NCBI GenBank assembly: GCA_038148515.1
Contig: JAYQVP010000002.1
Coordinates: forward strand, 166,537-230,536
Source of the DNA: Poseidonia sp.
GTDB taxonomy: Archaea > Thermoplasmatota > Poseidoniia > Poseidoniales > Poseidoniaceae
Reading direction: 5' to 3'
Length of the DNA stretch: 64,000 nt
This document shows, piece by piece, positions 1 through 64,000 of the stretch (position 1 is its first letter; each line of letters starts with the position of its first letter). The notes beneath the pieces were generated by a model. The model was not told the DNA's origin. It did not search any database and saw nothing but the letters and a program-made list of their open reading frames with translations. A program made the translations under genes and the position numbers.

Positions 1-930
1 TTCTTCAGCGAGGCTCTGGTCCCATAGGTGGTTGGCGAGAACAGAATGGTCAGAAACAAAGACGATGCTACCGGTGGCTTCGAGTTCACCGTAATCGCCA
101 CCGTTGCTGAGACTTCGCTGGTCCAACACCGTCTGACCGGGGTAGTTGATGCGAATGATCAATCCAGTTTCTCCCTCACCGAGCGTGGGGTTGGACTCAC
201 CTTTGCCAGCGTCGATTTCTGCAGAGGTTGAGGCGTGGGCAAGCACGAGGACTTCTCGGCCCGTGTCGCCCTGCTCGTCCAAGACCTGAATCGCAGTGGG
301 TCGGTGGAAGAGGACCGGCATTCGGCAGTTGCTGATCTGTTCGTCACGAACATTTTGCTCGGAGCACGGCACCGCTTTTTCAGCACCCATTGTAGTGACG
401 TCTCGGTTCACGCTAGCGACGGACCAGATTTTCTTCGTATCTGGGGAGATTCGTTCTCCGTTATCATCGGTGACTTCGTAGTACCGACCGGTATTGATGT
501 CGTCACGAATGGGTGAATCGAAGTATTTGACTCCAAACTCTTCAGCCACGAGTTGAGCGTTGGTGGAGTTTGAAGCGATGATCACCTTGCCAGCCCGCTT
601 CGTGACGAAATCGTGGACGGCTGAAGCCTCGGCCGCATCAAAGGGCTTCTCGGGAGCAGCGATCACGAGGAGGGTTCGGTGGGGGTCCTGCCAGTCGTTG
701 ACGAGCATGGGAGTGGACATCGTGTTGGCGACGTTGAAGTCTTCCAAACTCTCCCGCATCAAGGTCAATTGCTGGTCTTGATAGTCGCCTTCGCTCTCAT
801 AGGGCGAAAACACCGTGGTTTTCCCAGCGGAAACCAGGGCGATGACCACCGATGAAAGAAGAATCGAGACGACCAAACCAACCATCAGCCATGCTTCAAG
901 GCTGAGTTTGGTCTTATCTGCTTCTGCCAT
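1..930 (-). CDS. hypothetical membrane-anchored extracytoplasmic protein (3' end beyond window start)
   Basis: Minus-strand frame opens at an ATG (revcomp of 928-930) and runs past position 1 with no stop, which is why it is absent from the ORF track. The N-terminus 'MAEADKTKLSLEAWLMVGLVVSILLSSVVIALV' is a signal-anchor helix, followed by a soluble domain of more than 270 aa. Confidence 0.5.
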   Translation of the reverse strand, partial: MAEADKTKLSLEAWLMVGLVVSILLSSVVIALVSAGKTTVFSPYESEGDYQDQQLTLMRESLEDFNVANTMSTPMLVNDWQDPHRTLLVIAAPEKPFDAAEASAVHDFVTKRAGKVIIASNSTNAQLVAEEFGVKYFDSPIRDDINTGRYYEVTDDNGERISPDTKKIWSVASVNRDVTTMGAEKAVPCSEQNVRDEQISNCRMPVLFHRPTAIQVLDEQGDTGREVLVLAHASTSAEIDAGKGESNPTLGEGETGLIIRINYPGQTVLDQRSLSNGGDYGELEATGSIVFVSDHSVLANHLWDQSLAEE

Positions 931-1086
931 TTTGTATCACTCCTGACCTCGTTCATAAACGACAGATTTACAACCTTCGGAGACACATTCCACACATAAT
1001 AGTTGCTCAACGATGAGCAGGGCGAAAACGCTGTTTTACGGCCCTATGTATTGGTTTTCCGACGAACGAGAAAAGGCTTGTTTGGC

Positions 1087-1092
1087 AAAAAA
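1087..1092 (-). terminator. oligo-T tract (T6 on minus strand) about 50 nt downstream of the molybdoenzyme operon's last gene
   Basis: Plus strand reads 'ggcaaaaaacagg'. Archaeal termination typically uses oligo-T on the coding strand. The tract lies between convergent/tandem genes at 930 and 1144. Confidence 0.3.
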
Positions 1093-1143
1093 CAGGTGTT
1101 TTCTAACATTTCGCCCCGCTCCGCCATTCTCGGCGAGTCTGTT

Positions 1144-2094
1144 TCATCGGCGACGATGATACGCCCATGTGACGAGGAGGAGGACGAGGGTTTCTGCGGA
1201 GCCGCTCCACGGCATCGAATTGTCATCGCCGGTGGTGTAGTCATCGTCATCGTCGCCCTCACCATCGACAGGTGAATTGTCCACTGATGGGGCGACAACA
1301 TTGACGTTGAACGTTGCAGAGCGCTGGGCGCCGTCACCTTCGGAAGCTACGGAAATCGACACTTCACAGGTACGTTCCTGATGGCTGCTGCTGGCCTCGA
1401 GTTTGAGCGTGAAGGCCATCTTGTTCTTGCCGTCTGGGGCAGTGACGGCGACGACCACATCGGTGAGTTGCTCGAGGTCACCAACCGCCAGATGTGGGCA
1501 ACTTCGCACGATGGCCTCTCCGGATGTGATAGCGTCTTGGGTGTTGCCGAGGTTACTGACTTCAAGCGTAAACTCAACCCAAGAACCTGCAAAGAGTTCG
1601 TTGGTGGGCGGTATGATTTCAGGCACAAGGCGGAACATACGAGGAACGGCGACATCTGCCTCAATGTCCTGTGACCGAAGGGTTGAATCGCCAACTTTCT
1701 CTTCACCGACGACCAGTAATTCGATGCTGGACGAGGGGGAAAACGAGCGGACCTCCTCGGCTGAACCACCTGTGACGGTGATGCGGAAGGTCTCGTTACC
1801 ATTCCCCGGGACTGAGATACTGTCGGGCCCGTCAAAGGAGAAAGGGCCATCCTCGTCGTAGTCATAGGTCAGGTCGAGGTTTAATTCAGCAGGACCGTCG
1901 TTGCTCACGTAATAGACCAATTCGCCAGTGAGGTCCCAATCCTCTTCAAGGTCAACCACATACTTTGGGTCAACGTCGGTCACCCAACCCATCTCCCATG
2001 AAGGGCCGCCGACGTCTTGTGCAGCAACGGGGGGCAAGGCGAGGAGGAGGAGAGCGGCAAGGATCGGGAAACCGACTGCTCTCATGGCTTTCAC
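1144..2094 (-). CDS. secreted acidic surface protein with C-terminal TM anchor
   Basis: Signal peptide 'MKAMRAVGFPILAALLLLALPPVAAQD', an acidic beta-rich body, and a C-terminal 'GEGDDDDDY...LVLLLVTWAYHRRR' anchor. Its start at 2094 overlaps the upstream stop at 2091-2093 (ATGA). Confidence 0.6.
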   Translation of the reverse strand: MKAMRAVGFPILAALLLLALPPVAAQDVGGPSWEMGWVTDVDPKYVVDLEEDWDLTGELVYYVSNDGPAELNLDLTYDYDEDGPFSFDGPDSISVPGNGNETFRITVTGGSAEEVRSFSPSSSIELLVVGEEKVGDSTLRSQDIEADVAVPRMFRLVPEIIPPTNELFAGSWVEFTLEVSNLGNTQDAITSGEAIVRSCPHLAVGDLEQLTDVVVAVTAPDGKNKMAFTLKLEASSSHQERTCEVSISVASEGDGAQRSATFNVNVVAPSVDNSPVDGEGDDDDDYTTGDDNSMPWSGSAETLVLLLVTWAYHRRR

Positions 2095-3065
2095 TCCCCG
2101 TTCATGATGGCCGTCAGAGCACGCTTCACCAGCGTTTTGACCATGGTTCGGCGGTACCGAGGCGGCAGCGCAGTGTTGTTGACAGGCTTAACAGCGGCCT
2201 GGATGTCAACAGCAAGAGCCAGGATGTCCAACGAAGATCCAGCAACATGTCCTTCAACCTGCTCGCTGTGTAGGCGGGGGATGGATTCGAGAGCCGTGCT
2301 CGCCACGGAGAGCGTCTCAAGTTGGCCTGGAACCCAGGCAGCGGCGACGCCGGCTTCTGGAAAATCCCAGGAATCACGAACGCGCAGTTTTTGGTAAGCA
2401 CCCACCATGGAGGAAGCTGAATCCGGAAGGACGATTTTCAACAGCCATTCGCCCGGCTGAAGGACATTCTTCTTCATGCCATCCAGTTCGTAAAAGGCTT
2501 CCAGCGGCAAGGAACGCTCTCCTTCGGGACCCACCAAGACCACCGAGGCCCCCAACACCATGAAATTTGGAGCGAGGTCCCCCTGATAGGTCGCCACGCA
2601 CAACGTGTTTTGATTTGGAATCACACGGCAATCGGCGCCCGTCCCGCAATCGGCTTTGTGACACCAGTCGATGGAACGACGCCAATCTTCGGATTGATTG
2701 TACCAAAAACATCGCGTATCGAGGCACAGGTTCCCTCCAACGGTGGCGCTCTTTCGAATCAACGACGAAGCCACCTTCGAGGCGGCTTGGGCCAACAAAG
2801 GATGCACACCATTGGCCTCCGTTAGTGAAGCGAGGGACACCATACACCCAATCTCGTTGGGCGTCAAACGATGGGCTTCCTCGATACCGGCCAGTGAGAT
2901 AACATGCGGTTTGGGGTTGATTCGCCATTTGTAATTCGGCAGTACGTCGGTGCCACCAGCAACCCAATCAAAGGGCTCACCTCGCTTCATCAAGGAGGCA
3001 GCAAGGTCAACGGCTTCTCTCACCGATGCAGGATGGTGCAACTCAAACGGTGGCATCAGCATCAA
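2091..3065 (-). CDS. xanthine dehydrogenase/CO dehydrogenase family, FAD-binding (medium) subunit
   Basis: 324 aa. The N-terminal 'FELHHPASVREAVDLA...AGGTDVLP' matches the CoxM/XdhB-like FAD-binding fold. A 4-nt overlap links it to the upstream large subunit. Confidence 0.8.
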   Translation of the reverse strand: MMLMPPFELHHPASVREAVDLAASLMKRGEPFDWVAGGTDVLPNYKWRINPKPHVISLAGIEEAHRLTPNEIGCMVSLASLTEANGVHPLLAQAASKVASSLIRKSATVGGNLCLDTRCFWYNQSEDWRRSIDWCHKADCGTGADCRVIPNQNTLCVATYQGDLAPNFMVLGASVVLVGPEGERSLPLEAFYELDGMKKNVLQPGEWLLKIVLPDSASSMVGAYQKLRVRDSWDFPEAGVAAAWVPGQLETLSVASTALESIPRLHSEQVEGHVAGSSLDILALAVDIQAAVKPVNNTALPPRYRRTMVKTLVKRALTAIMNGE

Positions 3066-5872
3066 ACATCACCTCCCATATGCCGTTGTTCTTTCTTCAA
3101 CCAAGCCCGACCAGCGAAGCCCAACTCCGCCAGTTGTTCGGGCAAGGGTTCATCCGCCTCTCGCCAACCGTCCACTTGGTCAGCCAAAGGCTGATTCGGG
3201 TCAAACCCAAACAAAACGCCGTTGACGTATGCCGATGTGTCTTCGCTTCGTTGACGAAGTCGGTCCCGTTCCCGATGTTCGTCGGACCGCTTGACCAGCG
3301 TCGCCTGAAGTGGACCATGGACCAAACGAGGCGACTCCATATTCAATGGGTCATCAATCTTCGCCGCCTTCATGTGCTTCTCAATGCCTTTGTAGACCAC
3401 ATCTGGGGTGAGTGGAAGATCACGCAATCGAATGCCAATGGCGTCATACACAGCGTTGACCACAGCCGGTAAGATTGGCAACAACGGTCCTTCTCCGGCT
3501 TCCTTTGCCCCAAACGGACCTTCCGGGTCGCTAGATTCAACGATGATGGCCTCAACATGCGGCATTTCGTGAACGGAGGGAATCTTGTACTCCAAGAGGT
3601 TGGCGTTTTGAAGGTGGCCTGTTCGACCGTAGACCATCTTCTCGCTCAGAACTTGCCCAAGGCCCATGTGGCAGGAGCCGATGATTTGGCCTTTGACCGC
3701 CAACGGGTTGAGGGCTTTGCCGCAATCGTGAGCAGCCCAAACATTGGTGCAAGATATGAGGCCCGTTTCGACGTCAACATCCACTTCAGCCACGTACGCA
3801 GAGAAGGAATATGCCGGTGCTAATCCGGCAGCGGCTCCTTTGTGCACGCCGCCCATCGGAGGAGAGCGGTAGGCGCCGCGGGCGATGAGCGCCCCCGTGT
3901 CCGCTTGGGCCTTGTGGAGGGCTTCAAGGTACGAGACGCCAATCGAAGGGTCGTGTTTGTAGTAAATTCGGCGGTCGTTCAGTACCAACACATTCGGGTG
4001 ATAGCCCAGCATCTCCCACGCTGCCTTGAGCAACTGGTCGCGAATACCGATAGCGGCTCGAATGGCAGCGTTGGCGTTCATGAAGGTGACGCGGCTCGAA
4101 TACGAGCCGAGGTCAACCGGGCTGGTGTCGCTTTCGTGGCTGCGAACGTGAATCATCTCGATGGGCAAAGCCAGCACTTCCGCTACAACCTGCGCCACCG
4201 CCGTGGTGGAACCTTGACCGATATCGGCTGCCCCCGTGTGCACCGTAACCCCGCCGTCCATGTCGACTTGGATATGGACGGTGGCGTGAGGGAAATTCTT
4301 CGGGTCCCAATGAATCGGCAATCCCGAGCCAGAAATGAAAAAGCCGCAACCGATGCCAATGCCTTTGCCGAGAGGGAGTTGCCGGAATTTCTCGTCCCAA
4401 TTGGAACCCTGACGAACCCGTTCAAGGGCTTCACGCATGCCATTGGAGGTGATGCGGAATCCGCTGATCGTTCGGCTGTGCGGTGGGAGGAGGTTGGCCA
4501 ATCGAAGATCGATGGGGTCCACGTTCATGGACTCGGCCATCTCGTCCAATCCGACTTCGACAGCGCAACGTGTGTTGACCGCACCGTGGCCGCGCATGGC
4601 GCCTGAAGCGGGTTTGTTGGTCCAAACACGAGCGCCAGTGTAGTGGAAAGAGCCCAACTCATATGGGGCGGTCGCTAGCACCCCGTTGTAGTACGATGTC
4701 ACATGGCCGAAGGAAGCAAAACCACCACCGTCAATCAGAGCGTCGATGTCGAATCCTGATATCCGCCCTTCCTCATCCGCAGTCATCTTGACGTCGATGT
4801 GACTTGGATGGCGTCCTCGGTTGATCCAATACACCTCCTCACGGTCAAACGTGATCCGAACAGGGCGGCCGGAGGAACGGGCGAGCAACGCGGCACACAT
4901 TTCGTGGGGGAACGGGTCGGATTTGCCACCAAACCCGCCACCAACGAAGGTACGTATGACATTGATTTGGTGCATCGGCACGTCGAGCACGGTGGACAAG
5001 GCACGGTGAGTGTAGTGCGGCACCTGCTGGGGCGTGTAGAGTTGCAATCGGCCGTTAGGGTCCCAATGTGCGACCACGGCGTGGGGTTCAGTGAACCCGT
5101 GGTGGACACCAGACATCGTCCATGAACCGTGTGAAGATGCATGCGGAGTTTTCACCAGAGAGCGGTCGCCAAATTCTTGAAACACACGCTTTTGGACGTT
5201 CGTCCGGGCAAGGTGGTATTTGCCTCTCCAGTGAATCGGCTCATCATGATCCTCAAGTCCCTTTTTGGGGTCAAAGACGGGTTCAAGCAGTTCCCATTCG
5301 ATGTCAAAAAGAGACAGGGCTTCAATGGCTGTGGCCTCGTCAATTGCTGCCACACAAGCCACGAGATCGCCAACATGGCGAACTTTCTCAACCGCCATGG
5401 CATGCTCGTCCTTGGTAACCGGCAACACACCGAACCGGTGAGGGGCATCAGCGCCTGTGGCCACAGCGACAACGCCCGGTAAGGCCTCGACCCTCGAGGT
5501 GTCGATGGATTTGATGCGAGCGTAGTGATGGGGGGATCGAAGGATTTTACCGATCAGTTCCCCCGGTAATCGGACATCATCGCCGTACCATGCTTGTCCC
5601 GTCACCTTGGCGTTTGAGTCAACCAAAGGAATGGCTTTCCCCACCACCGTGCCGGTTCGGTCACGGTCGTGGATGTGATCGCCTGCGGGCTTCGGCTCCA
5701 ATCCGCCAACCGTTTCAGGGATGTAATTCAGGTCGCGTGGACTCATGGACGGGCGGGAACCGCCCGACCCGGGCGGAGGAAACACTTGCTTGCCCGCAAC
5801 GCGTTTACCGTCTTGACGAACCTCCGGTGCAGAGGATCCGGGTTGTTGACGGTAGCTTCCCATGTTCATCAC
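3062..5872 (-). CDS. xanthine dehydrogenase/aldehyde oxidase family molybdopterin-binding large subunit
   Basis: 936 aa. 'GKAIPLVDSNAKVTGQAWYGDDV' matches the canonical large-subunit start, and the Mo-pterin domains are conserved throughout. A low-complexity N-terminal extension of about 75 aa leaves the true start uncertain. Confidence 0.85.
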   Translation of the reverse strand: MMNMGSYRQQPGSSAPEVRQDGKRVAGKQVFPPPGSGGSRPSMSPRDLNYIPETVGGLEPKPAGDHIHDRDRTGTVVGKAIPLVDSNAKVTGQAWYGDDVRLPGELIGKILRSPHHYARIKSIDTSRVEALPGVVAVATGADAPHRFGVLPVTKDEHAMAVEKVRHVGDLVACVAAIDEATAIEALSLFDIEWELLEPVFDPKKGLEDHDEPIHWRGKYHLARTNVQKRVFQEFGDRSLVKTPHASSHGSWTMSGVHHGFTEPHAVVAHWDPNGRLQLYTPQQVPHYTHRALSTVLDVPMHQINVIRTFVGGGFGGKSDPFPHEMCAALLARSSGRPVRITFDREEVYWINRGRHPSHIDVKMTADEEGRISGFDIDALIDGGGFASFGHVTSYYNGVLATAPYELGSFHYTGARVWTNKPASGAMRGHGAVNTRCAVEVGLDEMAESMNVDPIDLRLANLLPPHSRTISGFRITSNGMREALERVRQGSNWDEKFRQLPLGKGIGIGCGFFISGSGLPIHWDPKNFPHATVHIQVDMDGGVTVHTGAADIGQGSTTAVAQVVAEVLALPIEMIHVRSHESDTSPVDLGSYSSRVTFMNANAAIRAAIGIRDQLLKAAWEMLGYHPNVLVLNDRRIYYKHDPSIGVSYLEALHKAQADTGALIARGAYRSPPMGGVHKGAAAGLAPAYSFSAYVAEVDVDVETGLISCTNVWAAHDCGKALNPLAVKGQIIGSCHMGLGQVLSEKMVYGRTGHLQNANLLEYKIPSVHEMPHVEAIIVESSDPEGPFGAKEAGEGPLLPILPAVVNAVYDAIGIRLRDLPLTPDVVYKGIEKHMKAAKIDDPLNMESPRLVHGPLQATLVKRSDEHRERDRLRQRSEDTSAYVNGVLFGFDPNQPLADQVDGWREADEPLPEQLAELGFAGRAWLKKEQRHMGGDV

Positions 5873-6471
5873 TTCGCATGGCCGGGCGGCATGGTGGGTT
5901 CATCCGGTCCTGTGGGATGGGGGTCGGGATGAGGCTCACTGGCAGCGGCGGCAGGTTCTGCCTCGCCACGATGGATCGCAGCAGCCGCTTCGATGGAGTC
6001 GATGATTTGCTGGTACCCGGTGCATCGGCAAAGGTTCCCTTCAATCGCTTGAGCAATCTCCTCACGAGTCGGGTTATTGTTGGCTTCCAACAACGCCTGA
6101 GAGGTGATGAGGAATCCGGGGGTGCAAAAGCCACATTGCGAGCCCCCATGGGTGGCAAAGCAGGTCTGGATGGGGGCGAGATGGGCCCCATTGGACAGCC
6201 CCTCAACGGTGGTGATGCTGCAACCTTCAACTTGACCGGCCAAGGTCAAACAGGACAACCGAGGCTCGCCGTCGATCATGACCGTGCAGCAGCCGCATGT
6301 CCCCAAATCACAACCTCGCTTCACGCCAAGGGTACCGACCTTGTCGCGCAATACGTCGAGGAGGACAGCGTTGCTCGGAGCAAGGACTTCGTGAGGTTGC
6401 CCGTTCACGGTGGCAGACCACCTCTGACCGGGGGGCGAGGGGATCATCGCGACATGTTCTGTTCCTACCAT
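5869..6471 (-). CDS. molybdoenzyme small subunit, [2Fe-2S] ferredoxin-like (CoxS/XdhA-like)
   Basis: Cys motifs 'CDLGTCGCCTV' and 'CGFCTPG...CRCTGY' typical of [2Fe-2S] small subunits. It carries an acidic/Pro-rich C-terminal tail and overlaps the large subunit by 4 nt. Confidence 0.85.
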   Translation of the reverse strand: MVGTEHVAMIPSPPGQRWSATVNGQPHEVLAPSNAVLLDVLRDKVGTLGVKRGCDLGTCGCCTVMIDGEPRLSCLTLAGQVEGCSITTVEGLSNGAHLAPIQTCFATHGGSQCGFCTPGFLITSQALLEANNNPTREEIAQAIEGNLCRCTGYQQIIDSIEAAAAIHRGEAEPAAAASEPHPDPHPTGPDEPTMPPGHAK

Positions 6472-6553
6472 AGTCGTCCCTGCCTCTGCGTAGGCTCTTC
6501 ACTCTTTGATAATTGGGGGTGGGCGACCTCAAGAATATGTGAGAATTCCGCCT

Positions 6554-7735
6554 TCATTCTTCTTCGCTGTTCAATTCGCTTTCAACTTCACTGGGCCCCG
6601 AAGACGACAAGGGTGCAAGGCCCTGCGTCTGAAGCGGGTCGACTTTCGGTAAAGATTCTATAGAATCGTCGCCTATGAGGGTGCTTCCTTCCCCTCCAAA
6701 CTCACCTTCTCGCTCCTCAATGGCGTTGCGCAGGACAAGACCGTGATACACGCGAAGTTTTCGGGTTTTCACCAAGTCATTGACCACTTTTTCCACCTGT
6801 TGAAGTTCTTGGAGCGAATCTGCTTTCTCGATGGTCGTCAAACACCGCTTGTATTCCTGTCTTCTCGCAAAAAATACCCCAAGATAAACGGGAATCAGCA
6901 AAAAGGGGATGACAAGTTCCTCAAATACAATCTCACTGACACCCGACATCGAAAATTCCATTTCATCCTCGTGAAAGTCTGTGGAAAACGAACCGGGGCC
7001 TAATCCGCCGGCGTAAAAGAACCCCGTGTTGACGCCAAAGTACATGTTGAATGGCGTCTGATCGGGGTCGTATCGGTCAGAACCACGGTCCAGTTCAACA
7101 TCATCAGGCCAACCGTCGTTGTCGTTGTCGTGGTCGAGAACATCGGGAATGGTGTCAGCATCCGTATCGGGGGGAGTGGATTCTGGATTGAAAGGGTCGT
7201 AAAGAACCGTACCTGAGGAGGCAGACCGCTCCATTTCGTTACGAATGCCGTCACCGTCTGCATCGTCATCGTACTGGTCAGGGACAAAATCACCGTCGAT
7301 GTCCGAACAACCCATCAGACGAACGCGGCTCTTCCCGTATGTGAAGGGGCAATCATCCGAAAGTGCGTGCTGGCCTTGGTCGGCATACCCGTCGCCGTCT
7401 TGGTCTGACCAAATCAACGGCTCCTGAGGCCATTTATCCACCTCGTTGTTCACCCCGTCGCCGTCCCGATCAGCGTCGCTGTTGTCGCCGATTCCGTCGC
7501 CGTCGAGATCTGCATGTTCGCTTGCGTTGAATGGAAAAGCATCAGCCCCGTTGCTGGTGTTCCACCCCTCGTCAGGGTCAGACCAACCATCGCCGTCCGA
7601 GTCAAGGCACCCCTGTCGGTCTTCGGTAGAATTCCCTGATTCACACGAAGAAGAGCCCGAAGATTGGCCCACTGCTCCACCGAACATAAGACCGATGCTG
7701 AGGAAGAGCAACACGGCATGTGTACTTGCCCTCAC
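6554..7735 (-). CDS. thrombospondin type-3 (TSP3) repeat Ca-binding single-pass membrane protein
   Basis: Signal peptide, multiple 'DxDxDGxxDxxD' TSP3-like repeats ('DSDGDGWSD', 'DLDGDGIGD', 'DRDGDGVNN', 'DQDGDGYAD'), a TM helix 'IPFLLIPVYLGVFFA', and an acidic cytoplasmic tail of about 110 aa. Confidence 0.7.
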   Translation of the reverse strand: MRASTHAVLLFLSIGLMFGGAVGQSSGSSSCESGNSTEDRQGCLDSDGDGWSDPDEGWNTSNGADAFPFNASEHADLDGDGIGDNSDADRDGDGVNNEVDKWPQEPLIWSDQDGDGYADQGQHALSDDCPFTYGKSRVRLMGCSDIDGDFVPDQYDDDADGDGIRNEMERSASSGTVLYDPFNPESTPPDTDADTIPDVLDHDNDNDGWPDDVELDRGSDRYDPDQTPFNMYFGVNTGFFYAGGLGPGSFSTDFHEDEMEFSMSGVSEIVFEELVIPFLLIPVYLGVFFARRQEYKRCLTTIEKADSLQELQQVEKVVNDLVKTRKLRVYHGLVLRNAIEEREGEFGGEGSTLIGDDSIESLPKVDPLQTQGLAPLSSSGPSEVESELNSEEE

Positions 7736-7823
7736 GGTCTCTTCTTGAGGGGCATTCTTAATGGGTTTATGGGCAGAGCATAACGAGGAACTTTTGTATA
7801 GGTCTTAAGACGAGAATTTTATC

Positions 7824-8378
7824 ATGCAAAAAATCACGTTGTTCTTGGTCCTTACCCTTTTCATTGCCCCGTTGACCGGCTGCACGAGTGAAGAGGACCT
7901 TCAGGAAACCAAATTTCCTTCATTTTCTGCAACGGCTGACAACGGAGAAGACTACGACAACGCTCGATTGAGCGGAAGTCCGTACATCGTCATCTTCTCA
8001 GCAGAGTGGTGCAACAACCCATGCTACACAACTATGCATGCTATTTGGAACGCCATCCCTGAAACCATGGTGCTGGTGATGTCAACCGATCCGGTGGAGA
8101 ACGCTGGTGGCCTTACCCTTACTGAGTGGCACGAATCAGCTAATGCCCATGATGATGACGACGCCAACAATGACGGTGTAACCGACGAATCCGAAGCAGG
8201 TGTCACCCTCACCACCTACGCCTTCATGAAAGGCAGCGAAGCCGGAAAAGCCCTCGATATCACGCGCCCAGGGTCGGTCGTCTTCGTAAACGGTGACGGT
8301 ATTGTGACCTACAAGAACGAGGGCCGAATGGATGACAGTGCCCTCATTCAAGCGAAGTGGGACGAAGCGTCGGCCTGA
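7824..8378 (+). CDS. putative lipoprotein, thioredoxin-like (CX3C)
   Basis: Lipobox 'LTGC' after the signal peptide. 'IVIFSAEWCNNPCYTT' resembles a redoxin active site but with CX3C spacing. Confidence 0.45.
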   Translation: MQKITLFLVLTLFIAPLTGCTSEEDLQETKFPSFSATADNGEDYDNARLSGSPYIVIFSAEWCNNPCYTTMHAIWNAIPETMVLVMSTDPVENAGGLTLTEWHESANAHDDDDANNDGVTDESEAGVTLTTYAFMKGSEAGKALDITRPGSVVFVNGDGIVTYKNEGRMDDSALIQAKWDEASA

Positions 8379-8380
8379 GT

Positions 8381-10342
8381 TCAATCAAGCGATGCTTCAT
8401 CGGCAACGGCTTCGATGTCATCATCATACCACTTGACCGATTCCACCATCGTTGCTTCTTCGGCCTTGCTGATGATGAGGGCCCCGAGCACGATCAGCAT
8501 CAACACAAACAGACCGGCTGCGGGCACTGCCCATGCCGAGAGCGTTGCGAGGACACCGTCGCTCCCGCCCGCATTCTTGGCGTTCGCCGTGTCCATGAGC
8601 ATCACGTTCACCGAAATCAATGCTGAAGAGCTGTGGCCACCGCTGTCGTTGGCAGCCAAGCCACGAAGTGACAAGGTGTGGTTCCCCTCAACGTCAATGC
8701 CCGGGAGATGCTCGAGTTGATGCACGATCGTTTTGAGGTCAAGATAGGCGACAGCGTCGCCTTCATCGAAGGAATGGAGGTTTGACCAGTCGTCACGGAG
8801 GTGGTTGCTTCGCCACTGGACGGTGTCAAGATACCCGCTCAGTTCCACTTTGATGCTGTCACCGGGTGAAAGGTGGATCCGGTCGTCAATGCCCACAGAA
8901 GTGTCAACGGTAAGTGCGATGGTTGAGTCCAATTGGTAATCTCGCTGAGCGGCTTCCATCACCGCAGCCACCGCTTCAACATGACCGTGGCCGTACACGT
9001 TGTTCTGTCGGTTCTTCGGAATCAGATCCTCGCCACAGGGTTCGTTGGCCAACATGTAGTGGCATTCTCGGTAGGTTGCCGTTTCCTGTAGGATATTTCG
9101 AACGTCAAACGGTGACAGGTCCGGATTGGCCTGAAGCATGAGGGCGACGGTGCCAGCCACACCTGGCGTAGCCATGCTCGTTCCGCTCATTTGGGTGTAC
9201 TGGTCGCCAGTGTTGTGAGCCACGGAATTGACGTTAGAACCAACAAAAGCGATGTTGGGTTTGATACGGCCTTCCTCTGTCGGTCCTTGGCTGCTGTAAA
9301 CGGCAATAGCGGTGTTCTTGTCGAGTGCACCAACGGTGATCACATCCTCTGCTGACCCCGGTGTTCCGATTTGGGCTGAGGCGAAGGAATTTCCAGCAGC
9401 GATGAGCATGGTGATACCTGCTCGCACCATTTCGTTGGCATAGCGGTTCACGCTGTCCTCCTCCGAGGAGGTCCATTCAATGGGGCCGGGACCGCCCAGA
9501 CTCATGGAGGCGGCTCGAATGTTGAATTCGTAACGGTGGTCCACCGTCCACTGCATCCCAGCCATGACGGTGGCGAAGGAACCCGAGCCTCCGGCGTCGA
9601 GAACCTTCACACCCACAAGGTAGGCTTGTGGAGCCATACCGGGGTGTTCGTACGTAGGCGCTCCGGTTCCGGCCACGGTTCCGGCACAGTGCGAGCCATG
9701 CCCCTGATCGTCATAGGCTTGAATCTCTGTTCCGTTGGTTTTGTCGGGGTTGTTGACGGCATCGTAAAACGCAATGACCTTGGGATCGTTGGTGCTGTTA
9801 TCGTCGTCGAGATCGTCCAAGCCGACGTGGGTGCTATCAATACCCGTATCAATGACGGCAACGGTGACGCCGGAGCCATCGTACCCCGTTTGTTGGCGAG
9901 CGATGTCAACTTCATGGATGACAGCAGCGTCACCGTTCTGAACGGTGAAGATGCCGTCCAATTCCAACATCACGACGCCTGGCAGCGCCGTGGTTTCCAA
10001 CACCATGTTGTGCGGAATTCGGCCTGCAACGGCGTTGATGAGGGGCAGATGCCACTGGTGGACATAACCCACCTCGCGCTCGAGCATGGCGACGTCGTCG
10101 AGGGTTGGCGTGTGGTCAAAATCGACGATCAGCGGGAGCGATTGATCCTCATCCAGGAACAGCGGATGGTCGTGATACTTCTCCACCATGTCTCCGATAC
10201 CGTTTTGATTTCGGTCGACGGTTGTCGATACCCACCAACCGTCTTCGGCCTCTACAGTCTCGGAGGATACGGGGACTGCGAACATGAGGGCAGGTGCTAC
10301 CATGCAAAAAAGACAGAAGAAACTTAACAATCGTTGATTCAT
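8381..10342 (-). CDS. subtilisin-like serine protease (S8, halolysin-like) with C-terminal membrane anchor
   Basis: Signal peptide and propeptide. Catalytic triad motifs 'VAVIDTGID', 'HGSHCAGTVAG' and 'GTSMATPGVAG'. C-terminal 'PAAGLFVLMLIVLGALIISK' TM plus an acidic tail. Confidence 0.85.
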   Translation of the reverse strand: MNQRLLSFFCLFCMVAPALMFAVPVSSETVEAEDGWWVSTTVDRNQNGIGDMVEKYHDHPLFLDEDQSLPLIVDFDHTPTLDDVAMLEREVGYVHQWHLPLINAVAGRIPHNMVLETTALPGVVMLELDGIFTVQNGDAAVIHEVDIARQQTGYDGSGVTVAVIDTGIDSTHVGLDDLDDDNSTNDPKVIAFYDAVNNPDKTNGTEIQAYDDQGHGSHCAGTVAGTGAPTYEHPGMAPQAYLVGVKVLDAGGSGSFATVMAGMQWTVDHRYEFNIRAASMSLGGPGPIEWTSSEEDSVNRYANEMVRAGITMLIAAGNSFASAQIGTPGSAEDVITVGALDKNTAIAVYSSQGPTEEGRIKPNIAFVGSNVNSVAHNTGDQYTQMSGTSMATPGVAGTVALMLQANPDLSPFDVRNILQETATYRECHYMLANEPCGEDLIPKNRQNNVYGHGHVEAVAAVMEAAQRDYQLDSTIALTVDTSVGIDDRIHLSPGDSIKVELSGYLDTVQWRSNHLRDDWSNLHSFDEGDAVAYLDLKTIVHQLEHLPGIDVEGNHTLSLRGLAANDSGGHSSSALISVNVMLMDTANAKNAGGSDGVLATLSAWAVPAAGLFVLMLIVLGALIISKAEEATMVESVKWYDDDIEAVADEASLD

Positions 10343-10469
10343 TGAACCAGCCCGTTGATTCCCACGCGGACGGGGGCTTTCAATTCATTGATGCGAGGTT
10401 CCGTAGCACAAAGCGAATGAGCAAATCACGACCACATGTATGAATAACGGGTAAAGACTTATTTTCGCC

Positions 10470-13400
10470 ATGTTCGTATTTTCTATGATTACCATGGTCG
10501 CTCCGCAACGAAGCACTCGCCGAATGTCGCCCCATAACCCGGCTTCGCCTTCGCCCCCGATGCAAGGTTCGCTCAGTCTGAATTCAACTTCACCCGCACC
10601 AGCAGTGACAATGGTAGCACCGGATGCAGCAAAGGTTGCTCATGACCTATGGATGATGAAACTCTCCCAAATTGTCATGCTCGGCATTGGCTTTTTGGCG
10701 ATATGGGGCGGCGTATTCAGCGTTGCATTTGACGAAAATGCGACGAACGATAATTTTCTCGTGCTGTTCGTCGGCGGTGTGGCATCGTTCCTCGTCTCGA
10801 TTGGCTTTATAGAACTTCAAAGTAAAAACAACGACCGCCATTTGTACGACGTGCAAAATTACGCCCTCGGCACCGCCTTCTTTTTCTCCACGGTCGGTGT
10901 TTTGTGGGGTACACGGTATCTGATGGGCGTCGCAACGGGAACGCTGGAATGGACCGTGTTTGGCGACCCCGCACTGTACACCGAATCGGACTGGTCGCCC
11001 AATGCCAACGGCATTTACGCCCAAACAGCGACCGCCCTCTTGCTCACCTACGGTCATTTCCGCCTGCTCAACCGATACAAAGGCGACACGAGTTTCGGCT
11101 GGGGTGTCGCCACCTACGCCCCCATGGCTATTTTGCTGGCCGGCGTTGGACCGTGGATTTCATGGTCGAACAACGTCGTCAGTTGGGAACTTGGCATCGG
11201 AATTTTGGTCATGACTTGGTTGAGTTTGGAGATGTCCCTCCGCTCAAACCGAGCGCTCAACTTTGTGGTCATTGCGTTCACTGCGGGTCTTGTTCCCATC
11301 GTTTACGAGCTCCTCAATACCGAGGCACCAACGGGTGGCGAGGGTGGTGCCTTGTCCTTGCTTGTGTTCATCGTCGCCATGCAAGGGGCCTACGCAGCAC
11401 GAACCGACCTCCGGAAAGAGGTGATGGAGCGCGCCTCGTTGCTTTTGGTGGGTCAAGTCGTTCTCGCCATGGCTCTGGTGCGAAACATGGACTACAACCT
11501 GATTCTGGGCCCGTTGCGTTTTGCTGAACATGAAGCCCTTGCCCCCTATGTCGACATCGCCGTTGCACTGTGGTGCACGTTGCTGTTGGCGTATTTCCCA
11601 GCAGTGGTCCAGCAACGTGTGCCGTGGATGCCCGTCGGACTCGCCGTTGCGCTGTTCGTCATTCCCACCGAGACTTCAACGGTGCCTTGGGTGTTGGCGA
11701 TGGTGATGTTGCCCTACATGGTCTTCGTTTCAAAGGTGGCGCGTGCGTGGGTCGTCAACCTCACCCTGCTGGCGTTTAGTGCCGCCTACCTCTTGACGGA
11801 TTGGCTCGCCATCCTGCAAGATACTTCAACGAAGGACGCCTTCGGTGGCACCTACCTTCACATTGCCATCCCGTTGTTCATCATCGCCATGGCCGAGGGC
11901 GCTCGCATGAGTGACAAGGTCCGAATGAGCACCACCCTCGGCATGTTGGCCGCTGTGATTTTGTCCCGAGCCATCCTCGATCCCGAGTGGTACCTCCCGT
12001 GGTTGCTCGTCGCCTACATGATCGTAGCCAATCTCAGGGTGCTGAATGCACACGACGGTTCCATGGTCCATCGTAAAGAGGCGACACTCTCTCTCGGCTT
12101 TACCGGTCTGACCGTGCTCGTTCTCGGGGTTTGGGACAAATTGCAATGGCCGCCTTATGAGGCACTGGCGTGGATGAACAGCGATGGGTTCAGGCCTCAA
12201 TTGTTGCTCCTCAGCTTGATCATGTACGTCCTCTCACAACGAGGAAAACAATCGGAATACGATCTCGGGAGCGTATTGGCTTGGCTCTCGACAGGCGGAG
12301 AGAACGGTCCAACCTATGACCAAACGACCGGGGTGTGGGTGGTTCAAGCACAATCAGATGAGGATATTGAAGAACGAATCAACGAAGGGGAATGGACGCC
12401 CCTCGCACGCGTGTCCATGCTTGCATCGCTGACCTTGTTTTCATTGTCCGTCAGTGCCCTCAACGACAGTGTATGGAGCGAACGCCCGTACATCAGTTTG
12501 GTCATGGTTCTTCCCGTGATTATGCTGGTTCGAGAATTGGTGAGTATGGACAGGATGACATCAAAATCCAGGGCCACGGCGGTCGGTATGCTGGTGTTTT
12601 TGGCTGCACCACTCTCCATCACGTTGAGCGAGACCTCACACAACGTGTTCCTTGCAACCGTGCTGTTGGATGCAATTCTCGTCACCGCACCACTCTCAGT
12701 GAACGCCTACATCGGCCGCAGGGGGTTGGACGAAGAGGGTTTGGATGCCTCGGCTGACCAAGTCATGTATGCTCTTCTCTTGGTGCTCGCCCTGCTGGAC
12801 ACCTCCGGTGGGTTGTTGTTCTTGCCCATCATGACCTTGGTCGCCGCACGTACGCTCATGCACCGTCACTATGGCTTAACAGTGGCCGTCCCGTTGGTGT
12901 GGATTTTAGGCGATGACTGGTGGCGCTCCGGCTTGATGAATGAGGTGCTGACTCGCCTGCCAGAGGATCTCACGGCCTTCTTGGTCGACTACCACCTCGG
13001 CGCCTTCCCGGCTTTTGTTGGCATGTTGGTGATGGCTCACATGGGGATGACCCTGTTGGTCATGAACACAGATCGTGAAAAGGAACCGGGCGCAGCCGAG
13101 GTCTTTGCCCTCATTTGGTTTGCATTGGGCATGCTCTCCGTCTTACCAGATGGGTACTGGATTCCAACCATCTTCACTTCAGCCTTGATGGCCTATGTGT
13201 GGTACACCGAAAAAGCGCAAACGCTTCCTTATCTCTTGTGGGCGATGTTCTTTTCGTTGTACCTCGGGTTCGCTGAAAGTGAGGCATTTCCCTCTCTGTC
13301 CGACGGTGATGCAGGCGGCTGGAGCGGTCTGCTCGCCGGCGTATTGGGGCTTGGCATCAGTCTGGCCAACACCCAAGGTTGGCTGTTTCGAAACGCACCT

Positions 13401-14555
13401 GAGGACGACGAACAGAAATCCATGCAGGCTGCCACTTCAGTTCTTGCCCTGCAGTTTGCGGGCGTGTTGATGTTGCTTTCCTTCAATGTGGCCTACGGGG
13501 TGGGCCCCTTGTTCGGTCTAGCCCTTGTCGCGTGGTCGGTCATGAGTAAAGGAGAGGTCAACGGCTTGCTGATCTTCCCTCCTTTGTTCATGGCCAGCGT
13601 CATCAACGTGATGAATCAAGGAGGGTGGGGCGCCGAAGACCATCGGTTCATGGTCGGTGGTGCTGTATTGATGCTTCAGGGCATGGTCATAACCTGGTTG
13701 TCAACCAAGGACGACGCACTGTACGACTGGGACAAACACGAATGGGAAAACGATGAGGCATTTTTCTCCTTCATGGACCGTCTTGGTATGATCAGCGTGT
13801 TTTACACGCTGATTGGCCTGTTCATGATATTCGCCCAAGCCAGCCTCGAATCCGTGGCTTATCTGTTGATGACCGTGTACCTCATCGTCCTCGGCATTCA
13901 AGGGTTTGACGAGCGGTTCGATGCACGTTGGCGCCGTGGCATCGGAGGATATGGTTCCATCTTGATGGCGTTCATCTTCTCAGGAAGTCTCGACAGCAAC
14001 ATCTTCCGGGCTGTCTCGATGGTGATGGCGGGAATTGTTGCCCTCGGGTTTGGATTCCTGTTCATGCAACGCATGAATGAGGACGATGCCATCTATGTCG
14101 ATTCAACCTCACCCGTTGAATCACACCCGCTGTCATCACCCACGACCGAAGAGCATGGTGATGTCGTCGAACAGGATGACGCAACCATGGAGTCGGACAT
14201 TGAGGACATGGAGGCACTCGACGACGACACGGAGGGTATGAACGACATGGCTGCGACACCCGCTGCGCAAACAACAGAACATGAGATTCGAGTGGAAGAT
14301 GGAGATGACAGCAACAACCTGATGGAGCACGCGCATGAAGAGCAGGAAACCACATCGACCATATCCGCACCTTCTCATTCAGGATTGTTGGCAACGGACC
14401 AAGGCTTCTCGGTTCGCTTGCCCGAAGACGCAGTGAACTCCATTCTTGCCGCTCTGGAAACAACGCCTTACGATGGCTTTGTGCCAGTCGTGGCGTTCGG
14501 ACCGTCCGGTCAAATCATGTTGACCTTTGAAACCGGTGATGGCCAGAGCAGTTGA
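10470..14555 (+). CDS. very large polytopic integral membrane protein (>30 predicted TM helices), function unknown
   Basis: 1361-aa ORF with uniform coding character, a continuous succession of hydrophobic helices, and an acidic C-terminal soluble region. The N-terminal start is uncertain. Confidence 0.7.
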   Translation: MFVFSMITMVAPQRSTRRMSPHNPASPSPPMQGSLSLNSTSPAPAVTMVAPDAAKVAHDLWMMKLSQIVMLGIGFLAIWGGVFSVAFDENATNDNFLVLFVGGVASFLVSIGFIELQSKNNDRHLYDVQNYALGTAFFFSTVGVLWGTRYLMGVATGTLEWTVFGDPALYTESDWSPNANGIYAQTATALLLTYGHFRLLNRYKGDTSFGWGVATYAPMAILLAGVGPWISWSNNVVSWELGIGILVMTWLSLEMSLRSNRALNFVVIAFTAGLVPIVYELLNTEAPTGGEGGALSLLVFIVAMQGAYAARTDLRKEVMERASLLLVGQVVLAMALVRNMDYNLILGPLRFAEHEALAPYVDIAVALWCTLLLAYFPAVVQQRVPWMPVGLAVALFVIPTETSTVPWVLAMVMLPYMVFVSKVARAWVVNLTLLAFSAAYLLTDWLAILQDTSTKDAFGGTYLHIAIPLFIIAMAEGARMSDKVRMSTTLGMLAAVILSRAILDPEWYLPWLLVAYMIVANLRVLNAHDGSMVHRKEATLSLGFTGLTVLVLGVWDKLQWPPYEALAWMNSDGFRPQLLLLSLIMYVLSQRGKQSEYDLGSVLAWLSTGGENGPTYDQTTGVWVVQAQSDEDIEERINEGEWTPLARVSMLASLTLFSLSVSALNDSVWSERPYISLVMVLPVIMLVRELVSMDRMTSKSRATAVGMLVFLAAPLSITLSETSHNVFLATVLLDAILVTAPLSVNAYIGRRGLDEEGLDASADQVMYALLLVLALLDTSGGLLFLPIMTLVAARTLMHRHYGLTVAVPLVWILGDDWWRSGLMNEVLTRLPEDLTAFLVDYHLGAFPAFVGMLVMAHMGMTLLVMNTDREKEPGAAEVFALIWFALGMLSVLPDGYWIPTIFTSALMAYVWYTEKAQTLPYLLWAMFFSLYLGFAESEAFPSLSDGDAGGWSGLLAGVLGLGISLANTQGWLFRNAPEDDEQKSMQAATSVLALQFAGVLMLLSFNVAYGVGPLFGLALVAWSVMSKGEVNGLLIFPPLFMASVINVMNQGGWGAEDHRFMVGGAVLMLQGMVITWLSTKDDALYDWDKHEWENDEAFFSFMDRLGMISVFYTLIGLFMIFAQASLESVAYLLMTVYLIVLGIQGFDERFDARWRRGIGGYGSILMAFIFSGSLDSNIFRAVSMVMAGIVALGFGFLFMQRMNEDDAIYVDSTSPVESHPLSSPTTEEHGDVVEQDDATMESDIEDMEALDDDTEGMNDMAATPAAQTTEHEIRVEDGDDSNNLMEHAHEEQETTSTISAPSHSGLLATDQGFSVRLPEDAVNSILAALETTPYDGFVPVVAFGPSGQIMLTFETGDGQSS

Positions 14556-15151
14556 TTCCGAACAAGACGAAGAACCAAAGCCATATGGACCAACGCAACG
14601 CCATGGACGCCAAATCACTTCGAATGGTCTGGATCGATTTGGAAATGACGGGGTTGGACATCGAACACGATTCCATCATCGAAATCGCCACCGTCGTCAC
14701 CGACGGTGAATTGAACATCCTTGCCGAGGGCCCTAACCTCGCCGTGAGAGTCCCTCAGGAGATGATCGACGGTATGGACGAGTGGAATACACGTCATCAT
14801 CACGGCAGTGGACTGGTCGACCGCATCAAGGCTGAGGGCGTGAGTCCGGAAGAGGCTGAGCGAGCCACCTTGGACTTCCTCATGGCCTGGGTGCATCGCG
14901 ACCAAGCCCCCTTGTGCGGCAACAGTGTGTGGAACGACCGACAATTCCTCGCCAAGGAAATGCCGAACATCCTCGACTACCTGAACTATCGAATGGTAGA
15001 TGTTTCAAGCATTAAGGAAGTGGCTCGACGCTGGTATCCCGATGTTGCACGTTATCCAAAACGGGCGGCGCATGTGGCGCTTGACGATATTTTGGAATCC
15101 ATTGAGGAGCTCAAATATTACCGAGAACAGGTGTTCAAGGCTCAAGAATGA
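14552..15151 (+). CDS. orn: oligoribonuclease (DEDDh 3'-5' exonuclease, Orn-like)
   Basis: 'WIDLEMTGLD', 'HHHGSGLVDR' and 'CGNSVWNDRQFL' match Orn/DnaQ-like exonuclease motifs. A 4-nt overlap joins it to the preceding membrane protein; the true start may be the internal 'MDAKSL'. Confidence 0.8.
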   Translation: MIPNKTKNQSHMDQRNAMDAKSLRMVWIDLEMTGLDIEHDSIIEIATVVTDGELNILAEGPNLAVRVPQEMIDGMDEWNTRHHHGSGLVDRIKAEGVSPEEAERATLDFLMAWVHRDQAPLCGNSVWNDRQFLAKEMPNILDYLNYRMVDVSSIKEVARRWYPDVARYPKRAAHVALDDILESIEELKYYREQVFKAQE

Positions 15152-16011
15152 CGCCAGTTTGGTGCTGTGGGGTCAACTCGAGTATGGGACGCCATGATTT
15201 GAGCGGCAACGGCAACGGCAATTTCTTCGGGCGTCTCCGCACCGATGTTCAGGCCGATTGGGCAAACAACCTGGTTGAGAAGGGAGGCTTCAACGCCTTG
15301 CTCGAGGCAATGCGCTTCAAAGGCTTGCCACTTTGAACGGCTGCCAATAACACCGATTCGGGGAGCGGTTTCACCATCGAGAGAAGGTGTGCCGGCAACC
15401 GCTTGAAGCAGCAACAACAACCGCTGCTGATCTTCAGACCAGTCATGCCCCAGCAGAAGCACATCGGAGAAGAACGACAGGTCGTTGGCGATGAGGGCGG
15501 TCATAAATTCATCAACGGGCCCTGTTGAACACTGCTGGGCGTGAGGATAGCGCTCCTTGGTAGCGAATTCGGGACGGGTGTCGTGAACGGAATGTGCCCA
15601 TCCCAAACCGTGAATCGTTTGTGCGAGGGCCTCTCCACAGTGTCCACCCCCCAACAACAACACGTGCGGCATGGGCGTCATCACCTCAATGGAGATCGTC
15701 ACTCGACCTCCACACAGCGAATCAAGCGGTGTTACTTCATAGCCCTTCGCCCCTTTGTTCAATCCGTAGGTAACAACTTCGGCTGTGGGCCGGTGCGAAG
15801 TTTTCAACAGTTCTTCGCAACGAACGAGAACGAGGTGCTCCAACCCCGCCCCCCCAACGGTTCCCTTCCAAGCGTGCTGATGGGACGACATGGCCAATCG
15901 AGCACCGGTTTTACCGGGCACGCTTCCAGACGTTGTCAGCACCGTAGCGAGAACAACACAACGGCGCAAAGCCAACTCGCTCAACGCCCAACGGAGGACA
16001 TGAGCGGTCAT
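15142..16011 (-). CDS. xdhC: XdhC/CoxI-family molybdoenzyme maturation protein
   Basis: Rossmann-like 'VLLLGGGHCGEALAQTIHGLGW' and an XdhC N-terminal domain. Start set at internal 'MTAHVLRW' (16011) instead of the ORF-track start at 16080. Confidence 0.7.
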   Translation of the reverse strand: MTAHVLRWALSELALRRCVVLATVLTTSGSVPGKTGARLAMSSHQHAWKGTVGGAGLEHLVLVRCEELLKTSHRPTAEVVTYGLNKGAKGYEVTPLDSLCGGRVTISIEVMTPMPHVLLLGGGHCGEALAQTIHGLGWAHSVHDTRPEFATKERYPHAQQCSTGPVDEFMTALIANDLSFFSDVLLLGHDWSEDQQRLLLLLQAVAGTPSLDGETAPRIGVIGSRSKWQAFEAHCLEQGVEASLLNQVVCPIGLNIGAETPEEIAVAVAAQIMASHTRVDPTAPNWRHS

Positions 16012-16033
16012 GACCCGTGGTCGAGGGGGGCCC

Positions 16034-16651
16034 TCATATCCCTTCGCCTTGCTTGGCATAGGTGACAAAATCGGCTTCAACCTCTTTGAGGAGACTGAGG
16101 TCTTCAGGCCGGTCCACGTTGAGGTGAAGCCATGGAGCGTTGACTAAAACTGGTGAAAACGTCAAGAGGTCCCTCAACGGTTGGTCGGGGCCGGCCTTCA
16201 TGACGGACGATATGCCGTCGCGAGTGAGCAGGATTGGATGTCCCTGACGGCCTGCGCTTCGGGGAGCCACGCAGCCGTCATGAGCAAGAAGCGTGTGAAG
16301 CGTTTCCACAGACCAACCTGGTCGGTCCACGGGAGCCATGACAACGCGTTGGTCCGTGGCGTGAAGGTATGGTTGTAAGGAACGAAGCCCGCATTGCAGG
16401 GAACCGGTTCGGCCAGCCTCGGGTTGTTCATTCACCACGACAAGCGCCATGTGGCCAACCCGCTTCCGAACAGCTGTCGCCAAGTCAGGTCGAGTCACAA
16501 CCAAAACCGGTTCGCAACCAGCTACACGGAGTTGTTCAACCGCATGTTCAACCAGCGTTCGACCCCCCCAATTAACCAGGGCCTTTGGTTGACCCAAGCG
16601 TTCACTGCGCCCCGCCGCAAGAACGATGGCTGGGGTCAAACCGTTTGCCAT
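16034..16651 (-). CDS. molybdenum cofactor nucleotidyltransferase (MocA/MobA-like)
   Basis: 'AIVLAAGRSERLGQPKALVNWGGRTLVEH' is the MobA/MocA glycine-rich NTP-binding motif. It is adjacent to xdhC. Confidence 0.75.
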   Translation of the reverse strand: MANGLTPAIVLAAGRSERLGQPKALVNWGGRTLVEHAVEQLRVAGCEPVLVVTRPDLATAVRKRVGHMALVVVNEQPEAGRTGSLQCGLRSLQPYLHATDQRVVMAPVDRPGWSVETLHTLLAHDGCVAPRSAGRQGHPILLTRDGISSVMKAGPDQPLRDLLTFSPVLVNAPWLHLNVDRPEDLSLLKEVEADFVTYAKQGEGI

Positions 16652-16656
16652 GGCTT

Positions 16657-17538
16657 ATGAACGAGGTGAGGGCCTTGGTCATTGTGCTTCAGGGCCTTCA
16701 TATACGGTCGGCAGACATGACACCCATGCAAGAATGGCAACCACCCGGACACTGGTCGGCCGAGCGCCGCTCTGCATATCAGCGTTCGATGGCGTTCTTG
16801 AGAACCATCGTGGAACAATCCGGCTCGATGGAACTGCACCCCAACAAACACCGACTTCCAACCGTTTTGATCCAAGGTCATTCACGCCGTTGGTATCGCA
16901 TCGATGCTGAGCCGAGTTTTGAAGAGGTTCACTTCGATGGGTTCGGCATCGTCATGGATGTCAGCAATTGGAACCTGCCGGTGACGGGCGGCGCATGGAA
17001 AACCGATGTGTTGAACGAAACATCCCACGCCGTCTCGATTTGCATCCATCCGAGAGCCGAATCAAGGGACCTTCCCATTGGCGACAGGCTTGCTGCCCTC
17101 GCCCTTTCGCTCATGAATGACAAGAAAACGGGCATGCGAATTCCCTTGCTCGCGCAATTTATCGTTAGCCCGCGCAAACATCTTGCGGAGGTTTGGCAAT
17201 TCAGCCAAGAAGGGGTGGTCCTTGAGGAAGATATCTACTATGGCGAAGACCTCATGGCGCAAGAGGAGGATGAACTGGATGATATCGCATCGTTGGACCT
17301 CGCATGGGAACAACTCGATTCGTGGTTGGAGGATGCTGGCCCCATTGACGAACTCGTTGAGCACAACGCTTTCAACCACTGGTGTGCCAATCTCGAAGAC
17401 AGAGCCAACGCTACCAATGAAGAGATGGAAGGCGCATTCCACGACGATAAAACCTTCAGAAACGATGAACCGTGGCATCACAACGAGGATGAAGTGTGGC
17501 GCCTTGAGGATGACCTACGATCGAAGGCAAAATCCTGA
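16657..17538 (+). CDS. hypothetical acidic protein
   Basis: Long ORF divergent from mocA. The ATG at 16657 is preferred over the TTG at 16585, which would overlap mocA. No recognisable motif. Confidence 0.5.
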   Translation: MNEVRALVIVLQGLHIRSADMTPMQEWQPPGHWSAERRSAYQRSMAFLRTIVEQSGSMELHPNKHRLPTVLIQGHSRRWYRIDAEPSFEEVHFDGFGIVMDVSNWNLPVTGGAWKTDVLNETSHAVSICIHPRAESRDLPIGDRLAALALSLMNDKKTGMRIPLLAQFIVSPRKHLAEVWQFSQEGVVLEEDIYYGEDLMAQEEDELDDIASLDLAWEQLDSWLEDAGPIDELVEHNAFNHWCANLEDRANATNEEMEGAFHDDKTFRNDEPWHHNEDEVWRLEDDLRSKAKS

Positions 17539-17539
17539 A

Positions 17540-18688
17540 TCACAGGTCCTTCGTGATCTCTCGACCGATGATCATGCGTTGTACTTGCGAGGAACCTTCG
17601 TAGATTTGCATGACTTTGGCTCCCCGCATCAAACGGGCAACGGGGTATTCTTCTGAATAGCCGTAGCCGCCGTAGACCTGTACGGCATCTGTCGTCACCT
17701 GCATGGCCATGTCCGAAGCAAAGCGTTTCGCGTGGGCTGCAGATTCAGTGTTTCGGACACCGTTGTCAAATTCAGAAGCCGATTTCCACGTCAGCAATCG
17801 AGCGGCCTCGATGTTGGTCTTCATGTCGGCCAGCATGAACTGAATGGCTTGGTGCTGGTGCAACGGGCGGCCAAAGGTCTGGCGTTCGTTGGCGTATTGA
17901 AGGGCGTGCTCGTACGCTGCTCGTGCCAACCCGGTAGCGTGAGCGGCAATGTTGGGGCGGCTCATATCAAAGGCTTTCATTGCGTTCATCCAGCCCCCCG
18001 ATTCCGAACCGCCGATAAGATGGTCGGCCGGAACCCGGACATCGTCAAAGGTGATCGAGCGAGTATCGGAGCAGCGCTGTCCCATGTTCGTCTCCTTTTT
18101 CCCGAGGGAAAATCCGGGCGTATCTTTCTCCACCACAAAACCCGACATGCCGCGGTAGCCTGCATCAGGATCCGTTTTGGCGAGAACAAAGAAGAAGTCG
18201 GCGTGTCCGGCGCCGGTGATCCACATTTTTGAACCGTTGATGACGTATTCATCGCCGTCACGAAGTGCCGTGGTTTGGCACGCAGCCACGTCCGATCCCG
18301 CACCGGGTTCGGTCACGGCGTACGATGCGAGAGCACCCTCCTCGGCGATTTTTCCCAACCACCTCTCCTTCTGTTCATCCGTTGCGCCGGTGATGATCGG
18401 GGCGGAAGCAAGGGCGGTAGCGTATGCGGCGGTGGCAAACCCGGGGTCGCCCCACGCCAATTCTTCGTTGACCAGGACTTCCTCAAAGGAACCAAGGCCG
18501 GCACCACCGTATGCTTCGGGAATGTGAAGATTCAACAAGCCCATCTCGTGGGCTGCTTGAATGGTTTCTTTTGGATAGTGGGATGTTTCGTCCCAGTGCT
18601 CGGCATTGGGCCGCACTTCATCGACGACAAACTCGTGTGCGAGTTCCTTGAGCATGGACTGCATTTCATCCAGTTGGAAGTTCACCAT
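17540..18688 (-). CDS. acyl-CoA dehydrogenase
   Basis: 382 aa. 'YGGYGYSEEYPVARLMRGAKVMQIYEGSSQVQRMIIGREI' is the ACAD C-terminal signature. Confidence 0.85.
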   Translation of the reverse strand: MVNFQLDEMQSMLKELAHEFVVDEVRPNAEHWDETSHYPKETIQAAHEMGLLNLHIPEAYGGAGLGSFEEVLVNEELAWGDPGFATAAYATALASAPIITGATDEQKERWLGKIAEEGALASYAVTEPGAGSDVAACQTTALRDGDEYVINGSKMWITGAGHADFFFVLAKTDPDAGYRGMSGFVVEKDTPGFSLGKKETNMGQRCSDTRSITFDDVRVPADHLIGGSESGGWMNAMKAFDMSRPNIAAHATGLARAAYEHALQYANERQTFGRPLHQHQAIQFMLADMKTNIEAARLLTWKSASEFDNGVRNTESAAHAKRFASDMAMQVTTDAVQVYGGYGYSEEYPVARLMRGAKVMQIYEGSSQVQRMIIGREITKDL

Positions 18689-18744
18689 GCAACGGCCATG
18701 CGTCGCTCCCTTAAGAGCGATTACATGAAGCGATGATGAGATGT

Positions 18745-19896
18745 TTACAAGATATACCCTTGCCGTTGTGCGAGCAAGAGTGCGATGAAGACAAGGTAAA
18801 TCAAAATCAAAACAACCCCTTCGCCGCGTTTGAATTCATACTGCGACCGCATCATTGCCAACGCCACAGCCGTTCCGACAAAGGTGGCGGGTATGATGAG
18901 ATAGACCGTCAGGTCGTAACTGGCTGCGGTCAGCGCCAGCGGATAGACCATAGCAGCCAGGCCGATCGAGAGAAGCGGATCGGTGATGTTTGAACCAATG
19001 AGGGTCCCGATGGCTACACCCTCGCTGCGCTTGGCCGCCATGAACGCAATGGTAAGTTCGGGCAAGGAGGTGCCTAAGCCTGAAACGGTGGTCCCGACGA
19101 CGGCGTGGGGCACGTTGAGGGAATACGCGAGGTCGCTTGCGATGTTGACCAGGTGGTGGGCGGCAAACAGAGCCAGCAACAAACCAAGCGTCACCATGAT
19201 GGCGTACGATGCCGTCGTTCGACTCAACCGCCGTTCAACCGCCTCGGAATCACCCAATTCATCCTCAAGAATTTCATCTCGATGCGCCAGCAACCAATAG
19301 ATGTAACCGCCGTAGAGGGCCACCAACACCGCGCCCTCGAGACGGGAAAGCACCCCTCCCGTCCACAGAAAGAAGGTGAGCAAGGCGATGGACAGGAACA
19401 TGATGCTTCCGTCTCTCTTGAGCCACGAAGGGCGTATTTTCACCCCACGGAAGGTAACGACGACACCGAGGATGAGGGTGATTTGAACCAAAATGGAGCC
19501 GTAAATGCCGCCGATAGCGAGGTCGCCCACGTTGGGGTTGGATGGTATATCAGCCGCGGCTGTGGATGTCACCAAGATTTCGGGGAGCGAGGTCCCGATG
19601 GAAACGATGGTTAATCCGATGACCACTTCTGGCAGACCCGCGCGATAAGCGAGCCCTTTGGCTCCCTCGATGAACACGTCCGCCGATTTGATCAACAACA
19701 CCATCGCCATCACCAGCAACGCTAATGGGAGCCATTGACCGTTGAGCTGGTCGTTTCCATCGATGGTGGAATGCAACACAACAATCCCAAGGAACAACAC
19801 GCCGTTGATGAGCAAGGTGTTGCTCAGGACCAGTTGAGGGATGCCCATCACCGGCGAGGAACCCTCATCCACCATGGCTTGGCGAGCCCCCGCCAC
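18745..19896 (-). CDS. Na+/Ca2+ exchanger family (CaCA) membrane protein
   Basis: Two alpha-repeat regions ('GTSLPEILVT', 'GTSLPELTIA') inside a multi-TM protein. Confidence 0.8.
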   Translation of the reverse strand: MAGARQAMVDEGSSPVMGIPQLVLSNTLLINGVLFLGIVVLHSTIDGNDQLNGQWLPLALLVMAMVLLIKSADVFIEGAKGLAYRAGLPEVVIGLTIVSIGTSLPEILVTSTAAADIPSNPNVGDLAIGGIYGSILVQITLILGVVVTFRGVKIRPSWLKRDGSIMFLSIALLTFFLWTGGVLSRLEGAVLVALYGGYIYWLLAHRDEILEDELGDSEAVERRLSRTTASYAIMVTLGLLLALFAAHHLVNIASDLAYSLNVPHAVVGTTVSGLGTSLPELTIAFMAAKRSEGVAIGTLIGSNITDPLLSIGLAAMVYPLALTAASYDLTVYLIIPATFVGTAVALAMMRSQYEFKRGEGVVLILIYLVFIALLLAQRQGYIL

Positions 19897-19976
19897 TTCT
19901 TGACCGTTGCCTCACGCGTCAAAGACGAGTATCATGTTACAGAATGATTTCAAGAGAGGTCCGATGAGGCGAATCC

Positions 19977-20600
19977 GTGGACAGGCGTGTCGTAGCCGAA
20001 TTTTTTGCGACTGCAACCATGGTCGCAGGCGGATGCTGGAGCGTGGCACAAGGTCACAGCGCGTTGGTAGTCTCCGCCGTGTTTGGCGGCTTGGTCACGC
20101 TGATGATTCTCATAGCCGGCCCCGTCAGTGGTGCTCACATCAACCCTGCGGTCTCGATAGCGCTTTGCCGTGATGGCCGGCTGGAACCTCACCTTCTGGG
20201 TGCGTACATGGGTGCACAATTGACGGGAGGAATCGTTGCTGCACTGCTCACCGGCGGAGCCGGGCCCACGCTCCCCTCACCTTCAGTGCACGTCATGGAG
20301 GCCTTTGCTGTGGAAGTCGTGATCACCATGCTGCTGATGGCCTCCATCTTGTGGGTGATCAACCGAACTTCAGATATGAGGGTCATTGCGGGCGTTGTTG
20401 GCCTCACCGTGGCTGTTTTAGCGTTCAGTACCGGTCATCTTACCGGTGCGAGCATGAACCCGGCCCGAACCGTGGGCCCAAACCTCCTCAACGGGGCATG
20501 GTGGAGCCTGCCCATGTACTGGACCTCAACGACCTTAGGGGCTTGGTTGGCGGTGGACCTCAAGCGAGCCGTGGGTGGGGCCGTCAAGCGTTCATCGTGA
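19977..20600 (+). CDS. MIP/aquaporin family channel
   Basis: Two NPA boxes, 'HINPAVS' and 'SMNPART'. Confidence 0.8.
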   Translation: MDRRVVAEFFATATMVAGGCWSVAQGHSALVVSAVFGGLVTLMILIAGPVSGAHINPAVSIALCRDGRLEPHLLGAYMGAQLTGGIVAALLTGGAGPTLPSPSVHVMEAFAVEVVITMLLMASILWVINRTSDMRVIAGVVGLTVAVLAFSTGHLTGASMNPARTVGPNLLNGAWWSLPMYWTSTTLGAWLAVDLKRAVGGAVKRSS

Positions 20601-23238
20601 CTCGAATCACCTCGACCACGTGTTCCGTGGAAGGAACGGTGTGGTTCTCAAGCGGAGGAGAAAACGGCACCGGCGTATCCAGTGCTCCGATGACCACCGG
20701 GGCCGCTTCGAGTTGGTAGAAACACTCCTCAAGTATGCGTGACTGCACGGTGTGGCCCAAGCCGCCAGACCACTGGCCTTCTTGCAGCACAACCAAACGG
20801 CCAGTTCGTTGCACAGACGCAATGCATGTCGCAGCATCAAAGGGAAGCAACGTCCGTAAGTCAACCACTTCGACTTCCACGCCGTCTTGAGCCAGAGTCT
20901 GTGCGGCTTCCAACGCAATGTGAACCATCGCACCCCACGTCACCAGTGTGAGGTCGCTCCCACCTCGCACCACCTCGGCTTTGCCGATTTTGTAGGGTTG
21001 CCCTTGAGCGAGGTGGTGTGCGACCGATTCGGTATCAACCACCTGATTAATGTTCATGCCCCAACCTGTCAACCCGCCTCTCAAGCCGTACAGGCCAATG
21101 TGCTCCAACATCAAAACGGGGTCGGGCAGTGACGCCGCTTCGACCAAGAGGTCGTAGGCGTCTTGGGGCGTTCCGGGGGCGATGACCACAAGGCCGGGGT
21201 CGTTGGCGAACCAGGATTCGATCATGTTGGCGTGAAACGGTCCTGAGCGGGTGCGAGCGCCAAGCGGAATGCGCACTGTCATCGGGCAGTCTGCGCCCCA
21301 TCGCCATCGTAGCATGGCTGCATTGTTCACCAATGCATTGTAGCCAAGGGCGGCAAATCCGCCAAATTGAATCTCGACCATGGGTTTCATGCCGGCTAAG
21401 GCCGCCCCCACGCCGGTGTGGACAATGACCGCTTCACACAGCGGCATGTCAACCAATTTCTCCCCGTGACCGGCGTTCTTGAGCGCGATGTTCATGCCGA
21501 AGGCTCCAGCGACTTCCATATCTTCCCCGATGAACACACAATCGTCGTCGTAGGTCGTTGCGATGTCAGCCATCGCCTGTTGAATGGCTCGGGCATAGGT
21601 CCACCCACCCTTTTCAGCGTAGGACCAAGCGAGTTCGCCAACCTCCAGAGGCGGAGATGTCGGCAAGGAGGCCGACTGTCCACCGATACGATTCAGATGG
21701 TCAACGTGGGTGTCGGCGTCGTGGAACGAGGTCACACCGCGAGTGACTGTTTCAGGTTCAGGCCAATCCATATCGAGAAGGGCGGTTTTGGCCGCTTCCA
21801 CCCGTTGGTGTTCTTCCTCCTCCATCGATTTCAAATCACTCTCCTTCACGCCCAACCCCAACAAGAGGTCACGATGGGTTGGCAAGGGGTCCTTGGCTTC
21901 CCAATAGGCAAGCAGGTCACGGTCAACGTAGCCAGGAGGTGTTCCGCTGGGGTTGCCCAAATACAGGTCGTCGTGATGGTGGGCGTGACCGCAGCCTCGC
22001 ATGGTTTCCACGTGGATCAGCGTCGGCCCACCGCCCGCCATGGAAAATTCACGAGCGACCGCTGTTGACGCATGCCAAGCAGCTGGGTCCGAACCGTCGA
22101 TGGTCCACGATGGGAAGCCCATCGCCACGGCTTTGTCCGCCCAAACTTCCACTCCCGATTGTTTGGCAGGCGGCGTATCCAACGCGATTTGGTTGTTTTG
22201 AAGGATGTAGGTGATGGGGAGACCGCGGGCGCCTGCGAGGTTCATCGCCTCCCAAAACTCACCGCTTGAAGAGGCACCTTCGCCGATGCAGGCTACATGG
22301 AAGCGTTGCATGCCTTTTTTCCAAGCGGCAAACGCCAAACCCGTCATGGTTGCGCTGGCGATGGGCAAAGGAGCGGTGGGGGGAAGCACACCAACATGCC
22401 ATGCACCAACGTGAAGGTCGCGCCCACCGGCGTCGTCCCAACCACCGTTTTGGTTGGAACCAACCTTGCCGAGGTTGGCTGCCATCACGTCGAGAGGTGT
22501 GTCGCCCATGGCCAAGCCAAGGCCGATGTCGCGAATCATGGGGGCGACGAGGTCGCCATCGTAGCCTTTGCCCGGTCGAGCGGTACGAGGGGCATCGGGT
22601 TGGCGTTCGAGGGCTGTAGCGACGGCAACCACGCCTTCCTGCCACGTTGAGCGGAAACCTTTGCCGCCAAAGGTCCCACCGTCAGGCGTGTCCACGCCGT
22701 TGGTGAACAACTCCTTGAGCGCAGCATCCAAGGCACGGGTCCGGGTCATGGTTCGCTGCCATTCAAGACGGTGGTCAACGGTGACGGCCATGTAGTGGGC
22801 CAACCGGCGAAGCATCAGACGCAGGTCGATGAGGAAATGTGCACGACGTCGTTCAAGCATCAACCGCATGTCCCGTCGCGGAATGACTTCTGTGTCCATC
22901 TCTTCTCCAGCGGAACGCTCCGTTTGCTTGGTTAAACCACGATCCAGGGCTTCAAGAAACCGATTGGAAAAGGCCAGCCACGATGGGCCCTCAAACAACT
23001 CGGGTTCGCCCTCCACGATGTGGTCCCAAATATTGGCGACAAGAAACAGATGGGCATCGTGTCGCTGAGCAATAAACGCCAACACCTCGCTTCGAGCGGC
23101 GGTTTTGGGCAAGGGAGTGGTGAAGGTGAGGGCTTCAGTGGGCGTCCATCGCAGGCCAAAAATTTCAGGAAGCTCGCCTTGTGACACTGCCTGCACCCAA
23201 CCTCCGCACGAGGTGATGGGTTTCAACCCTCTTCTCAA
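20584..23238 (-). CDS. fused 2-oxoacid dehydrogenase E1 component (alpha+beta, TPP-dependent) with N-terminal extension
   Basis: 884 aa. E1-alpha TPP motifs ('CIGEGASSSGEFWEAMNLAG', 'TYRGCGH') are followed by an E1-beta/transketolase-like C-terminal half. The first roughly 200 aa are unassigned. Confidence 0.8.
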   Translation of the reverse strand: MRRGLKPITSCGGWVQAVSQGELPEIFGLRWTPTEALTFTTPLPKTAARSEVLAFIAQRHDAHLFLVANIWDHIVEGEPELFEGPSWLAFSNRFLEALDRGLTKQTERSAGEEMDTEVIPRRDMRLMLERRRAHFLIDLRLMLRRLAHYMAVTVDHRLEWQRTMTRTRALDAALKELFTNGVDTPDGGTFGGKGFRSTWQEGVVAVATALERQPDAPRTARPGKGYDGDLVAPMIRDIGLGLAMGDTPLDVMAANLGKVGSNQNGGWDDAGGRDLHVGAWHVGVLPPTAPLPIASATMTGLAFAAWKKGMQRFHVACIGEGASSSGEFWEAMNLAGARGLPITYILQNNQIALDTPPAKQSGVEVWADKAVAMGFPSWTIDGSDPAAWHASTAVAREFSMAGGGPTLIHVETMRGCGHAHHHDDLYLGNPSGTPPGYVDRDLLAYWEAKDPLPTHRDLLLGLGVKESDLKSMEEEEHQRVEAAKTALLDMDWPEPETVTRGVTSFHDADTHVDHLNRIGGQSASLPTSPPLEVGELAWSYAEKGGWTYARAIQQAMADIATTYDDDCVFIGEDMEVAGAFGMNIALKNAGHGEKLVDMPLCEAVIVHTGVGAALAGMKPMVEIQFGGFAALGYNALVNNAAMLRWRWGADCPMTVRIPLGARTRSGPFHANMIESWFANDPGLVVIAPGTPQDAYDLLVEAASLPDPVLMLEHIGLYGLRGGLTGWGMNINQVVDTESVAHHLAQGQPYKIGKAEVVRGGSDLTLVTWGAMVHIALEAAQTLAQDGVEVEVVDLRTLLPFDAATCIASVQRTGRLVVLQEGQWSGGLGHTVQSRILEECFYQLEAAPVVIGALDTPVPFSPPLENHTVPSTEHVVEVIRVTMNA

Positions 23239-24518
23239 GCGGATTGTGTGGTGTCGTCAGCCAAGGAGCGTTGTCGCTTTTCAATTTCAGCCTCGTAACA
23301 TTCAGCGAGCATGTTTCGGTTGCGCCAAGTGATCGCCAACCCCACCATGGCCGGAACGCAGAGTCCACCCAGCGCCAGAGCCCACGAACCGAACAGGTCG
23401 AACACAGGGCCGACCAACAACGGACCGAGAATGGTACCGGCGGCCCATGCCGCCCCAAAAGCACCGAACGCCAAACCGGGGTGACCTTCGCCCAACGCCC
23501 GGTTGGTTGCCGTATCGATCATGGGCAACATCGGGATTTGGGCGGCAGCAATCGAAAATTGAAAGGCACCGAGCAGACCGATCATGGCGAACACCGCTGT
23601 TGTTCCGTTCAACCAAGCACCCATCACACCAACACCCGCCAAGCACACGACGACCGATGACCAACCGATGATCATGTACCGTGTCGGACCGTTTCGGTCA
23701 ACCCATCGTCCCCAAACGACTGAGCCAAGCCCTTGCATCACAACCATGACCAACAACACGCCCCCGATTTGAGCGGAGGAGAACCCCAATGTGTCGCTGA
23801 GAAACAACGGAACACCTGCTTCGAGGGCCCCTGTTGCAACCGTTGTGATGGCGAGGAGAACGCCGACTCGAAACAAAATCTCGTCCTCAAAAAACACCTT
23901 GATGGAGACCGTGGCCGAAGATCCAGGTGTTGGTCCACCAACCTCGTTGGAGGCTCGCCACATCAACGGACACACTGCGAAGGTCAACACCGCCAACACG
24001 CTGAACGCTTGGGATTCCCCCCACGTAAAGAGAAGGCCGCCAAGGACCGGACCGAACAACCCGCCGATGGCGGCCATGCCCAGGAGTTTACCTGCTTGCT
24101 CGCCGAACTTGGTCGGCCAAAGTTGCGACGCTGATGCCAAACCCGCGGTCATGATGGTCGCTCCGGACGCACCGTGAATCAGGCGAGCCAAAGCCAAAAG
24201 CAAGAAGGGATGACCCAGCCACTCGTTAGTCGCCACGATGTAGATGCAACTCGAGAAGGTCAAGAACAGCAAACTGACAAACACTGTAGGGCCTGCACCA
24301 AAGCGGTCAGTGATCCGGCCGGTGTATGGACCCAAAAGCAACAACGGTACCGCCCATAGGGATACGAGAAGCGTCGATTGTGTTGCATTCAATCCAAATT
24401 GTGTTTGCCATGACGGAAGGATGGGGACAATGAAGGCATAGCCGAGAAAATTGACAAAAAAGGCGCCGAGCAAGGCTGCAAAAGCTCGCCCGTGTTGCTC
24501 GGATTGCTCGTGACTCAC
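23235..24518 (-). CDS. MFS transporter
   Basis: 12-TM profile with 'GRITDRFG'-type MFS loop motifs. 4-nt overlaps at both ends. Confidence 0.75.
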   Translation of the reverse strand: MSHEQSEQHGRAFAALLGAFFVNFLGYAFIVPILPSWQTQFGLNATQSTLLVSLWAVPLLLLGPYTGRITDRFGAGPTVFVSLLFLTFSSCIYIVATNEWLGHPFLLLALARLIHGASGATIMTAGLASASQLWPTKFGEQAGKLLGMAAIGGLFGPVLGGLLFTWGESQAFSVLAVLTFAVCPLMWRASNEVGGPTPGSSATVSIKVFFEDEILFRVGVLLAITTVATGALEAGVPLFLSDTLGFSSAQIGGVLLVMVVMQGLGSVVWGRWVDRNGPTRYMIIGWSSVVVCLAGVGVMGAWLNGTTAVFAMIGLLGAFQFSIAAAQIPMLPMIDTATNRALGEGHPGLAFGAFGAAWAAGTILGPLLVGPVFDLFGSWALALGGLCVPAMVGLAITWRNRNMLAECYEAEIEKRQRSLADDTTQSA

Positions 24519-25603
24519 TCCTCTTCCTCCTTGGCCGGCAAGGCTTCGAGGAGGTCTGTCGTGAGGCGCTCTGCATCTTCAATTTGCGTAAGCAAGGTCC
24601 AATCCGAGAGCGTCCCTGGTCGCTGCAGCAAGCGAAACAATTCAAGCAGCACTTCCCCCGTGAGTCGGGTCAATGCGAGCGTTTCAGGGTCGATGGTAAC
24701 CTGTTGGTTTGTTTCCAACAACGCAACAAAATCCGGTTCCTCATCGAGGATAGCGTCCATCTCCCGCTCGACTTGTTCGGCGATGTCGTTGGCTTGACGC
24801 TCCAGAATGTCCTCCATGGAAGTGCTCAGAGAGGCACTGGTCGGAGCCGCTCCTTCACCCAGCGTTGCCCCTCGATTGAGGTCGTTAAAACTGGGCGTCG
24901 TTGCTGATGCGGGCCCGTCATTCGATGATGCCTGAGGGTCAACGGGCGGAGCCATCTGGTCGGTCTGCCCTCGACCAACCAAGCGATTCAACGCCAGACG
25001 CACCATGTTGGTCATGGTCTCCGCTGAAACATCGATGGCGTCATGGCCATCCCCCAATTCGTCTTGCAAACTGGCCACGAACGTCTCGTCAATGTTGCCC
25101 GCTTCCACCAACCGACGCAGCATCGGCAACGCCCACTGGCTGTCGTTCATGGTCATGCCGACATCGAACCGAGGTGAGGCCAACCCTCCAACGCCGCCTT
25201 GGGAGACTTCAGCGGGGGGCGCAACAAATTGTTTCGATGCATGACGGCCAATTTGGCCAATGAGTTGATTCATGTCGATGGGTTTTCCAATCACCTCGGC
25301 GACGCCGGCCAGAGCGGCAGAAGACAGGAAATCTGGCGCCGTCGTACGAGACAGGAGGACTACACGCGAACTGTTGCGGAAACGTGCTTCATTGTTCATC
25401 GTGCTGCAAGCGTCCAATGCGCTGCCTTGAGACCACTCGCCCTCGATAAGCACCACATCCGGCATCACTGCAGCGGCCGTTGCAGTCGTTTGTGCCAAGG
25501 TGCCCAAGCGCGTGACCTCATACCCTTCTCGTTCGAAGGTGTTGCCCAACAGGTTTCGGCGACCCTCGTTTTCGTCGGCGATGATGATGCTGGCCATGAC
25601 CAT
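24515..25603 (-). CDS. receiver-domain (CheY-like) protein with uncharacterised C-terminal domain
   Basis: N-terminus 'IIIADENEGRRNLL...DVVLIEGEW...KPID' matches REC-fold spacing. The C-terminal roughly 230 aa are acidic with no known motif. Confidence 0.55.
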   Translation of the reverse strand: MVMASIIIADENEGRRNLLGNTFEREGYEVTRLGTLAQTTATAAAVMPDVVLIEGEWSQGSALDACSTMNNEARFRNSSRVVLLSRTTAPDFLSSAALAGVAEVIGKPIDMNQLIGQIGRHASKQFVAPPAEVSQGGVGGLASPRFDVGMTMNDSQWALPMLRRLVEAGNIDETFVASLQDELGDGHDAIDVSAETMTNMVRLALNRLVGRGQTDQMAPPVDPQASSNDGPASATTPSFNDLNRGATLGEGAAPTSASLSTSMEDILERQANDIAEQVEREMDAILDEEPDFVALLETNQQVTIDPETLALTRLTGEVLLELFRLLQRPGTLSDWTLLTQIEDAERLTTDLLEALPAKEEEE

Positions 25604-25695
25604 CCCCTGCCCGTGAGGTGAATCGGAGCCCCTATCAATTTCACGCCCTGTTCATCAGGTTCGGGTCGGAATTAACGCCTCAAGAACCGACAGCG

Positions 25696-25715
25696 TTGCG
25701 GTGATATCTCCGCAA
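25696..25715. promoter_or_regulatory. near-perfect 20-bp palindrome in divergent intergenic region
   Basis: 'ttgcggtgatatctccgcaa' equals its reverse complement except at 2 positions. It lies between the receiver-domain gene and the K+ channel gene. Confidence 0.35.
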
Positions 25716-25746
25716 TCCATCTAAACGCAACGCACATTCAACACCC

Positions 25747-26577
25747 ATGACCGAAACGAAGCGTGACGGCGCGCCCCAAACACGCAAGGCGCACATTCAC
25801 CAAGTGATTTTCGAAGCGGACACAAGGGCGGGAAAGTGGTTTGATGTTCTTCTCTTGTTGGCCATTCTCACCTCGGTCCTGACCGTTTCGCTGGAAACGG
25901 TGGAAGCGATCGACCGTGAATATCATCGGTTGTTGAAAACTATAGAATGGGTGATTACCCTGTTGTTTACGGTTGAATATATCCTGCGCTTGTACACCAC
26001 CAAGCGAACTAAAGAGTACGCATTTTCCTTCTATGGCGTCGTGGACCTGTTGGCTATTCTGCCGTCCTACCTCAGCCTGGTCGTTGCAGGAACCCAGAGT
26101 TTGCTCGTCGTGCGCGCCCTCCGCTTGTTGCGTATGTTCCGTGTTCTGAAACTCAGCCGTTACGTTTCAGAAGCCAACGTATTGGGCTTGGCTTTGCTGC
26201 AAGCCCGCACGAGAATCATCGTATTCCTGTTCACGCTTTCCGTGCTGGGCATTATTTCCGGGGCGTTCATGTATCTTATCGAGGGACCCACGCACGGTTT
26301 CACCTCCATTCCACAAAGCGTTTACTGGTCGTTGACGACCATCACAGGGACAGGGTACGGCGATACCGTCCCCATCACACCGGGCGGCAAAATCCTCGCC
26401 GTTTTCATCATGGTGCTAGGTTACAGCCTCATCATCGTGCCAACCGGGATTCTCTCCTCTGAATTGATCCGAATTGGTGATTTGAACACACGCGCCTGCC
26501 CTTCATGCTCCAAAGAAGGGCACGATTCCAATGCTGCCTATTGCAAGCATTGCGGTGAAGGACTCAATCCCCACTGA
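25747..26577 (+). CDS. voltage-gated-like K+ channel with C-terminal zinc ribbon
   Basis: S4-like 'VRALRLLRMFRVLKLSR', selectivity filter 'TITGTGYGD', and C-terminal 'CPSCS...CKHCG'. Confidence 0.75.
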   Translation: MTETKRDGAPQTRKAHIHQVIFEADTRAGKWFDVLLLLAILTSVLTVSLETVEAIDREYHRLLKTIEWVITLLFTVEYILRLYTTKRTKEYAFSFYGVVDLLAILPSYLSLVVAGTQSLLVVRALRLLRMFRVLKLSRYVSEANVLGLALLQARTRIIVFLFTLSVLGIISGAFMYLIEGPTHGFTSIPQSVYWSLTTITGTGYGDTVPITPGGKILAVFIMVLGYSLIIVPTGILSSELIRIGDLNTRACPSCSKEGHDSNAAYCKHCGEGLNPH

Positions 26578-27772
26578 CGATGTCACCGGGAGAGGCGGCG
26601 AACCAAGCCATCAAACCGCCCTCAAGATTGTACAAGCGGTCGGCGGGCCAGCCGGCCTGTGCAAGCGCATTGGCCGCCATGTTGGAGCGAACGCCACCTT
26701 GGCAGTGCACGAGAATGTCGGTGTCCACAGGCAAATCATCCATCACGCTGAGGACTTCAGGGTGAGGAATCTGAAGGTTGCAACCGTTGACATGGGCTTG
26801 GTGATGCTCGGCATCCGAACGCACGTCGAGGATGAACGGTGCCCATCCGGTGTTCCGACGCTGCAAGACCTCTGCCATAGTGATGTGGTTGACCATGTTG
26901 TGAGCCGTGAGGGGTTGGGATTTTTGTTCTTCCGATGGGACATTGCTGTCGGTACGCACCATGCACCAGTCTTCTTGGGTAGCGAGCGAAGCAGCCTGTT
27001 GCAGGTCGACCACGGCTGGGCGCGTGGGATCCTTGGCAAAGGTCAGGGTTTGGAAGGAAAGAGCGAGGGCGTCGTACAACAAAAGATGCCCCGATAGCGA
27101 TGGGGTGAGGCCGAGAAGCAGTTTGATGGCCTCCGTTGCCTGCAAGGTACCCACGATACCGGGGAGCACACCAAACACACCTGCTTCTGCGCATGAAGGC
27201 ACGGCGTGAGCCGGTGGAGGCTCAGGAAACAGGTCACGGTAGGTGGGCCCTCCTTCGTGATTAAACAGGGACACTTGGCCTTCGAACCGGAATACGGAGC
27301 CGTAAATCCAAGGAAGACCCAACAGTTCACACGCGTCGTTGATGAGATAGCGGGTGGGGATATTGTCCGTTCCGTCCACGATGATGTCCCATCCAGAAAG
27401 CAGTGACAACGCATTGTCCGGGTGAAGACGGGTGAGGTGGGTCACCACCTCAATACCCGGGTCCATCGCTTCCAAGGTCGTTCTCGCCGATTCAACCTTG
27501 GGCCGCCCCACATCGGCGGTTGAGTGAAGAATTTGACGTTGGAGGTTGCTCAACTCAACATCGTCGTCGTCGACCAGACCGATGCGCCCTACGCCAGCCG
27601 CAGCGAGGTACATCGCCACCGGCGAACCAAGACCTCCAGCACCGATGATGAGAACGCTGGCGTTTTGCAGACGACGCTGACCTTCCACGCCGACGTCCGG
27701 CAGCGAGATGTGCCGGGCGTGCCGATGCAGGTCCACCATGGTACGGGGAGTCGGGCTCCTGTCAAGAAGCAA
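26564..27772 (-). CDS. moeB: MoeB/ThiF-type E1-like adenylyltransferase fused to rhodanese domain (MOCS3-like)
   Basis: 'LIIGAGGLGSPVAMYLAAAGVGRIGLVDDD' is the ThiF/MoeB motif. The C-terminal rhodanese carries 'ILVHCQGGVRS'. Confidence 0.85.
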   Translation of the reverse strand: MLLDRSPTPRTMVDLHRHARHISLPDVGVEGQRRLQNASVLIIGAGGLGSPVAMYLAAAGVGRIGLVDDDDVELSNLQRQILHSTADVGRPKVESARTTLEAMDPGIEVVTHLTRLHPDNALSLLSGWDIIVDGTDNIPTRYLINDACELLGLPWIYGSVFRFEGQVSLFNHEGGPTYRDLFPEPPPAHAVPSCAEAGVFGVLPGIVGTLQATEAIKLLLGLTPSLSGHLLLYDALALSFQTLTFAKDPTRPAVVDLQQAASLATQEDWCMVRTDSNVPSEEQKSQPLTAHNMVNHITMAEVLQRRNTGWAPFILDVRSDAEHHQAHVNGCNLQIPHPEVLSVMDDLPVDTDILVHCQGGVRSNMAANALAQAGWPADRLYNLEGGLMAWFAASPGDIVSGD

Positions 27773-27778
27773 ACGGCT

Positions 27779-28708
27779 TCAGTGGACATTCTCTTCGAGC
27801 CACTTTTCGACATCAATGGCCGCTGCGCAGCCCATGCCCGCCGCGGTGATGGCTTGCTTGTATCGAGTATCAACCACGTCTCCGGCGGCAAAGACACCAG
27901 GAACGGACGTCATTGTGTGTTCCTTGTGAACGATGTAGCCGTTGGCGTCGGTCTCCACTTGGCCTCCTAGGAAGTCCGTGATGGGGGTGTGGCCGATGGC
28001 GATGAAGGCACCCGTCGCTTCGATGGTTTCGGTGCTCCCGTCCTCGGTGTTCTCCAATACAGCGCCTGTCAAGCCTTTGCTGTCCGACAACCACTCCTTG
28101 ACCTCACGGAAGGTCCGAATCTCGATTTTGGGGTGGTTGGCCGCTCGCTCGTACATGATGGTCGATGCCTTGAAGACATCACGCCGGTGAATCAGCGTGA
28201 CCTTGCTGGCAAATCGGGTCAGGAAGGTCGCCTCCTCACAGGCCGAATCTCCGCCACCGATGACCATCACATGTTCATCTCTGAAGAAAGCCCCGTCACA
28301 GGTGGCGCACGTGGAGATGCCTCGTCCTTTTTGCTCGGCTTCACCGGGCGCATTGAGCCACAAGGATTCAGCCCCCGTGCACACGATGATGGAGTGGGTC
28401 AGGAAGGTCTCACCTTCCACCGTCACCTTGAACGGACGTTGGGACAGGTCGACTTCGTCCACGTTGCGATCCTGCACCTCCAGGCCAAAGCGTTCGGCTT
28501 GCTCGCGAAGTTGGGTCATCATTTCTGGACCACCAATGCCTTCGGGGTAACCGGGGAAATTTTCGATGTCGCTCGTGAGCATGAGCTGGCCGCCAGACAT
28601 GTATCCGGCAAACATGAGCGGGTTGAGCATTGCGCGCCCGGTGTACAATCCAGCGGTGTAACCTGCAGGTCCTGAGCCGATGATAATGACGTTGCGAACT
28701 TCCGACAT
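27779..28708 (-). CDS. trxB: thioredoxin-disulfide reductase
   Basis: 'IIIGSGPAGYTAG', redox-active 'CATCDG', and 'GGGDSACEEA'. Start set at internal 'MSEVRNV' (28708); the ORF-track N-terminal extension is Arg/Pro-rich and implausible. Confidence 0.85.
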   Translation of the reverse strand: MSEVRNVIIIGSGPAGYTAGLYTGRAMLNPLMFAGYMSGGQLMLTSDIENFPGYPEGIGGPEMMTQLREQAERFGLEVQDRNVDEVDLSQRPFKVTVEGETFLTHSIIVCTGAESLWLNAPGEAEQKGRGISTCATCDGAFFRDEHVMVIGGGDSACEEATFLTRFASKVTLIHRRDVFKASTIMYERAANHPKIEIRTFREVKEWLSDSKGLTGAVLENTEDGSTETIEATGAFIAIGHTPITDFLGGQVETDANGYIVHKEHTMTSVPGVFAAGDVVDTRYKQAITAAGMGCAAAIDVEKWLEENVH

Positions 28709-28809
28709 GGCACTCTCCAATTTTCGTGGACGAACGGGGGTGTTTGAAGATTCGCCTCCGCCTTCCCAGAACAAGAAAAAGCCATAGAAGCCCTTGCGTT
28801 CACTTTGGC

Positions 28810-37524: not shown

Positions 37525-38192
37525 CGGACCATCTCCTCAACCAATTCATTGTCCACCACGCGCCATATCCGATTAGCGACCTGGGTGGCCAATTCCTCGT
37601 GATGCTCCACCATCACCATCGCTGAATTTTGGGCTTCAATTGCGTGACGAACGGTTCGCATCACAATGTCAACGTTGTCATCGTCCAATTCACCGAGGAA
37701 CTCGTCGGCCAGCACCAATCTTGGGCGCTGTGCGACTGTTTTGGCAGTCGCCACCCGGCGTTGTTGTCCACCCGAGAGAATGCGAACGGGTTGTTCGGCG
37801 AGGTCGTGGATGCCCAAATCCTCCATGGCCCGTTCGGCATACCGTCGTTGCCTCGCAGGAACTGGAAAGAAGGGCGGGTACCACGCTGACAGGCCAGCCC
37901 GTGTGCCCATCTCCACGTTGGTGCGAACCGAACTGTTGCCCACCAACCCCAGGCGTTGTGGGATGTATCCCAACCCACCTCGGGAAGGGACACCCAATTC
38001 CACCTCGCCCGAAAGAGGGCGCACCAACCCTGCAATGGTCCGCAAGAGCGTGGTCTTGCCGATACCCGATGGGCCCAAAACAGCGATGACATCGCCGGCT
38101 ACGATTTCCACGTTGATGTCTCGAATAAGCGGTTCATCGTACCCGATGGTCACATCGTGCAGGTGGGCCAATACTTCGTCCATCGGCATCAC
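37521..38192 (-). CDS. phnC: phosphonate ABC transporter ATP-binding protein
   Basis: Walker A 'GPSGIGKTT', signature 'LSGGQQRRV', and Walker B 'LVLADE'. Confidence 0.8.
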   Translation of the reverse strand: MMPMDEVLAHLHDVTIGYDEPLIRDINVEIVAGDVIAVLGPSGIGKTTLLRTIAGLVRPLSGEVELGVPSRGGLGYIPQRLGLVGNSSVRTNVEMGTRAGLSAWYPPFFPVPARQRRYAERAMEDLGIHDLAEQPVRILSGGQQRRVATAKTVAQRPRLVLADEFLGELDDDNVDIVMRTVRHAIEAQNSAMVMVEHHEELATQVANRIWRVVDNELVEEMVR

Positions 38193-39220
38193 GCTTCGCT
38201 GTACTGTTCGTTGAAGTATCCGGTGATGCCTGGCACATGCTGAATTAACGCTGCATAGGAGCCAAGATGGGTCTGTGACGTGGTTTCAACCAATCCCTGT
38301 GTGTTGAGAATGTTGGCGAGGATAGACCGTCCCTCATCGGTGGTGTTGAGGGCGAGGAAGGCTTGCACCAAGGCTTCACGGTCAGCGTTGCTCACCGAGT
38401 CCGGCTGATACATCAGCGGGTGAGTAGGGGCCTGACCAAAGGCAGGTAGCGGGATGTACGCCTCTCGGTCCAAGCACCAAGATGCGCGTTCCGCATCATC
38501 CGTTGCGCAGTAACTGTCAACCGATGTATCCTTGACAAACGCAACCGAACCCTCGCCTTCGGAAAGGCAACGCAAAGCGCCACCGTATCCGTAGTACAAT
38601 GTTCCTGACTCAGGAATGACGGCGTCGGGCGAAAAATGATTGAAAATCGTTGAACGAAGCGATTCAATGTCCTCCACATCCCCCACCACGTCCGCGTAGC
38701 CCTGCCCGATGAAATACCCCATAGGGATGAGCATGCCAGCAGATTTCAGCCACCCTGTATGGCAGGTGACGGAACCTGCCAGGACTTCGAAGGGGTCAGT
38801 GGCATCGTCGCCGTCCGTCGCTGCGCGACCGGCTTCGCTATCGTTGAGTACCCATGCTTGAGCTTCGTAATACGTTCGTCCGTCGGCATGGGTGTTGGCC
38901 ATCATGGCTTCCAACCCGTACTGCTGCCAACCCATCCATGCCGCACCACCATCAAGGAAGGCCATGTCCGCACTCCCGAAACGCAAGGCTTCCAACGCCA
39001 ACGTGTCGGAGGTGATGGCATACAATTCAACATTCAAACCGGTCGCCTCGCTGAGATATGTGGCGAGGCGTTGGGGGTTTTCGTCGAATGCATCGTAGTC
39101 GTCTTTGACAGAGAAGGCGATCCGAATCACATCCTCCTCTTCGCCTCCGAGACATCCGCTGAACCCCACACTGATCACCATAAGAGCCATCAGGAAGCAA
39201 CGGGATTTTCGCCGGTTCAA
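38189..39220 (-). CDS. phnD: phosphonate ABC transporter substrate-binding lipoprotein
   Basis: Lipobox 'FSGC', a PhnD-like periplasmic binding fold, and a TTG start. First gene of the phnDCE operon. Confidence 0.7.
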   Translation of the reverse strand: MNRRKSRCFLMALMVISVGFSGCLGGEEEDVIRIAFSVKDDYDAFDENPQRLATYLSEATGLNVELYAITSDTLALEALRFGSADMAFLDGGAAWMGWQQYGLEAMMANTHADGRTYYEAQAWVLNDSEAGRAATDGDDATDPFEVLAGSVTCHTGWLKSAGMLIPMGYFIGQGYADVVGDVEDIESLRSTIFNHFSPDAVIPESGTLYYGYGGALRCLSEGEGSVAFVKDTSVDSYCATDDAERASWCLDREAYIPLPAFGQAPTHPLMYQPDSVSNADREALVQAFLALNTTDEGRSILANILNTQGLVETTSQTHLGSYAALIQHVPGITGYFNEQYSEA

Positions 39221-39251
39221 GGGGGTTCACATCCTCCCGCAGGGCAGCGGT

Positions 39252-39305
39252 TTAGGTCACCCGAAAAATCCACCGGATTTAATTATTTAGGCCACCCGAA
39301 AAATC
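39252..39305. repeat. two 19-nt direct repeats (TTAGGYCACCCGAAAAATC) spaced 35 nt apart, flanking an AT-rich TATA-like core
   Basis: Copies at 39252-39270 and 39287-39305 with 1 mismatch. They sit between the tRNA-Gln 3' end and the phnD start. Each contains A5/T5, a possible tRNA terminator. Confidence 0.5.
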
Positions 39306-39324
39306 TGTCATACCAAGCAGAAGG

Positions 39325-39397
39325 TAGTCCCTCCCGGATTCGAACCGAGGTCGGAGGAACCAGAATCCTCCATGATGGACCGCTACACTAAGGGACT
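39325..39397 (-). tRNA. tRNA-Gln (anticodon CUG)
   Basis: Minus-strand cloverleaf. Acceptor AGTCCCT/AGGGACT, anticodon stem GAGGA/TCCTC with loop TTCTGGT, T-arm CTCGG-TTCGAAT-CCGGG, discriminator A. The 3' CC is partly encoded but no full CCA, which is an archaeal-type Gln tRNA. Confidence 0.85.
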
Positions 39398-39448
39398 GTA
39401 GCCGTGCCAAACATCAAGGCCTCTTCAAAGCAACGGTGATGCCGTCCC

Positions 39449-39643
39449 TCATACGGTGGCAAAGCGAAAGAGGACTTTGGAGACCCACGAGAGCATCATG
39501 ATGATCATGAACGAGGCAAGAGCGTACTTCGCCCATGGGCGAGCCGGTTTGGTTTCGGGCCACAGGTCAATACCCATCGCTTCGGCTTGGGCGATCAGGT
39601 CAGCCATCTCGGCGAGGTGCTCCTCCACCGAATCATGGGTCAT
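39449..39643 (-). CDS. small tail-anchored membrane protein (hypothetical)
   Basis: 64 aa from an internal ATG, with a C-terminal TM 'YALASFMIIMMLSWVSKVLF'. Weakly supported. Confidence 0.3.
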   Translation of the reverse strand: MTHDSVEEHLAEMADLIAQAEAMGIDLWPETKPARPWAKYALASFMIIMMLSWVSKVLFRFATV

Positions 39644-39750
39644 GGAGTGAACTTTGAACCGATTTATTTCAATCGTTCGTTGTACATCCGCCCTGTGATG
39701 GCATCCGAGTGAACACAAGCCTTTGAAACCACATTGGAGGTCCTCCCGAC

Positions 39751-41262
39751 ATGAGTGAAGTGCCTGAGGGCGTCGTCATGAACGTGGCGGGGCGCGGTCC
39801 ACCCCGGCCCACTGCCACGATGACCTTGACTCGAGACGGGCCTGATGGGGTGGAAGTGTTTCTTGGTCTGCGATCGCCAACCATGCGCGCCTTCCCCCAC
39901 TATTGGGCATTTCCGGGGGGTGGTGTGTCCAAGGTTGACCACGCTGCGGTTGATGCCATTGAGGCCCTTGCAGGCCCAGAAGCCGCGTCAGTGGCCTGCA
40001 TTTTGCGTGAAATGACAGAAGAATTGGGCGTGTTGCCCAACGGTCACGGCCTCGATGCGGTTCCGATGGATGCCCGAGCCGCCGTCATTCAAGACAAAAC
40101 ACAGTGGTTGGGTTTGGCCTCCAGCAATGCCTTTCCGGTGGACCGTTCGGGGGTGAAAACCCTCTCGCATCGGATAACACCGCCGTTTGGTCCCGTCCAA
40201 TTTGACAACGCCTTCCACCACCTTCACGCGGGCTCGTGGCAAGAGACGCCAGACATTGACCTCGAGCCCCAAACGGAATTCATCGACATGATGTGGGGTC
40301 GTCCAAAGGACATCCTCGCTCGCTGGAAGGCCCATGAGATCAAGGTGGCGCCGCCGGTTGTCACTTTGCTGATGGAAATTGAACGGACCCTTGATGCCTG
40401 CAACCGCGATATGGTCGCTGCTGCTGACGATATCGCCGCTCGCTTGCCAGGGCGGCGCTCGATTCTCTTCGCCCATGGGGTTGAAGTCGTTCCCATCAAG
40501 ACTGCAACCTTGCCGCCGGCCGACCACACGAATGCCTACCTCGTGGGGGACCCGGAAGGTGATTTCGTTTTGGTGGACCCCGCAGTGCGAATGCGCGAGG
40601 ACATGGAGGCACTGGCAGCGGCGGTTGAGCGTCATCATGGCCGATTGGTTGCCGTGGTCTTCACCCACAGTCACAGCGACCATCTTGCCGATATGGCGTT
40701 GCTCAAGGAGGCATTCAATGCACCTATTTGGGGCAGCGAACACACCTCGAGGGCCGTTCAATGCGACCGGATATTGCACGACGGAGACCGACTCAAACTG
40801 GGATCACAGACATGGGAGGTACTCATCACACCCGGTCACCATCCCGGCCATGTCTGCTTGTTGGGCGAGGCTGGCCTCGTGGCTGGCGATATGCTCGCCG
40901 GCATCGGCACCATCCTGATTCCACCTCACACTGGCAACATGAACACCTACATGGAACAACTTCAGCGTTTGAAGGCGCTCAAGCCTCACTTGGTGTTCCC
41001 AAGCCACGGACCAGTGGTGGCGATGCCAGACCGCCTGATTCAGCACTACATCTCCCACCGACAAGCCCGCCATGAGCGTGTCCTTGTTGCGGTTCGGGAC
41101 GGCCACAGCGATCTTGGAGCCATCGCAACAGAGGCGTACAAGGACACCCCTGATGCCCACCCCGGCTTGGCGGTCGATCAAACGCTTGCCCATCTCTTGG
41201 CTCACCAAGAACACGGGCTTGTCATCAACCAGGACGGCCAATGGATGCTGAAGGGGGACTGA
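39751..41262 (+). CDS. NUDIX hydrolase fused to metallo-beta-lactamase-fold hydrolase
   Basis: Nudix box 'ACILREMTEELGV' in the N-terminal half. The C-terminal half carries MBL 'HSHSDH' and 'HGPV' motifs. Confidence 0.75.
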   Translation: MSEVPEGVVMNVAGRGPPRPTATMTLTRDGPDGVEVFLGLRSPTMRAFPHYWAFPGGGVSKVDHAAVDAIEALAGPEAASVACILREMTEELGVLPNGHGLDAVPMDARAAVIQDKTQWLGLASSNAFPVDRSGVKTLSHRITPPFGPVQFDNAFHHLHAGSWQETPDIDLEPQTEFIDMMWGRPKDILARWKAHEIKVAPPVVTLLMEIERTLDACNRDMVAAADDIAARLPGRRSILFAHGVEVVPIKTATLPPADHTNAYLVGDPEGDFVLVDPAVRMREDMEALAAAVERHHGRLVAVVFTHSHSDHLADMALLKEAFNAPIWGSEHTSRAVQCDRILHDGDRLKLGSQTWEVLITPGHHPGHVCLLGEAGLVAGDMLAGIGTILIPPHTGNMNTYMEQLQRLKALKPHLVFPSHGPVVAMPDRLIQHYISHRQARHERVLVAVRDGHSDLGAIATEAYKDTPDAHPGLAVDQTLAHLLAHQEHGLVINQDGQWMLKGD

Positions 41263-41264
41263 AC

Positions 41265-42287
41265 ATGGAACGAAAAGTGGTCATTACCAAAGCCGGTGGC
41301 GTCAAGTGCATCCGGACCGAACCCATGGAAACGCCCGTACCTGCAAAGGGCGAGGTCAGGGTTCGTGTTGCTTATGCCGGCATCAATTTCGCCGACCTGT
41401 TGATGAGGTTGGGCTTCTACAACCCTCGCCCCCCGTACCCGTTTACCCCCGGCTACGAAGTCAGCGGAGTCATCGACGCCTTGGGCCCGGACGTCACTCA
41501 ATTTGAGGTCGGACAACGCGTGGTGGCAGCGATGCGTCACGGTGGTCAAGCCAGCTGTGTGCTCGCACCCGTGGACCGAGTCATTGCGCTGCCTGATGCC
41601 ATTCCATTGGATGTGGCGGCAGCAACGCCCGTCACCTACCTCACGGCGCATCACATGCTTCACCATCTGGGCCATCTTCGTTCGGACGACACTGTATTGA
41701 TTCACGGTGGGGCTGGAGGTGTTGGGACAGCTGCCCTGCAATTGTGCCGTTGGGCAGGGGTGGAAAAGGTCTGGGCAACATCCTCGAAAAGCAAACACGA
41801 CATCATCACCTCCTACGGCGCACGGCCCATCGACCGCCACAGCGAGGACTTTGCCGCTATCGTGAAAGCGGAAACAGAGGGGCGAGGTGTTGACCATATC
41901 CTCGATCCCATCGGTGGGGATCACCTTCGTCGGAGTTTGAGTGTACTTGCAGAGGGCGGAAGGTTGTACACCTACGGGCTTTCAGCGGCCGCCCCTACTG
42001 GAAAACGGTCACTGCTCAGGGCGGTCATCGCCTTGCGAAAATCGCCAAAATTCGACCCGCTGAAATTGATGATGCGAAACCGTTCGGTCGTCGGCGTACA
42101 CATGGGGACGTGGGGAGACGAAGCGGTGATGCATGCCCAACTGGAACGAATCGTGGAGGGCATCACCCAGGGGCACCTTGCACCCGTAATCGACCGAATT
42201 TTCCCGGCAGAGGACGTGCAGGACGCCCACCAACACCTTCACGATGCCAAGAATGTTGGAAAGGTACTCCTTTCCTTTGACCCGTGA
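41265..42287 (+). CDS. NADPH:quinone oxidoreductase / zinc-type alcohol dehydrogenase superfamily (MDR)
   Basis: 'VRVAYAGINFADL' and 'GGAGGVGTAALQL'. Start at the internal ATG, 2 nt after the upstream stop. Confidence 0.8.
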   Translation: MERKVVITKAGGVKCIRTEPMETPVPAKGEVRVRVAYAGINFADLLMRLGFYNPRPPYPFTPGYEVSGVIDALGPDVTQFEVGQRVVAAMRHGGQASCVLAPVDRVIALPDAIPLDVAAATPVTYLTAHHMLHHLGHLRSDDTVLIHGGAGGVGTAALQLCRWAGVEKVWATSSKSKHDIITSYGARPIDRHSEDFAAIVKAETEGRGVDHILDPIGGDHLRRSLSVLAEGGRLYTYGLSAAAPTGKRSLLRAVIALRKSPKFDPLKLMMRNRSVVGVHMGTWGDEAVMHAQLERIVEGITQGHLAPVIDRIFPAEDVQDAHQHLHDAKNVGKVLLSFDP

Positions 42288-42370
42288 ACCGTTTTCGTTT
42301 CATGGCTTCCTGAAACCTTCATCACACCTCGGTGCCTCGCCTTGATGCGGGTGAGTGCTTGAAGAAGGCG

Positions 42371-44524
42371 ATGTCGGGATTTGACCTTCGCGTGATGGCG
42401 CGAGAGTTGGATGCTCTGAGCGGAGCCTACATCAAGAAAGCCTACATGCCTCATTACGAGCAAATCGTGCTCCGTCTCAATCCAAAAGAGGCCGACCAGC
42501 GCGACCTCGTGTTCGTCAGAGGCGAGCGTATCTACACCTCACAACGGGACCGCCCGATGCCAATGACGCCACCCCCGTTCGCCATGGTGTTGCGCAAACA
42601 TCTGCGAAACGCTCGTTTAACCAGCGTGAAACAATTGGGGTTCGATCGCGTCTTGGTCTTTGCCTTTGACACCAAAAACGGTCAACGCTCCTTGTATGTG
42701 GAGGTGTTTCGGGACGGCAACATCATTCTGGTCGACGAGGAGGGCGTCATCATTCAACCTTTGACCCATGCTTCCTATGCCGGTCGAGTGCTGAAAAAAG
42801 GGCATCCCTATGTATCGCCCCCGGCCGCTACCAATCCCTACGAATTGGACGAAAGGGCTTTGCAGGATGTCTTTGACGAGTCCGACCGGGACTTGGTCTC
42901 GACCTTGGGTGGAAAGATCAACCTCGGTTCCACACACGCTAACGCAGTGTGTGCCTTGGCTGCGCACGAACCCAATTCGCCAACCGGTGAAGCGGATGTG
43001 ACCAAAATTTTCGCAGCCCTTCGCTCGCTGCTCAAGCAACTCGATGAAACGCAGGAAGCCCACCTTTTGTTGAAACTCGAGGCAGACGACGGTCCAGATT
43101 GGGAGAAGAGGTTGGAGGGCATGGAACACGGCCAACGGCAAGCATGGTTGTCGCAACGGGGTCACGAAGTTTCGCCAATTCTTCTTCCGCAACATGAGGC
43201 AATGCCCTATGTAAGCATATCTTCACTTTGCGAAGCCATCGATGTCTGGAAGGGGGTTCACGACGCTCACGCCCTGCAACGTCGCGAAGAGGAGCAGGTG
43301 GAACAAACCGGCCCGGGACGGGGGCAATCCACCGAAGTTGAGCGCCTCGAGCGCCGAAAGCAACAACAGGAACAAGCCCTTTCGGGATTCAATGAAAAAA
43401 TCGAGAACCAGCAACGATTGGGGCATGACATCCAGCAGCATTGGAGTCATGTCGAGGGGCTTCTCGCCCAAACCAACGAAGCCGTGGCTCGCGACGGTTG
43501 GTCCGCCGTCAAGAAGGCGATCGGCGAAATCGTGTGGATTTCAAGCGTCTCCCCCGCGGATCGAACCATCAACGCTGTTCTGCCGGATGACGAAGGCCAA
43601 CCGAATGGTGCGAAGGTCATGTTGGAACTGGACGCCACCGTTCATCAGAACGCCCAACGTTATTTTGAGGCGGCACGCAAGCAGAAAAACAAGATCTCCG
43701 GAGCGGTCGCCGCCCTTGAGGAAACAGAACGGAAACTCAAGCGTGCTCGGAAAAACGAAGAAAAACAAAAAGCGAGCGGAAAACTCAATCGCTTGAAACG
43801 CAGCAAGCGTATGTGGTTCGAGCAACACCGATGGGGCATGGTTGATGGCGGCCATCTGATCATCGGCGGAAAAGACGCAAAAGGCAACGACGCCGTCGTG
43901 AAAAAGCACCTCTCTGGCGACGACATGTACCTGCACGCCGACCTGCACGGTGCACCCTCCTGCAGCCTTCGCTCCAAACAGGGCTTCGTCATCGAAGAGC
44001 GTCGGCCAGCCCACCTACCTGCCGACATTCCGGCCTACAAACTCGTTGACATCTTACCCGATGCAACATTGGATGCGATGAAATTGGAACAAGGTGCCGT
44101 TCTCGCCCTTTCATGGAGTCGGGCCTGGAACGGAGGAGGTGCTCATGGCACGGTCTATAGCGTTAAACCAGCGCAAGTATCCAAGTCAGCACAGACCGGA
44201 GAATTCGTTGGAAAGGGAGCTTTTGTTATTCGGGGACAGCGGACGTGGTACAAAGACTTGGACGTCAAGATTGGCATAGGTTTGGTCGCCATCAACGGCG
44301 TACCGCTGGTGGTTTCAGGGACGCCGAATTTCATTCAGTCGACCTGCCCTCGTCACGCCATACTGATGCCAGGTCAAACGAAAAAAGAACAACTTGCCAA
44401 CACCATTTACAAAGCGACGGGATTGTCCACCGACGACCTTCTTTCGGTGATTCCCGGAGCCTGCGATGTGGTCTCGCAATACGGCATGCTCACGCCCCCT
44501 GCCTCAACGGAGGAAGAAGAATGA
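42371..44524 (+). CDS. NFACT-family protein (archaeal Rqc2/NEMF/FbpA homolog)
   Basis: 'MSGFDLRVMARELDAL...IVLRL' is NFACT-N, followed by a coiled-coil middle and NFACT-R. Start at ATG 42371 within the GTG-initiated ORF. Confidence 0.75.
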   Translation: MSGFDLRVMARELDALSGAYIKKAYMPHYEQIVLRLNPKEADQRDLVFVRGERIYTSQRDRPMPMTPPPFAMVLRKHLRNARLTSVKQLGFDRVLVFAFDTKNGQRSLYVEVFRDGNIILVDEEGVIIQPLTHASYAGRVLKKGHPYVSPPAATNPYELDERALQDVFDESDRDLVSTLGGKINLGSTHANAVCALAAHEPNSPTGEADVTKIFAALRSLLKQLDETQEAHLLLKLEADDGPDWEKRLEGMEHGQRQAWLSQRGHEVSPILLPQHEAMPYVSISSLCEAIDVWKGVHDAHALQRREEEQVEQTGPGRGQSTEVERLERRKQQQEQALSGFNEKIENQQRLGHDIQQHWSHVEGLLAQTNEAVARDGWSAVKKAIGEIVWISSVSPADRTINAVLPDDEGQPNGAKVMLELDATVHQNAQRYFEAARKQKNKISGAVAALEETERKLKRARKNEEKQKASGKLNRLKRSKRMWFEQHRWGMVDGGHLIIGGKDAKGNDAVVKKHLSGDDMYLHADLHGAPSCSLRSKQGFVIEERRPAHLPADIPAYKLVDILPDATLDAMKLEQGAVLALSWSRAWNGGGAHGTVYSVKPAQVSKSAQTGEFVGKGAFVIRGQRTWYKDLDVKIGIGLVAINGVPLVVSGTPNFIQSTCPRHAILMPGQTKKEQLANTIYKATGLSTDDLLSVIPGACDVVSQYGMLTPPASTEEEE

Positions 44525-45162
44525 ACCCCGATGAACCCTCCAGTGCCGCCATGTGGAACCAACGTTTTGCACCCGATGCCTACGCTTACGGCACCGCGCC
44601 CAATCAATGGCTCAAAGAGCGCATTGAAGCATTGCCGTTACCCGACACTCCCCTTGCCTTGTTTCCAGCAGATGGCGAAGGGAGAAACGCCGTGTGGGCA
44701 GCCACGCAAGGCTGGGATGCCGAAGTGTTTGACCTGTCCGAGGAAGGGGCGAAGAAATGCCAACGTCTCGCCGACCAGCACAAGGTGAGTGTGGTTTACG
44801 AGGTGGACGATTTGGTGCGGCGATCATTTCCATCTCACCGCTACTCGCTAATTGCCTGCTCTTGGTTCCACACACCACCTGCTGTTCGCAAGAAGCACAT
44901 GCCACGCATGCTTCACGGTTTGAAGGAAGGCGGGCACTTTGTGATGGAAGGGTACCACACCTCGCAATTGGGACGAAGCAGCGGTGGACCCAAGTCGCTA
45001 CCGTTGTTGTTTGACCTTAATGAAGTGCTCAACGAATTGAACGGTCCACTCGCGCCTGACCTGAAGGTTCTATACGCCGAGGTCGAGGAAACCGTGTTGG
45101 ATGAGTCCGATTTGCACCGAGGGCCGGCAATGGTTGTTCGCATTCACCTCGTTCGAGTGTGA
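44521..45162 (+). CDS. class I SAM-dependent methyltransferase
   Basis: The 213-aa version from ATG 44521 overlaps the NFACT stop (ATGA). 'LALFPADGEGRNAVWAA' is a motif-I-like site. Confidence 0.6.
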   Translation: MNPDEPSSAAMWNQRFAPDAYAYGTAPNQWLKERIEALPLPDTPLALFPADGEGRNAVWAATQGWDAEVFDLSEEGAKKCQRLADQHKVSVVYEVDDLVRRSFPSHRYSLIACSWFHTPPAVRKKHMPRMLHGLKEGGHFVMEGYHTSQLGRSSGGPKSLPLLFDLNEVLNELNGPLAPDLKVLYAEVEETVLDESDLHRGPAMVVRIHLVRV

Positions 45163-45242
45163 GTGTGCCGAACAACGTTGAGCGACCAAACCCACGGCGC
45201 AGTGAAGAAATGCTGATGGCAGGCCGATGGTTCCGATTCGCC

Positions 45243-45563
45243 ATGCGCCTCTACCACAACCCGCGTTGCTCCAAATCCCGCCAGGCCCTCGCTCTGTTGG
45301 AGCAGCGAGGAGTGGACGTACAAGTCGTCCGCTACCTCGAAGACGGGATCTCCGAAGAGGACCTTCGCTTGCTCGTGCAATTAGACGGCATTCTTCGTCG
45401 AAACGACATGACGGTGGAAGAAAAAGCAGCCTTGGATGAAGGGACGGATGTCGCAGTGATGCTGCGCTCGAACCCAGCGTTGTTGCAACGACCTGTGTTG
45501 ATTCACAACGGAAAGGCGGTCATCGGCCGTCCGCCCGAGGACATTCTCGCCCTTCTAGATTGA
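45243..45563 (+). CDS. ArsC/Spx-family thiol reductase-like protein
   Basis: 'MRLYHNPRCSKSR' is the ArsC-family N-terminal CxxS motif. An alternative longer start at 45159 overlaps the upstream stop. Confidence 0.6.
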   Translation: MRLYHNPRCSKSRQALALLEQRGVDVQVVRYLEDGISEEDLRLLVQLDGILRRNDMTVEEKAALDEGTDVAVMLRSNPALLQRPVLIHNGKAVIGRPPEDILALLD

Positions 45564-45573
45564 ATCCACCGAA

Positions 45574-46767
45574 TCAGGGTCGCTTGACATACATGGCAAC
45601 GGCGTTGCCACCGCCCAAACACAGCGTCACAATGCCGGATTTGGCGTCCGTTCGTCGCATCACGCCCAGCATCGTGATCAGGCATCGGGTGCCGCTGGCT
45701 CCCAGGGGATGGCCGAGACTGACAGCCCCTCCGTGGAGGTTGAAACGGTCGTCAGGAATACCAACCTCTTGGGCGACCGCACACGAGGCTGAGGCAAAGG
45801 CCTCGTTGTGCTCGTAGACGTCGACGTCCAAGACATCGAGGGATTGGCGTTGGAGCAAGGCTTGAACAGCAGGGATAGGGGCGCTCATCACCCGAGCAGG
45901 TTCAACACCCGAGGTGCAATAATCTTCGATGGTGGCGATCACTTCCCAGCCTTGCTCGGCTGCGAAGGATGCATCGGCGACCAACACTGCACTGGCACCG
46001 TCGTTCAGGGTGCTCGCATTGCCTGCAGTCACCGAACCATTTCGGTCGAAAACCGGACGAAGGGCACCGAGGGATTCGGCCGTCGTACCCTTACGAACGC
46101 CTTCATCGGATGCGAGGACAATGGGGTCGCCACGGCGCTGGGGTATGGACACGGGAAACGTCTCCCAGTCGAACCAACCCTTCTCCCAGGCTTCGGCTGC
46201 TCGAGCCTGACTGCGGGCGGCGAAAGCGTCCATCGCTTCGCGGCTGATGTTGCACTCGTTGGCCACCGTTTCACCGGTTGTGCCCATGTGAACATCATTG
46301 TAGACGTCCCACAATCCGTCATGAATCATGGAGTCAACGAGTTTGGAATCCCCCATTTTCGTGCCCGTCCGCTGCCCCATCAACAGTTGTGGAGCGTTGC
46401 TCATGCTTTCCATGCCGCCGGCAACGATGACCTTGTGTTCACCTGCTCGGATGCTGTTGGCCGCCATCATCACGGCTTTGAGCGAGGAACCGCAGACCTT
46501 GTTGATGGTGACGCAAGGTGTGCTGACGGGCAATCCGGCTCCAAGTGCTACTTGTCGGGCTGGGTTTTGTCCAGCGCCGGCTTGCAACACCTGGCCGAAT
46601 ATCACCTCGTCGATCAGACCAGATTCGGCATCGATATTGGCCCGACGCAGCAATTCCTTCACCGTCGCAACCCCCAAATCCACGGCGCTAAGCGAGGAGA
46701 GGGTCCCGAGGAATTTGCCAATGGGCGTTCGTGCCACGGAGCAGATGACCGCTTGAGGTTGAGCCAT
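45574..46767 (-). CDS. acetyl-CoA C-acetyltransferase (thiolase II)
   Basis: 'VICSVARTPIGKF', 'NKVCGSSLKA', and C-terminal 'NLHGGAVSLGHPLGASG...LCLGGGNAVA'. Confidence 0.85.
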   Translation of the reverse strand: MAQPQAVICSVARTPIGKFLGTLSSLSAVDLGVATVKELLRRANIDAESGLIDEVIFGQVLQAGAGQNPARQVALGAGLPVSTPCVTINKVCGSSLKAVMMAANSIRAGEHKVIVAGGMESMSNAPQLLMGQRTGTKMGDSKLVDSMIHDGLWDVYNDVHMGTTGETVANECNISREAMDAFAARSQARAAEAWEKGWFDWETFPVSIPQRRGDPIVLASDEGVRKGTTAESLGALRPVFDRNGSVTAGNASTLNDGASAVLVADASFAAEQGWEVIATIEDYCTSGVEPARVMSAPIPAVQALLQRQSLDVLDVDVYEHNEAFASASCAVAQEVGIPDDRFNLHGGAVSLGHPLGASGTRCLITMLGVMRRTDAKSGIVTLCLGGGNAVAMYVKRP

Positions 46768-46847
46768 GCCCGAGCCACACTCACCTCGGTTTTGAACATG
46801 CGCCCGTGTCAGTGTGAGGGGTGAGAAGGCTTGATGAGGCCCACCCA

Positions 46848-47684
46848 ATGGCCATCCTCATGGCGAAATTCAAAACCGACCTTGCCCTAAGCCGCGCCGC
46901 TGATGAAATGCGTACCCCCGAGGTGACCCTCGACTTCACCCCCAACGCCCTGGCGTCCGTCCTCTACAAGCAGGGAAACACCGTGGTGTTGGCTTGCTGC
47001 ACCAAAGAATCATCCCTACCTCGCTGGTTTCCCCGTGACGCTACCAAAGGTTGGGTCCACGCCGAGTATTCGTTACTCCCGGGGTCCACCGATAGCCGAT
47101 TTCGCCGAGAGCGCAACGGAGCGAAGGGGCGAACGCAAGAAATTGAACGCCTCATCGCACGTTCCTTGAGAGCCGCTGTCGACCTTGAGGCCCTTGGACC
47201 GGTGGCGCTGAACGTTGATTGCGATGTCTTGAACGCCGATGGGGGCACTCGTTGCGCCTCCATCACAGCCGCCAACATCGCCCTTCGATTGGCGATTCGC
47301 CGATTGATCGCTAGAGGCGAATGTCTCCCGGTGGACCTTCGGCCCACCTTTGAACAACGAAAGGAGGGCTGGGTTGCACCCACCCTATCGGACATTGAAC
47401 GGGAACATCACGAGAACGCCGTACTTCCGCACGACCTCGCCGCCGTCTCGGTCGGGTTGATCGACGGGCAGGTCTACCTCGATCTGGATTACATCTTGGA
47501 TTCCAACGCCGATGTCGACATGAACGTGATTAAAACAAGTGACGGGCGCTATGTAGAGGTGCAGGGAACGGGGGAGGAAGCCACCTTCTCCGCCGAGGAA
47601 CTCACGCAGTTGCTGGCTGGAGCAGACACCGGTCTTGATGCACTCTTTGCCTTCCAGACCGCCACCTTGAACGGTGCTCAATGA
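46848..47684 (+). CDS. rph: ribonuclease PH
   Basis: 'RFRRERNGAKGRTQEIERLIARSLRAAVDLEALG...DCDVLNADGGTRCASITAA' is a near-canonical RNase PH sequence. Start at 46848 or 46860. Confidence 0.8.
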   Translation: MAILMAKFKTDLALSRAADEMRTPEVTLDFTPNALASVLYKQGNTVVLACCTKESSLPRWFPRDATKGWVHAEYSLLPGSTDSRFRRERNGAKGRTQEIERLIARSLRAAVDLEALGPVALNVDCDVLNADGGTRCASITAANIALRLAIRRLIARGECLPVDLRPTFEQRKEGWVAPTLSDIEREHHENAVLPHDLAAVSVGLIDGQVYLDLDYILDSNADVDMNVIKTSDGRYVEVQGTGEEATFSAEELTQLLAGADTGLDALFAFQTATLNGAQ

Positions 47685-47736
47685 GTGAAGAAGGCACTCG
47701 CTTGGCTGGCTCTGTGCCGTTGATGCCATCGGAAGG

Positions 47737-47746
47737 CTTGATATGG
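47737..47746 (+). promoter_or_regulatory. TATA-like element (cttgatatgg) about 29 nt upstream of tRNA-Phe
   Basis: The spacing to the tRNA 5' end fits an archaeal tRNA promoter. Confidence 0.35.
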
Positions 47747-47770
47747 CGAGGGCACTCGCCAGCCTTGCAC

Positions 47771-47846
47771 GGGTCAGTAGCTTAGTTGGGAGAGCGCGGC
47801 ACTGAAGATGCCGAGGTCGCTGGTTCAAGTCCGGCCTGACCCACCA
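47771..47846 (+). tRNA. tRNA-Phe (anticodon GAA), 3' CCA encoded
   Basis: Acceptor GGGTCAG/CTGACCC, D-arm GCTT-AGTTGGGA-GAGC, anticodon stem CGGCA/TGCCG with loop CTGAAGA, T-arm GCTGG-TTCAAGT-CCGGC, discriminator A plus CCA. 73 nt without the CCA. Confidence 0.85.
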
Positions 47847-47918
47847 ACCGTCACCAAGGATGGTTTTGGATGGCCGTCGATTATTTCTATAGAACATGAA
47901 ACAGGTTTCAAAACCCCC

Positions 47919-50087
47919 ATGGAAGCGAGGAAAAGGTTTCTTGAGGTGTTCGGGGCATGGCGAAGCATGGCCAAGGAGGACAAGGTTGATTCCGAGGCCA
48001 AAGAAGCCAACGAAGAGCATCATCGCTCCTCGGATCGTATCGGAAAGGAACTGCAAGAGATTCGCCAACGCCGAATGGGTGGCGGGCGCATGTTTCTTTC
48101 CAAAATCGAAGATTTCGTCTTACTGGGCGGCATCGTGTACGGCATCCTGTTCGCCTTGCTTCTCTTCTCCATGTCATCGGGGATGTTAGGCAATTCCACC
48201 ACCCTCGACCACACGGCATCGACCACGTTCCTTGACATCGGCGACGAGTGCGAACAAATCACCGAAGAGCCATGGCTCCATATCTTCCCCAATCCCGACG
48301 AGGAGTTGTTCTCCATCGCAGGTCACAACCTCCCAAACGGCGTGGCTTTCTTGAATTACAGTTACTTCTTGGTCCTCAACGACGAGACCATTGCGGTGGT
48401 TGATGAGCCGTACGGAAGCAACGAAACCACTCGAATCATCGACCAAGTGACCGAGGGGACCGGTCGAGCCTATTTCCGCGCCCCCTATTCCGAACTTCCC
48501 GAGGGGACCTACAAACTCCAATTCACCGTCGATGTGTATGTGGAACGCAACCGTTCATCCAACCAAACACTCGGCGGGCTTGAGCAACATCTGACCTTTG
48601 AGCACACGATTTCCAAAGAAACGCTTGCCTTCCTGCCCTTTGTCGACGATAGCGAACACTCGGAGGTTCGCATCGAAGACGCCGGACCCCGTTCGTGTTG
48701 GTCCGTTCAGGATTTGGGTGATTGGGGCTACCTTCTGATGGGGGCCGAATTGGGTGGTGGGCGTGAAACAGCAATGCTCACCGGAGGCGCCGCCGGCATT
48801 CCCGCCTGGTGGATGGCGTTCATCTCCCTCTCGTTGTCCATCATCTCACTGCTCATCATCTATCCAGTGATGTACAAGGTGTACCACCAAGATACTGACG
48901 ACATCCTCTCACGCAACCACATCACTCGCGTCGTTGAAGACACGGTTCTCTCCATTAGCAACCAATTGGGCATTGAGGTTGACACGGACTTGTTCAAAAC
49001 CGAGGTGAGAGAACTCTCCATTGACATCATGGTAGCGTACAAAAACACAGAAAACACCCTGTCCGATTCCAAGGAAGTGCGTTCAGAACTCCTGCGGAGC
49101 CTGCTGGAGGAGTTTGCTCTCTTTCGTGTGTTCAAACCCGTCCAGCTGAACGTGCGAATAATCGGAAGCGGGCAGAGCATCGATTTTGATTCTGGAGTTG
49201 GTATCGGGACCCGTGCCGAATCTGAAGACGAAGCCAATCAACGCCAAGACTACTCCAGTTTCTTCTCTGAACTCCACTCTCTTTCCCGAATCGAGGACGA
49301 CGTTCGGGACAGTCTGGACTTGTTCTTCTCTCGCCGCCTCGACCTTGAGATGAAGGGAGCCGTTGTTACCAGCGACGACCGTGTAGTGTTTGTTTCAGTG
49401 ATTTACCGTCCAACCCAACGACTGGCGTTTTTCCGATTCCGAAAAACTTCGACCCAAATTAAGGACGAACTCTTCCGATACATTCACGAGCGAAACGAAG
49501 ATTTGCTCGGCTCGCAGGAACTCATCGTCAAAACCCGAAACGAAGTGTCCACCCTCGCCGACCGAGCAGGAGCGGGACGGGTGGAGCGCCAATCCATGAC
49601 CGACGACGAGCGTATCGTGGCCATCGCCAAACAGGACGGTTTGGGGGGTCGAATGCTGCAGACAAAATTCCTCGGCGACACCCTCTCGACCGTGGAATAC
49701 ATGGCCAATGAAAAGCGTGACATGATCAACAAGTGGGGCTTCTGGGGACTCATCTTTTTCGTATGGATTCCGTTCATGGCTTCCGGTGTATTGGTTGGAG
49801 CTATGTTGGGTCTGCTCTCTCGCATGCAATTCATGCGCGTCCTTTTGGCGACCCTCATCGGGGGGTCAATAGCCTCAATCACCTGGGCGTACACCGCTGA
49901 AGGGATTGTGAAGTTCATGCACCAATACAAACTCGAAGTCTTCATTCCCATGATCATCGTTGTCTTCATCTTGATGGCGGTGCTTCACATTCGTTCGACC
50001 AAAATGCGTCGCCAAACGGAACTGTTTGAAGACACACTGCTCGACAATTTCCATGCCGATATCGTTGCAAAATACGGCGACCAGTAG
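47919..50087 (+). CDS. hypothetical multi-pass membrane protein with large extracytoplasmic and cytoplasmic domains
   Basis: 722 aa from ATG 47919; the ORF-track start at 47808 lies inside the tRNA. TM helices fall near residues 60-85 and about 350, plus three C-terminal helices. No motif recognised. Confidence 0.6.
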   Translation: MEARKRFLEVFGAWRSMAKEDKVDSEAKEANEEHHRSSDRIGKELQEIRQRRMGGGRMFLSKIEDFVLLGGIVYGILFALLLFSMSSGMLGNSTTLDHTASTTFLDIGDECEQITEEPWLHIFPNPDEELFSIAGHNLPNGVAFLNYSYFLVLNDETIAVVDEPYGSNETTRIIDQVTEGTGRAYFRAPYSELPEGTYKLQFTVDVYVERNRSSNQTLGGLEQHLTFEHTISKETLAFLPFVDDSEHSEVRIEDAGPRSCWSVQDLGDWGYLLMGAELGGGRETAMLTGGAAGIPAWWMAFISLSLSIISLLIIYPVMYKVYHQDTDDILSRNHITRVVEDTVLSISNQLGIEVDTDLFKTEVRELSIDIMVAYKNTENTLSDSKEVRSELLRSLLEEFALFRVFKPVQLNVRIIGSGQSIDFDSGVGIGTRAESEDEANQRQDYSSFFSELHSLSRIEDDVRDSLDLFFSRRLDLEMKGAVVTSDDRVVFVSVIYRPTQRLAFFRFRKTSTQIKDELFRYIHERNEDLLGSQELIVKTRNEVSTLADRAGAGRVERQSMTDDERIVAIAKQDGLGGRMLQTKFLGDTLSTVEYMANEKRDMINKWGFWGLIFFVWIPFMASGVLVGAMLGLLSRMQFMRVLLATLIGGSIASITWAYTAEGIVKFMHQYKLEVFIPMIIVVFILMAVLHIRSTKMRRQTELFEDTLLDNFHADIVAKYGDQ

Positions 50088-50095
50088 GTGGTGAT

Positions 50096-50683
50096 TTGGA
50101 GATCATCGGCGAACACCCGGGTGATAAGGGGCATCACGGTGACCCTGTTCATCTCGGCATCGTTACCGTCAGCGACCGTGCCAGTCGGGGGGAATACGAA
50201 GATGAGGGCGGGCCAGCGATCTTGGGCTTCTTTCACGAGGCTATCCGCAGCCCTTGGAAAGCGAGCTACTTGTGCGTCCCCGACGAGCAGGCTGCGGTGG
50301 AAGCGGCCTTGATTCGACTTGTTGATGAGGCGGGCTGCCACGTGGTGGTCACCACCGGCGGTACTGGCCCTGCACCACGCGACATCACGCCTGAAGCGAC
50401 GGAGCGGGTCTGCGACCGATTGATGCCTGGTTTTGGTGAACAGATGCGAGCCATCTCCCTGGCCTTTGTACCCACCGCCATTCTTTCTCGACAGGTCGGT
50501 GGTCTGCGGGGTGCAAGTCTTCTGTTCAACCTCCCGGGTCGACCAAAAGCGATTCGAGAAACCATCGACGAGGTGTGGAAAGCGGTCCCATACTGTGTGG
50601 ACCTGATGAACGGCCCTTACATGGACATGAACGAAGATGTGTGTCCAGCCTTTCGACCCGCCTCTGCCCGACGCCCCCAATGA
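50096..50683 (+). CDS. mogA: molybdenum cofactor biosynthesis protein MogA/MoaB
   Basis: 'LGIVTVSDRAS' and 'VVVTTGGTGPAPRDITPEAT' are MoaB/MogA signatures. Confidence 0.8.
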   Translation: MEIIGEHPGDKGHHGDPVHLGIVTVSDRASRGEYEDEGGPAILGFFHEAIRSPWKASYLCVPDEQAAVEAALIRLVDEAGCHVVVTTGGTGPAPRDITPEATERVCDRLMPGFGEQMRAISLAFVPTAILSRQVGGLRGASLLFNLPGRPKAIRETIDEVWKAVPYCVDLMNGPYMDMNEDVCPAFRPASARRPQ

Positions 50684-50734
50684 TGACCTGCATCATGTTG
50701 ATGAGCCGACCATCCCACCCAACCCTGAGGAACG

Positions 50735-52144
50735 ATGCTGGGACACGTCTTGATTCACGGGGCGACCATGGTCACGCCCGATGCCACTGGTGTGGGCGAC
50801 CTTCGCATTCGCGCCGGAATCATCGACACCATCAGCCTCGGCAAGGCGCTCACGCCGTTGGATGACGAGCTCTACATCGATGGCCGTGGCCTTCATTTAT
50901 TGCCGGGAATGATCGACCCCCAATGCCATTTCCGGGACCCCGGACAACCGGAAAAAGAGGACCTTGGTTCAGGATCGGCTGCAGCGGTGAGCGGGGGTGT
51001 GACATCCTTTCTCGATATGCCGAACAACAAGCCCTCGATCACAACGATGGATGGGATGCGCAGCAAATTGGACACGGCGAAAGCCAAGTGTGTCAACAAC
51101 TACGGGTTCTTCATTGGAGCGACCCCTGACAATGTCGCCGACCTGCAAGAGGCCGTTGGTACTCGCGACCGACCCATCGCCATCCCAGGCGTTTGCGGCA
51201 TCAAAGTGTTCATGGGTTCGTCAACAGGAACTCTGCTGGTCAACGAACGTACCGCCCTTGAAGCAATTTTTGAGGGGACGGCCGGGCTGATCGCCGTTCA
51301 TGCCGAAGACGAGGGACGATTGATTGAGCGCTTTGAGTTGGTCAAAGAACGGTCCGACATGGCCGCCCACGCCGAATGGCGAGACGATGTCACGGCCTTG
51401 TTGGCAACACAATTGGCGGTCGAGTTGGCGCAGGCCTCCGGTCACCGTTTACACGTCCTTCACCTCACCAGTGGCATTGAGGCGGACTGGTTGGAGGGGA
51501 TCACATCGCTGCCTTCTCAGGCCTCGGACGGAGACGCCATCATCACGACCGAAACGCTCCCACAGCACCTCACGTTTGATGAAACAGACGTGTTGAACGA
51601 GGGGACGCGCCTGAAGATGAACCCCCCCATTCGTTACGCAGAGGACCGAACGAGGTTGTGGGACCAACTCCGCAAGGGCACGATTCAGTGCATCGCTACC
51701 GACCACGCCCCCCACACACTGGAAGCGAAGGCGTTGGGCTTTCCAGAAGCCCCCAGCGGCATGCCGGGCGTTGAAACTTCGTTGGCAGTGATGCTCACCC
51801 ATGCAAGCGAGGGAGCGTGCAGCATCGAGGACGTCGTTAAATGGATGTCAACCAACGTCGCAGACTGTTACAACATGATGGGCAAGGGGCGCCTTGAAGA
51901 GGGAGCGGACGGCGATGTTGTCCTCGTCGACATGAACACTCCTCGCACGGTGGATGACCAGCACACCTGGACTCGAGTCGGTTGGAGTCCGTTCCACGGG
52001 CGAAAGTTGGTCGGCTGGGCATCGGTCACGGTTGTTGGTGGCGTACCGGTCTTCGAACGCACCGAAGCAACCGGCCCAAAGGGCAGACTGTTGGTTGAAC
52101 CGGGGCAAGTCGGGTCGCCGATTGTCATGGGTCCTTGGGACTAA
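50735..52144 (+). CDS. pyrC: dihydroorotase-like cyclic amidohydrolase with non-canonical first metal ligand
   Basis: 'IDPQCHFRDPGQPEKEDLGSGSAAAVSGGVTSFLDMPNNKP' reads like the type I DHOase 'DxHxHLRxPG' region but with Gln in place of the first His. The downstream 'KVFMGSS', 'VHAED', 'HVLHLTS' and 'ATDHAPH' ligands are conserved. Confidence 0.75.
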   Translation: MLGHVLIHGATMVTPDATGVGDLRIRAGIIDTISLGKALTPLDDELYIDGRGLHLLPGMIDPQCHFRDPGQPEKEDLGSGSAAAVSGGVTSFLDMPNNKPSITTMDGMRSKLDTAKAKCVNNYGFFIGATPDNVADLQEAVGTRDRPIAIPGVCGIKVFMGSSTGTLLVNERTALEAIFEGTAGLIAVHAEDEGRLIERFELVKERSDMAAHAEWRDDVTALLATQLAVELAQASGHRLHVLHLTSGIEADWLEGITSLPSQASDGDAIITTETLPQHLTFDETDVLNEGTRLKMNPPIRYAEDRTRLWDQLRKGTIQCIATDHAPHTLEAKALGFPEAPSGMPGVETSLAVMLTHASEGACSIEDVVKWMSTNVADCYNMMGKGRLEEGADGDVVLVDMNTPRTVDDQHTWTRVGWSPFHGRKLVGWASVTVVGGVPVFERTEATGPKGRLLVEPGQVGSPIVMGPWD

Positions 52145-53637
52145 GCAAGCCCGTACAACGCTCCGTATTTTTCTTCGACGTAACGTAGGAAGGCGTCAGG
52201 GCTTGGTGGAGCGCCCGTCGCTGCTTCGATCAGGGCAGCGGGCGTCACTTGGCTGCCGCGTTCATGAATGCGAGGGCGCAACCAGGCCAGCAACGGAGAC
52301 CAATCCCCCGACGCAACCAGGGTGTCAATGTCGCCCAAATCGTTGCTCATCGCCTCCAACAACTGAGCAGCGTAGAGGTTGCCCAATGTGTAGGTGGGAA
52401 AGTATCCAAACGCTCCCATGGACCAGTGAATGTCCTGCAAGCACCCCAGTCGGTCTTCGGGAACTTCAAGTCCAAACCAATCCCTAAACATGGTGTTCCA
52501 AGTTGAAGGGAGGTCGTCTACTGATAGGTCGCCGTTGAACAACTGCTTTTCTATTTCATAACGCAGCATCACATGTAGGTTGTAGGTTACTTCATCTGCT
52601 TCGACACGAATAAAGCCTTTTTCGACCCGATTTGCGATCCGATTCAGTTCATGCTCGTCCCACGAGGGGGCATCGGGGAAGGCTTCTCTAAACCACGGTA
52701 GAGCGACCTTCCAAAAGGCCGATGTTCGCCCAATCTGGTTTTCCCAGAAGCGACTTTGCGACTCGTGAACCCCCAACGAGACTGCATCGCCCCGAGGCGT
52801 GTAACGGTGGTTGGCATCCAAACCTTGCTCGTACAAGGCATGGCCAGTCTCGTGCATCACGGCGTACAAACAGGAGAACGGGTCGGTTTCATCAAACCGC
52901 GTGGTGAACCGAGTGTCGCCCGGCCATAAACCAGCGGAAAACGGGTGCGTCGATGCATCCATTCGTCCTGATTCAAAATCAAATCCCATCGCACTGGACA
53001 CCTTCGAGCAGAAGGCTTCCTGCTTCTCAATCGGAAAGCGAAGAGAATCCGGGAAATGCACGCTGGTCATGGTGTTTTGTGCCTCAGTTATCGCCTTCAG
53101 GAGAGGCACAAGGCGCCCTCTTAATCCATCAAACAGCGGGTCGTAATCGGCAACGGTCATCCCCACCTCATATTCGTCGAGAAGAACGTCGTAAGGCGTT
53201 GTAGTGACACCGAGTAGGTCTATTTTTTCCCGTGTAAGAGCAATCAACTGCTCTAATGCCGGCTTGAACAACGCAAAATCAGACTGCTGTCGGGCTTTTT
53301 GCCAGGCGACGAGCGCTGTTGAACGGGCTTGTGCAAAGGATTCCACAAATTCCTTTGGAAGTCGAACGGCCTGGTCGTGCGCGCGCCGCATCTCTCGCAC
53401 ATTCGCTTCTTCGTCGGCTGACAAGGAGATGGTTTCCAACTGATTGAGCAACTCGCCCATTCGCTGGTCGGTGAGTTGTTGATGACGTTGTCCCGCCAGC
53501 CAAGCCATCATTTCTCCGCGTGCTTCGGCCCCCTTTGGTGGCATCAGCACCTCCTGGTCCCAACCCAAATGACCTTGAAGGGCACTCAAGCGATGGATGT
53601 CCTTGACACGTTGGATGAATTCGTCATACAGTTCCAT
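52141..53637 (-). CDS. carboxypeptidase Taq (M32) family metallopeptidase
   Basis: 'HETGHALY' (HEXXH) and 'HESQSRFWEN' are M32 signatures. Start at internal 'MELYDEF' (53637). Confidence 0.85.
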   Translation of the reverse strand: MELYDEFIQRVKDIHRLSALQGHLGWDQEVLMPPKGAEARGEMMAWLAGQRHQQLTDQRMGELLNQLETISLSADEEANVREMRRAHDQAVRLPKEFVESFAQARSTALVAWQKARQQSDFALFKPALEQLIALTREKIDLLGVTTTPYDVLLDEYEVGMTVADYDPLFDGLRGRLVPLLKAITEAQNTMTSVHFPDSLRFPIEKQEAFCSKVSSAMGFDFESGRMDASTHPFSAGLWPGDTRFTTRFDETDPFSCLYAVMHETGHALYEQGLDANHRYTPRGDAVSLGVHESQSRFWENQIGRTSAFWKVALPWFREAFPDAPSWDEHELNRIANRVEKGFIRVEADEVTYNLHVMLRYEIEKQLFNGDLSVDDLPSTWNTMFRDWFGLEVPEDRLGCLQDIHWSMGAFGYFPTYTLGNLYAAQLLEAMSNDLGDIDTLVASGDWSPLLAWLRPRIHERGSQVTPAALIEAATGAPPSPDAFLRYVEEKYGALYGLA

Positions 53638-53754
53638 GACGCGTTCAACCCTCGGTGCTTCTTCAAGACTGCCCTTCAAACACAAGGATGGAAGCAAGCC
53701 TTCCTTGACCCCGTGAATGCACACATTCAAGAAGCCGTAAAGTTAGCCGATGAC

Positions 53755-54894
53755 ATGGACCTCCCCGCTCACCCAGAAGGGGACACGGGTGAGAAGATCA
53801 CGGACATCGATGCCGACATGGAAGATATCCTCAATGCTTCAGAAAAACGCTCAGGGGAGGTCGTCCTCCCTTTGCAAAGCGCTTCACACGACGAGAGCGA
53901 GGATTTGGACCATGGCGCTCGGATGACCAGAAGCGCCCTCACGGTGGTCGACACCTGTATGGATGTCCGCCGAGGTGAAAACGTCCTCATCATTTGCGAT
54001 CCCACAACCACAGAGATCGGTCAAGCCCTCCATGAAGCCGCGAGCAAGCGTTCCGATCGTGTCCTACTCATCGTCATGCCAAAAGGCCGACACCACGGTG
54101 AGGAACCGCCAACACCGGTAGCCAACCTCATGCGTCAGCAACGTGTGGTTGTTGCTCCCACCAAGTATTCCCTGACCCACACCAAGGCCGTTCGGCAAGC
54201 GGTGAACGATGGGGCTCGGGTGGCGACGATGCCAGGCATGACCACCCGGATGTTCACCGAGGGCGGGATGTCGGCCAACTTCAACATCATCAAGAAGAAC
54301 ATCGGTGAAATGAGTGGGTTGTTGCGACGAAAGCGAATCGTGAACGTCAAATCCGAATCCGGAACCAATGTCACCTTTGAGGTGAATTGGCGGGAGTGGA
54401 AGTACGACGACAACGGCATCTGCAACCGCCCAAAAATGGTGATGAACCTGCCCGCTGGCAAAATCTTCACTCTCCCACGAGAGGGAACGATGAACGGAAC
54501 CATCGTGATCGATGGTTCATGGGATTCGGCCTTGGTGGATGAGCCCGTCATCCTTCAAATTGAAAACGGCATGGTGGTGGACGTCAAAGGCGGTGTTGCC
54601 GCTGCCCAAATCCGTCAAACCTACGGCGAGGCTGCACGGCGGTTGAAGGCGAAGGACCAGGAAAATGTCTGGACCGTAGCTGAATTCGGTTTTGGTATGA
54701 ATCCATCCGCCCGCCTGATTGGAAACGTGTTGGAGGATGAAAAACGCCTTGGTACAGCCTACTTTTCCATCGGCGACAACACCATGCTGGGCGGGCATGC
54801 AGCCGTTGGCATTCAGGTCTCAGGAGTCTTGGCCTCGCCCAGCGTGTGGATTGACGAATTCCTGCTGATCGAGGACGGGTTGTTCGTACCTTGA
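53755..54894 (+). CDS. aminopeptidase (M29 / AmpS-PepS-like) - tentative
   Basis: Length and overall pattern ('ENVLIICD', 'EFGFGMN', 'DGTIVIDGSWD') resemble the thermophilic-metalloprotease M29 family. Start at ATG 53755 to avoid overlap with the divergent M32 gene. Confidence 0.55.
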   Translation: MDLPAHPEGDTGEKITDIDADMEDILNASEKRSGEVVLPLQSASHDESEDLDHGARMTRSALTVVDTCMDVRRGENVLIICDPTTTEIGQALHEAASKRSDRVLLIVMPKGRHHGEEPPTPVANLMRQQRVVVAPTKYSLTHTKAVRQAVNDGARVATMPGMTTRMFTEGGMSANFNIIKKNIGEMSGLLRRKRIVNVKSESGTNVTFEVNWREWKYDDNGICNRPKMVMNLPAGKIFTLPREGTMNGTIVIDGSWDSALVDEPVILQIENGMVVDVKGGVAAAQIRQTYGEAARRLKAKDQENVWTVAEFGFGMNPSARLIGNVLEDEKRLGTAYFSIGDNTMLGGHAAVGIQVSGVLASPSVWIDEFLLIEDGLFVP

Positions 54895-54896
54895 TT

Positions 54897-56390
54897 TCAA
54901 TAGCCAAGGTTTTGTTGACCGCAGACCGGACAGAAGCGCCAATACGCATCCAGACCGATGCCGCAACCTCGACAGTGCACGCCTGAGCGGATCGTGGGCT
55001 GAACCAGAGGTTGCTGAGGCTGTGGCCAGCCTTGTTGCTGCGGAGGAGGTTGTTGCCAGCCTTGTTGCTGCGGGGGTGGCTGTTGCCAGCCTTGTTGCTG
55101 CGGAGGTGGCTGTTGCCAGCCCTGCTGAACAGGCTGTTGGGGCATCGGGTCTCGAGCTTGTTGTTGGGGGGGTGAAGGTGCCGTGTTGCCTTGACCAAGC
55201 GGTTTACGGACGGGAGCAACGGGTTTTGGCAGCGATGCCGTTCGCTCTGCTGCGGGTGAAGCAATGAACTCTGAGAGCGACACGACCCCATCGCCATCGG
55301 TATCGGCTTCGGCGTGAAGAGCAGCCGCCTCTTCGAGCGTTGTGCCGGTGGCCTGTGCCAATTCCTCAATGTCCAAGGCTCCGCTTCCGTCGCCATCAGC
55401 GGCGATGAAATGCTCGGCGGCACTGACAAATTCTGAGGGTTCGTCATCTGTTGCCACCTCAACAGGAGACTCAACGGCTTCTGAAACTGATTCGGCTTGG
55501 AGAGGGGTGTCGTGGACATCAAGTTCGGTGCTGAACGCCCCTGCAAAGGCGTCTTGGGCGGCTCGGACAACCTGACGCTCGTTCTCGGTGTTGACCGGTG
55601 TGGTTTCACTGACGACCGGTTTTTCGACGGCTGGAAGCGCCACGCTTGCCGTTGGCAAGGGCACAGCGGGCGAGGGTGCATCGCTTGGCGTTGGCTCTGA
55701 TGGGGCTTGTTCAGACGAAGTCGGCGGAGGGGATGTCTGTTCCGCTGGTTCGGGTGACGGTGCCTTTTCAGGGGCCTGAGGCAAGGTCGTTTGCTCGGGC
55801 AAATCCACATCGGCAGCGGATGCGGATGAGCTGGCAAGGGTAGAGATCGGCAGAACATGGCCGGCCACGTCCAACGCAGCGTTCAGTTCGTGGTGGACCG
55901 CCACCAAGGTGTCAAGGTGGGAAGCCACATCTGAGAGGAGGGAAGCCAAGGCTTTGTCGTAAGTGCTCACCTCGCTTTCACCTCCTGTTTGGAAGGCCAC
56001 GGCGAAGAGTTTCATCATGCGCATGGGGTCAGCAAGTTGCTCCAAAGCCTGTCGCTGTGCGTCATCAAGAGTGGCTGCGGCTCCTGTTTCACCCATAGAA
56101 TCGGTTTGGCCAAGTGCGTGGAGCAGCGGATCGGGCAAACTCATCAGTCCAAGGTGACCAGCGACCAAGTAGTAAATCTCGCCGCCTTCGCACTGCATAC
56201 GTTCACTGGCGGCTTCGAAATCAAAATCACCCGGCCGAAGGACGATGTCGGACAGCAATTCGAAAAATTTCTCCAACGCTTGGCTCCGAGGCATGGCCAT
56301 CATGGCGTGCAGGACATCGGATGATTCGGTGACACCGAAGTAAGCAGCAGCCTCATCGACTTCAATGTCGGGGCCGCCTTGTTCTGCCAT
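54897..56390 (-). CDS. EF-hand / Q-P-repeat / C-terminal zinc-ribbon protein (hypothetical)
   Basis: Two EF-hand-like loops 'DGDGSGALDIEEL' and 'DTDGDGVVSLSEF', a tandem 'QQGWQQPPPQ' x4 block, and a C-terminal 'CRGCG...CPVCG'. It sits 50 nt downstream of, and co-directional with, the giant adhesin. Confidence 0.55.
   Translation of the reverse strand: MAEQGGPDIEVDEAAAYFGVTESSDVLHAMMAMPRSQALEKFFELLSDIVLRPGDFDFEAASERMQCEGGEIYYLVAGHLGLMSLPDPLLHALGQTDSMGETGAAATLDDAQRQALEQLADPMRMMKLFAVAFQTGGESEVSTYDKALASLLSDVASHLDTLVAVHHELNAALDVAGHVLPISTLASSSASAADVDLPEQTTLPQAPEKAPSPEPAEQTSPPPTSSEQAPSEPTPSDAPSPAVPLPTASVALPAVEKPVVSETTPVNTENERQVVRAAQDAFAGAFSTELDVHDTPLQAESVSEAVESPVEVATDDEPSEFVSAAEHFIAADGDGSGALDIEELAQATGTTLEEAAALHAEADTDGDGVVSLSEFIASPAAERTASLPKPVAPVRKPLGQGNTAPSPPQQQARDPMPQQPVQQGWQQPPPQQQGWQQPPPQQQGWQQPPPQQQGWPQPQQPLVQPTIRSGVHCRGCGIGLDAYWRFCPVCGQQNLGY
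55021..55130. repeat. about 3.5 tandem copies of a 30-bp unit (tgttgccagccttgttgctgcggaggtggc)
   Basis: Direct tandem repeats inside the EF-hand protein gene that encode the Q/P/W-rich repeat block. Confidence 0.7.
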
Positions 56391-56440
56391 GTCTTGTCAC
56401 CTAACAATTCGCCGAGTTCGGACCCCCATTTAAGTCCTCA

Positions 56441-59400
56441 TCAACCGCCTTCGGCGGCTTTGTTTTTCGCTAGGTTCCAAATCGCCCTTGATTGTTCAGC
56501 CGTCCACCCGGTTTCCTGAAGTTGCATCAACACGCCTCGCTCCTGCTCGCCGTCACTCATCGCACCAACCACCCAGTCGACAGCGGAAGTTCGGTCGTTG
56601 ACCTGCCAGTCTTCAAAGATGCTCAAATCGACCACAATCTTGGCTTTGCGTACCTTTGCAGCAGGCTCTTCCTCGACCGTGACGGATTTTTTCTTCGCCA
56701 CTTTCGCAGCGGGTTTGGCAGAACCCGGTGGACCCCCTGATGAACGTCCGGGTGGGCCGCCAGATGAGCGACCTGGGGGACCACTTGGTGCGCTCCGCTG
56801 AGACGGGCCGCCTGCTGGGCCACCGCGCTTGGCTGGGCCTCCTTGAGGCCCGCCTATGGGACCACCTTGAGGGCCGCCGCGCGGCCCACGCCCGGGTCCA
56901 GAAGAGGCCGGTGAACGTCCTGATGATGCACGACCTGCATTGGCTCGAGACGCCAGCGGCGTAGAAGCGCGTCGGTCGATGCGGTCAAAGACACTCTCTT
57001 CCTCGTCATCATCATCGAAGCCATCATCGTATTCATCCTCGTCATCGTCGTCACGCTCTCTGCGAAGCAGCACCGAAACGAGAATGAGCAGGAGAAGGAG
57101 GGCACCGCCACCACCGGCTACGAGCATGAGGGTTCCTGCATCGATGCCAAAGAGTCCCTCGGTCCCATCGCCAGACTGAGCAATGTACGGACAGCCGTCG
57201 TCGTACCCGTCAACGCCTTTGGCCACCTCAGGACAGTTGTCATCCGCATCCACCACGCCGTCGTTATCAGAATCACGTTCGGTGGGGTGACAGCCATCCT
57301 CATCGACCATGTTCACCACAGCAAATGGCGTGCGAGGGCACAGGTCGACGTTGGTCGCTCCTTCGACGAACACCCCTGGCCAAGATGGGTCACGGGTTGC
57401 CGTGAGGGAAGCATCCCCGTAATTGTCACCAAATCCGTCTCGGTCTGTGTCGCTCCATTGCGTGGGGTCACCTCGGAGGTTCACCGGTTCGTTGTCATCA
57501 CGCCACCCGTCACCGTCGTCGTAACATCCAAGGTAGTCGATGTAGGACGTTCCGGCCTCTTCGGGGCATTCGTCGGCGTTGGTGCCGTTGGGGTTATCGC
57601 CGTACCCGTCGTTGTCCTGATCGAACCACTGGGTGGGCTCGGTGGGGAAGGCATCTCCGGTTTGATTGACATGCAATCCCGTATCCGGGTCGATGTCGTA
57701 CGTGTACACGCCTGCATACCCGTCACCGTCAAGGTCAAGGTCGAGGGCACTTTCATCCGTGCAACCGTTTTCAAGGATGGGGAAGCCAGGCGGGGTGTCG
57801 TCGCATGCATCGTCCAAATCAACGATGCCGTCACCGTCCGTGTCTCGCTGTGCTTGCGAGCAACCTCGCTCGTCCACTTCATCGCCTGTCGCCGTGTTTG
57901 GACACGCATCCTCGGGGTCGTTGAGGCCATCGCCGTCGGAGTCGGTCGTTCGTTGCTCGGTGCTACAGCCCTCGGCGTCAACAGCGATGCTGGCTGCGGT
58001 GTTGGGGCACAGGTCAAGCAGGTTGCTGACGCCGTCATCATCGTCGTCCAATTGCGATTCGCCACACCCAGCAGCGTTGACGGTTTCTCCCGCTGGGGTG
58101 TTGGAGCATGCATCAACATCGTTGATAACGCCGTCGTTGTCCTCATCGTTCACGTCCACAACTCGGCACCCAATGGCAGTCAACGAGGGGTTGGAGGGGT
58201 GGGTGCCCTCTGCGACGCCGGCCTCAAACGGACAGACATCGCCCTCGAAGCCCGCTGGATTGTCACCAAAGCCGTCACCGTCGGTGTCAAGCCATTGATC
58301 CTTGATCGACGGGAAGGCGTCACCCGCTTGTTGCTCTCGCAATCCCGAAGTTGTGTTGAGCACGAATGAATACTGGTCGGTGTACATGTCCCCGTCCGAG
58401 TCCAGGCAGCCCTTCACCGGTAAGGTGGAATTGCCCCATTCTAAGGGACAGGCATCGAGTTGAATGCCTTCGCCGTTGCTGCCGTCGTACATCGCTGTCC
58501 AATTGTCAGCAAAGCCGTCACCGTCGGTGTCGTTGGCCGCCGCCTGTCGGTACGGGAACCGGTCTGGGGTGGTGGCGTTGGCTGATTGGTTGTCACCAAA
58601 GCCGTCACCGTCGGTATCGGCCCATTGCGTGGGGTCGAGTGGCCAACGGTCGGCCCCATGCTGATCAGCGTTCCATTCGAAAATCGTCCCTTCATCGGAG
58701 GGATCGCTCGAGCCGTCCCCATCGGTGTCAAGGCAACCGTTTCGGTCCCGGAAAGAGGTGCCAGCGTCCCAAGGGCAATAATCACCGTAAACGAGGTCGG
58801 TGTCGTTGTCGCCGTAGCCATCCCCGTCATAATCAGCATATTGCGATTCCAAGTAGGGGAACAAATCCCCCGGCCCAGCGTTTGGGTCGTATATCGGCAC
58901 CGAACAACAATCGGTTCCATGGTTGTCGCCAAATCCGTCGCCGTCGGTGTCAAGCGCCTGTTTCCAGTTGCTGTAAAATCGGTCCCCGTTCACGTAACTG
59001 CCGACGTTGTCGGACCAGCCGTCCTGGTCGTAGTCTTGACAGCCAAAGCGGTCGATCCACGAGGTCCCCGAATACTGGCCCCCGTTGCAGGCATCTAATG
59101 AATCGCTGAATCCATCCGAATCCACATCCTCGCACCCTTGGCTGATAAAGGAAGAGGAGCCGCTGACTGTAGGGCAATCATCGGGCAATGGACCCAGAGG
59201 ATTGTCCCCGTAGTTGTCGCCGTCCGAGTCGAGCCATTGGTCGCCAACCTCGGGTAGGGCATCGATGAGGTCGAAGACCAAATCGCGGTCGCTGTCCTCA
59301 TACAAGCGAAGCGCGCGGACGTCGTTTGGCGCCGTGTCCCAATAGGCTGCTTTGACCGTGCCGTCGGCATCCAGCGTTGCGCTCACAGGAGCCTCGATGA

Positions 59401-62400
59401 CAACATCGCCGAAGCGAACGCTCATCCATGGGGCTTGGTCCCCGAGAACGCCGTCAAGTTCCAAGGTATTGACCACCAAATGCTGGGTCGTAGGGTCGCT
59501 GGTGAGCAGAAGGAGATGCTCGCCCACCGTCACGATGTCCCATGCACCGTTGGCGGCCGCATCGGGCCGTTGGGCAATGGGGTTCCAAGCATAGGTCTGG
59601 TTCAACATGAAAATCGAGGAGGCGGCATTGCCACGAACGGCAAGAACGGGGTTGTCGCCTCCTTCAAGGTCCAATCTGAATTCGTTGGCGCTTCCACTGG
59701 GTTGGGTCACGGTATGGGCTTGCCAATCGGTGCTTCCGGGCCACAACTCCTGGACTTGCAGATACCCGTTCGTGGTCAGACTGGCGACCAGAAGGGAGCC
59801 GTTGCTGCGCAACGCCAGCGATAGTTCGGCGCCCGTGTCGGAGAAATTACCCAAACTGTGTTTGTACAAGGTTGACCCGTCGTGCATCCACAACGATAGG
59901 TTCGTCCCTGTACCGTTTGATGTCACAAGCGCCACTGCGAGGGTGCCGTTAGGCATGAAAACAGCTGGATGCTGCAACGACAGGGCTTCACCAGCATCGC
60001 CCAATGTCTCAAGCGACCAACTGCTGCCACCAACCGCCATCTCGAGTTGATCGGTGTCGGCATGTCGGTACACGAAATGCGGCACATTAGCGCTATCGAC
60101 AACCACGCTGATGGGTGAAGCCAGGGTTACGCTGCTGCGGACCAACTCATTGCTCCAGCCACTTGAGGTTTCCAATCCCGCATACATCTTGAGTCCTGCA
60201 CCAGATGTGTAAGCAAGCACTTGTTCGCCGTCCTGATTGAGTGAAGAGCCCAAGTATTGCCCCACAGTCCCGGTCGTCGCCACATCCTGAACCACGGCGG
60301 TCATGGAGGTGGTTGAGAACCAATCAATGCTGTTTCCATCTTCAGTGATGAGGACGGGTTGGCCCGTTGAACGGACTTCGAACGCAAACGAGAGATTGCT
60401 GGCATCGGTGTTCAGAATCGTTTGCCTCACCCATTGCCCTGTGGGGGTTCCGTCGTTCATGTGTTCAAGTTTTGACACATAGGTCACACCTGCATCGGTG
60501 TGGCTGAACACGATGCTCGTCTCGCCCCGTGCTGCCGTGGCCAATTCGAGGCCGTTGACGTCGCCGTCCATGGTGAACGAAAGCGATTCCCAATCACGCT
60601 CGGTGAGGATAATGTAATCCAACCCGAAGGTTGTTCCTCGGTTTGTGTTTCGGAGGGAGTAAACCACCTCGCTCAATCCGTCACCATCCACATCGCCAGT
60701 ACCAGCAAGATGGGCACCCAGCCGTTGGCCACTCGATCCGGAGGCCAAGAGTTGACCTTCTGAACGCAGACCGGAAGCGGAACCAAGGAAGAGTTGCACC
60801 ATGCCCGAAGACGAACCCATGTTGCTCGAGATGTACACATCGTCGTACCCGTCCTCGTTGACATCGCCAGCGGGAACGATGTCTTCGCCAATGCGGGCGT
60901 TGGGTGTTGAAGGCGACAGGAACCAATCGGGCGTACCCGACATAGAGCCAATCGCGCCCTCAAACAACCACAACGCGCCAGAGCCAAACGCCCCCGATGA
61001 GTTGTAAGGCTCGGTGATGATGTGGTCGTCAATGCCGTCCCCGTTCACATCACCGACACAAGCGATGAGATAACCCAACAATTTTCCTTGTGTCAGCGAT
61101 TGTACGGTGCGATCGGGTGTTCCATCATAGCCTGTCAATGAACCATAGAAGTACTCGATGGATGAGTAAGAGTTGATGTCGTCGTACGAGCCCGTGTTGC
61201 CTACGATGAGGTCGTCATAACCATCGCCGTCGACGTCGCATGCTTCCATCGAGCGGCCGAACAAATTGCCGTCCATGGATTGTGTAAGGTTGCGGGCGGG
61301 CACCAGACCGGATGTGACAGACATGTAGATGTTGACTTTTCCAGCATGAGTTTCGCTGCCCACCGTCTGAGTGTACGATTGAGCGACCGCAGCCACCATG
61401 TCAGGTGCGTTGGTCTGTGCCAAGACGGTGACCAAGCCCCCCAATCCTTCGCTTCCGGACCCTTCAACGGTGGTCCATGGCGTTGACGAGAGTCCGGAGG
61501 CGTTTCCAAGATAGACAACCACTTGGCCCGAAGGTGTCGACGAACTGTTCGCCGGATGCCAGCCAGGCGAGCCCACGACCAAATCCACTATGCCGTCGTT
61601 GTTGACATCGCCGACATCGAAGCTGGAACCAAACAGGGCGTCATCGTTGGCTCCTGTGAGAATCACGTCGGGGATGCTGGAAACGCCCTGAGGCGTTCCG
61701 TAGAACACATCAACGCGCCCGTTGGAGGTCATGCCCACCAAACTTGCTTCAGGCGTTGCAACAAGCAGATCGTCAAGCCCGTCGTCGTTCAGGTCGGCCA
61801 ACAGCAGCGAACCTTCTGAGACATCTTCTTCGCCCTCGACCACCCCCACGGGGGTGGGGTCCACCCGGCCCGTGTCTTGACCTGCAAGCGAACGAATCAG
61901 CTCGATGGAAAAGGACGTCGCTTCTTGAGTTGACGTCGCAACCTGTTCAACGAGGCTTCCGTCCAAGTCCATGCCTACGGCATCAACGAGGTCGGTATCG
62001 GCTTTCAGAACTCGCTCGTCACGGTCGAACCCGTCCACACGCAACAGGACCACTTCGTTGGTATCGGTTCGCAAATAGAGAATATGAGCAACGCCGTTCT
62101 CGTCCATCTGAAGTTCAATATCTTCGCCGACTGGCCCCGCATCCAGGACATAGGTGGTCCAGTAGGCTCCGCTAAAGTTCACTTGATGCAAAACCCCGTC
62201 TTGGGTTCGCATCAATCCCCACTCGACGCCACCGGGGGTGATTTCAAGTTCAAGCGAGGTGGGGTACACGTTTTCGAGAATGGTGCGAGTGTGCCATTTC
62301 GGCCCGTCCCAATAGGTCTGACTCATCATCGCGTAACGACCCATCTTCAGGTTTGGGCCGTCGGCATAGAGCACCCTCGGCAATTCGTGTGCAGGCGTTA

Positions 62401-62866
62401 CGGCAATGGCACAATCGACCAGCGTGCTGGTGTTGGCAGGCGTCACGTTGTCAACGAGAGAACTTTGCCACAGACCGTTGGAGCGATGCAAGGCTGTTCG
62501 GACAGGGCCTTCTTCGGTTGACCAGCAATAGTGCTCGTTGTTGTGTCGAGTCAGAGTCATGTCCGGCGTACCGTGGTGCTCGACCGAGGAGTTGTTCAAT
62601 TCCTCGCTCCACCAATAGTCGAGCAACGATTCGGGGCGAACGGTGGCCATGTCCAACCCGTCTACGCTGATGGCGGACCCAGCGATGTCGTGCCCGTACC
62701 CTGATGTGAGGTTGAATGATCCCGTTCGCATGGATGGCGACGCAGCATCTTCGAGGAGAGTCTCGAATGAAGGCGATGTGAATGCCATCGACCACGATGA
62801 AAGCACGAGACAGAGAACCAACGCAAGGCTTTGACGAAGAATTTTCTGCTGGCCGCCATCCGACAT
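56441..62866 (-). CDS. giant integrin-alpha-like surface adhesin (FG-GAP repeats + TSP3 repeats + TM + G/P-rich cytoplasmic tail)
   Basis: About 2141 aa from ATG 62866, with signal peptide 'LALVLCLVLSSWSMA'. FG-GAP/Ca-loop repeats 'DVDGDGYDDLIVG', 'DVNGDGIDDHII', 'DVNEDGYDDVYIS' and 'DVDGDGLSEVVYS'. Many TSP3-like 'DTDGDG' repeats, a TM helix 'LMLVAGGGGALLLLLILVSVLL', then an acidic stretch and 'GGPQGGP/GGPPGRSS' repeats. Confidence 0.8.
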   Translation of the reverse strand: MSDGGQQKILRQSLALVLCLVLSSWSMAFTSPSFETLLEDAASPSMRTGSFNLTSGYGHDIAGSAISVDGLDMATVRPESLLDYWWSEELNNSSVEHHGTPDMTLTRHNNEHYCWSTEEGPVRTALHRSNGLWQSSLVDNVTPANTSTLVDCAIAVTPAHELPRVLYADGPNLKMGRYAMMSQTYWDGPKWHTRTILENVYPTSLELEITPGGVEWGLMRTQDGVLHQVNFSGAYWTTYVLDAGPVGEDIELQMDENGVAHILYLRTDTNEVVLLRVDGFDRDERVLKADTDLVDAVGMDLDGSLVEQVATSTQEATSFSIELIRSLAGQDTGRVDPTPVGVVEGEEDVSEGSLLLADLNDDGLDDLLVATPEASLVGMTSNGRVDVFYGTPQGVSSIPDVILTGANDDALFGSSFDVGDVNNDGIVDLVVGSPGWHPANSSSTPSGQVVVYLGNASGLSSTPWTTVEGSGSEGLGGLVTVLAQTNAPDMVAAVAQSYTQTVGSETHAGKVNIYMSVTSGLVPARNLTQSMDGNLFGRSMEACDVDGDGYDDLIVGNTGSYDDINSYSSIEYFYGSLTGYDGTPDRTVQSLTQGKLLGYLIACVGDVNGDGIDDHIITEPYNSSGAFGSGALWLFEGAIGSMSGTPDWFLSPSTPNARIGEDIVPAGDVNEDGYDDVYISSNMGSSSGMVQLFLGSASGLRSEGQLLASGSSGQRLGAHLAGTGDVDGDGLSEVVYSLRNTNRGTTFGLDYIILTERDWESLSFTMDGDVNGLELATAARGETSIVFSHTDAGVTYVSKLEHMNDGTPTGQWVRQTILNTDASNLSFAFEVRSTGQPVLITEDGNSIDWFSTTSMTAVVQDVATTGTVGQYLGSSLNQDGEQVLAYTSGAGLKMYAGLETSSGWSNELVRSSVTLASPISVVVDSANVPHFVYRHADTDQLEMAVGGSSWSLETLGDAGEALSLQHPAVFMPNGTLAVALVTSNGTGTNLSLWMHDGSTLYKHSLGNFSDTGAELSLALRSNGSLLVASLTTNGYLQVQELWPGSTDWQAHTVTQPSGSANEFRLDLEGGDNPVLAVRGNAASSIFMLNQTYAWNPIAQRPDAAANGAWDIVTVGEHLLLLTSDPTTQHLVVNTLELDGVLGDQAPWMSVRFGDVVIEAPVSATLDADGTVKAAYWDTAPNDVRALRLYEDSDRDLVFDLIDALPEVGDQWLDSDGDNYGDNPLGPLPDDCPTVSGSSSFISQGCEDVDSDGFSDSLDACNGGQYSGTSWIDRFGCQDYDQDGWSDNVGSYVNGDRFYSNWKQALDTDGDGFGDNHGTDCCSVPIYDPNAGPGDLFPYLESQYADYDGDGYGDNDTDLVYGDYCPWDAGTSFRDRNGCLDTDGDGSSDPSDEGTIFEWNADQHGADRWPLDPTQWADTDGDGFGDNQSANATTPDRFPYRQAAANDTDGDGFADNWTAMYDGSNGEGIQLDACPLEWGNSTLPVKGCLDSDGDMYTDQYSFVLNTTSGLREQQAGDAFPSIKDQWLDTDGDGFGDNPAGFEGDVCPFEAGVAEGTHPSNPSLTAIGCRVVDVNDEDNDGVINDVDACSNTPAGETVNAAGCGESQLDDDDDGVSNLLDLCPNTAASIAVDAEGCSTEQRTTDSDGDGLNDPEDACPNTATGDEVDERGCSQAQRDTDGDGIVDLDDACDDTPPGFPILENGCTDESALDLDLDGDGYAGVYTYDIDPDTGLHVNQTGDAFPTEPTQWFDQDNDGYGDNPNGTNADECPEEAGTSYIDYLGCYDDGDGWRDDNEPVNLRGDPTQWSDTDRDGFGDNYGDASLTATRDPSWPGVFVEGATNVDLCPRTPFAVVNMVDEDGCHPTERDSDNDGVVDADDNCPEVAKGVDGYDDGCPYIAQSGDGTEGLFGIDAGTLMLVAGGGGALLLLLILVSVLLRRERDDDDEDEYDDGFDDDDEEESVFDRIDRRASTPLASRANAGRASSGRSPASSGPGRGPRGGPQGGPIGGPQGGPAKRGGPAGGPSQRSAPSGPPGRSSGGPPGRSSGGPPGSAKPAAKVAKKKSVTVEEEPAAKVRKAKIVVDLSIFEDWQVNDRTSAVDWVVGAMSDGEQERGVLMQLQETGWTAEQSRAIWNLAKNKAAEGG

Positions 62867-62975
62867 GGTTCTCTCACATCCACCGACCTTGAAAATCATT
62901 GTTGATTGCGGCCTTGCTCTTCAATTGCGGCCAACCATCCCAGCAACCCACATCGCTGGGTTGAGATAGGCCAAC

Positions 62976-63653
62976 ATGGCCGTCGAACTCATGGGCTCCA
63001 AACGATGGTTGGTCCTCCTCAATTCACCTTGGCTTCCCGCCAAAGAAATGGACCGGTACATTCGGTGGGCCGACGACGTGATGGCTTGCGACGGGGCACT
63101 GTTGGCATGTTCGACCCATCAGATCACACCCCAAGTCGTGGTGGGCGACATGGACAGCGCTCCTCGCCACCTCGTCGATGCGTACCTCGCTAGCGGAGGC
63201 GAACTCGTTGAGTCAATGGCGACGGACACCACTGACCTTGCCAAGGCGTTGATGGAAGTGAAACGTCGTGGAGGGACATCGTGCGTCGTGATTGGCGTCC
63301 AGGGGGGCGACCCGCAACATGAATGGGGGAACCTGTTCGCTTGCGCTGCGTCCGACCTTGAACTCGTGGTCCCTCTTGAAGAGAGCAAGGTGCTGTTTTC
63401 AGCCGCTGGGAAATCGTACTCTATAGAAATGGAGGCAGGGAGTGAGTTCTCAGTATTCGCTTGGCAAGCCTGTACCGGCGTGACGCTTACGGGTTGCCGC
63501 TACCCGCTGACCGACGAGCGGTTGGAGATGAGCGCGCGAGGCGTCCACAACGAAGCGGTTGACGCCCGCATCCTTCTCAGAGTCGACCAAGGTCGGTTGG
63601 CCATCATGACCCTTCCGAAGGTGGACCTGTTGGCAAGCCTTCGCGAAGCATGA
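62976..63653 (+). CDS. thiamine pyrophosphokinase
   Basis: 'VVVGDMDS' and 'ATDTTDLAKAL' match the TPK catalytic motifs (GDxDS, DQDxTD-like). Confidence 0.65.
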   Translation: MAVELMGSKRWLVLLNSPWLPAKEMDRYIRWADDVMACDGALLACSTHQITPQVVVGDMDSAPRHLVDAYLASGGELVESMATDTTDLAKALMEVKRRGGTSCVVIGVQGGDPQHEWGNLFACAASDLELVVPLEESKVLFSAAGKSYSIEMEAGSEFSVFAWQACTGVTLTGCRYPLTDERLEMSARGVHNEAVDARILLRVDQGRLAIMTLPKVDLLASLREA

Positions 63654-64000
63654 CCGAGTAGTCGCCCTCACCGTCCCATGCTTGAGCGCGTTCGTCAATG
63701 CGGGCGCTGGCCAAGGTGGCCTCAAAGCCCCCCCAGTCTTCGATCAGTTTGAGGCGGTACGCTGCTTTGGGCGTGTAGCCCGGCAGAAAGTTTCGCCACA
63801 GAAACGGTATTCGCCCCGGCGTCACTTGGTTGACGACCCTGACAATGGAGGTGTTGCAGGTAGTGAGCAAAGAATGGTACCATTCCGGTTCCACGGCCAA
63901 TTGGTTCAACTTGTCAACCAAGCCCAAGAGCATCATCTTGTCTTTGCCGGGTGGCGTTATGGCTCGGAACATGTAGTCCTTGTTCTTACGAGCATTCGTG
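63604..64000 (-). CDS. hypothetical protein (5' end probably beyond window end)
   Basis: The frame stays open upstream of the ATG at 63972 all the way to the window edge. It overlaps the TPK 3' end by 50 nt. Weak. Confidence 0.3.
   Translation of the reverse strand, partial: TNARKNKDYMFRAITPPGKDKMMLLGLVDKLNQLAVEPEWYHSLLTTCNTSIVRVVNQVTPGRIPFLWRNFLPGYTPKAAYRLKLIEDWGGFEATLASARIDERAQAWDGEGDYSVMLREGLPTGPPSEGS

Follow-up and report, generated by a model that had tools for sequence, protein, structure and literature searches.

A fused alpha-beta E1 enzyme and a receiver-domain gene next to a variable membrane-protein slot in Marine Group II archaea

Introduction

Fused alpha-beta E1 proteins are known from bacteria under the KEGG entry K11381 ('bkdA') and the NCBI name 'alpha-ketoacid dehydrogenase subunit alpha/beta'. 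They are typically 650–720 aa long and combine E1_dh, Transket_pyr, and Transketolase_C in a single polypeptide. In the literature that we searched, no fused E1 had been characterized biochemically. The best solved relatives of the enzyme described here are alpha2beta2 heterotetramers, namely the PDH E1 of G. stearothermophilus (PDB entry 1W85) and the BCKDH E1 of Thermus thermophilus and human. In archaea, the operons of 2-oxoacid dehydrogenase complexes have the order E1alpha-E1beta-E2-E3, as in Thermoplasma acidophilum. The acetoin dehydrogenase E1 (AcoA/AcoB), another TPP-dependent E1 with alpha and beta parts, belongs to the same superfamily. Among receiver domains, the plant pseudo-response regulators have pseudo-receiver domains with a Glu at the acceptor site.

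Here we analyze a stretch of 64 kb (the window) from an archaeon, Ca. Poseidonia of Marine Group II, as judged from the names of protein matches and loci. Marine Group II are abundant ocean archaea. Three co-directional ORFs lie on the minus strand at 24515–25603 (362 aa), 23235–24518 (427 aa), and 20584–23238. An earlier note described them as coupled genes for a receiver protein, an MFS transporter, and a fused E1, and proposed an E1 acting without E2/E3 on an imported substrate under a dedicated regulator. Its three genes, its domain calls, and the absence of E2/E3 from the window stand, while its details of overlaps, length, and N-terminal extension had to be corrected. In its interpretation the domains, the orphan position of the E1 in the window, and a plausible link of receiver and E1 are retained; the dedicated importer, the E2/E3-free enzyme, and the phospho-switch are not. 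We favor, at about even confidence, the reading that this is an extra fused E1 feeding E2/E3 encoded elsewhere, with the receiver protein as a companion and the MFS protein as a passenger.

Gene structure of the locus

Pfam identifies Response_reg (residues 6–117) in the first protein, MFS_1 in the second, and E1_dh, Transket_pyr, and Transketolase_C in the third. Both gene junctions had been given as ATGA overlaps, and the actual letters differ. At 24515–24518 (minus strand) the stop of the receiver gene and the start of the MFS gene share the letters GTGA, with GTG as the MFS start and AGGAGG before it. This 4-nt overlap recurs in related loci and in other MFS-type loci. At 23235–23238 the letters are TTGA, and the genes overlap here only when E1 is taken to begin at the earliest possible TTG. 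The E1 start is most likely GTG 23196, with GGAGG (23201–23205) 4 nt upstream, which leaves a spacer of 38 nt (23197–23234, minus strand) after the MFS stop. This start is chosen because a 100% identical database protein (P0001) has 870 aa, the E1 orthologues have 866–867 aa, and the MFS–E1 gap is 35 nt in the related contigs L001–L004. The E1 is thus 870 aa long; the 884 aa given before would need the upstream TTG 23238. The short gaps and overlaps within the locus are consistent with a single transcript, and the receiver gene is probably co-transcribed with the E1 gene.

The neighborhood in relatives

Gene order was compared in 80 Poseidoniales species (the best 80 matches were kept), in 70 of which the upstream DNA is readable. 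All of these 80 retrieved species have the fused E1, and nearly all have it in a conserved chromosomal neighborhood. The receiver gene lies ahead of E1 in 63/70 species. The gene between the two is an MFS gene in 26 of these 63, a DedA/VTT gene in 27, and nothing in 10, where the receiver–E1 gap is ~50–80 nt. In the remaining 7/70 both the receiver gene and the MFS gene are absent upstream of E1. A conserved triad of receiver, MFS, and E1 is therefore not what the relatives show, but the receiver–E1 pair is conserved, and E1 has no other consistent companion than the receiver gene. The earlier note held that E2/E3 genes of matching specificity elsewhere, together with an unconserved gene arrangement, would imply an ordinary split operon; we find E2/E3 elsewhere in the order and no conserved triad, but a conserved pair.

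The MFS gene (23235–24518, minus strand) is thus lineage-variable. Hydropathy of its 427-aa product gives ~12 hydrophobic segments, in agreement with the 12-TM call. Its NCBIfam matches are weak, to DHA-type drug:H+ efflux families, and all far below cutoff. The replacement of MFS by DedA/VTT, its absence with or without the receiver gene, and these efflux-type matches argue against a dedicated importer. We read the MFS gene as an insert specific to its lineage, placed in a variable slot between the receiver gene and E1 where it alternates with DedA/VTT or nothing, and not as an obligatory partner of E1.

The receiver and membrane genes may also be neighbors by descent only and unrelated to E1, placed there by the strong conservation of gene order in Poseidoniales and a recombination-prone slot upstream of E1. 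The order TrxR-MoeB/ThiF-rhodanese-...-E1-NaCaEx (Na/Ca exchanger)-ACAD (acyl-CoA dehydrogenase) is kept in most of the 80 species. The whole block is collinear across the order, so the adjacency of receiver and E1 by itself says little about a functional link. MFS, VTT, or nothing occupies the slot, an ion-channel gene in opposite orientation lies upstream in the window, and one MGIIb clade has lost the receiver gene and kept E1. However, the receiver–MFS stop/start overlap recurs, the short co-directional spacing to E1 suggests a shared transcript, and on the tree the middle gene has been replaced several times while the receiver gene stayed in place. A genuine connection of the receiver gene with the E1 gene is plausible, and we consider mere descent unlikely.

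The fused E1 enzyme

The third gene (20584–23196, minus strand) encodes a fused alpha-beta E1, a TPP-dependent 2-oxoacid dehydrogenase component, as identified by Pfam, NCBIfam, PDB matches, Foldseek, and an AF2 model (pTM 0.83). It is a member of the known fused alpha-beta E1 family (K11381/bkdA). Like the bacterial members, it has the same three domains in one polypeptide with the same catalytic motifs, and it shares 31–38% identity with them over residues ~213–866. Its orthologues bear the family's names, the matches being Poseidonia/Poseidoniales proteins called 2-oxoisovalerate dehydrogenase E1 component or alpha-ketoacid dehydrogenase subunit alpha/beta. The MGIIb orthologue has been assigned to K11381 (PMC9723583). 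Unlike the typical bacterial K11381 proteins, the Poseidonia E1 has insertions and a ~135-aa N-terminal four-helix domain and is encoded by a lone gene, whereas at least one short-form homologue lies in an E3-E1-E1-E2 operon. It differs from the 1W85 and BCKDH heterotetramers in its fusion via a poorly conserved linker of ~30 residues, in its N-terminal extension, and in a ~30-residue insertion before the beta C-terminal domain. No specific similarity to acetoin dehydrogenase was found, with no acetoin-type family among the NCBIfam matches and no aco-type neighbors.

The extension comprises residues 1–136 (22789–23196, minus strand). It had been put at ~200 aa, and ~135 aa is the better figure because canonical E1-alpha begins near residue 137 (alignment A1) and representative matches start at query positions 129–136. 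The structure model proposed for this part as a check is confident: AF2 predicts a four-helix domain with helices at 31–45, 47–61, 70–95, and 110–136 (pLDDT 84–95). Pfam gives no family match for the extension. Its alignment to bacterial homologues (P0122, P0125, P0123, P0126, and P0131) is weak, and it evolves more rapidly than the core (column conservation 0.58 vs 0.79). The enzyme sits in a subfamily with this N-terminal domain, which comprises the proteins of all 80 Poseidoniales species among the best 80 matches and of scattered bacteria.

The alpha part is divergent: its best match among solved E1-alpha structures scores 96 bits, and the NCBIfam scores for the E1 are all far below their cutoffs. 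The TPP/Mg-binding motif GEG-X26-NN (residues 305–335; 22192–22284, minus strand) aligns to GDG...NN of G. stearothermophilus E1-alpha, and Gly305, Gly307, Asn334, and Asn335 are conserved in alignment A1. Human BCKDH E1-alpha likewise has the metal motif in its GEG form. The nearly invariant active-site loop CGHAHHH (residues 402–408; 21973–21993, minus strand) contains the alpha catalytic residue His404 and aligns to 'GPH' (His271) of G. stearothermophilus E1-alpha. The beta part (residues 531–870; 20587–21606, minus strand) scores 183 bits to chain 1w85_B and is aligned to its last residues; a complete C-terminal domain is kept. In Foldseek the beta part gives TM 0.87–0.93 to E1-beta chains and 0.92 to that of G. 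stearothermophilus, whose structure was determined in complex with the binding domain of E2. Glu588, the residue of TPP activation, lies in PLCE, which aligns with PLAE, and His655 lies in PFHAN, which aligns with LYH146SQ of human BCKDH beta, His655 corresponding to human beta His146; both residue positions were verified in the sequence. The title of PDB entry 1OLS assigns two histidines, including human beta His146, to reductive acylation. The TPP motif, the beta Glu, and both active-site histidines are thus shared with the 1W85 and BCKDH enzymes. Invariant columns across the 80 species number 135 in the alpha part and 117 in the beta part. Judged from its residues, the fused E1 appears catalytically intact, with all catalytic residues kept, including both histidines that acylate lipoyl-E2.

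Location of E2 and E3

The E1 is an orphan within the window, as had been noted. Pfam scans of all large ORFs in the 64 kb gave no Biotin_lipoyl, 2-oxoacid_dh, or Pyr_redox_dim; the gene table of the syntenic contig L001 likewise lists no E2/E3; and tblastn with the bona fide E2 and E3 of a bacterial locus (L094) gave no match in the window at E<=1. In that bacterial locus a fused, short-form E1 homologue lies inside a classical E3-E1-E1-E2 operon.

One MGIIb genome has a lipB-E3-E2-E1beta-E1alpha-lipA cluster in its published annotation, a complete set running lipA-E1alpha-E1beta-E2-E3 when read the other way, and the best matches of this cluster are the consecutive genes MG2_0836–0840 of the MGIIa reference genome, where the fused E1 is a separate gene at another locus, MG2_0557 (supplementary table, PMC9723583). 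For the genome studied here we infer such a cluster only from the annotation of these two other Poseidoniales genomes. The fused E1 shares its enzyme class and its phylum with this cluster and that of T. acidophilum, but is a separate paralogue at another locus. It probably draws its E2/E3 from the Poseidoniales cluster. That cluster has its own E1alpha and E1beta, therefore the sharing of its E2 is an assumption on our part. The fused E1 would decarboxylate a 2-oxoacid on TPP and load the lipoyl arm of this distantly encoded E2 with the acyl group. With such a shared core, it would represent a second substrate specificity for a single complex.

Alternatively, the fused E1 may act without E2/E3 as a TPP decarboxylase, carboligase, or acceptor-linked oxidoreductase, its N-terminal helical domain replacing complex assembly. 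Six N-extended homologues, archaeal and bacterial, have no E2/E3 within 8–10 kb (6/6), which would also fit an E2-independent enzyme and makes the orphan status a trait of the N-extended subfamily in both domains. The order's canonical complex already has its own E1alpha/beta, the extra four-helix domain is confidently predicted, and the divergent alpha part falls below every curated family cutoff. However, the two histidines associated with reductive acylation of lipoyl-E2 have both been conserved, the complete beta C-terminal domain aligns end to end with a PSBD-binding E1-beta, and a fused homologue occurs within an E3-E1-E1-E2 operon. Together with the E2/E3 cluster in the published annotation, this speaks against the E2/E3-free enzyme of the earlier note, and we regard a stand-alone E1 as unlikely. 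Its combination with a dedicated importer is poorly supported, the transporter behind the 'imported substrate' idea not being conserved.

The receiver-domain protein

The first gene (24515–25603, minus strand) encodes a protein of 362 aa with a CheY-like receiver and two acidic helical C-terminal segments joined by disordered linkers. Response_reg scores 36 bits against a cutoff of 30.2. In the AF2 model residues 1–122 have pLDDT ~90, residues 152–214 are helical, 215–259 are disordered, and three helices follow at 260–354 (pLDDT 73–89). Pfam gives no match for the C-terminus, and no recognizable DNA-binding output is found in the protein.

Codon 54 (25442–25444, minus strand; codon verified) is Glu in place of the phospho-acceptor Asp and aligns with Asp54 of Spo0F. 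From its sequence, the receiver of the Poseidonia lineage should not be phosphorylatable at the usual site. Among 66 receiver orthologues residue 54 is Asp in 43 and Glu in 23, mostly in the Poseidonia clade. Asp10, Ser85, and Lys107 are conserved, therefore the receiver fold is under selection. Like the plant pseudo-receivers, this receiver keeps the Lys and Ser/Thr positions and has Glu for Asp at the phosphorylation site. In contrast to them, its substitution is recent and clade-specific, and no described output domain is related to its C-terminal part. The family appears to be confined to Poseidoniales, with one architecture. A link between the receiver and E1 genes is plausible from their order (63/70 species), but a phospho-switch is not supported in this lineage. 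Because Glu54 is not phosphorylatable and no DNA-binding output is recognizable, the receiver protein, if it acts on the E1 locus, would do so via protein contacts and not as a classical phospho-switch transcription factor.

A stronger version has the receiver bind the fused E1 or the E2 core and tune its activity, phospho-controlled where Asp54 is present and locked in Poseidonia by Glu54, with the membrane protein coupling the module to the membrane. The upstream position of the receiver gene and its 50–80 nt spacing when adjacent, the single architecture restricted to one order, the conserved Asp10, Ser85, and Lys107, and an acidic helical C-terminus without a DNA-binding domain agree with it, but we hold it to be unlikely: an MGIIb clade keeps E1 without the receiver gene, the bacterial homologues have no receiver gene as a neighbor, no histidine kinase is found in the window, the entire region is collinear anyway, and at equal distance receiver-carrying lineages show no higher conservation of the E1 N-terminal domain than receiver-lacking ones (identity 0.40 vs 0.36).

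The description of the receiver protein as acidic is correct: its pI is 4.24, and that of its C-terminal 103 aa is 4.05. Acidity is general among the proteins of the window, whose median pI is 5.03.

Gene layout and junctions

Three minus-strand ORFs span 20584-25603 in our ORF analysis of the window. They comprise the receiver-domain gene (24515-25603, ORF of 362 aa), the MFS transporter gene (23235-24518, ORF of 427 aa) and the fused E1 gene, which extends from 20584 to a probable GTG start at 23196 and encodes 870 aa with the domains E1_dh, Transket_pyr and Transketolase_C in one chain. The identities proposed for the three genes in the earlier note agree with the Pfam domains and with the hydrophobic segments of the MFS protein, while its details of the junctions do not hold; its interpretation is supported in part. 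Both junctions had been described as ATGA overlaps. The sequence at 24515-24518 is GTGA with AGGAGG ahead, and this receiver/MFS overlap is kept in relatives and recurs at other MFS-type loci. The MFS/E1 junction at 23235-23238 reads TTGA, which gives an overlap only with the first possible TTG as E1 start, a start that is unsupported. Since an identical database protein has 870 aa, orthologues have 866-867 aa and the MFS-E1 gap is 35 nt in related contigs, the E1 start is most likely GTG 23196. It lies 4 nt after GGAGG and leaves a spacer of 38 nt to the MFS gene. The length of 870 aa is thus favoured over the 884 aa claimed before. At the other end, the E1 gene shares its last 17 nt, stop codon included, with the end of a convergent aquaporin-type gene. 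The GC3 of the receiver, MFS and E1 genes is typical of the window, and horizontal arrival of the MFS gene finds no hint in composition (GC3 0.636 versus a window median of 0.646).

Close E1 homologues are all from Marine Group II (MGII) archaea, named Poseidonia sp., Ca. Poseidoniaceae or Ca. Poseidoniales, so that the bacterial framing chosen initially has to be replaced.

Domains and catalytic residues of the fused E1

All three Pfam domains of the E1 score above their cutoffs (E1_dh 116.6, Transket_pyr 74.3 and Transketolase_C 124.8 bits), and the alpha part precedes the beta part in the polypeptide. The TPP/Mg motif GEG-X26-NN is present at residues 305-335 (GEGASSSGEFWEAMNLAGARGLPITYILQNN) and fits G(D/E)G-X26-NN. 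Residues E588, H404 and H655 align with E59, H271 and H128 of Geobacillus stearothermophilus, respectively, and H655 is also aligned with H146 of human BCKDH beta. These three residues, the beta Glu for TPP activation (E588), the beta His (H655) and the alpha His (H404), are nearly invariant in the family. In the title of PDB entry 1OLS, reductive acylation of the lipoyl arm is assigned to the homologous human residues, His291-alpha and His146-beta'. As far as the aligned residues tell, the fused E1 keeps everything needed for acyl handover to this arm. Many invariant columns rule out a pseudo-enzyme.

The beta part is well conserved, with 183 bits to the G. stearothermophilus PDH E1-beta in an alignment reaching the last residues; its C-terminal domain is intact and can be aligned with 1w85_B up to the last residues, which is indirect evidence that the E1 may dock on the peripheral-subunit-binding domain of an E2. 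Foldseek gives TM-scores of 0.87-0.93 between the beta part and the E1-beta chains of solved PDH and BCKDH E1s. The alpha part is more divergent (96 bits to a solved relative). Similarity to PDB entries is slightly higher for a PDH E1 than for BCKDH E1s, which is no guide to substrate, the branched-chain 2-oxoacids implied by the KO name K11381 included. An unassigned N-terminal extension of about 200 aa had been claimed, but the canonical alpha part already begins near residue 137. Residues ~10-136 are predicted by AF2 to form four helices (pLDDT 84-95; pTM of the whole model 0.83), have no Pfam match and evolve faster than the E1 core.

The fused E1 family

A homology search over 1.8 billion representatives returned three groups of relatives. 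The first is an MGIIb (Thalassarchaeaceae) orthologue with 57% identity. The second is a handful of homologues that share the N-terminal extension, with 35-42% identity (P0123 from Bacteroidota, and P0122, P0125, P0126 and P0131); the P0122 contig has a bacterial-type release factor, which assigns P0122 to bacteria. The third consists of many fused E1s of 650-720 aa without the extension, with 31-38% identity. The MGIIb orthologue is annotated as KEGG K11381, bkdA (PMC9723583), and the alpha-beta fusion itself is therefore of a known type. Our literature searches found no mechanistic paper on K11381 or fused E1s and nothing relevant on MGII with 2-oxoacid, E1 or lipoyl, and screening the PMC6336850 supplements by KO gave no occurrences. 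So far, the fused E1 of MGII is annotated by name only.

Neither a receiver gene nor E2/E3 lies within 8 kb of the N-extended bacterial homologues. One bacterial short-form homologue (L094:4490-11459) is found in an operon of E3, fused E1 (678 aa), fused E1 (693 aa) and E2. This E2 is confirmed as bona fide, and the Thermoplasma E2 (3rqc) ranks 35th among its matches. The two tandem fused E1 paralogues within this classical complex operon may indicate a heterodimeric fused E1. Among the N-extended homologues, P0131, whose neighbours look bacterial, appears in the family alignment without the NN of the TPP motif (columns ~360-370) and without the beta His region (~720-735), and may be a pseudo-enzyme.

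E2 and E3 components and the probable role of the E1

Pfam scans of the large window ORFs, together with the gene table of the syntenic contig L001, turned up neither a lipoyl nor an E2 catalytic nor an E3 dimerisation domain, and tblastn of the bona fide E2 and the E3 of L094 against the window gave no match at E<=1. The absence of E2/E3 from the 64 kb, as claimed earlier, is thereby confirmed. The only flavoprotein disulfide reductase in the window is of the thioredoxin-reductase type. No E2/E3 lies within 10 kb of the E1 at the loci of the best 80 of 585 relatives, and no E1 paralogue is present at the fetched relatives' loci. In the N-extended subfamily it is usual for E2/E3 to be missing nearby. 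The unfused E1-beta representatives closest to the query come from outside MGII.

According to PMC9723583, the components of a complete complex are encoded elsewhere in two Poseidoniales genomes. In the MGIIb MAG SIMO Bin 19-2, genes for lipB, lpdA (E3), E2, E1-beta, E1-alpha and lipA follow one another (supplementary table 4 of PMC9723583); eggNOG places their best matches at MG2_0820 and MG2_0836-0840 of taxon 274854, an uncultured Poseidoniales archaeon. SIMO Bin 19-2 encodes the fused E1 in a separate gene with best match MG2_0557, and a Na/Ca exchanger gene comes after it, as it does in the window (PMC9723583). We take the MG2_ locus tags to be those of the genome of Iverson et al. 2012, which PMC6741140 calls MGIIa. 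With the cluster from MGIIb and its matches from MGIIa, both families appear, from these two other Poseidoniales genomes, to have a full lipoate-dependent complex plus an extra fused E1.

The most economical reading, to which we give an even chance, is that the protein would be an additional E1 using a shared E2/E3 core. It is favoured by the retained acyl-handover residues, by the fused-type relative in an operon with E2 and E3, and by the E2, E3 and lipoylation genes of the order. The earlier proposal of an E1 acting alone, without E2/E3, carries lower weight and seems unlikely to us; it draws on the N-extended subfamily being always unlinked from E2/E3 and on the canonical cluster having its own E1. 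MGII archaea rank among the most abundant surface-ocean archaea. Genomes are the sole source for statements on their carbon use; to our knowledge, none has been cultured. A second, fused E1 in every retrieved species (best 80 of 585) would widen the range of 2-oxoacids, i.e. amino-acid skeletons, that can be oxidised.

Gene neighbourhood across Poseidoniales

The scan of species-representative genomes gave 585 relatives, of which the best 80, all Poseidoniales with 60-83% identity, were used. Most of these 80 loci share a collinear block, as seen by tblastn with the window proteins: TrxR, MoeB/ThiF-rhodanese, a variable slot, E1, Na/Ca exchanger and acyl-CoA dehydrogenase. Among the 70 loci with a complete upstream region, the slot holds the receiver gene with MFS in 26, the receiver gene with a DedA/VTT membrane protein in 27, the receiver gene alone in 10, and nothing in 7. 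These states track clades on the neighbour-joining E1 tree (midpoint root). Loci on either side of the root carry the receiver gene, which one MGIIb clade lacks, and the MFS gene is restricted to the MGIIa side. No remnant of the receiver gene was found in species without it. When no gene separates the receiver gene from E1, about 50-80 nt lie between them.

What had been described as an operon is one lineage's form of a variable slot. The receiver gene precedes E1 in 63/70 loci and is a conserved companion of it, whereas the MFS gene is outside the conserved unit. The latter argues against the transporter as a partner that imports the E1 substrate. The pairing of the receiver gene with E1 may reflect either function or inherited gene order. 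The protein itself is a 12-TM MFS transporter as described before (MFS_1, 119.7 bits; about 12 hydrophobic segments after merging peaks); its subfamily matches are weak, fall far short of cutoff throughout and point to efflux-type families only.

The whole Poseidoniales block of TrxR, ThiF, receiver, MFS, E1, Na/Ca exchanger and acyl-CoA dehydrogenase is also present on a contig (L065, CAXRJJ010000098.1) whose title, 'MAG: Yoonia sp.', names a bacterium. Layout and identities match those of the related locus L064, and this is probably a mis-binned archaeal contig.

The receiver protein

The Response_reg domain scores 36 bits against a cutoff of 30.2, and AF2 predicts a (beta-alpha)5 fold with pLDDT of about 90. 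The acceptor position at the end of beta-3 is Glu54 in the window (codon 25442-25444), not Asp. Among 66 orthologues (L001-L089), 43 have Asp and 23 Glu; most Glu cases belong to the Poseidonia clade, and their presence on a few other branches as well suggests a repeated Asp/Glu change. The acidic pocket and the Ser/Thr/Lys residues are present (D10, E11, S85, K107), with K107 invariant and D10 and S85 conserved. Residues 122-362 have no Pfam match; this C-terminal part is acidic and, in the AF2 model, consists of helical segments parted by disordered linkers. The receiver family has only 205 matches, all of one architecture. No HisKA or HATPase_c domain was found among the window ORFs scanned, and a literature search for Poseidoniales with response regulators found nothing relevant.

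The receiver protein might act directly on the fused E1, or on the docking of this E1 to the E2 core, as a post-translational regulator or adaptor. We consider this improbable. The gene is a conserved companion, but the E1 N-terminal domain shows no extra conservation in receiver-carrying species and thus no sign of constraint from the presence of the receiver gene. Mitochondrial E1 is controlled by the histidine-kinase-like kinases PDK and BCKDK, and control of the E1 by a receiver would be, if true, its prokaryotic counterpart. It would also mean that an archaeal 2-oxoacid dehydrogenase is controlled in the manner of two-component systems, with Poseidonia having frozen the switch by the Asp-to-Glu change. 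The constant receiver-type companion and the N-terminal domain without family match offer testable handles on assembly or control of the E1.

A 20-nt near-palindrome, TTGCGGTGATATCTCCGCAA, is found at 25696-25715, in the intergenic region from which the receiver gene and an ion-channel gene diverge. The window has a single copy and all related loci lack it, and it was rejected as a conserved element upstream of the receiver gene.

Other genes around the E1

Molybdenum-cofactor genes surround the E1 in Poseidoniales, with MoeB/ThiF-rhodanese upstream, MobA-like, XdhC and a CoxS/M/L-type Mo-hydroxylase nearby, and MoaB-like further off. In the window they lie at 2091-6471, 15142-17538, 26564-27772 and 50096-50683. 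In an unrelated metagenome contig (L096:6897-10370), an N-extended E1 directly follows MoaA. This proximity may be chance. An Iso_dh (isocitrate/isopropylmalate dehydrogenase-family) gene is inserted directly after E1 in one MGIIa clade (L006, L026, L029-L032 and L048). Two large ORFs of the window probably encode surface proteins: one of 1361 aa (10470-14555, plus strand), which has no Pfam match and is kept next to the block in relatives, and one of 2152 aa (56441-62899, minus strand) with FG-GAP and thrombospondin type 3 repeats.

Follow-up and report, generated by a model that had tools for sequence, protein, structure and literature searches.

Organization of the locus

The DNA analysed here is a 64,000-nucleotide stretch (the window) from a Poseidoniaceae (Marine Group II, MGII) archaeon. 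Two genes lie in tandem on its minus strand. One encodes a giant surface protein of 2141 amino acids (positions 56441–62866), and the other, located downstream of it, encodes a small cytoplasmic protein of 497 amino acids (54897–56390). The open reading frame calls (56441–62899 and 54897–56390) agree with the preliminary description in the common strand, the gene order and the spacing of 50 nt. The start codon at 62866, which yields the 2141-residue product of that description, was preferred over the in-frame ATG at 62899 because the extension to the latter is broken in two orthologues, with a stop codon in L010 and no Met in L019.

A promoter-like box, ATGATTTTCAAGG (62887–62899, minus strand), precedes the ATG at 62866 by ~21–33 nt. 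The heptapeptide MIFKVGG was considered as a conserved N-terminal peptide of the giant protein and was rejected, since it corresponds to this conserved DNA box. The DNA of the box is conserved in orthologues even with the reading frame broken, and boxes of the same type also lie upstream of many genes in the window; it may act as a promoter. The intergenic gap (56391–56440, minus strand) contains a second promoter-like box, CTTAAAT (56428–56434), and a Shine-Dalgarno sequence, GGTGA (56397–56401). The gap box is conserved at the same position in ~65 orthologous gaps, shares a consensus with the boxes upstream of other window genes, and is a putative promoter. Because the gap, which measures 50–90 nt, carries this promoter-like box and the Shine-Dalgarno sequence, the small gene is probably transcribed separately, although read-through from the giant gene may also occur.

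The giant surface protein

The giant is a type I membrane protein with a large ectodomain, one transmembrane helix and a cytoplasmic tail. This topology had been proposed in the preliminary description, and it is supported by the hydropathy profile and by the distribution of the N-x-S/T sequons, all of which are N-terminal to the helix. The N-terminal hydrophobic segment, a signal peptide (62771–62866, minus strand; amino acids 1–32), gives a hydropathy peak and consists of a basic n-region followed by LALVLCLVLSSWSMA. An FG-GAP beta-propeller (60587–61843, minus strand; amino acids ~342–760) contains seven DxDxDG Ca2+ motifs and is matched by the Pfam models FG-GAP (1.3e-18, five stretches) and FG-GAP_3. 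In the PDB, the best sequence matches to amino acids ~353–758 come from the propellers of three integrins, alpha-IIb, alpha-5 and alpha-V (E = 7e-12), in agreement with the earlier assignment of the FG-GAP series to the integrin alpha type.

The propeller is followed by a TSP3-type stalk (57182–59176, minus strand; amino acids 1231–1895), in which a motif scan detected 12 Cys loops of the form C-x10-24-GC and 17 DxDxDG motifs. TSP3-type repeats are therefore present, but their number is smaller than the "dozens" claimed at first. The Pfam TSP_3 model scored 19.9 bits on the giant, under its gathering cut-off of 25. Among the domains proposed for the two proteins, the HMM searches upheld FG-GAP and the EF-hands (over the Pfam cut-offs) and left TSP_3 below threshold. 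NCBIfam models containing TSP3 repeats match the giant partially, and an OmpA-family chain in the PDB (5wtl) also matches the stalk. Searching the whole giant against Pfam gave only FG-GAP, FG-GAP_3 and TSP_3 matches, and its middle region had no significant match even at E ≤ 10. The net charge of the ectodomain is −252. All 26 sequons of the protein are in the ectodomain, where 15 are expected from composition, and the ectodomain is probably glycosylated.

The single transmembrane helix (57056–57130, minus strand; amino acids 1913–1937) has a hydropathy of 2.56. The cytoplasmic tail opens with RRERDDDDEDEY (RRERDDDD) and has the acidic block and the GGPQ/GPPGRSSGG repeats described previously, while its length is 204 residues instead of about 250; among orthologues it ranges from 161 to 206 residues. 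Three parts can be distinguished in it. The membrane-proximal acidic block, RDDDDEDEYDDGFDDDDEEE (56981–57055, minus strand), is kept in MGIIa and MGIIb orthologues. It is followed by a disordered Gly/Pro/Ser/Arg tract (56696–56953, minus strand) built on 24-nt tandem repeats (GGPQ, GPPGRSSG; 56723–56889 by TRF). The tail ends with a C-terminal cytoplasmic domain (CTD; 56444–56659, minus strand), which was modeled by AF2 as a three-helix bundle with a pLDDT above 90. Sequence and fold comparisons of the CTD with the PDB both gave no match. The identity of the CTD across MGIIa species genomes is 39–87%, compared with 23–65% for the mid-ectodomain, and the CTD usually outscores the ectodomain segments of its own locus; at the level of sequence, no other part of the giant is conserved as well. 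The CTD is recognisable in MGIIb, and the plan of the tail (acidic block, G/P/R tract and terminal helical domain) is maintained there.

The small cytoplasmic protein

Hydropathy analysis of the small protein revealed neither a signal peptide nor a transmembrane segment; this result and the putative zinc ribbon fit a cytoplasmic location. More than 500 homologues were found, and all matches with a named source are from Marine Group II or Thermoplasmatota archaea. The N-terminal all-alpha domain (55836–56369, minus strand; amino acids 8–185; AF2 pLDDT ~90) belongs to an order-specific family without a match in Pfam or a fold match in the PDB, and a search of 1.84 billion representatives yielded just 95 clusters. 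A short conserved amphipathic helix, QVxRAxQDAFxGAF (55536–55598, minus strand), was identified in the alignment; the AF2 model has a helix at residues 270–281, and the hydrophobic moment is 0.48.

The small protein has been described as soluble, with two EF-hand loops, a QQGWQQPPPQ block and a terminal Cys4 ribbon; the loops and the block were identified, as was the Cys4 motif of a putative zinc ribbon. The EF-hand pair (55236–55433, minus strand; amino acids 320–385) consists of two helix-loop-helix units with canonical 12-residue loops, scores over the Pfam cut-offs and is predicted to bind Ca2+. It is missing in many MGIIb orthologues that are still encoded downstream of the giant. Adjacent to the pair is the nearly invariant linear motif LPKPVAPVRKPL (55197–55235, minus strand). 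Its prolines and arginine do not vary among 23 orthologues, and MGIIb members of the family carry a P(V/I)R(K/A)P(L/I)-like motif as well. The Gln/Trp/Pro repeat tract (QQGWQQPPPQ; 55005–55169, minus strand) varies between species from 51 to 94 residues and from one to five Trp units. The putative C-terminal Cys4 zinc ribbon, CRGCG-x10-CPVCG (54900–55004, minus strand), has cysteines that are invariant in the alignment and is kept in all distant members. Its Pfam matches (DZR, 3.7e-4; Zn_Ribbon_1, 1.5e-3) are both under the cut-off, and the AF2 model has short strands at residues 471–493 with a pLDDT of ~70. Domain searches of the small protein recovered no output domain of the kinase, phosphatase, cyclase or DNA-binding type.

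Tandem repeats in both genes

The DNA tandem repeats reported for both genes were located at 55016–55121 in the small gene (TRF period 30, 3.5 copies, 92% matches) and at 56723–56889 in the giant gene (period 24). The accompanying prediction that the pair is prone to length variation found no support in the two comparisons below. Comparison with a contig of 98% DNA identity gave no change in repeat length (0 gaps over 5.5 kb), nor was any change seen relative to a protein of 97% identity; the tract lengths differ only between species.

Conservation of the gene neighbourhood

The giant and small genes form a conserved pair. They occur in the same order in ~75 species-representative genomes and in every MGIIa species genome with enough flanking sequence, and in a reciprocal search starting from the tail domain of the giant the small gene was adjacent in 79 of 79 metagenome contigs. 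Four loci of the sister family MGIIb (L083, L084, L086, and L087) also have the tandem, and across both families the two genes are on the same strand with a gap of 50–103 nt. The two genes are thus neighbours in relatives, and the refutation by lack of synteny that the preliminary description had proposed does not apply. Both protein families are confined to the same order, Poseidoniales. The sole exception to the adjacency is the locus L085, in which the small gene lies beside the thiamine pyrophosphokinase (TPK) gene and the giant is absent; a nearby TSP3 protein in L085 has a short tail without a CTD.

The pair is flanked by two genes of unrelated functions, a divergent TPK gene and a convergent NicX/M29 gene. 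The block of TPK, giant, small gene and NicX is collinear in the loci examined, to which MGIIa adds M32 and amidohydrolase genes. In the four MGIIb loci with the tandem the outer flanks are changed, and Beta_propel, peroxidase and FG-GAP_3/UnbV_ASPIC genes are found instead. The adjacency of the pair is not better conserved than that with TPK and NicX, which flank it in the same loci of both families. Because the two flanking genes are retained equally well, the adjacency of the giant and small genes may be simple inheritance. The residual rate covariation between the N-domain of the small protein and the CTD (rho = 0.19) was low and uninformative, lying below that between TPK and the ectodomain.

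Interpretation of the gene pair

We tentatively favor, at somewhat less than even chances, a reading in which the giant is a Ca2+-dependent adhesin or cell-coat protein with a conserved tail, and the small protein is a scaffold serving as the intracellular partner or organizer of that tail. The acidic, probably glycosylated ectodomain would display a seven-blade Ca2+-binding propeller supported by a long stalk; the stalk consists of Cys-loop Ca2+ repeats of the TSP3 type, and calcium in seawater is expected to stiffen it. The giant, anchored by its one transmembrane helix, would act on particles or algal surfaces, and the three-helix bundle of its tail would have to bind some intracellular ligand. 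The small protein, a predicted modular scaffold composed of the all-alpha N-domain, disordered linkers, the PVRKPL motif, Trp/Gln repeats, the zinc ribbon and the EF-hand pair, may be that ligand or may organize the tail. The EF-hand pair would then be an accessory, lineage-specific Ca2+ input and not the core of the mechanism.

A real, if doubtful, possibility is that the adjacency reflects inheritance only, with a surface adhesin and an unrelated cytoplasmic protein under its own promoter held together by frozen synteny in a streamlined, collinear genome. The collinearity of the four-gene block in all loci fits this explanation, as do the conserved box and Shine-Dalgarno sequence in the gap, the survival of the small gene without the giant in L085, and a rate covariation that is not specific to the pair. 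It accounts less readily for a same-strand tandem with a 50–103-nt gap that persists in both families despite the replaced outer flanks, for the restriction of both proteins to one order, and for a conserved tail domain that needs a cytoplasmic ligand.

The favored reading, an adhesin with an intracellular partner, has a stronger form that we regard as unlikely: an integrin-like coupling device of MGII's own, independent of the eukaryotic integrin adhesome. Here the Ca2+-dependent propeller/TSP3 ectodomain would be linked through the transmembrane helix to the three-helix-bundle tail, which would dock the scaffold by its N-domain, PVRKPL/Trp motifs and zinc ribbon, with tuning by the EF-hands in MGIIa. 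If this were true, particle attachment would be sensed or organized from inside the cell, and prokaryotes would have, in these two proteins, an adhesion receptor/adaptor pair of independent origin.

A structural envelope role for the giant, in place of adhesion, would also fit its strict single-copy conservation. In that case the giant would be a core, S-layer-like cell-coat glycoprotein whose tail, possibly with the small scaffold, anchors or patterns the coat from the cytoplasmic side, with a part in envelope assembly, cell shape or division. We consider this rather improbable. The giant occurs once per examined locus, at the same place order-wide, always with the same order of domains and a transmembrane anchor toward the C terminus; its ectodomain is extremely acidic, sequon-rich and predicted to bind Ca2+; and the tail domain is strongly constrained. 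One source names a small-protein orthologue (P0097) "MinC", which is an automatic and unverified name. However, Pfam and NCBIfam searches found no S-layer-type or lattice-forming domain, FG-GAP and TSP3 are modules characteristic of adhesins, and the TSP3 repeat type is used more widely, since the window has at least one further TSP3 protein.

A full outside-in receptor, in which ligand binding by the propeller is relayed through the helix to a tail that brings in the EF-hand protein to serve as its Ca2+-dependent signaling adaptor, would suit the receptor-like plan of propeller, single helix and conserved structured tail, the calmodulin-like cytosolic EF-hand pair in the adjacent gene and the order-wide adjacency, but is very unlikely in view of the dispensability of the EF-hands in many MGIIb orthologues that retain the pair, the small protein's lack of an output domain, and the failure to find integrin leg domains, a GFFKR motif or a beta subunit. 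The initial reading of the locus as a eukaryote-like adhesion/Ca2+ signaling pair is weakened by these EF-hand-less orthologues, and also by the equal conservation of TPK and NicX, the gap box and L085.

Few archaea of the surface ocean are as abundant as those of Marine Group II, which, to our knowledge, have never been cultured; how they attach to particles and algae is a standing question in ecology. The locus provides a concrete, order-wide candidate, namely a giant surface protein of predicted Ca2+ dependence, the best conserved part of which by sequence is intracellular, together with a dedicated, order-restricted neighbour. Most prokaryotic adhesins do not have a conserved cytoplasmic tail, and if the two proteins interact, they would represent a rare instance in prokaryotes of an adhesin linked to machinery in the cytoplasm. 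If no interaction exists, work on the MGII cell surface would still have a defined marker and target in the giant and its tail domain.

Comparison with known systems

The giant shares with integrin alpha subunits the FG-GAP propeller with DxDxDG Ca2+ loops and the type I arrangement of a single transmembrane helix and a cytoplasmic tail. It differs from them in several respects. The thigh and calf Ig-like leg domains were not detected by Pfam, and the propeller is located mid-way in a 1900-residue ectodomain with TSP3 repeats after it. The tail starts with RRERDDDD and does not have the membrane-proximal GFFKR motif, and its 204 residues, in contrast to the short tails of integrin alpha subunits, include a folded domain. 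None of the genes called in the examined loci resembles an integrin beta subunit. The giant is integrin-like only in its propeller.

The repeat unit of the giant, DxDxDGxxDxxD followed by a C-x(10–24)-GC loop, is that of TSP3 surface proteins, and partial matches to the NCBIfam PA1041 anchor, TraB and MtsC models and to PDB 5wtl relate it to OmpA-family TSP3 proteins and to myxobacterial TraB/MtsC. Unlike in those proteins, the repeats form the stalk of a far larger protein with a propeller, a transmembrane anchor and a conserved cytoplasmic domain. The nearest EF-hand pairs to that of the small protein are those of calmodulin lobes, polcalcins, ALG-2 and CDPK regulatory domains; the small protein, in contrast, has a single pair within its 497 residues, flanked by a novel N-domain on one side and the putative zinc ribbon on the other. 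The ribbon resembles the DZR/Zn_Ribbon_1 type in its CxxC-x10-CxxC spacing and typical CG/CP context, which are invariant family-wide, but differs in that its HMM scores are under the cut-offs.

"Thrombospondin genes" were recorded for Poseidoniales by Rinke et al. (2019), with an assumed role in MGII adhesion (PMC6461757), and thrombospondin-type and Ca-dependent adhesion proteins of MGII are regarded as attachment factors (PMC6461757, PMC4511931). Genome surveys refer to "adhesion domains", "thrombospondin genes" and lineage-specific Ca-binding families in general terms only (PMC4511931, PMC6461757, PMC9258230), and we concur with the preliminary description that the pairing is undescribed; a functional link between its members would be consistent with their conservation side by side. 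What is new here is the three-helix bundle that ends the tail of the giant, together with an order-specific partner family.

Gene layout and promoter-like boxes

Two minus-strand open reading frames (56441..62899 and 54897..56390) are arranged head to tail with 50 nt between them, in a window with a G+C content of ~56–59%. They encode a giant surface protein of 2141 aa and a small protein of 497 aa, respectively. The ATG at 62899 was rejected as the start codon of the giant gene and the start at 62866, taken in the preliminary description, is preferred: the in-frame upstream ATG runs into a stop codon in the orthologous locus L010, and the Met is absent in L019. The ATGATTTTCAAGG DNA upstream of the giant gene is conserved among the orthologues despite the broken reading frame, and the promoter-like box located there (62887–62899) imitates a conserved N-terminal peptide, MIFKVGG.

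The boxes TTGAAGAA, TCAAGAAG, CTTAAGG, and TTCAAAAC recur ~30 nt upstream of many window genes, and the recurrent type (TTGAAGAA, TCAAGAAG, CTTAAAT, or TTTTCAAG) is found ~30–40 nt 5′ of start codons and probably serves this G+C-rich archaeon as its TATA-like promoter element. Further copies are located upstream of other genes at 53638–53670, 19876–19910, 18689–18720, 46768–46800, and 39715–39750. The gap between the giant and small genes, which is 50–103 nt long, has a conserved box ~40 nt before the ATG of the small gene (56428–56434 in the window), with the sequence CATGAGGGCTTAAATG in Poseidonia and CATCATCCTCAAGAAC, CCATAAGAAG, or GGCATAAATG in other genera, and a GGAGG-type Shine-Dalgarno sequence follows it. 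The match between this box and the promoter-like boxes ahead of other genes makes a separate promoter for the small gene probable.

Start codons elsewhere in the window also deserve comment. The longest frames of the NicX/M29-like gene (53476–54894, plus strand) and the M32 carboxypeptidase gene (52141–53730, minus strand) overlap by ~250 nt; their true starts are probably internal, that of M32 being the ATG at 53637, which has a TTGAAGAAG box ahead of it. A tRNA-Phe (GAA) gene (47771–47846, plus strand) overlaps the first ATG (47808) of a 759-aa frame with an Sm_multidrug_ex domain (47808–50087), which places the true start of the latter further downstream. A tRNA-Gln (CTG) gene is located at 39323–39397 on the minus strand.

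Architecture of the giant protein

The giant protein consists of a signal-peptide-like segment (aa 1–32), ~300 aa without a family match, an FG-GAP zone (aa ~342–760), ~470 aa without a match, a TSP3-type zone (aa 1231–1895), a single transmembrane helix (aa 1913–1937), and a tail of 204 aa. The FG-GAP assignment made earlier is solid. Pfam detected five stretches (1.3e-18), the top sequence matches of the zone in the PDB are the propellers of integrin alpha-IIb, alpha-5, and alpha-V (E = 7e-12), and the zone contains seven DxDxDG motifs. The “dozens” of TSP3 repeats were an overstatement, as the counts were 17 for the DxDxDG motif and 12 for the Cys loop, C-x(10-24)-GC; the Pfam TSP_3 score is below the cut-off (19.9 versus 25 bits), and the matches in NCBIfam and the PDB are partial. 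The N-x-S/T sequons are all within the ectodomain (26 of 26, where composition predicts 15), which has a net charge of −252. Both the sequon placement and the charge fit an exposed, Ca2+-loaded surface protein, and glycosylation is probable from the sequence.

A second TSP3-type protein (393 aa; 6554–7735, minus strand) was found by tblastn with the TSP3 zone of the giant protein (7e-16) and scored 23 bits with Pfam TSP_3, slightly under the cut-off; several surface proteins of this genome thus use the repeat. Another large uncharacterised protein (1361 aa; 10470–14555, plus strand) matched no Pfam family at E ≤ 0.001.

The tail contains an acidic block (RDDDDEDEYDDGFDDDDEEE), a Gly/Pro/Ser/Arg tract encoded in part by 24-nt tandem repeats, and a terminal domain of ~70 aa that is predicted to form a three-helix bundle. 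This plan persists in the orthologues of MGIIb, the second family of Marine Group II archaea beside MGIIa, where the terminal domain can still be recognised (W.DLF...LQ..GW..KQSK.IL). What most sets the locus apart is that a giant surface protein carries a folded and conserved domain on its cytoplasmic side, which implies an intracellular ligand. A search for homologues of the domain returned only 48 short fragments, all from its own gene family, with no other architectures, and as far as we found the domain is apparently undescribed.

The preliminary description had also noted tandem DNA repeats in both genes and expected them to vary in length. Both tracts, at 55016–55121 and 56723–56889, are real, and between species the Gln/Trp tract of the small protein ranges from 51 to 94 aa (1–5 Trp units) and the giant tail from 161 to 206 aa. 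Rapid length polymorphism is not supported at the depth examined, because a metagenome contig that shares 98% DNA identity over 5.5 kb differs by 110 substitutions, with no gap in either tract, and a 97% identical protein likewise has no gaps in them. In the relative L001 (4045–9939), gene calling split the giant gene into pieces of 447, 973, and 557 aa on a 2.09-Mb polished long-read contig; the split probably reflects residual frameshift errors in a repeat-rich gene rather than real pseudogenisation.

The downstream small protein

The modules of the small protein were defined from an alignment of 23 orthologues and an AlphaFold model. An all-alpha N-domain (aa ~8–185, pLDDT ~90) is followed by a Pro-rich linker, a conserved amphipathic helix (QVxRAxQDAFxGAF), an acidic linker, an EF-hand pair with two canonical loops (aa 320–385), a nearly invariant LPKPVAPVRKPL motif, a Gln/Trp/Pro repeat tract, and an invariant Cys4 ribbon. 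No hydrophobic segment was found in the protein. The N-domain has no Pfam family or PDB fold match and accounts for only 95 clusters out of 1.84 billion representative proteins; it is an undescribed, order-specific domain. No paralogue of it or of the giant's terminal domain was found in the window.

Named homologues of the small protein belong to Candidatus Poseidoniales, Poseidoniaceae, or Poseidonia, which assigns the window to an MGIIa archaeon. Distant members (32–42% identity) keep the N-domain, the disordered middle, and the zinc ribbon, with the EF-hand absent. A profile built from them recovers proteins with and without the EF-hand pair, some of which are named Thalassarchaeaceae (MGIIb). 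Since both forms occur, the family core is the N-domain, disordered region, and ribbon, and the EF-hand is a variable module. The source name “MinC” of one orthologue (P0097) was treated as an annotation artefact, as no Min-type domain was found.

Conservation of the gene order

The check suggested in the preliminary description, whether the two genes are neighbours in relatives, came out positive. Scanning species-representative genomes yielded 142 relatives, and 80 loci were kept, all with Poseidoniales or broader archaeal names; one is the original MG-II assembly (CM001443.1). The giant gene is directly upstream of the small gene on the same strand in every locus with sufficient upstream sequence. 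In the reciprocal test, with the tail domain of the giant protein as the query, the small gene was the next gene in all 79 metagenome contigs that extended at least 400 nt further downstream. Four MGIIb loci (L083, L084, L086, and L087) retain the order TPK<-|giant->|small->|<-NicX, where TPK is the thiamine pyrophosphokinase gene, and the pair is kept even with a small protein that lacks the EF-hand. Synteny is therefore conserved in species genomes, contigs, and MGIIb alike.

The outer flanks of the MGIIb loci have changed, with M32 replaced by Beta_propel, animal-type peroxidases, or FG-GAP_3/UnbV_ASPIC. An FG-GAP_3/UnbV_ASPIC protein and two animal-haem-peroxidase-family genes take its place in L083 (11224–18371), and a Beta_propel protein is found after NicX in L084 and L086 (~12350–14870), where MGIIa has M32.

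Functional implications

The single most likely reading, which we hold tentatively, is that the tail and the small scaffold may be functionally linked. It is favoured because both families occur in this one order only, the tandem outlasts the change of the outer flanks, the tail needs a ligand, and the small protein has conserved linear motifs in disordered regions. Such motifs are typical of docking partners. Nearly as likely is that the two genes are neighbours by inheritance only. Background collinearity is high. TPK and NicX show no evident connection with adhesion, and they keep their positions as well as the pair itself does. The conserved promoter-like box in the gap points the same way. 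In the divergent lineage L085 (5300–9279 and 10001–11578), the small gene directly adjoins TPK and the giant gene is absent; the small protein there (525 aa) carries two zinc ribbons but lacks the EF-hand. On the other side, beyond TPK, are a 900-aa TSP3 and a 426-aa Big_13/PKD membrane protein; the tail of the former is short and lacks the conserved domain. A crude mirror-tree style analysis over 57 loci was uninformative for this question: with the control-gene trend removed, it gave no specific signal between the N-domain and the tail domain (rho = 0.19), while the unrelated TPK and the ectodomain covaried more strongly (0.6–0.7). Against mere inheritance stand the limitation of both families to one order and the persistence of the pair while its outer flanks change. 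The eukaryote-like outside-in Ca2+ signalling model proposed earlier is the least supported, as part of the order does without the EF-hand and the small protein has no output domain.

The attractive mechanistic claim of a functional link is one that we infer. The safest statements are that the giant protein is a Ca2+-dependent surface protein of a kind mentioned loosely for MGII genomes (Iverson 2012, cited in PMC4511931; Rinke 2019, PMC6461757; Meheust 2022, PMC9258230), that its cytoplasmic tail ends in a conserved domain, and that a dedicated cytoplasmic protein specific to the order is encoded next to it. In the literature searched, the tail domain, the partner family, and the order-wide pairing appear to be undescribed, and the locus offers a concrete, testable handle on the cell-surface biology of an abundant uncultured archaeal order.

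Membership of the integrins was rejected, since the propeller alone is common to both: the leg domains and GFFKR motif of integrin alpha were not found in the giant protein, and no integrin beta subunit was seen beside it among the called genes of the examined loci. The repeat unit of its TSP3 zone is the same as in bacterial OmpA-type TSP3 proteins. The known kind to which the giant protein belongs is that of the FG-GAP/TSP3 Ca2+-dependent surface proteins, of which it is a new version.
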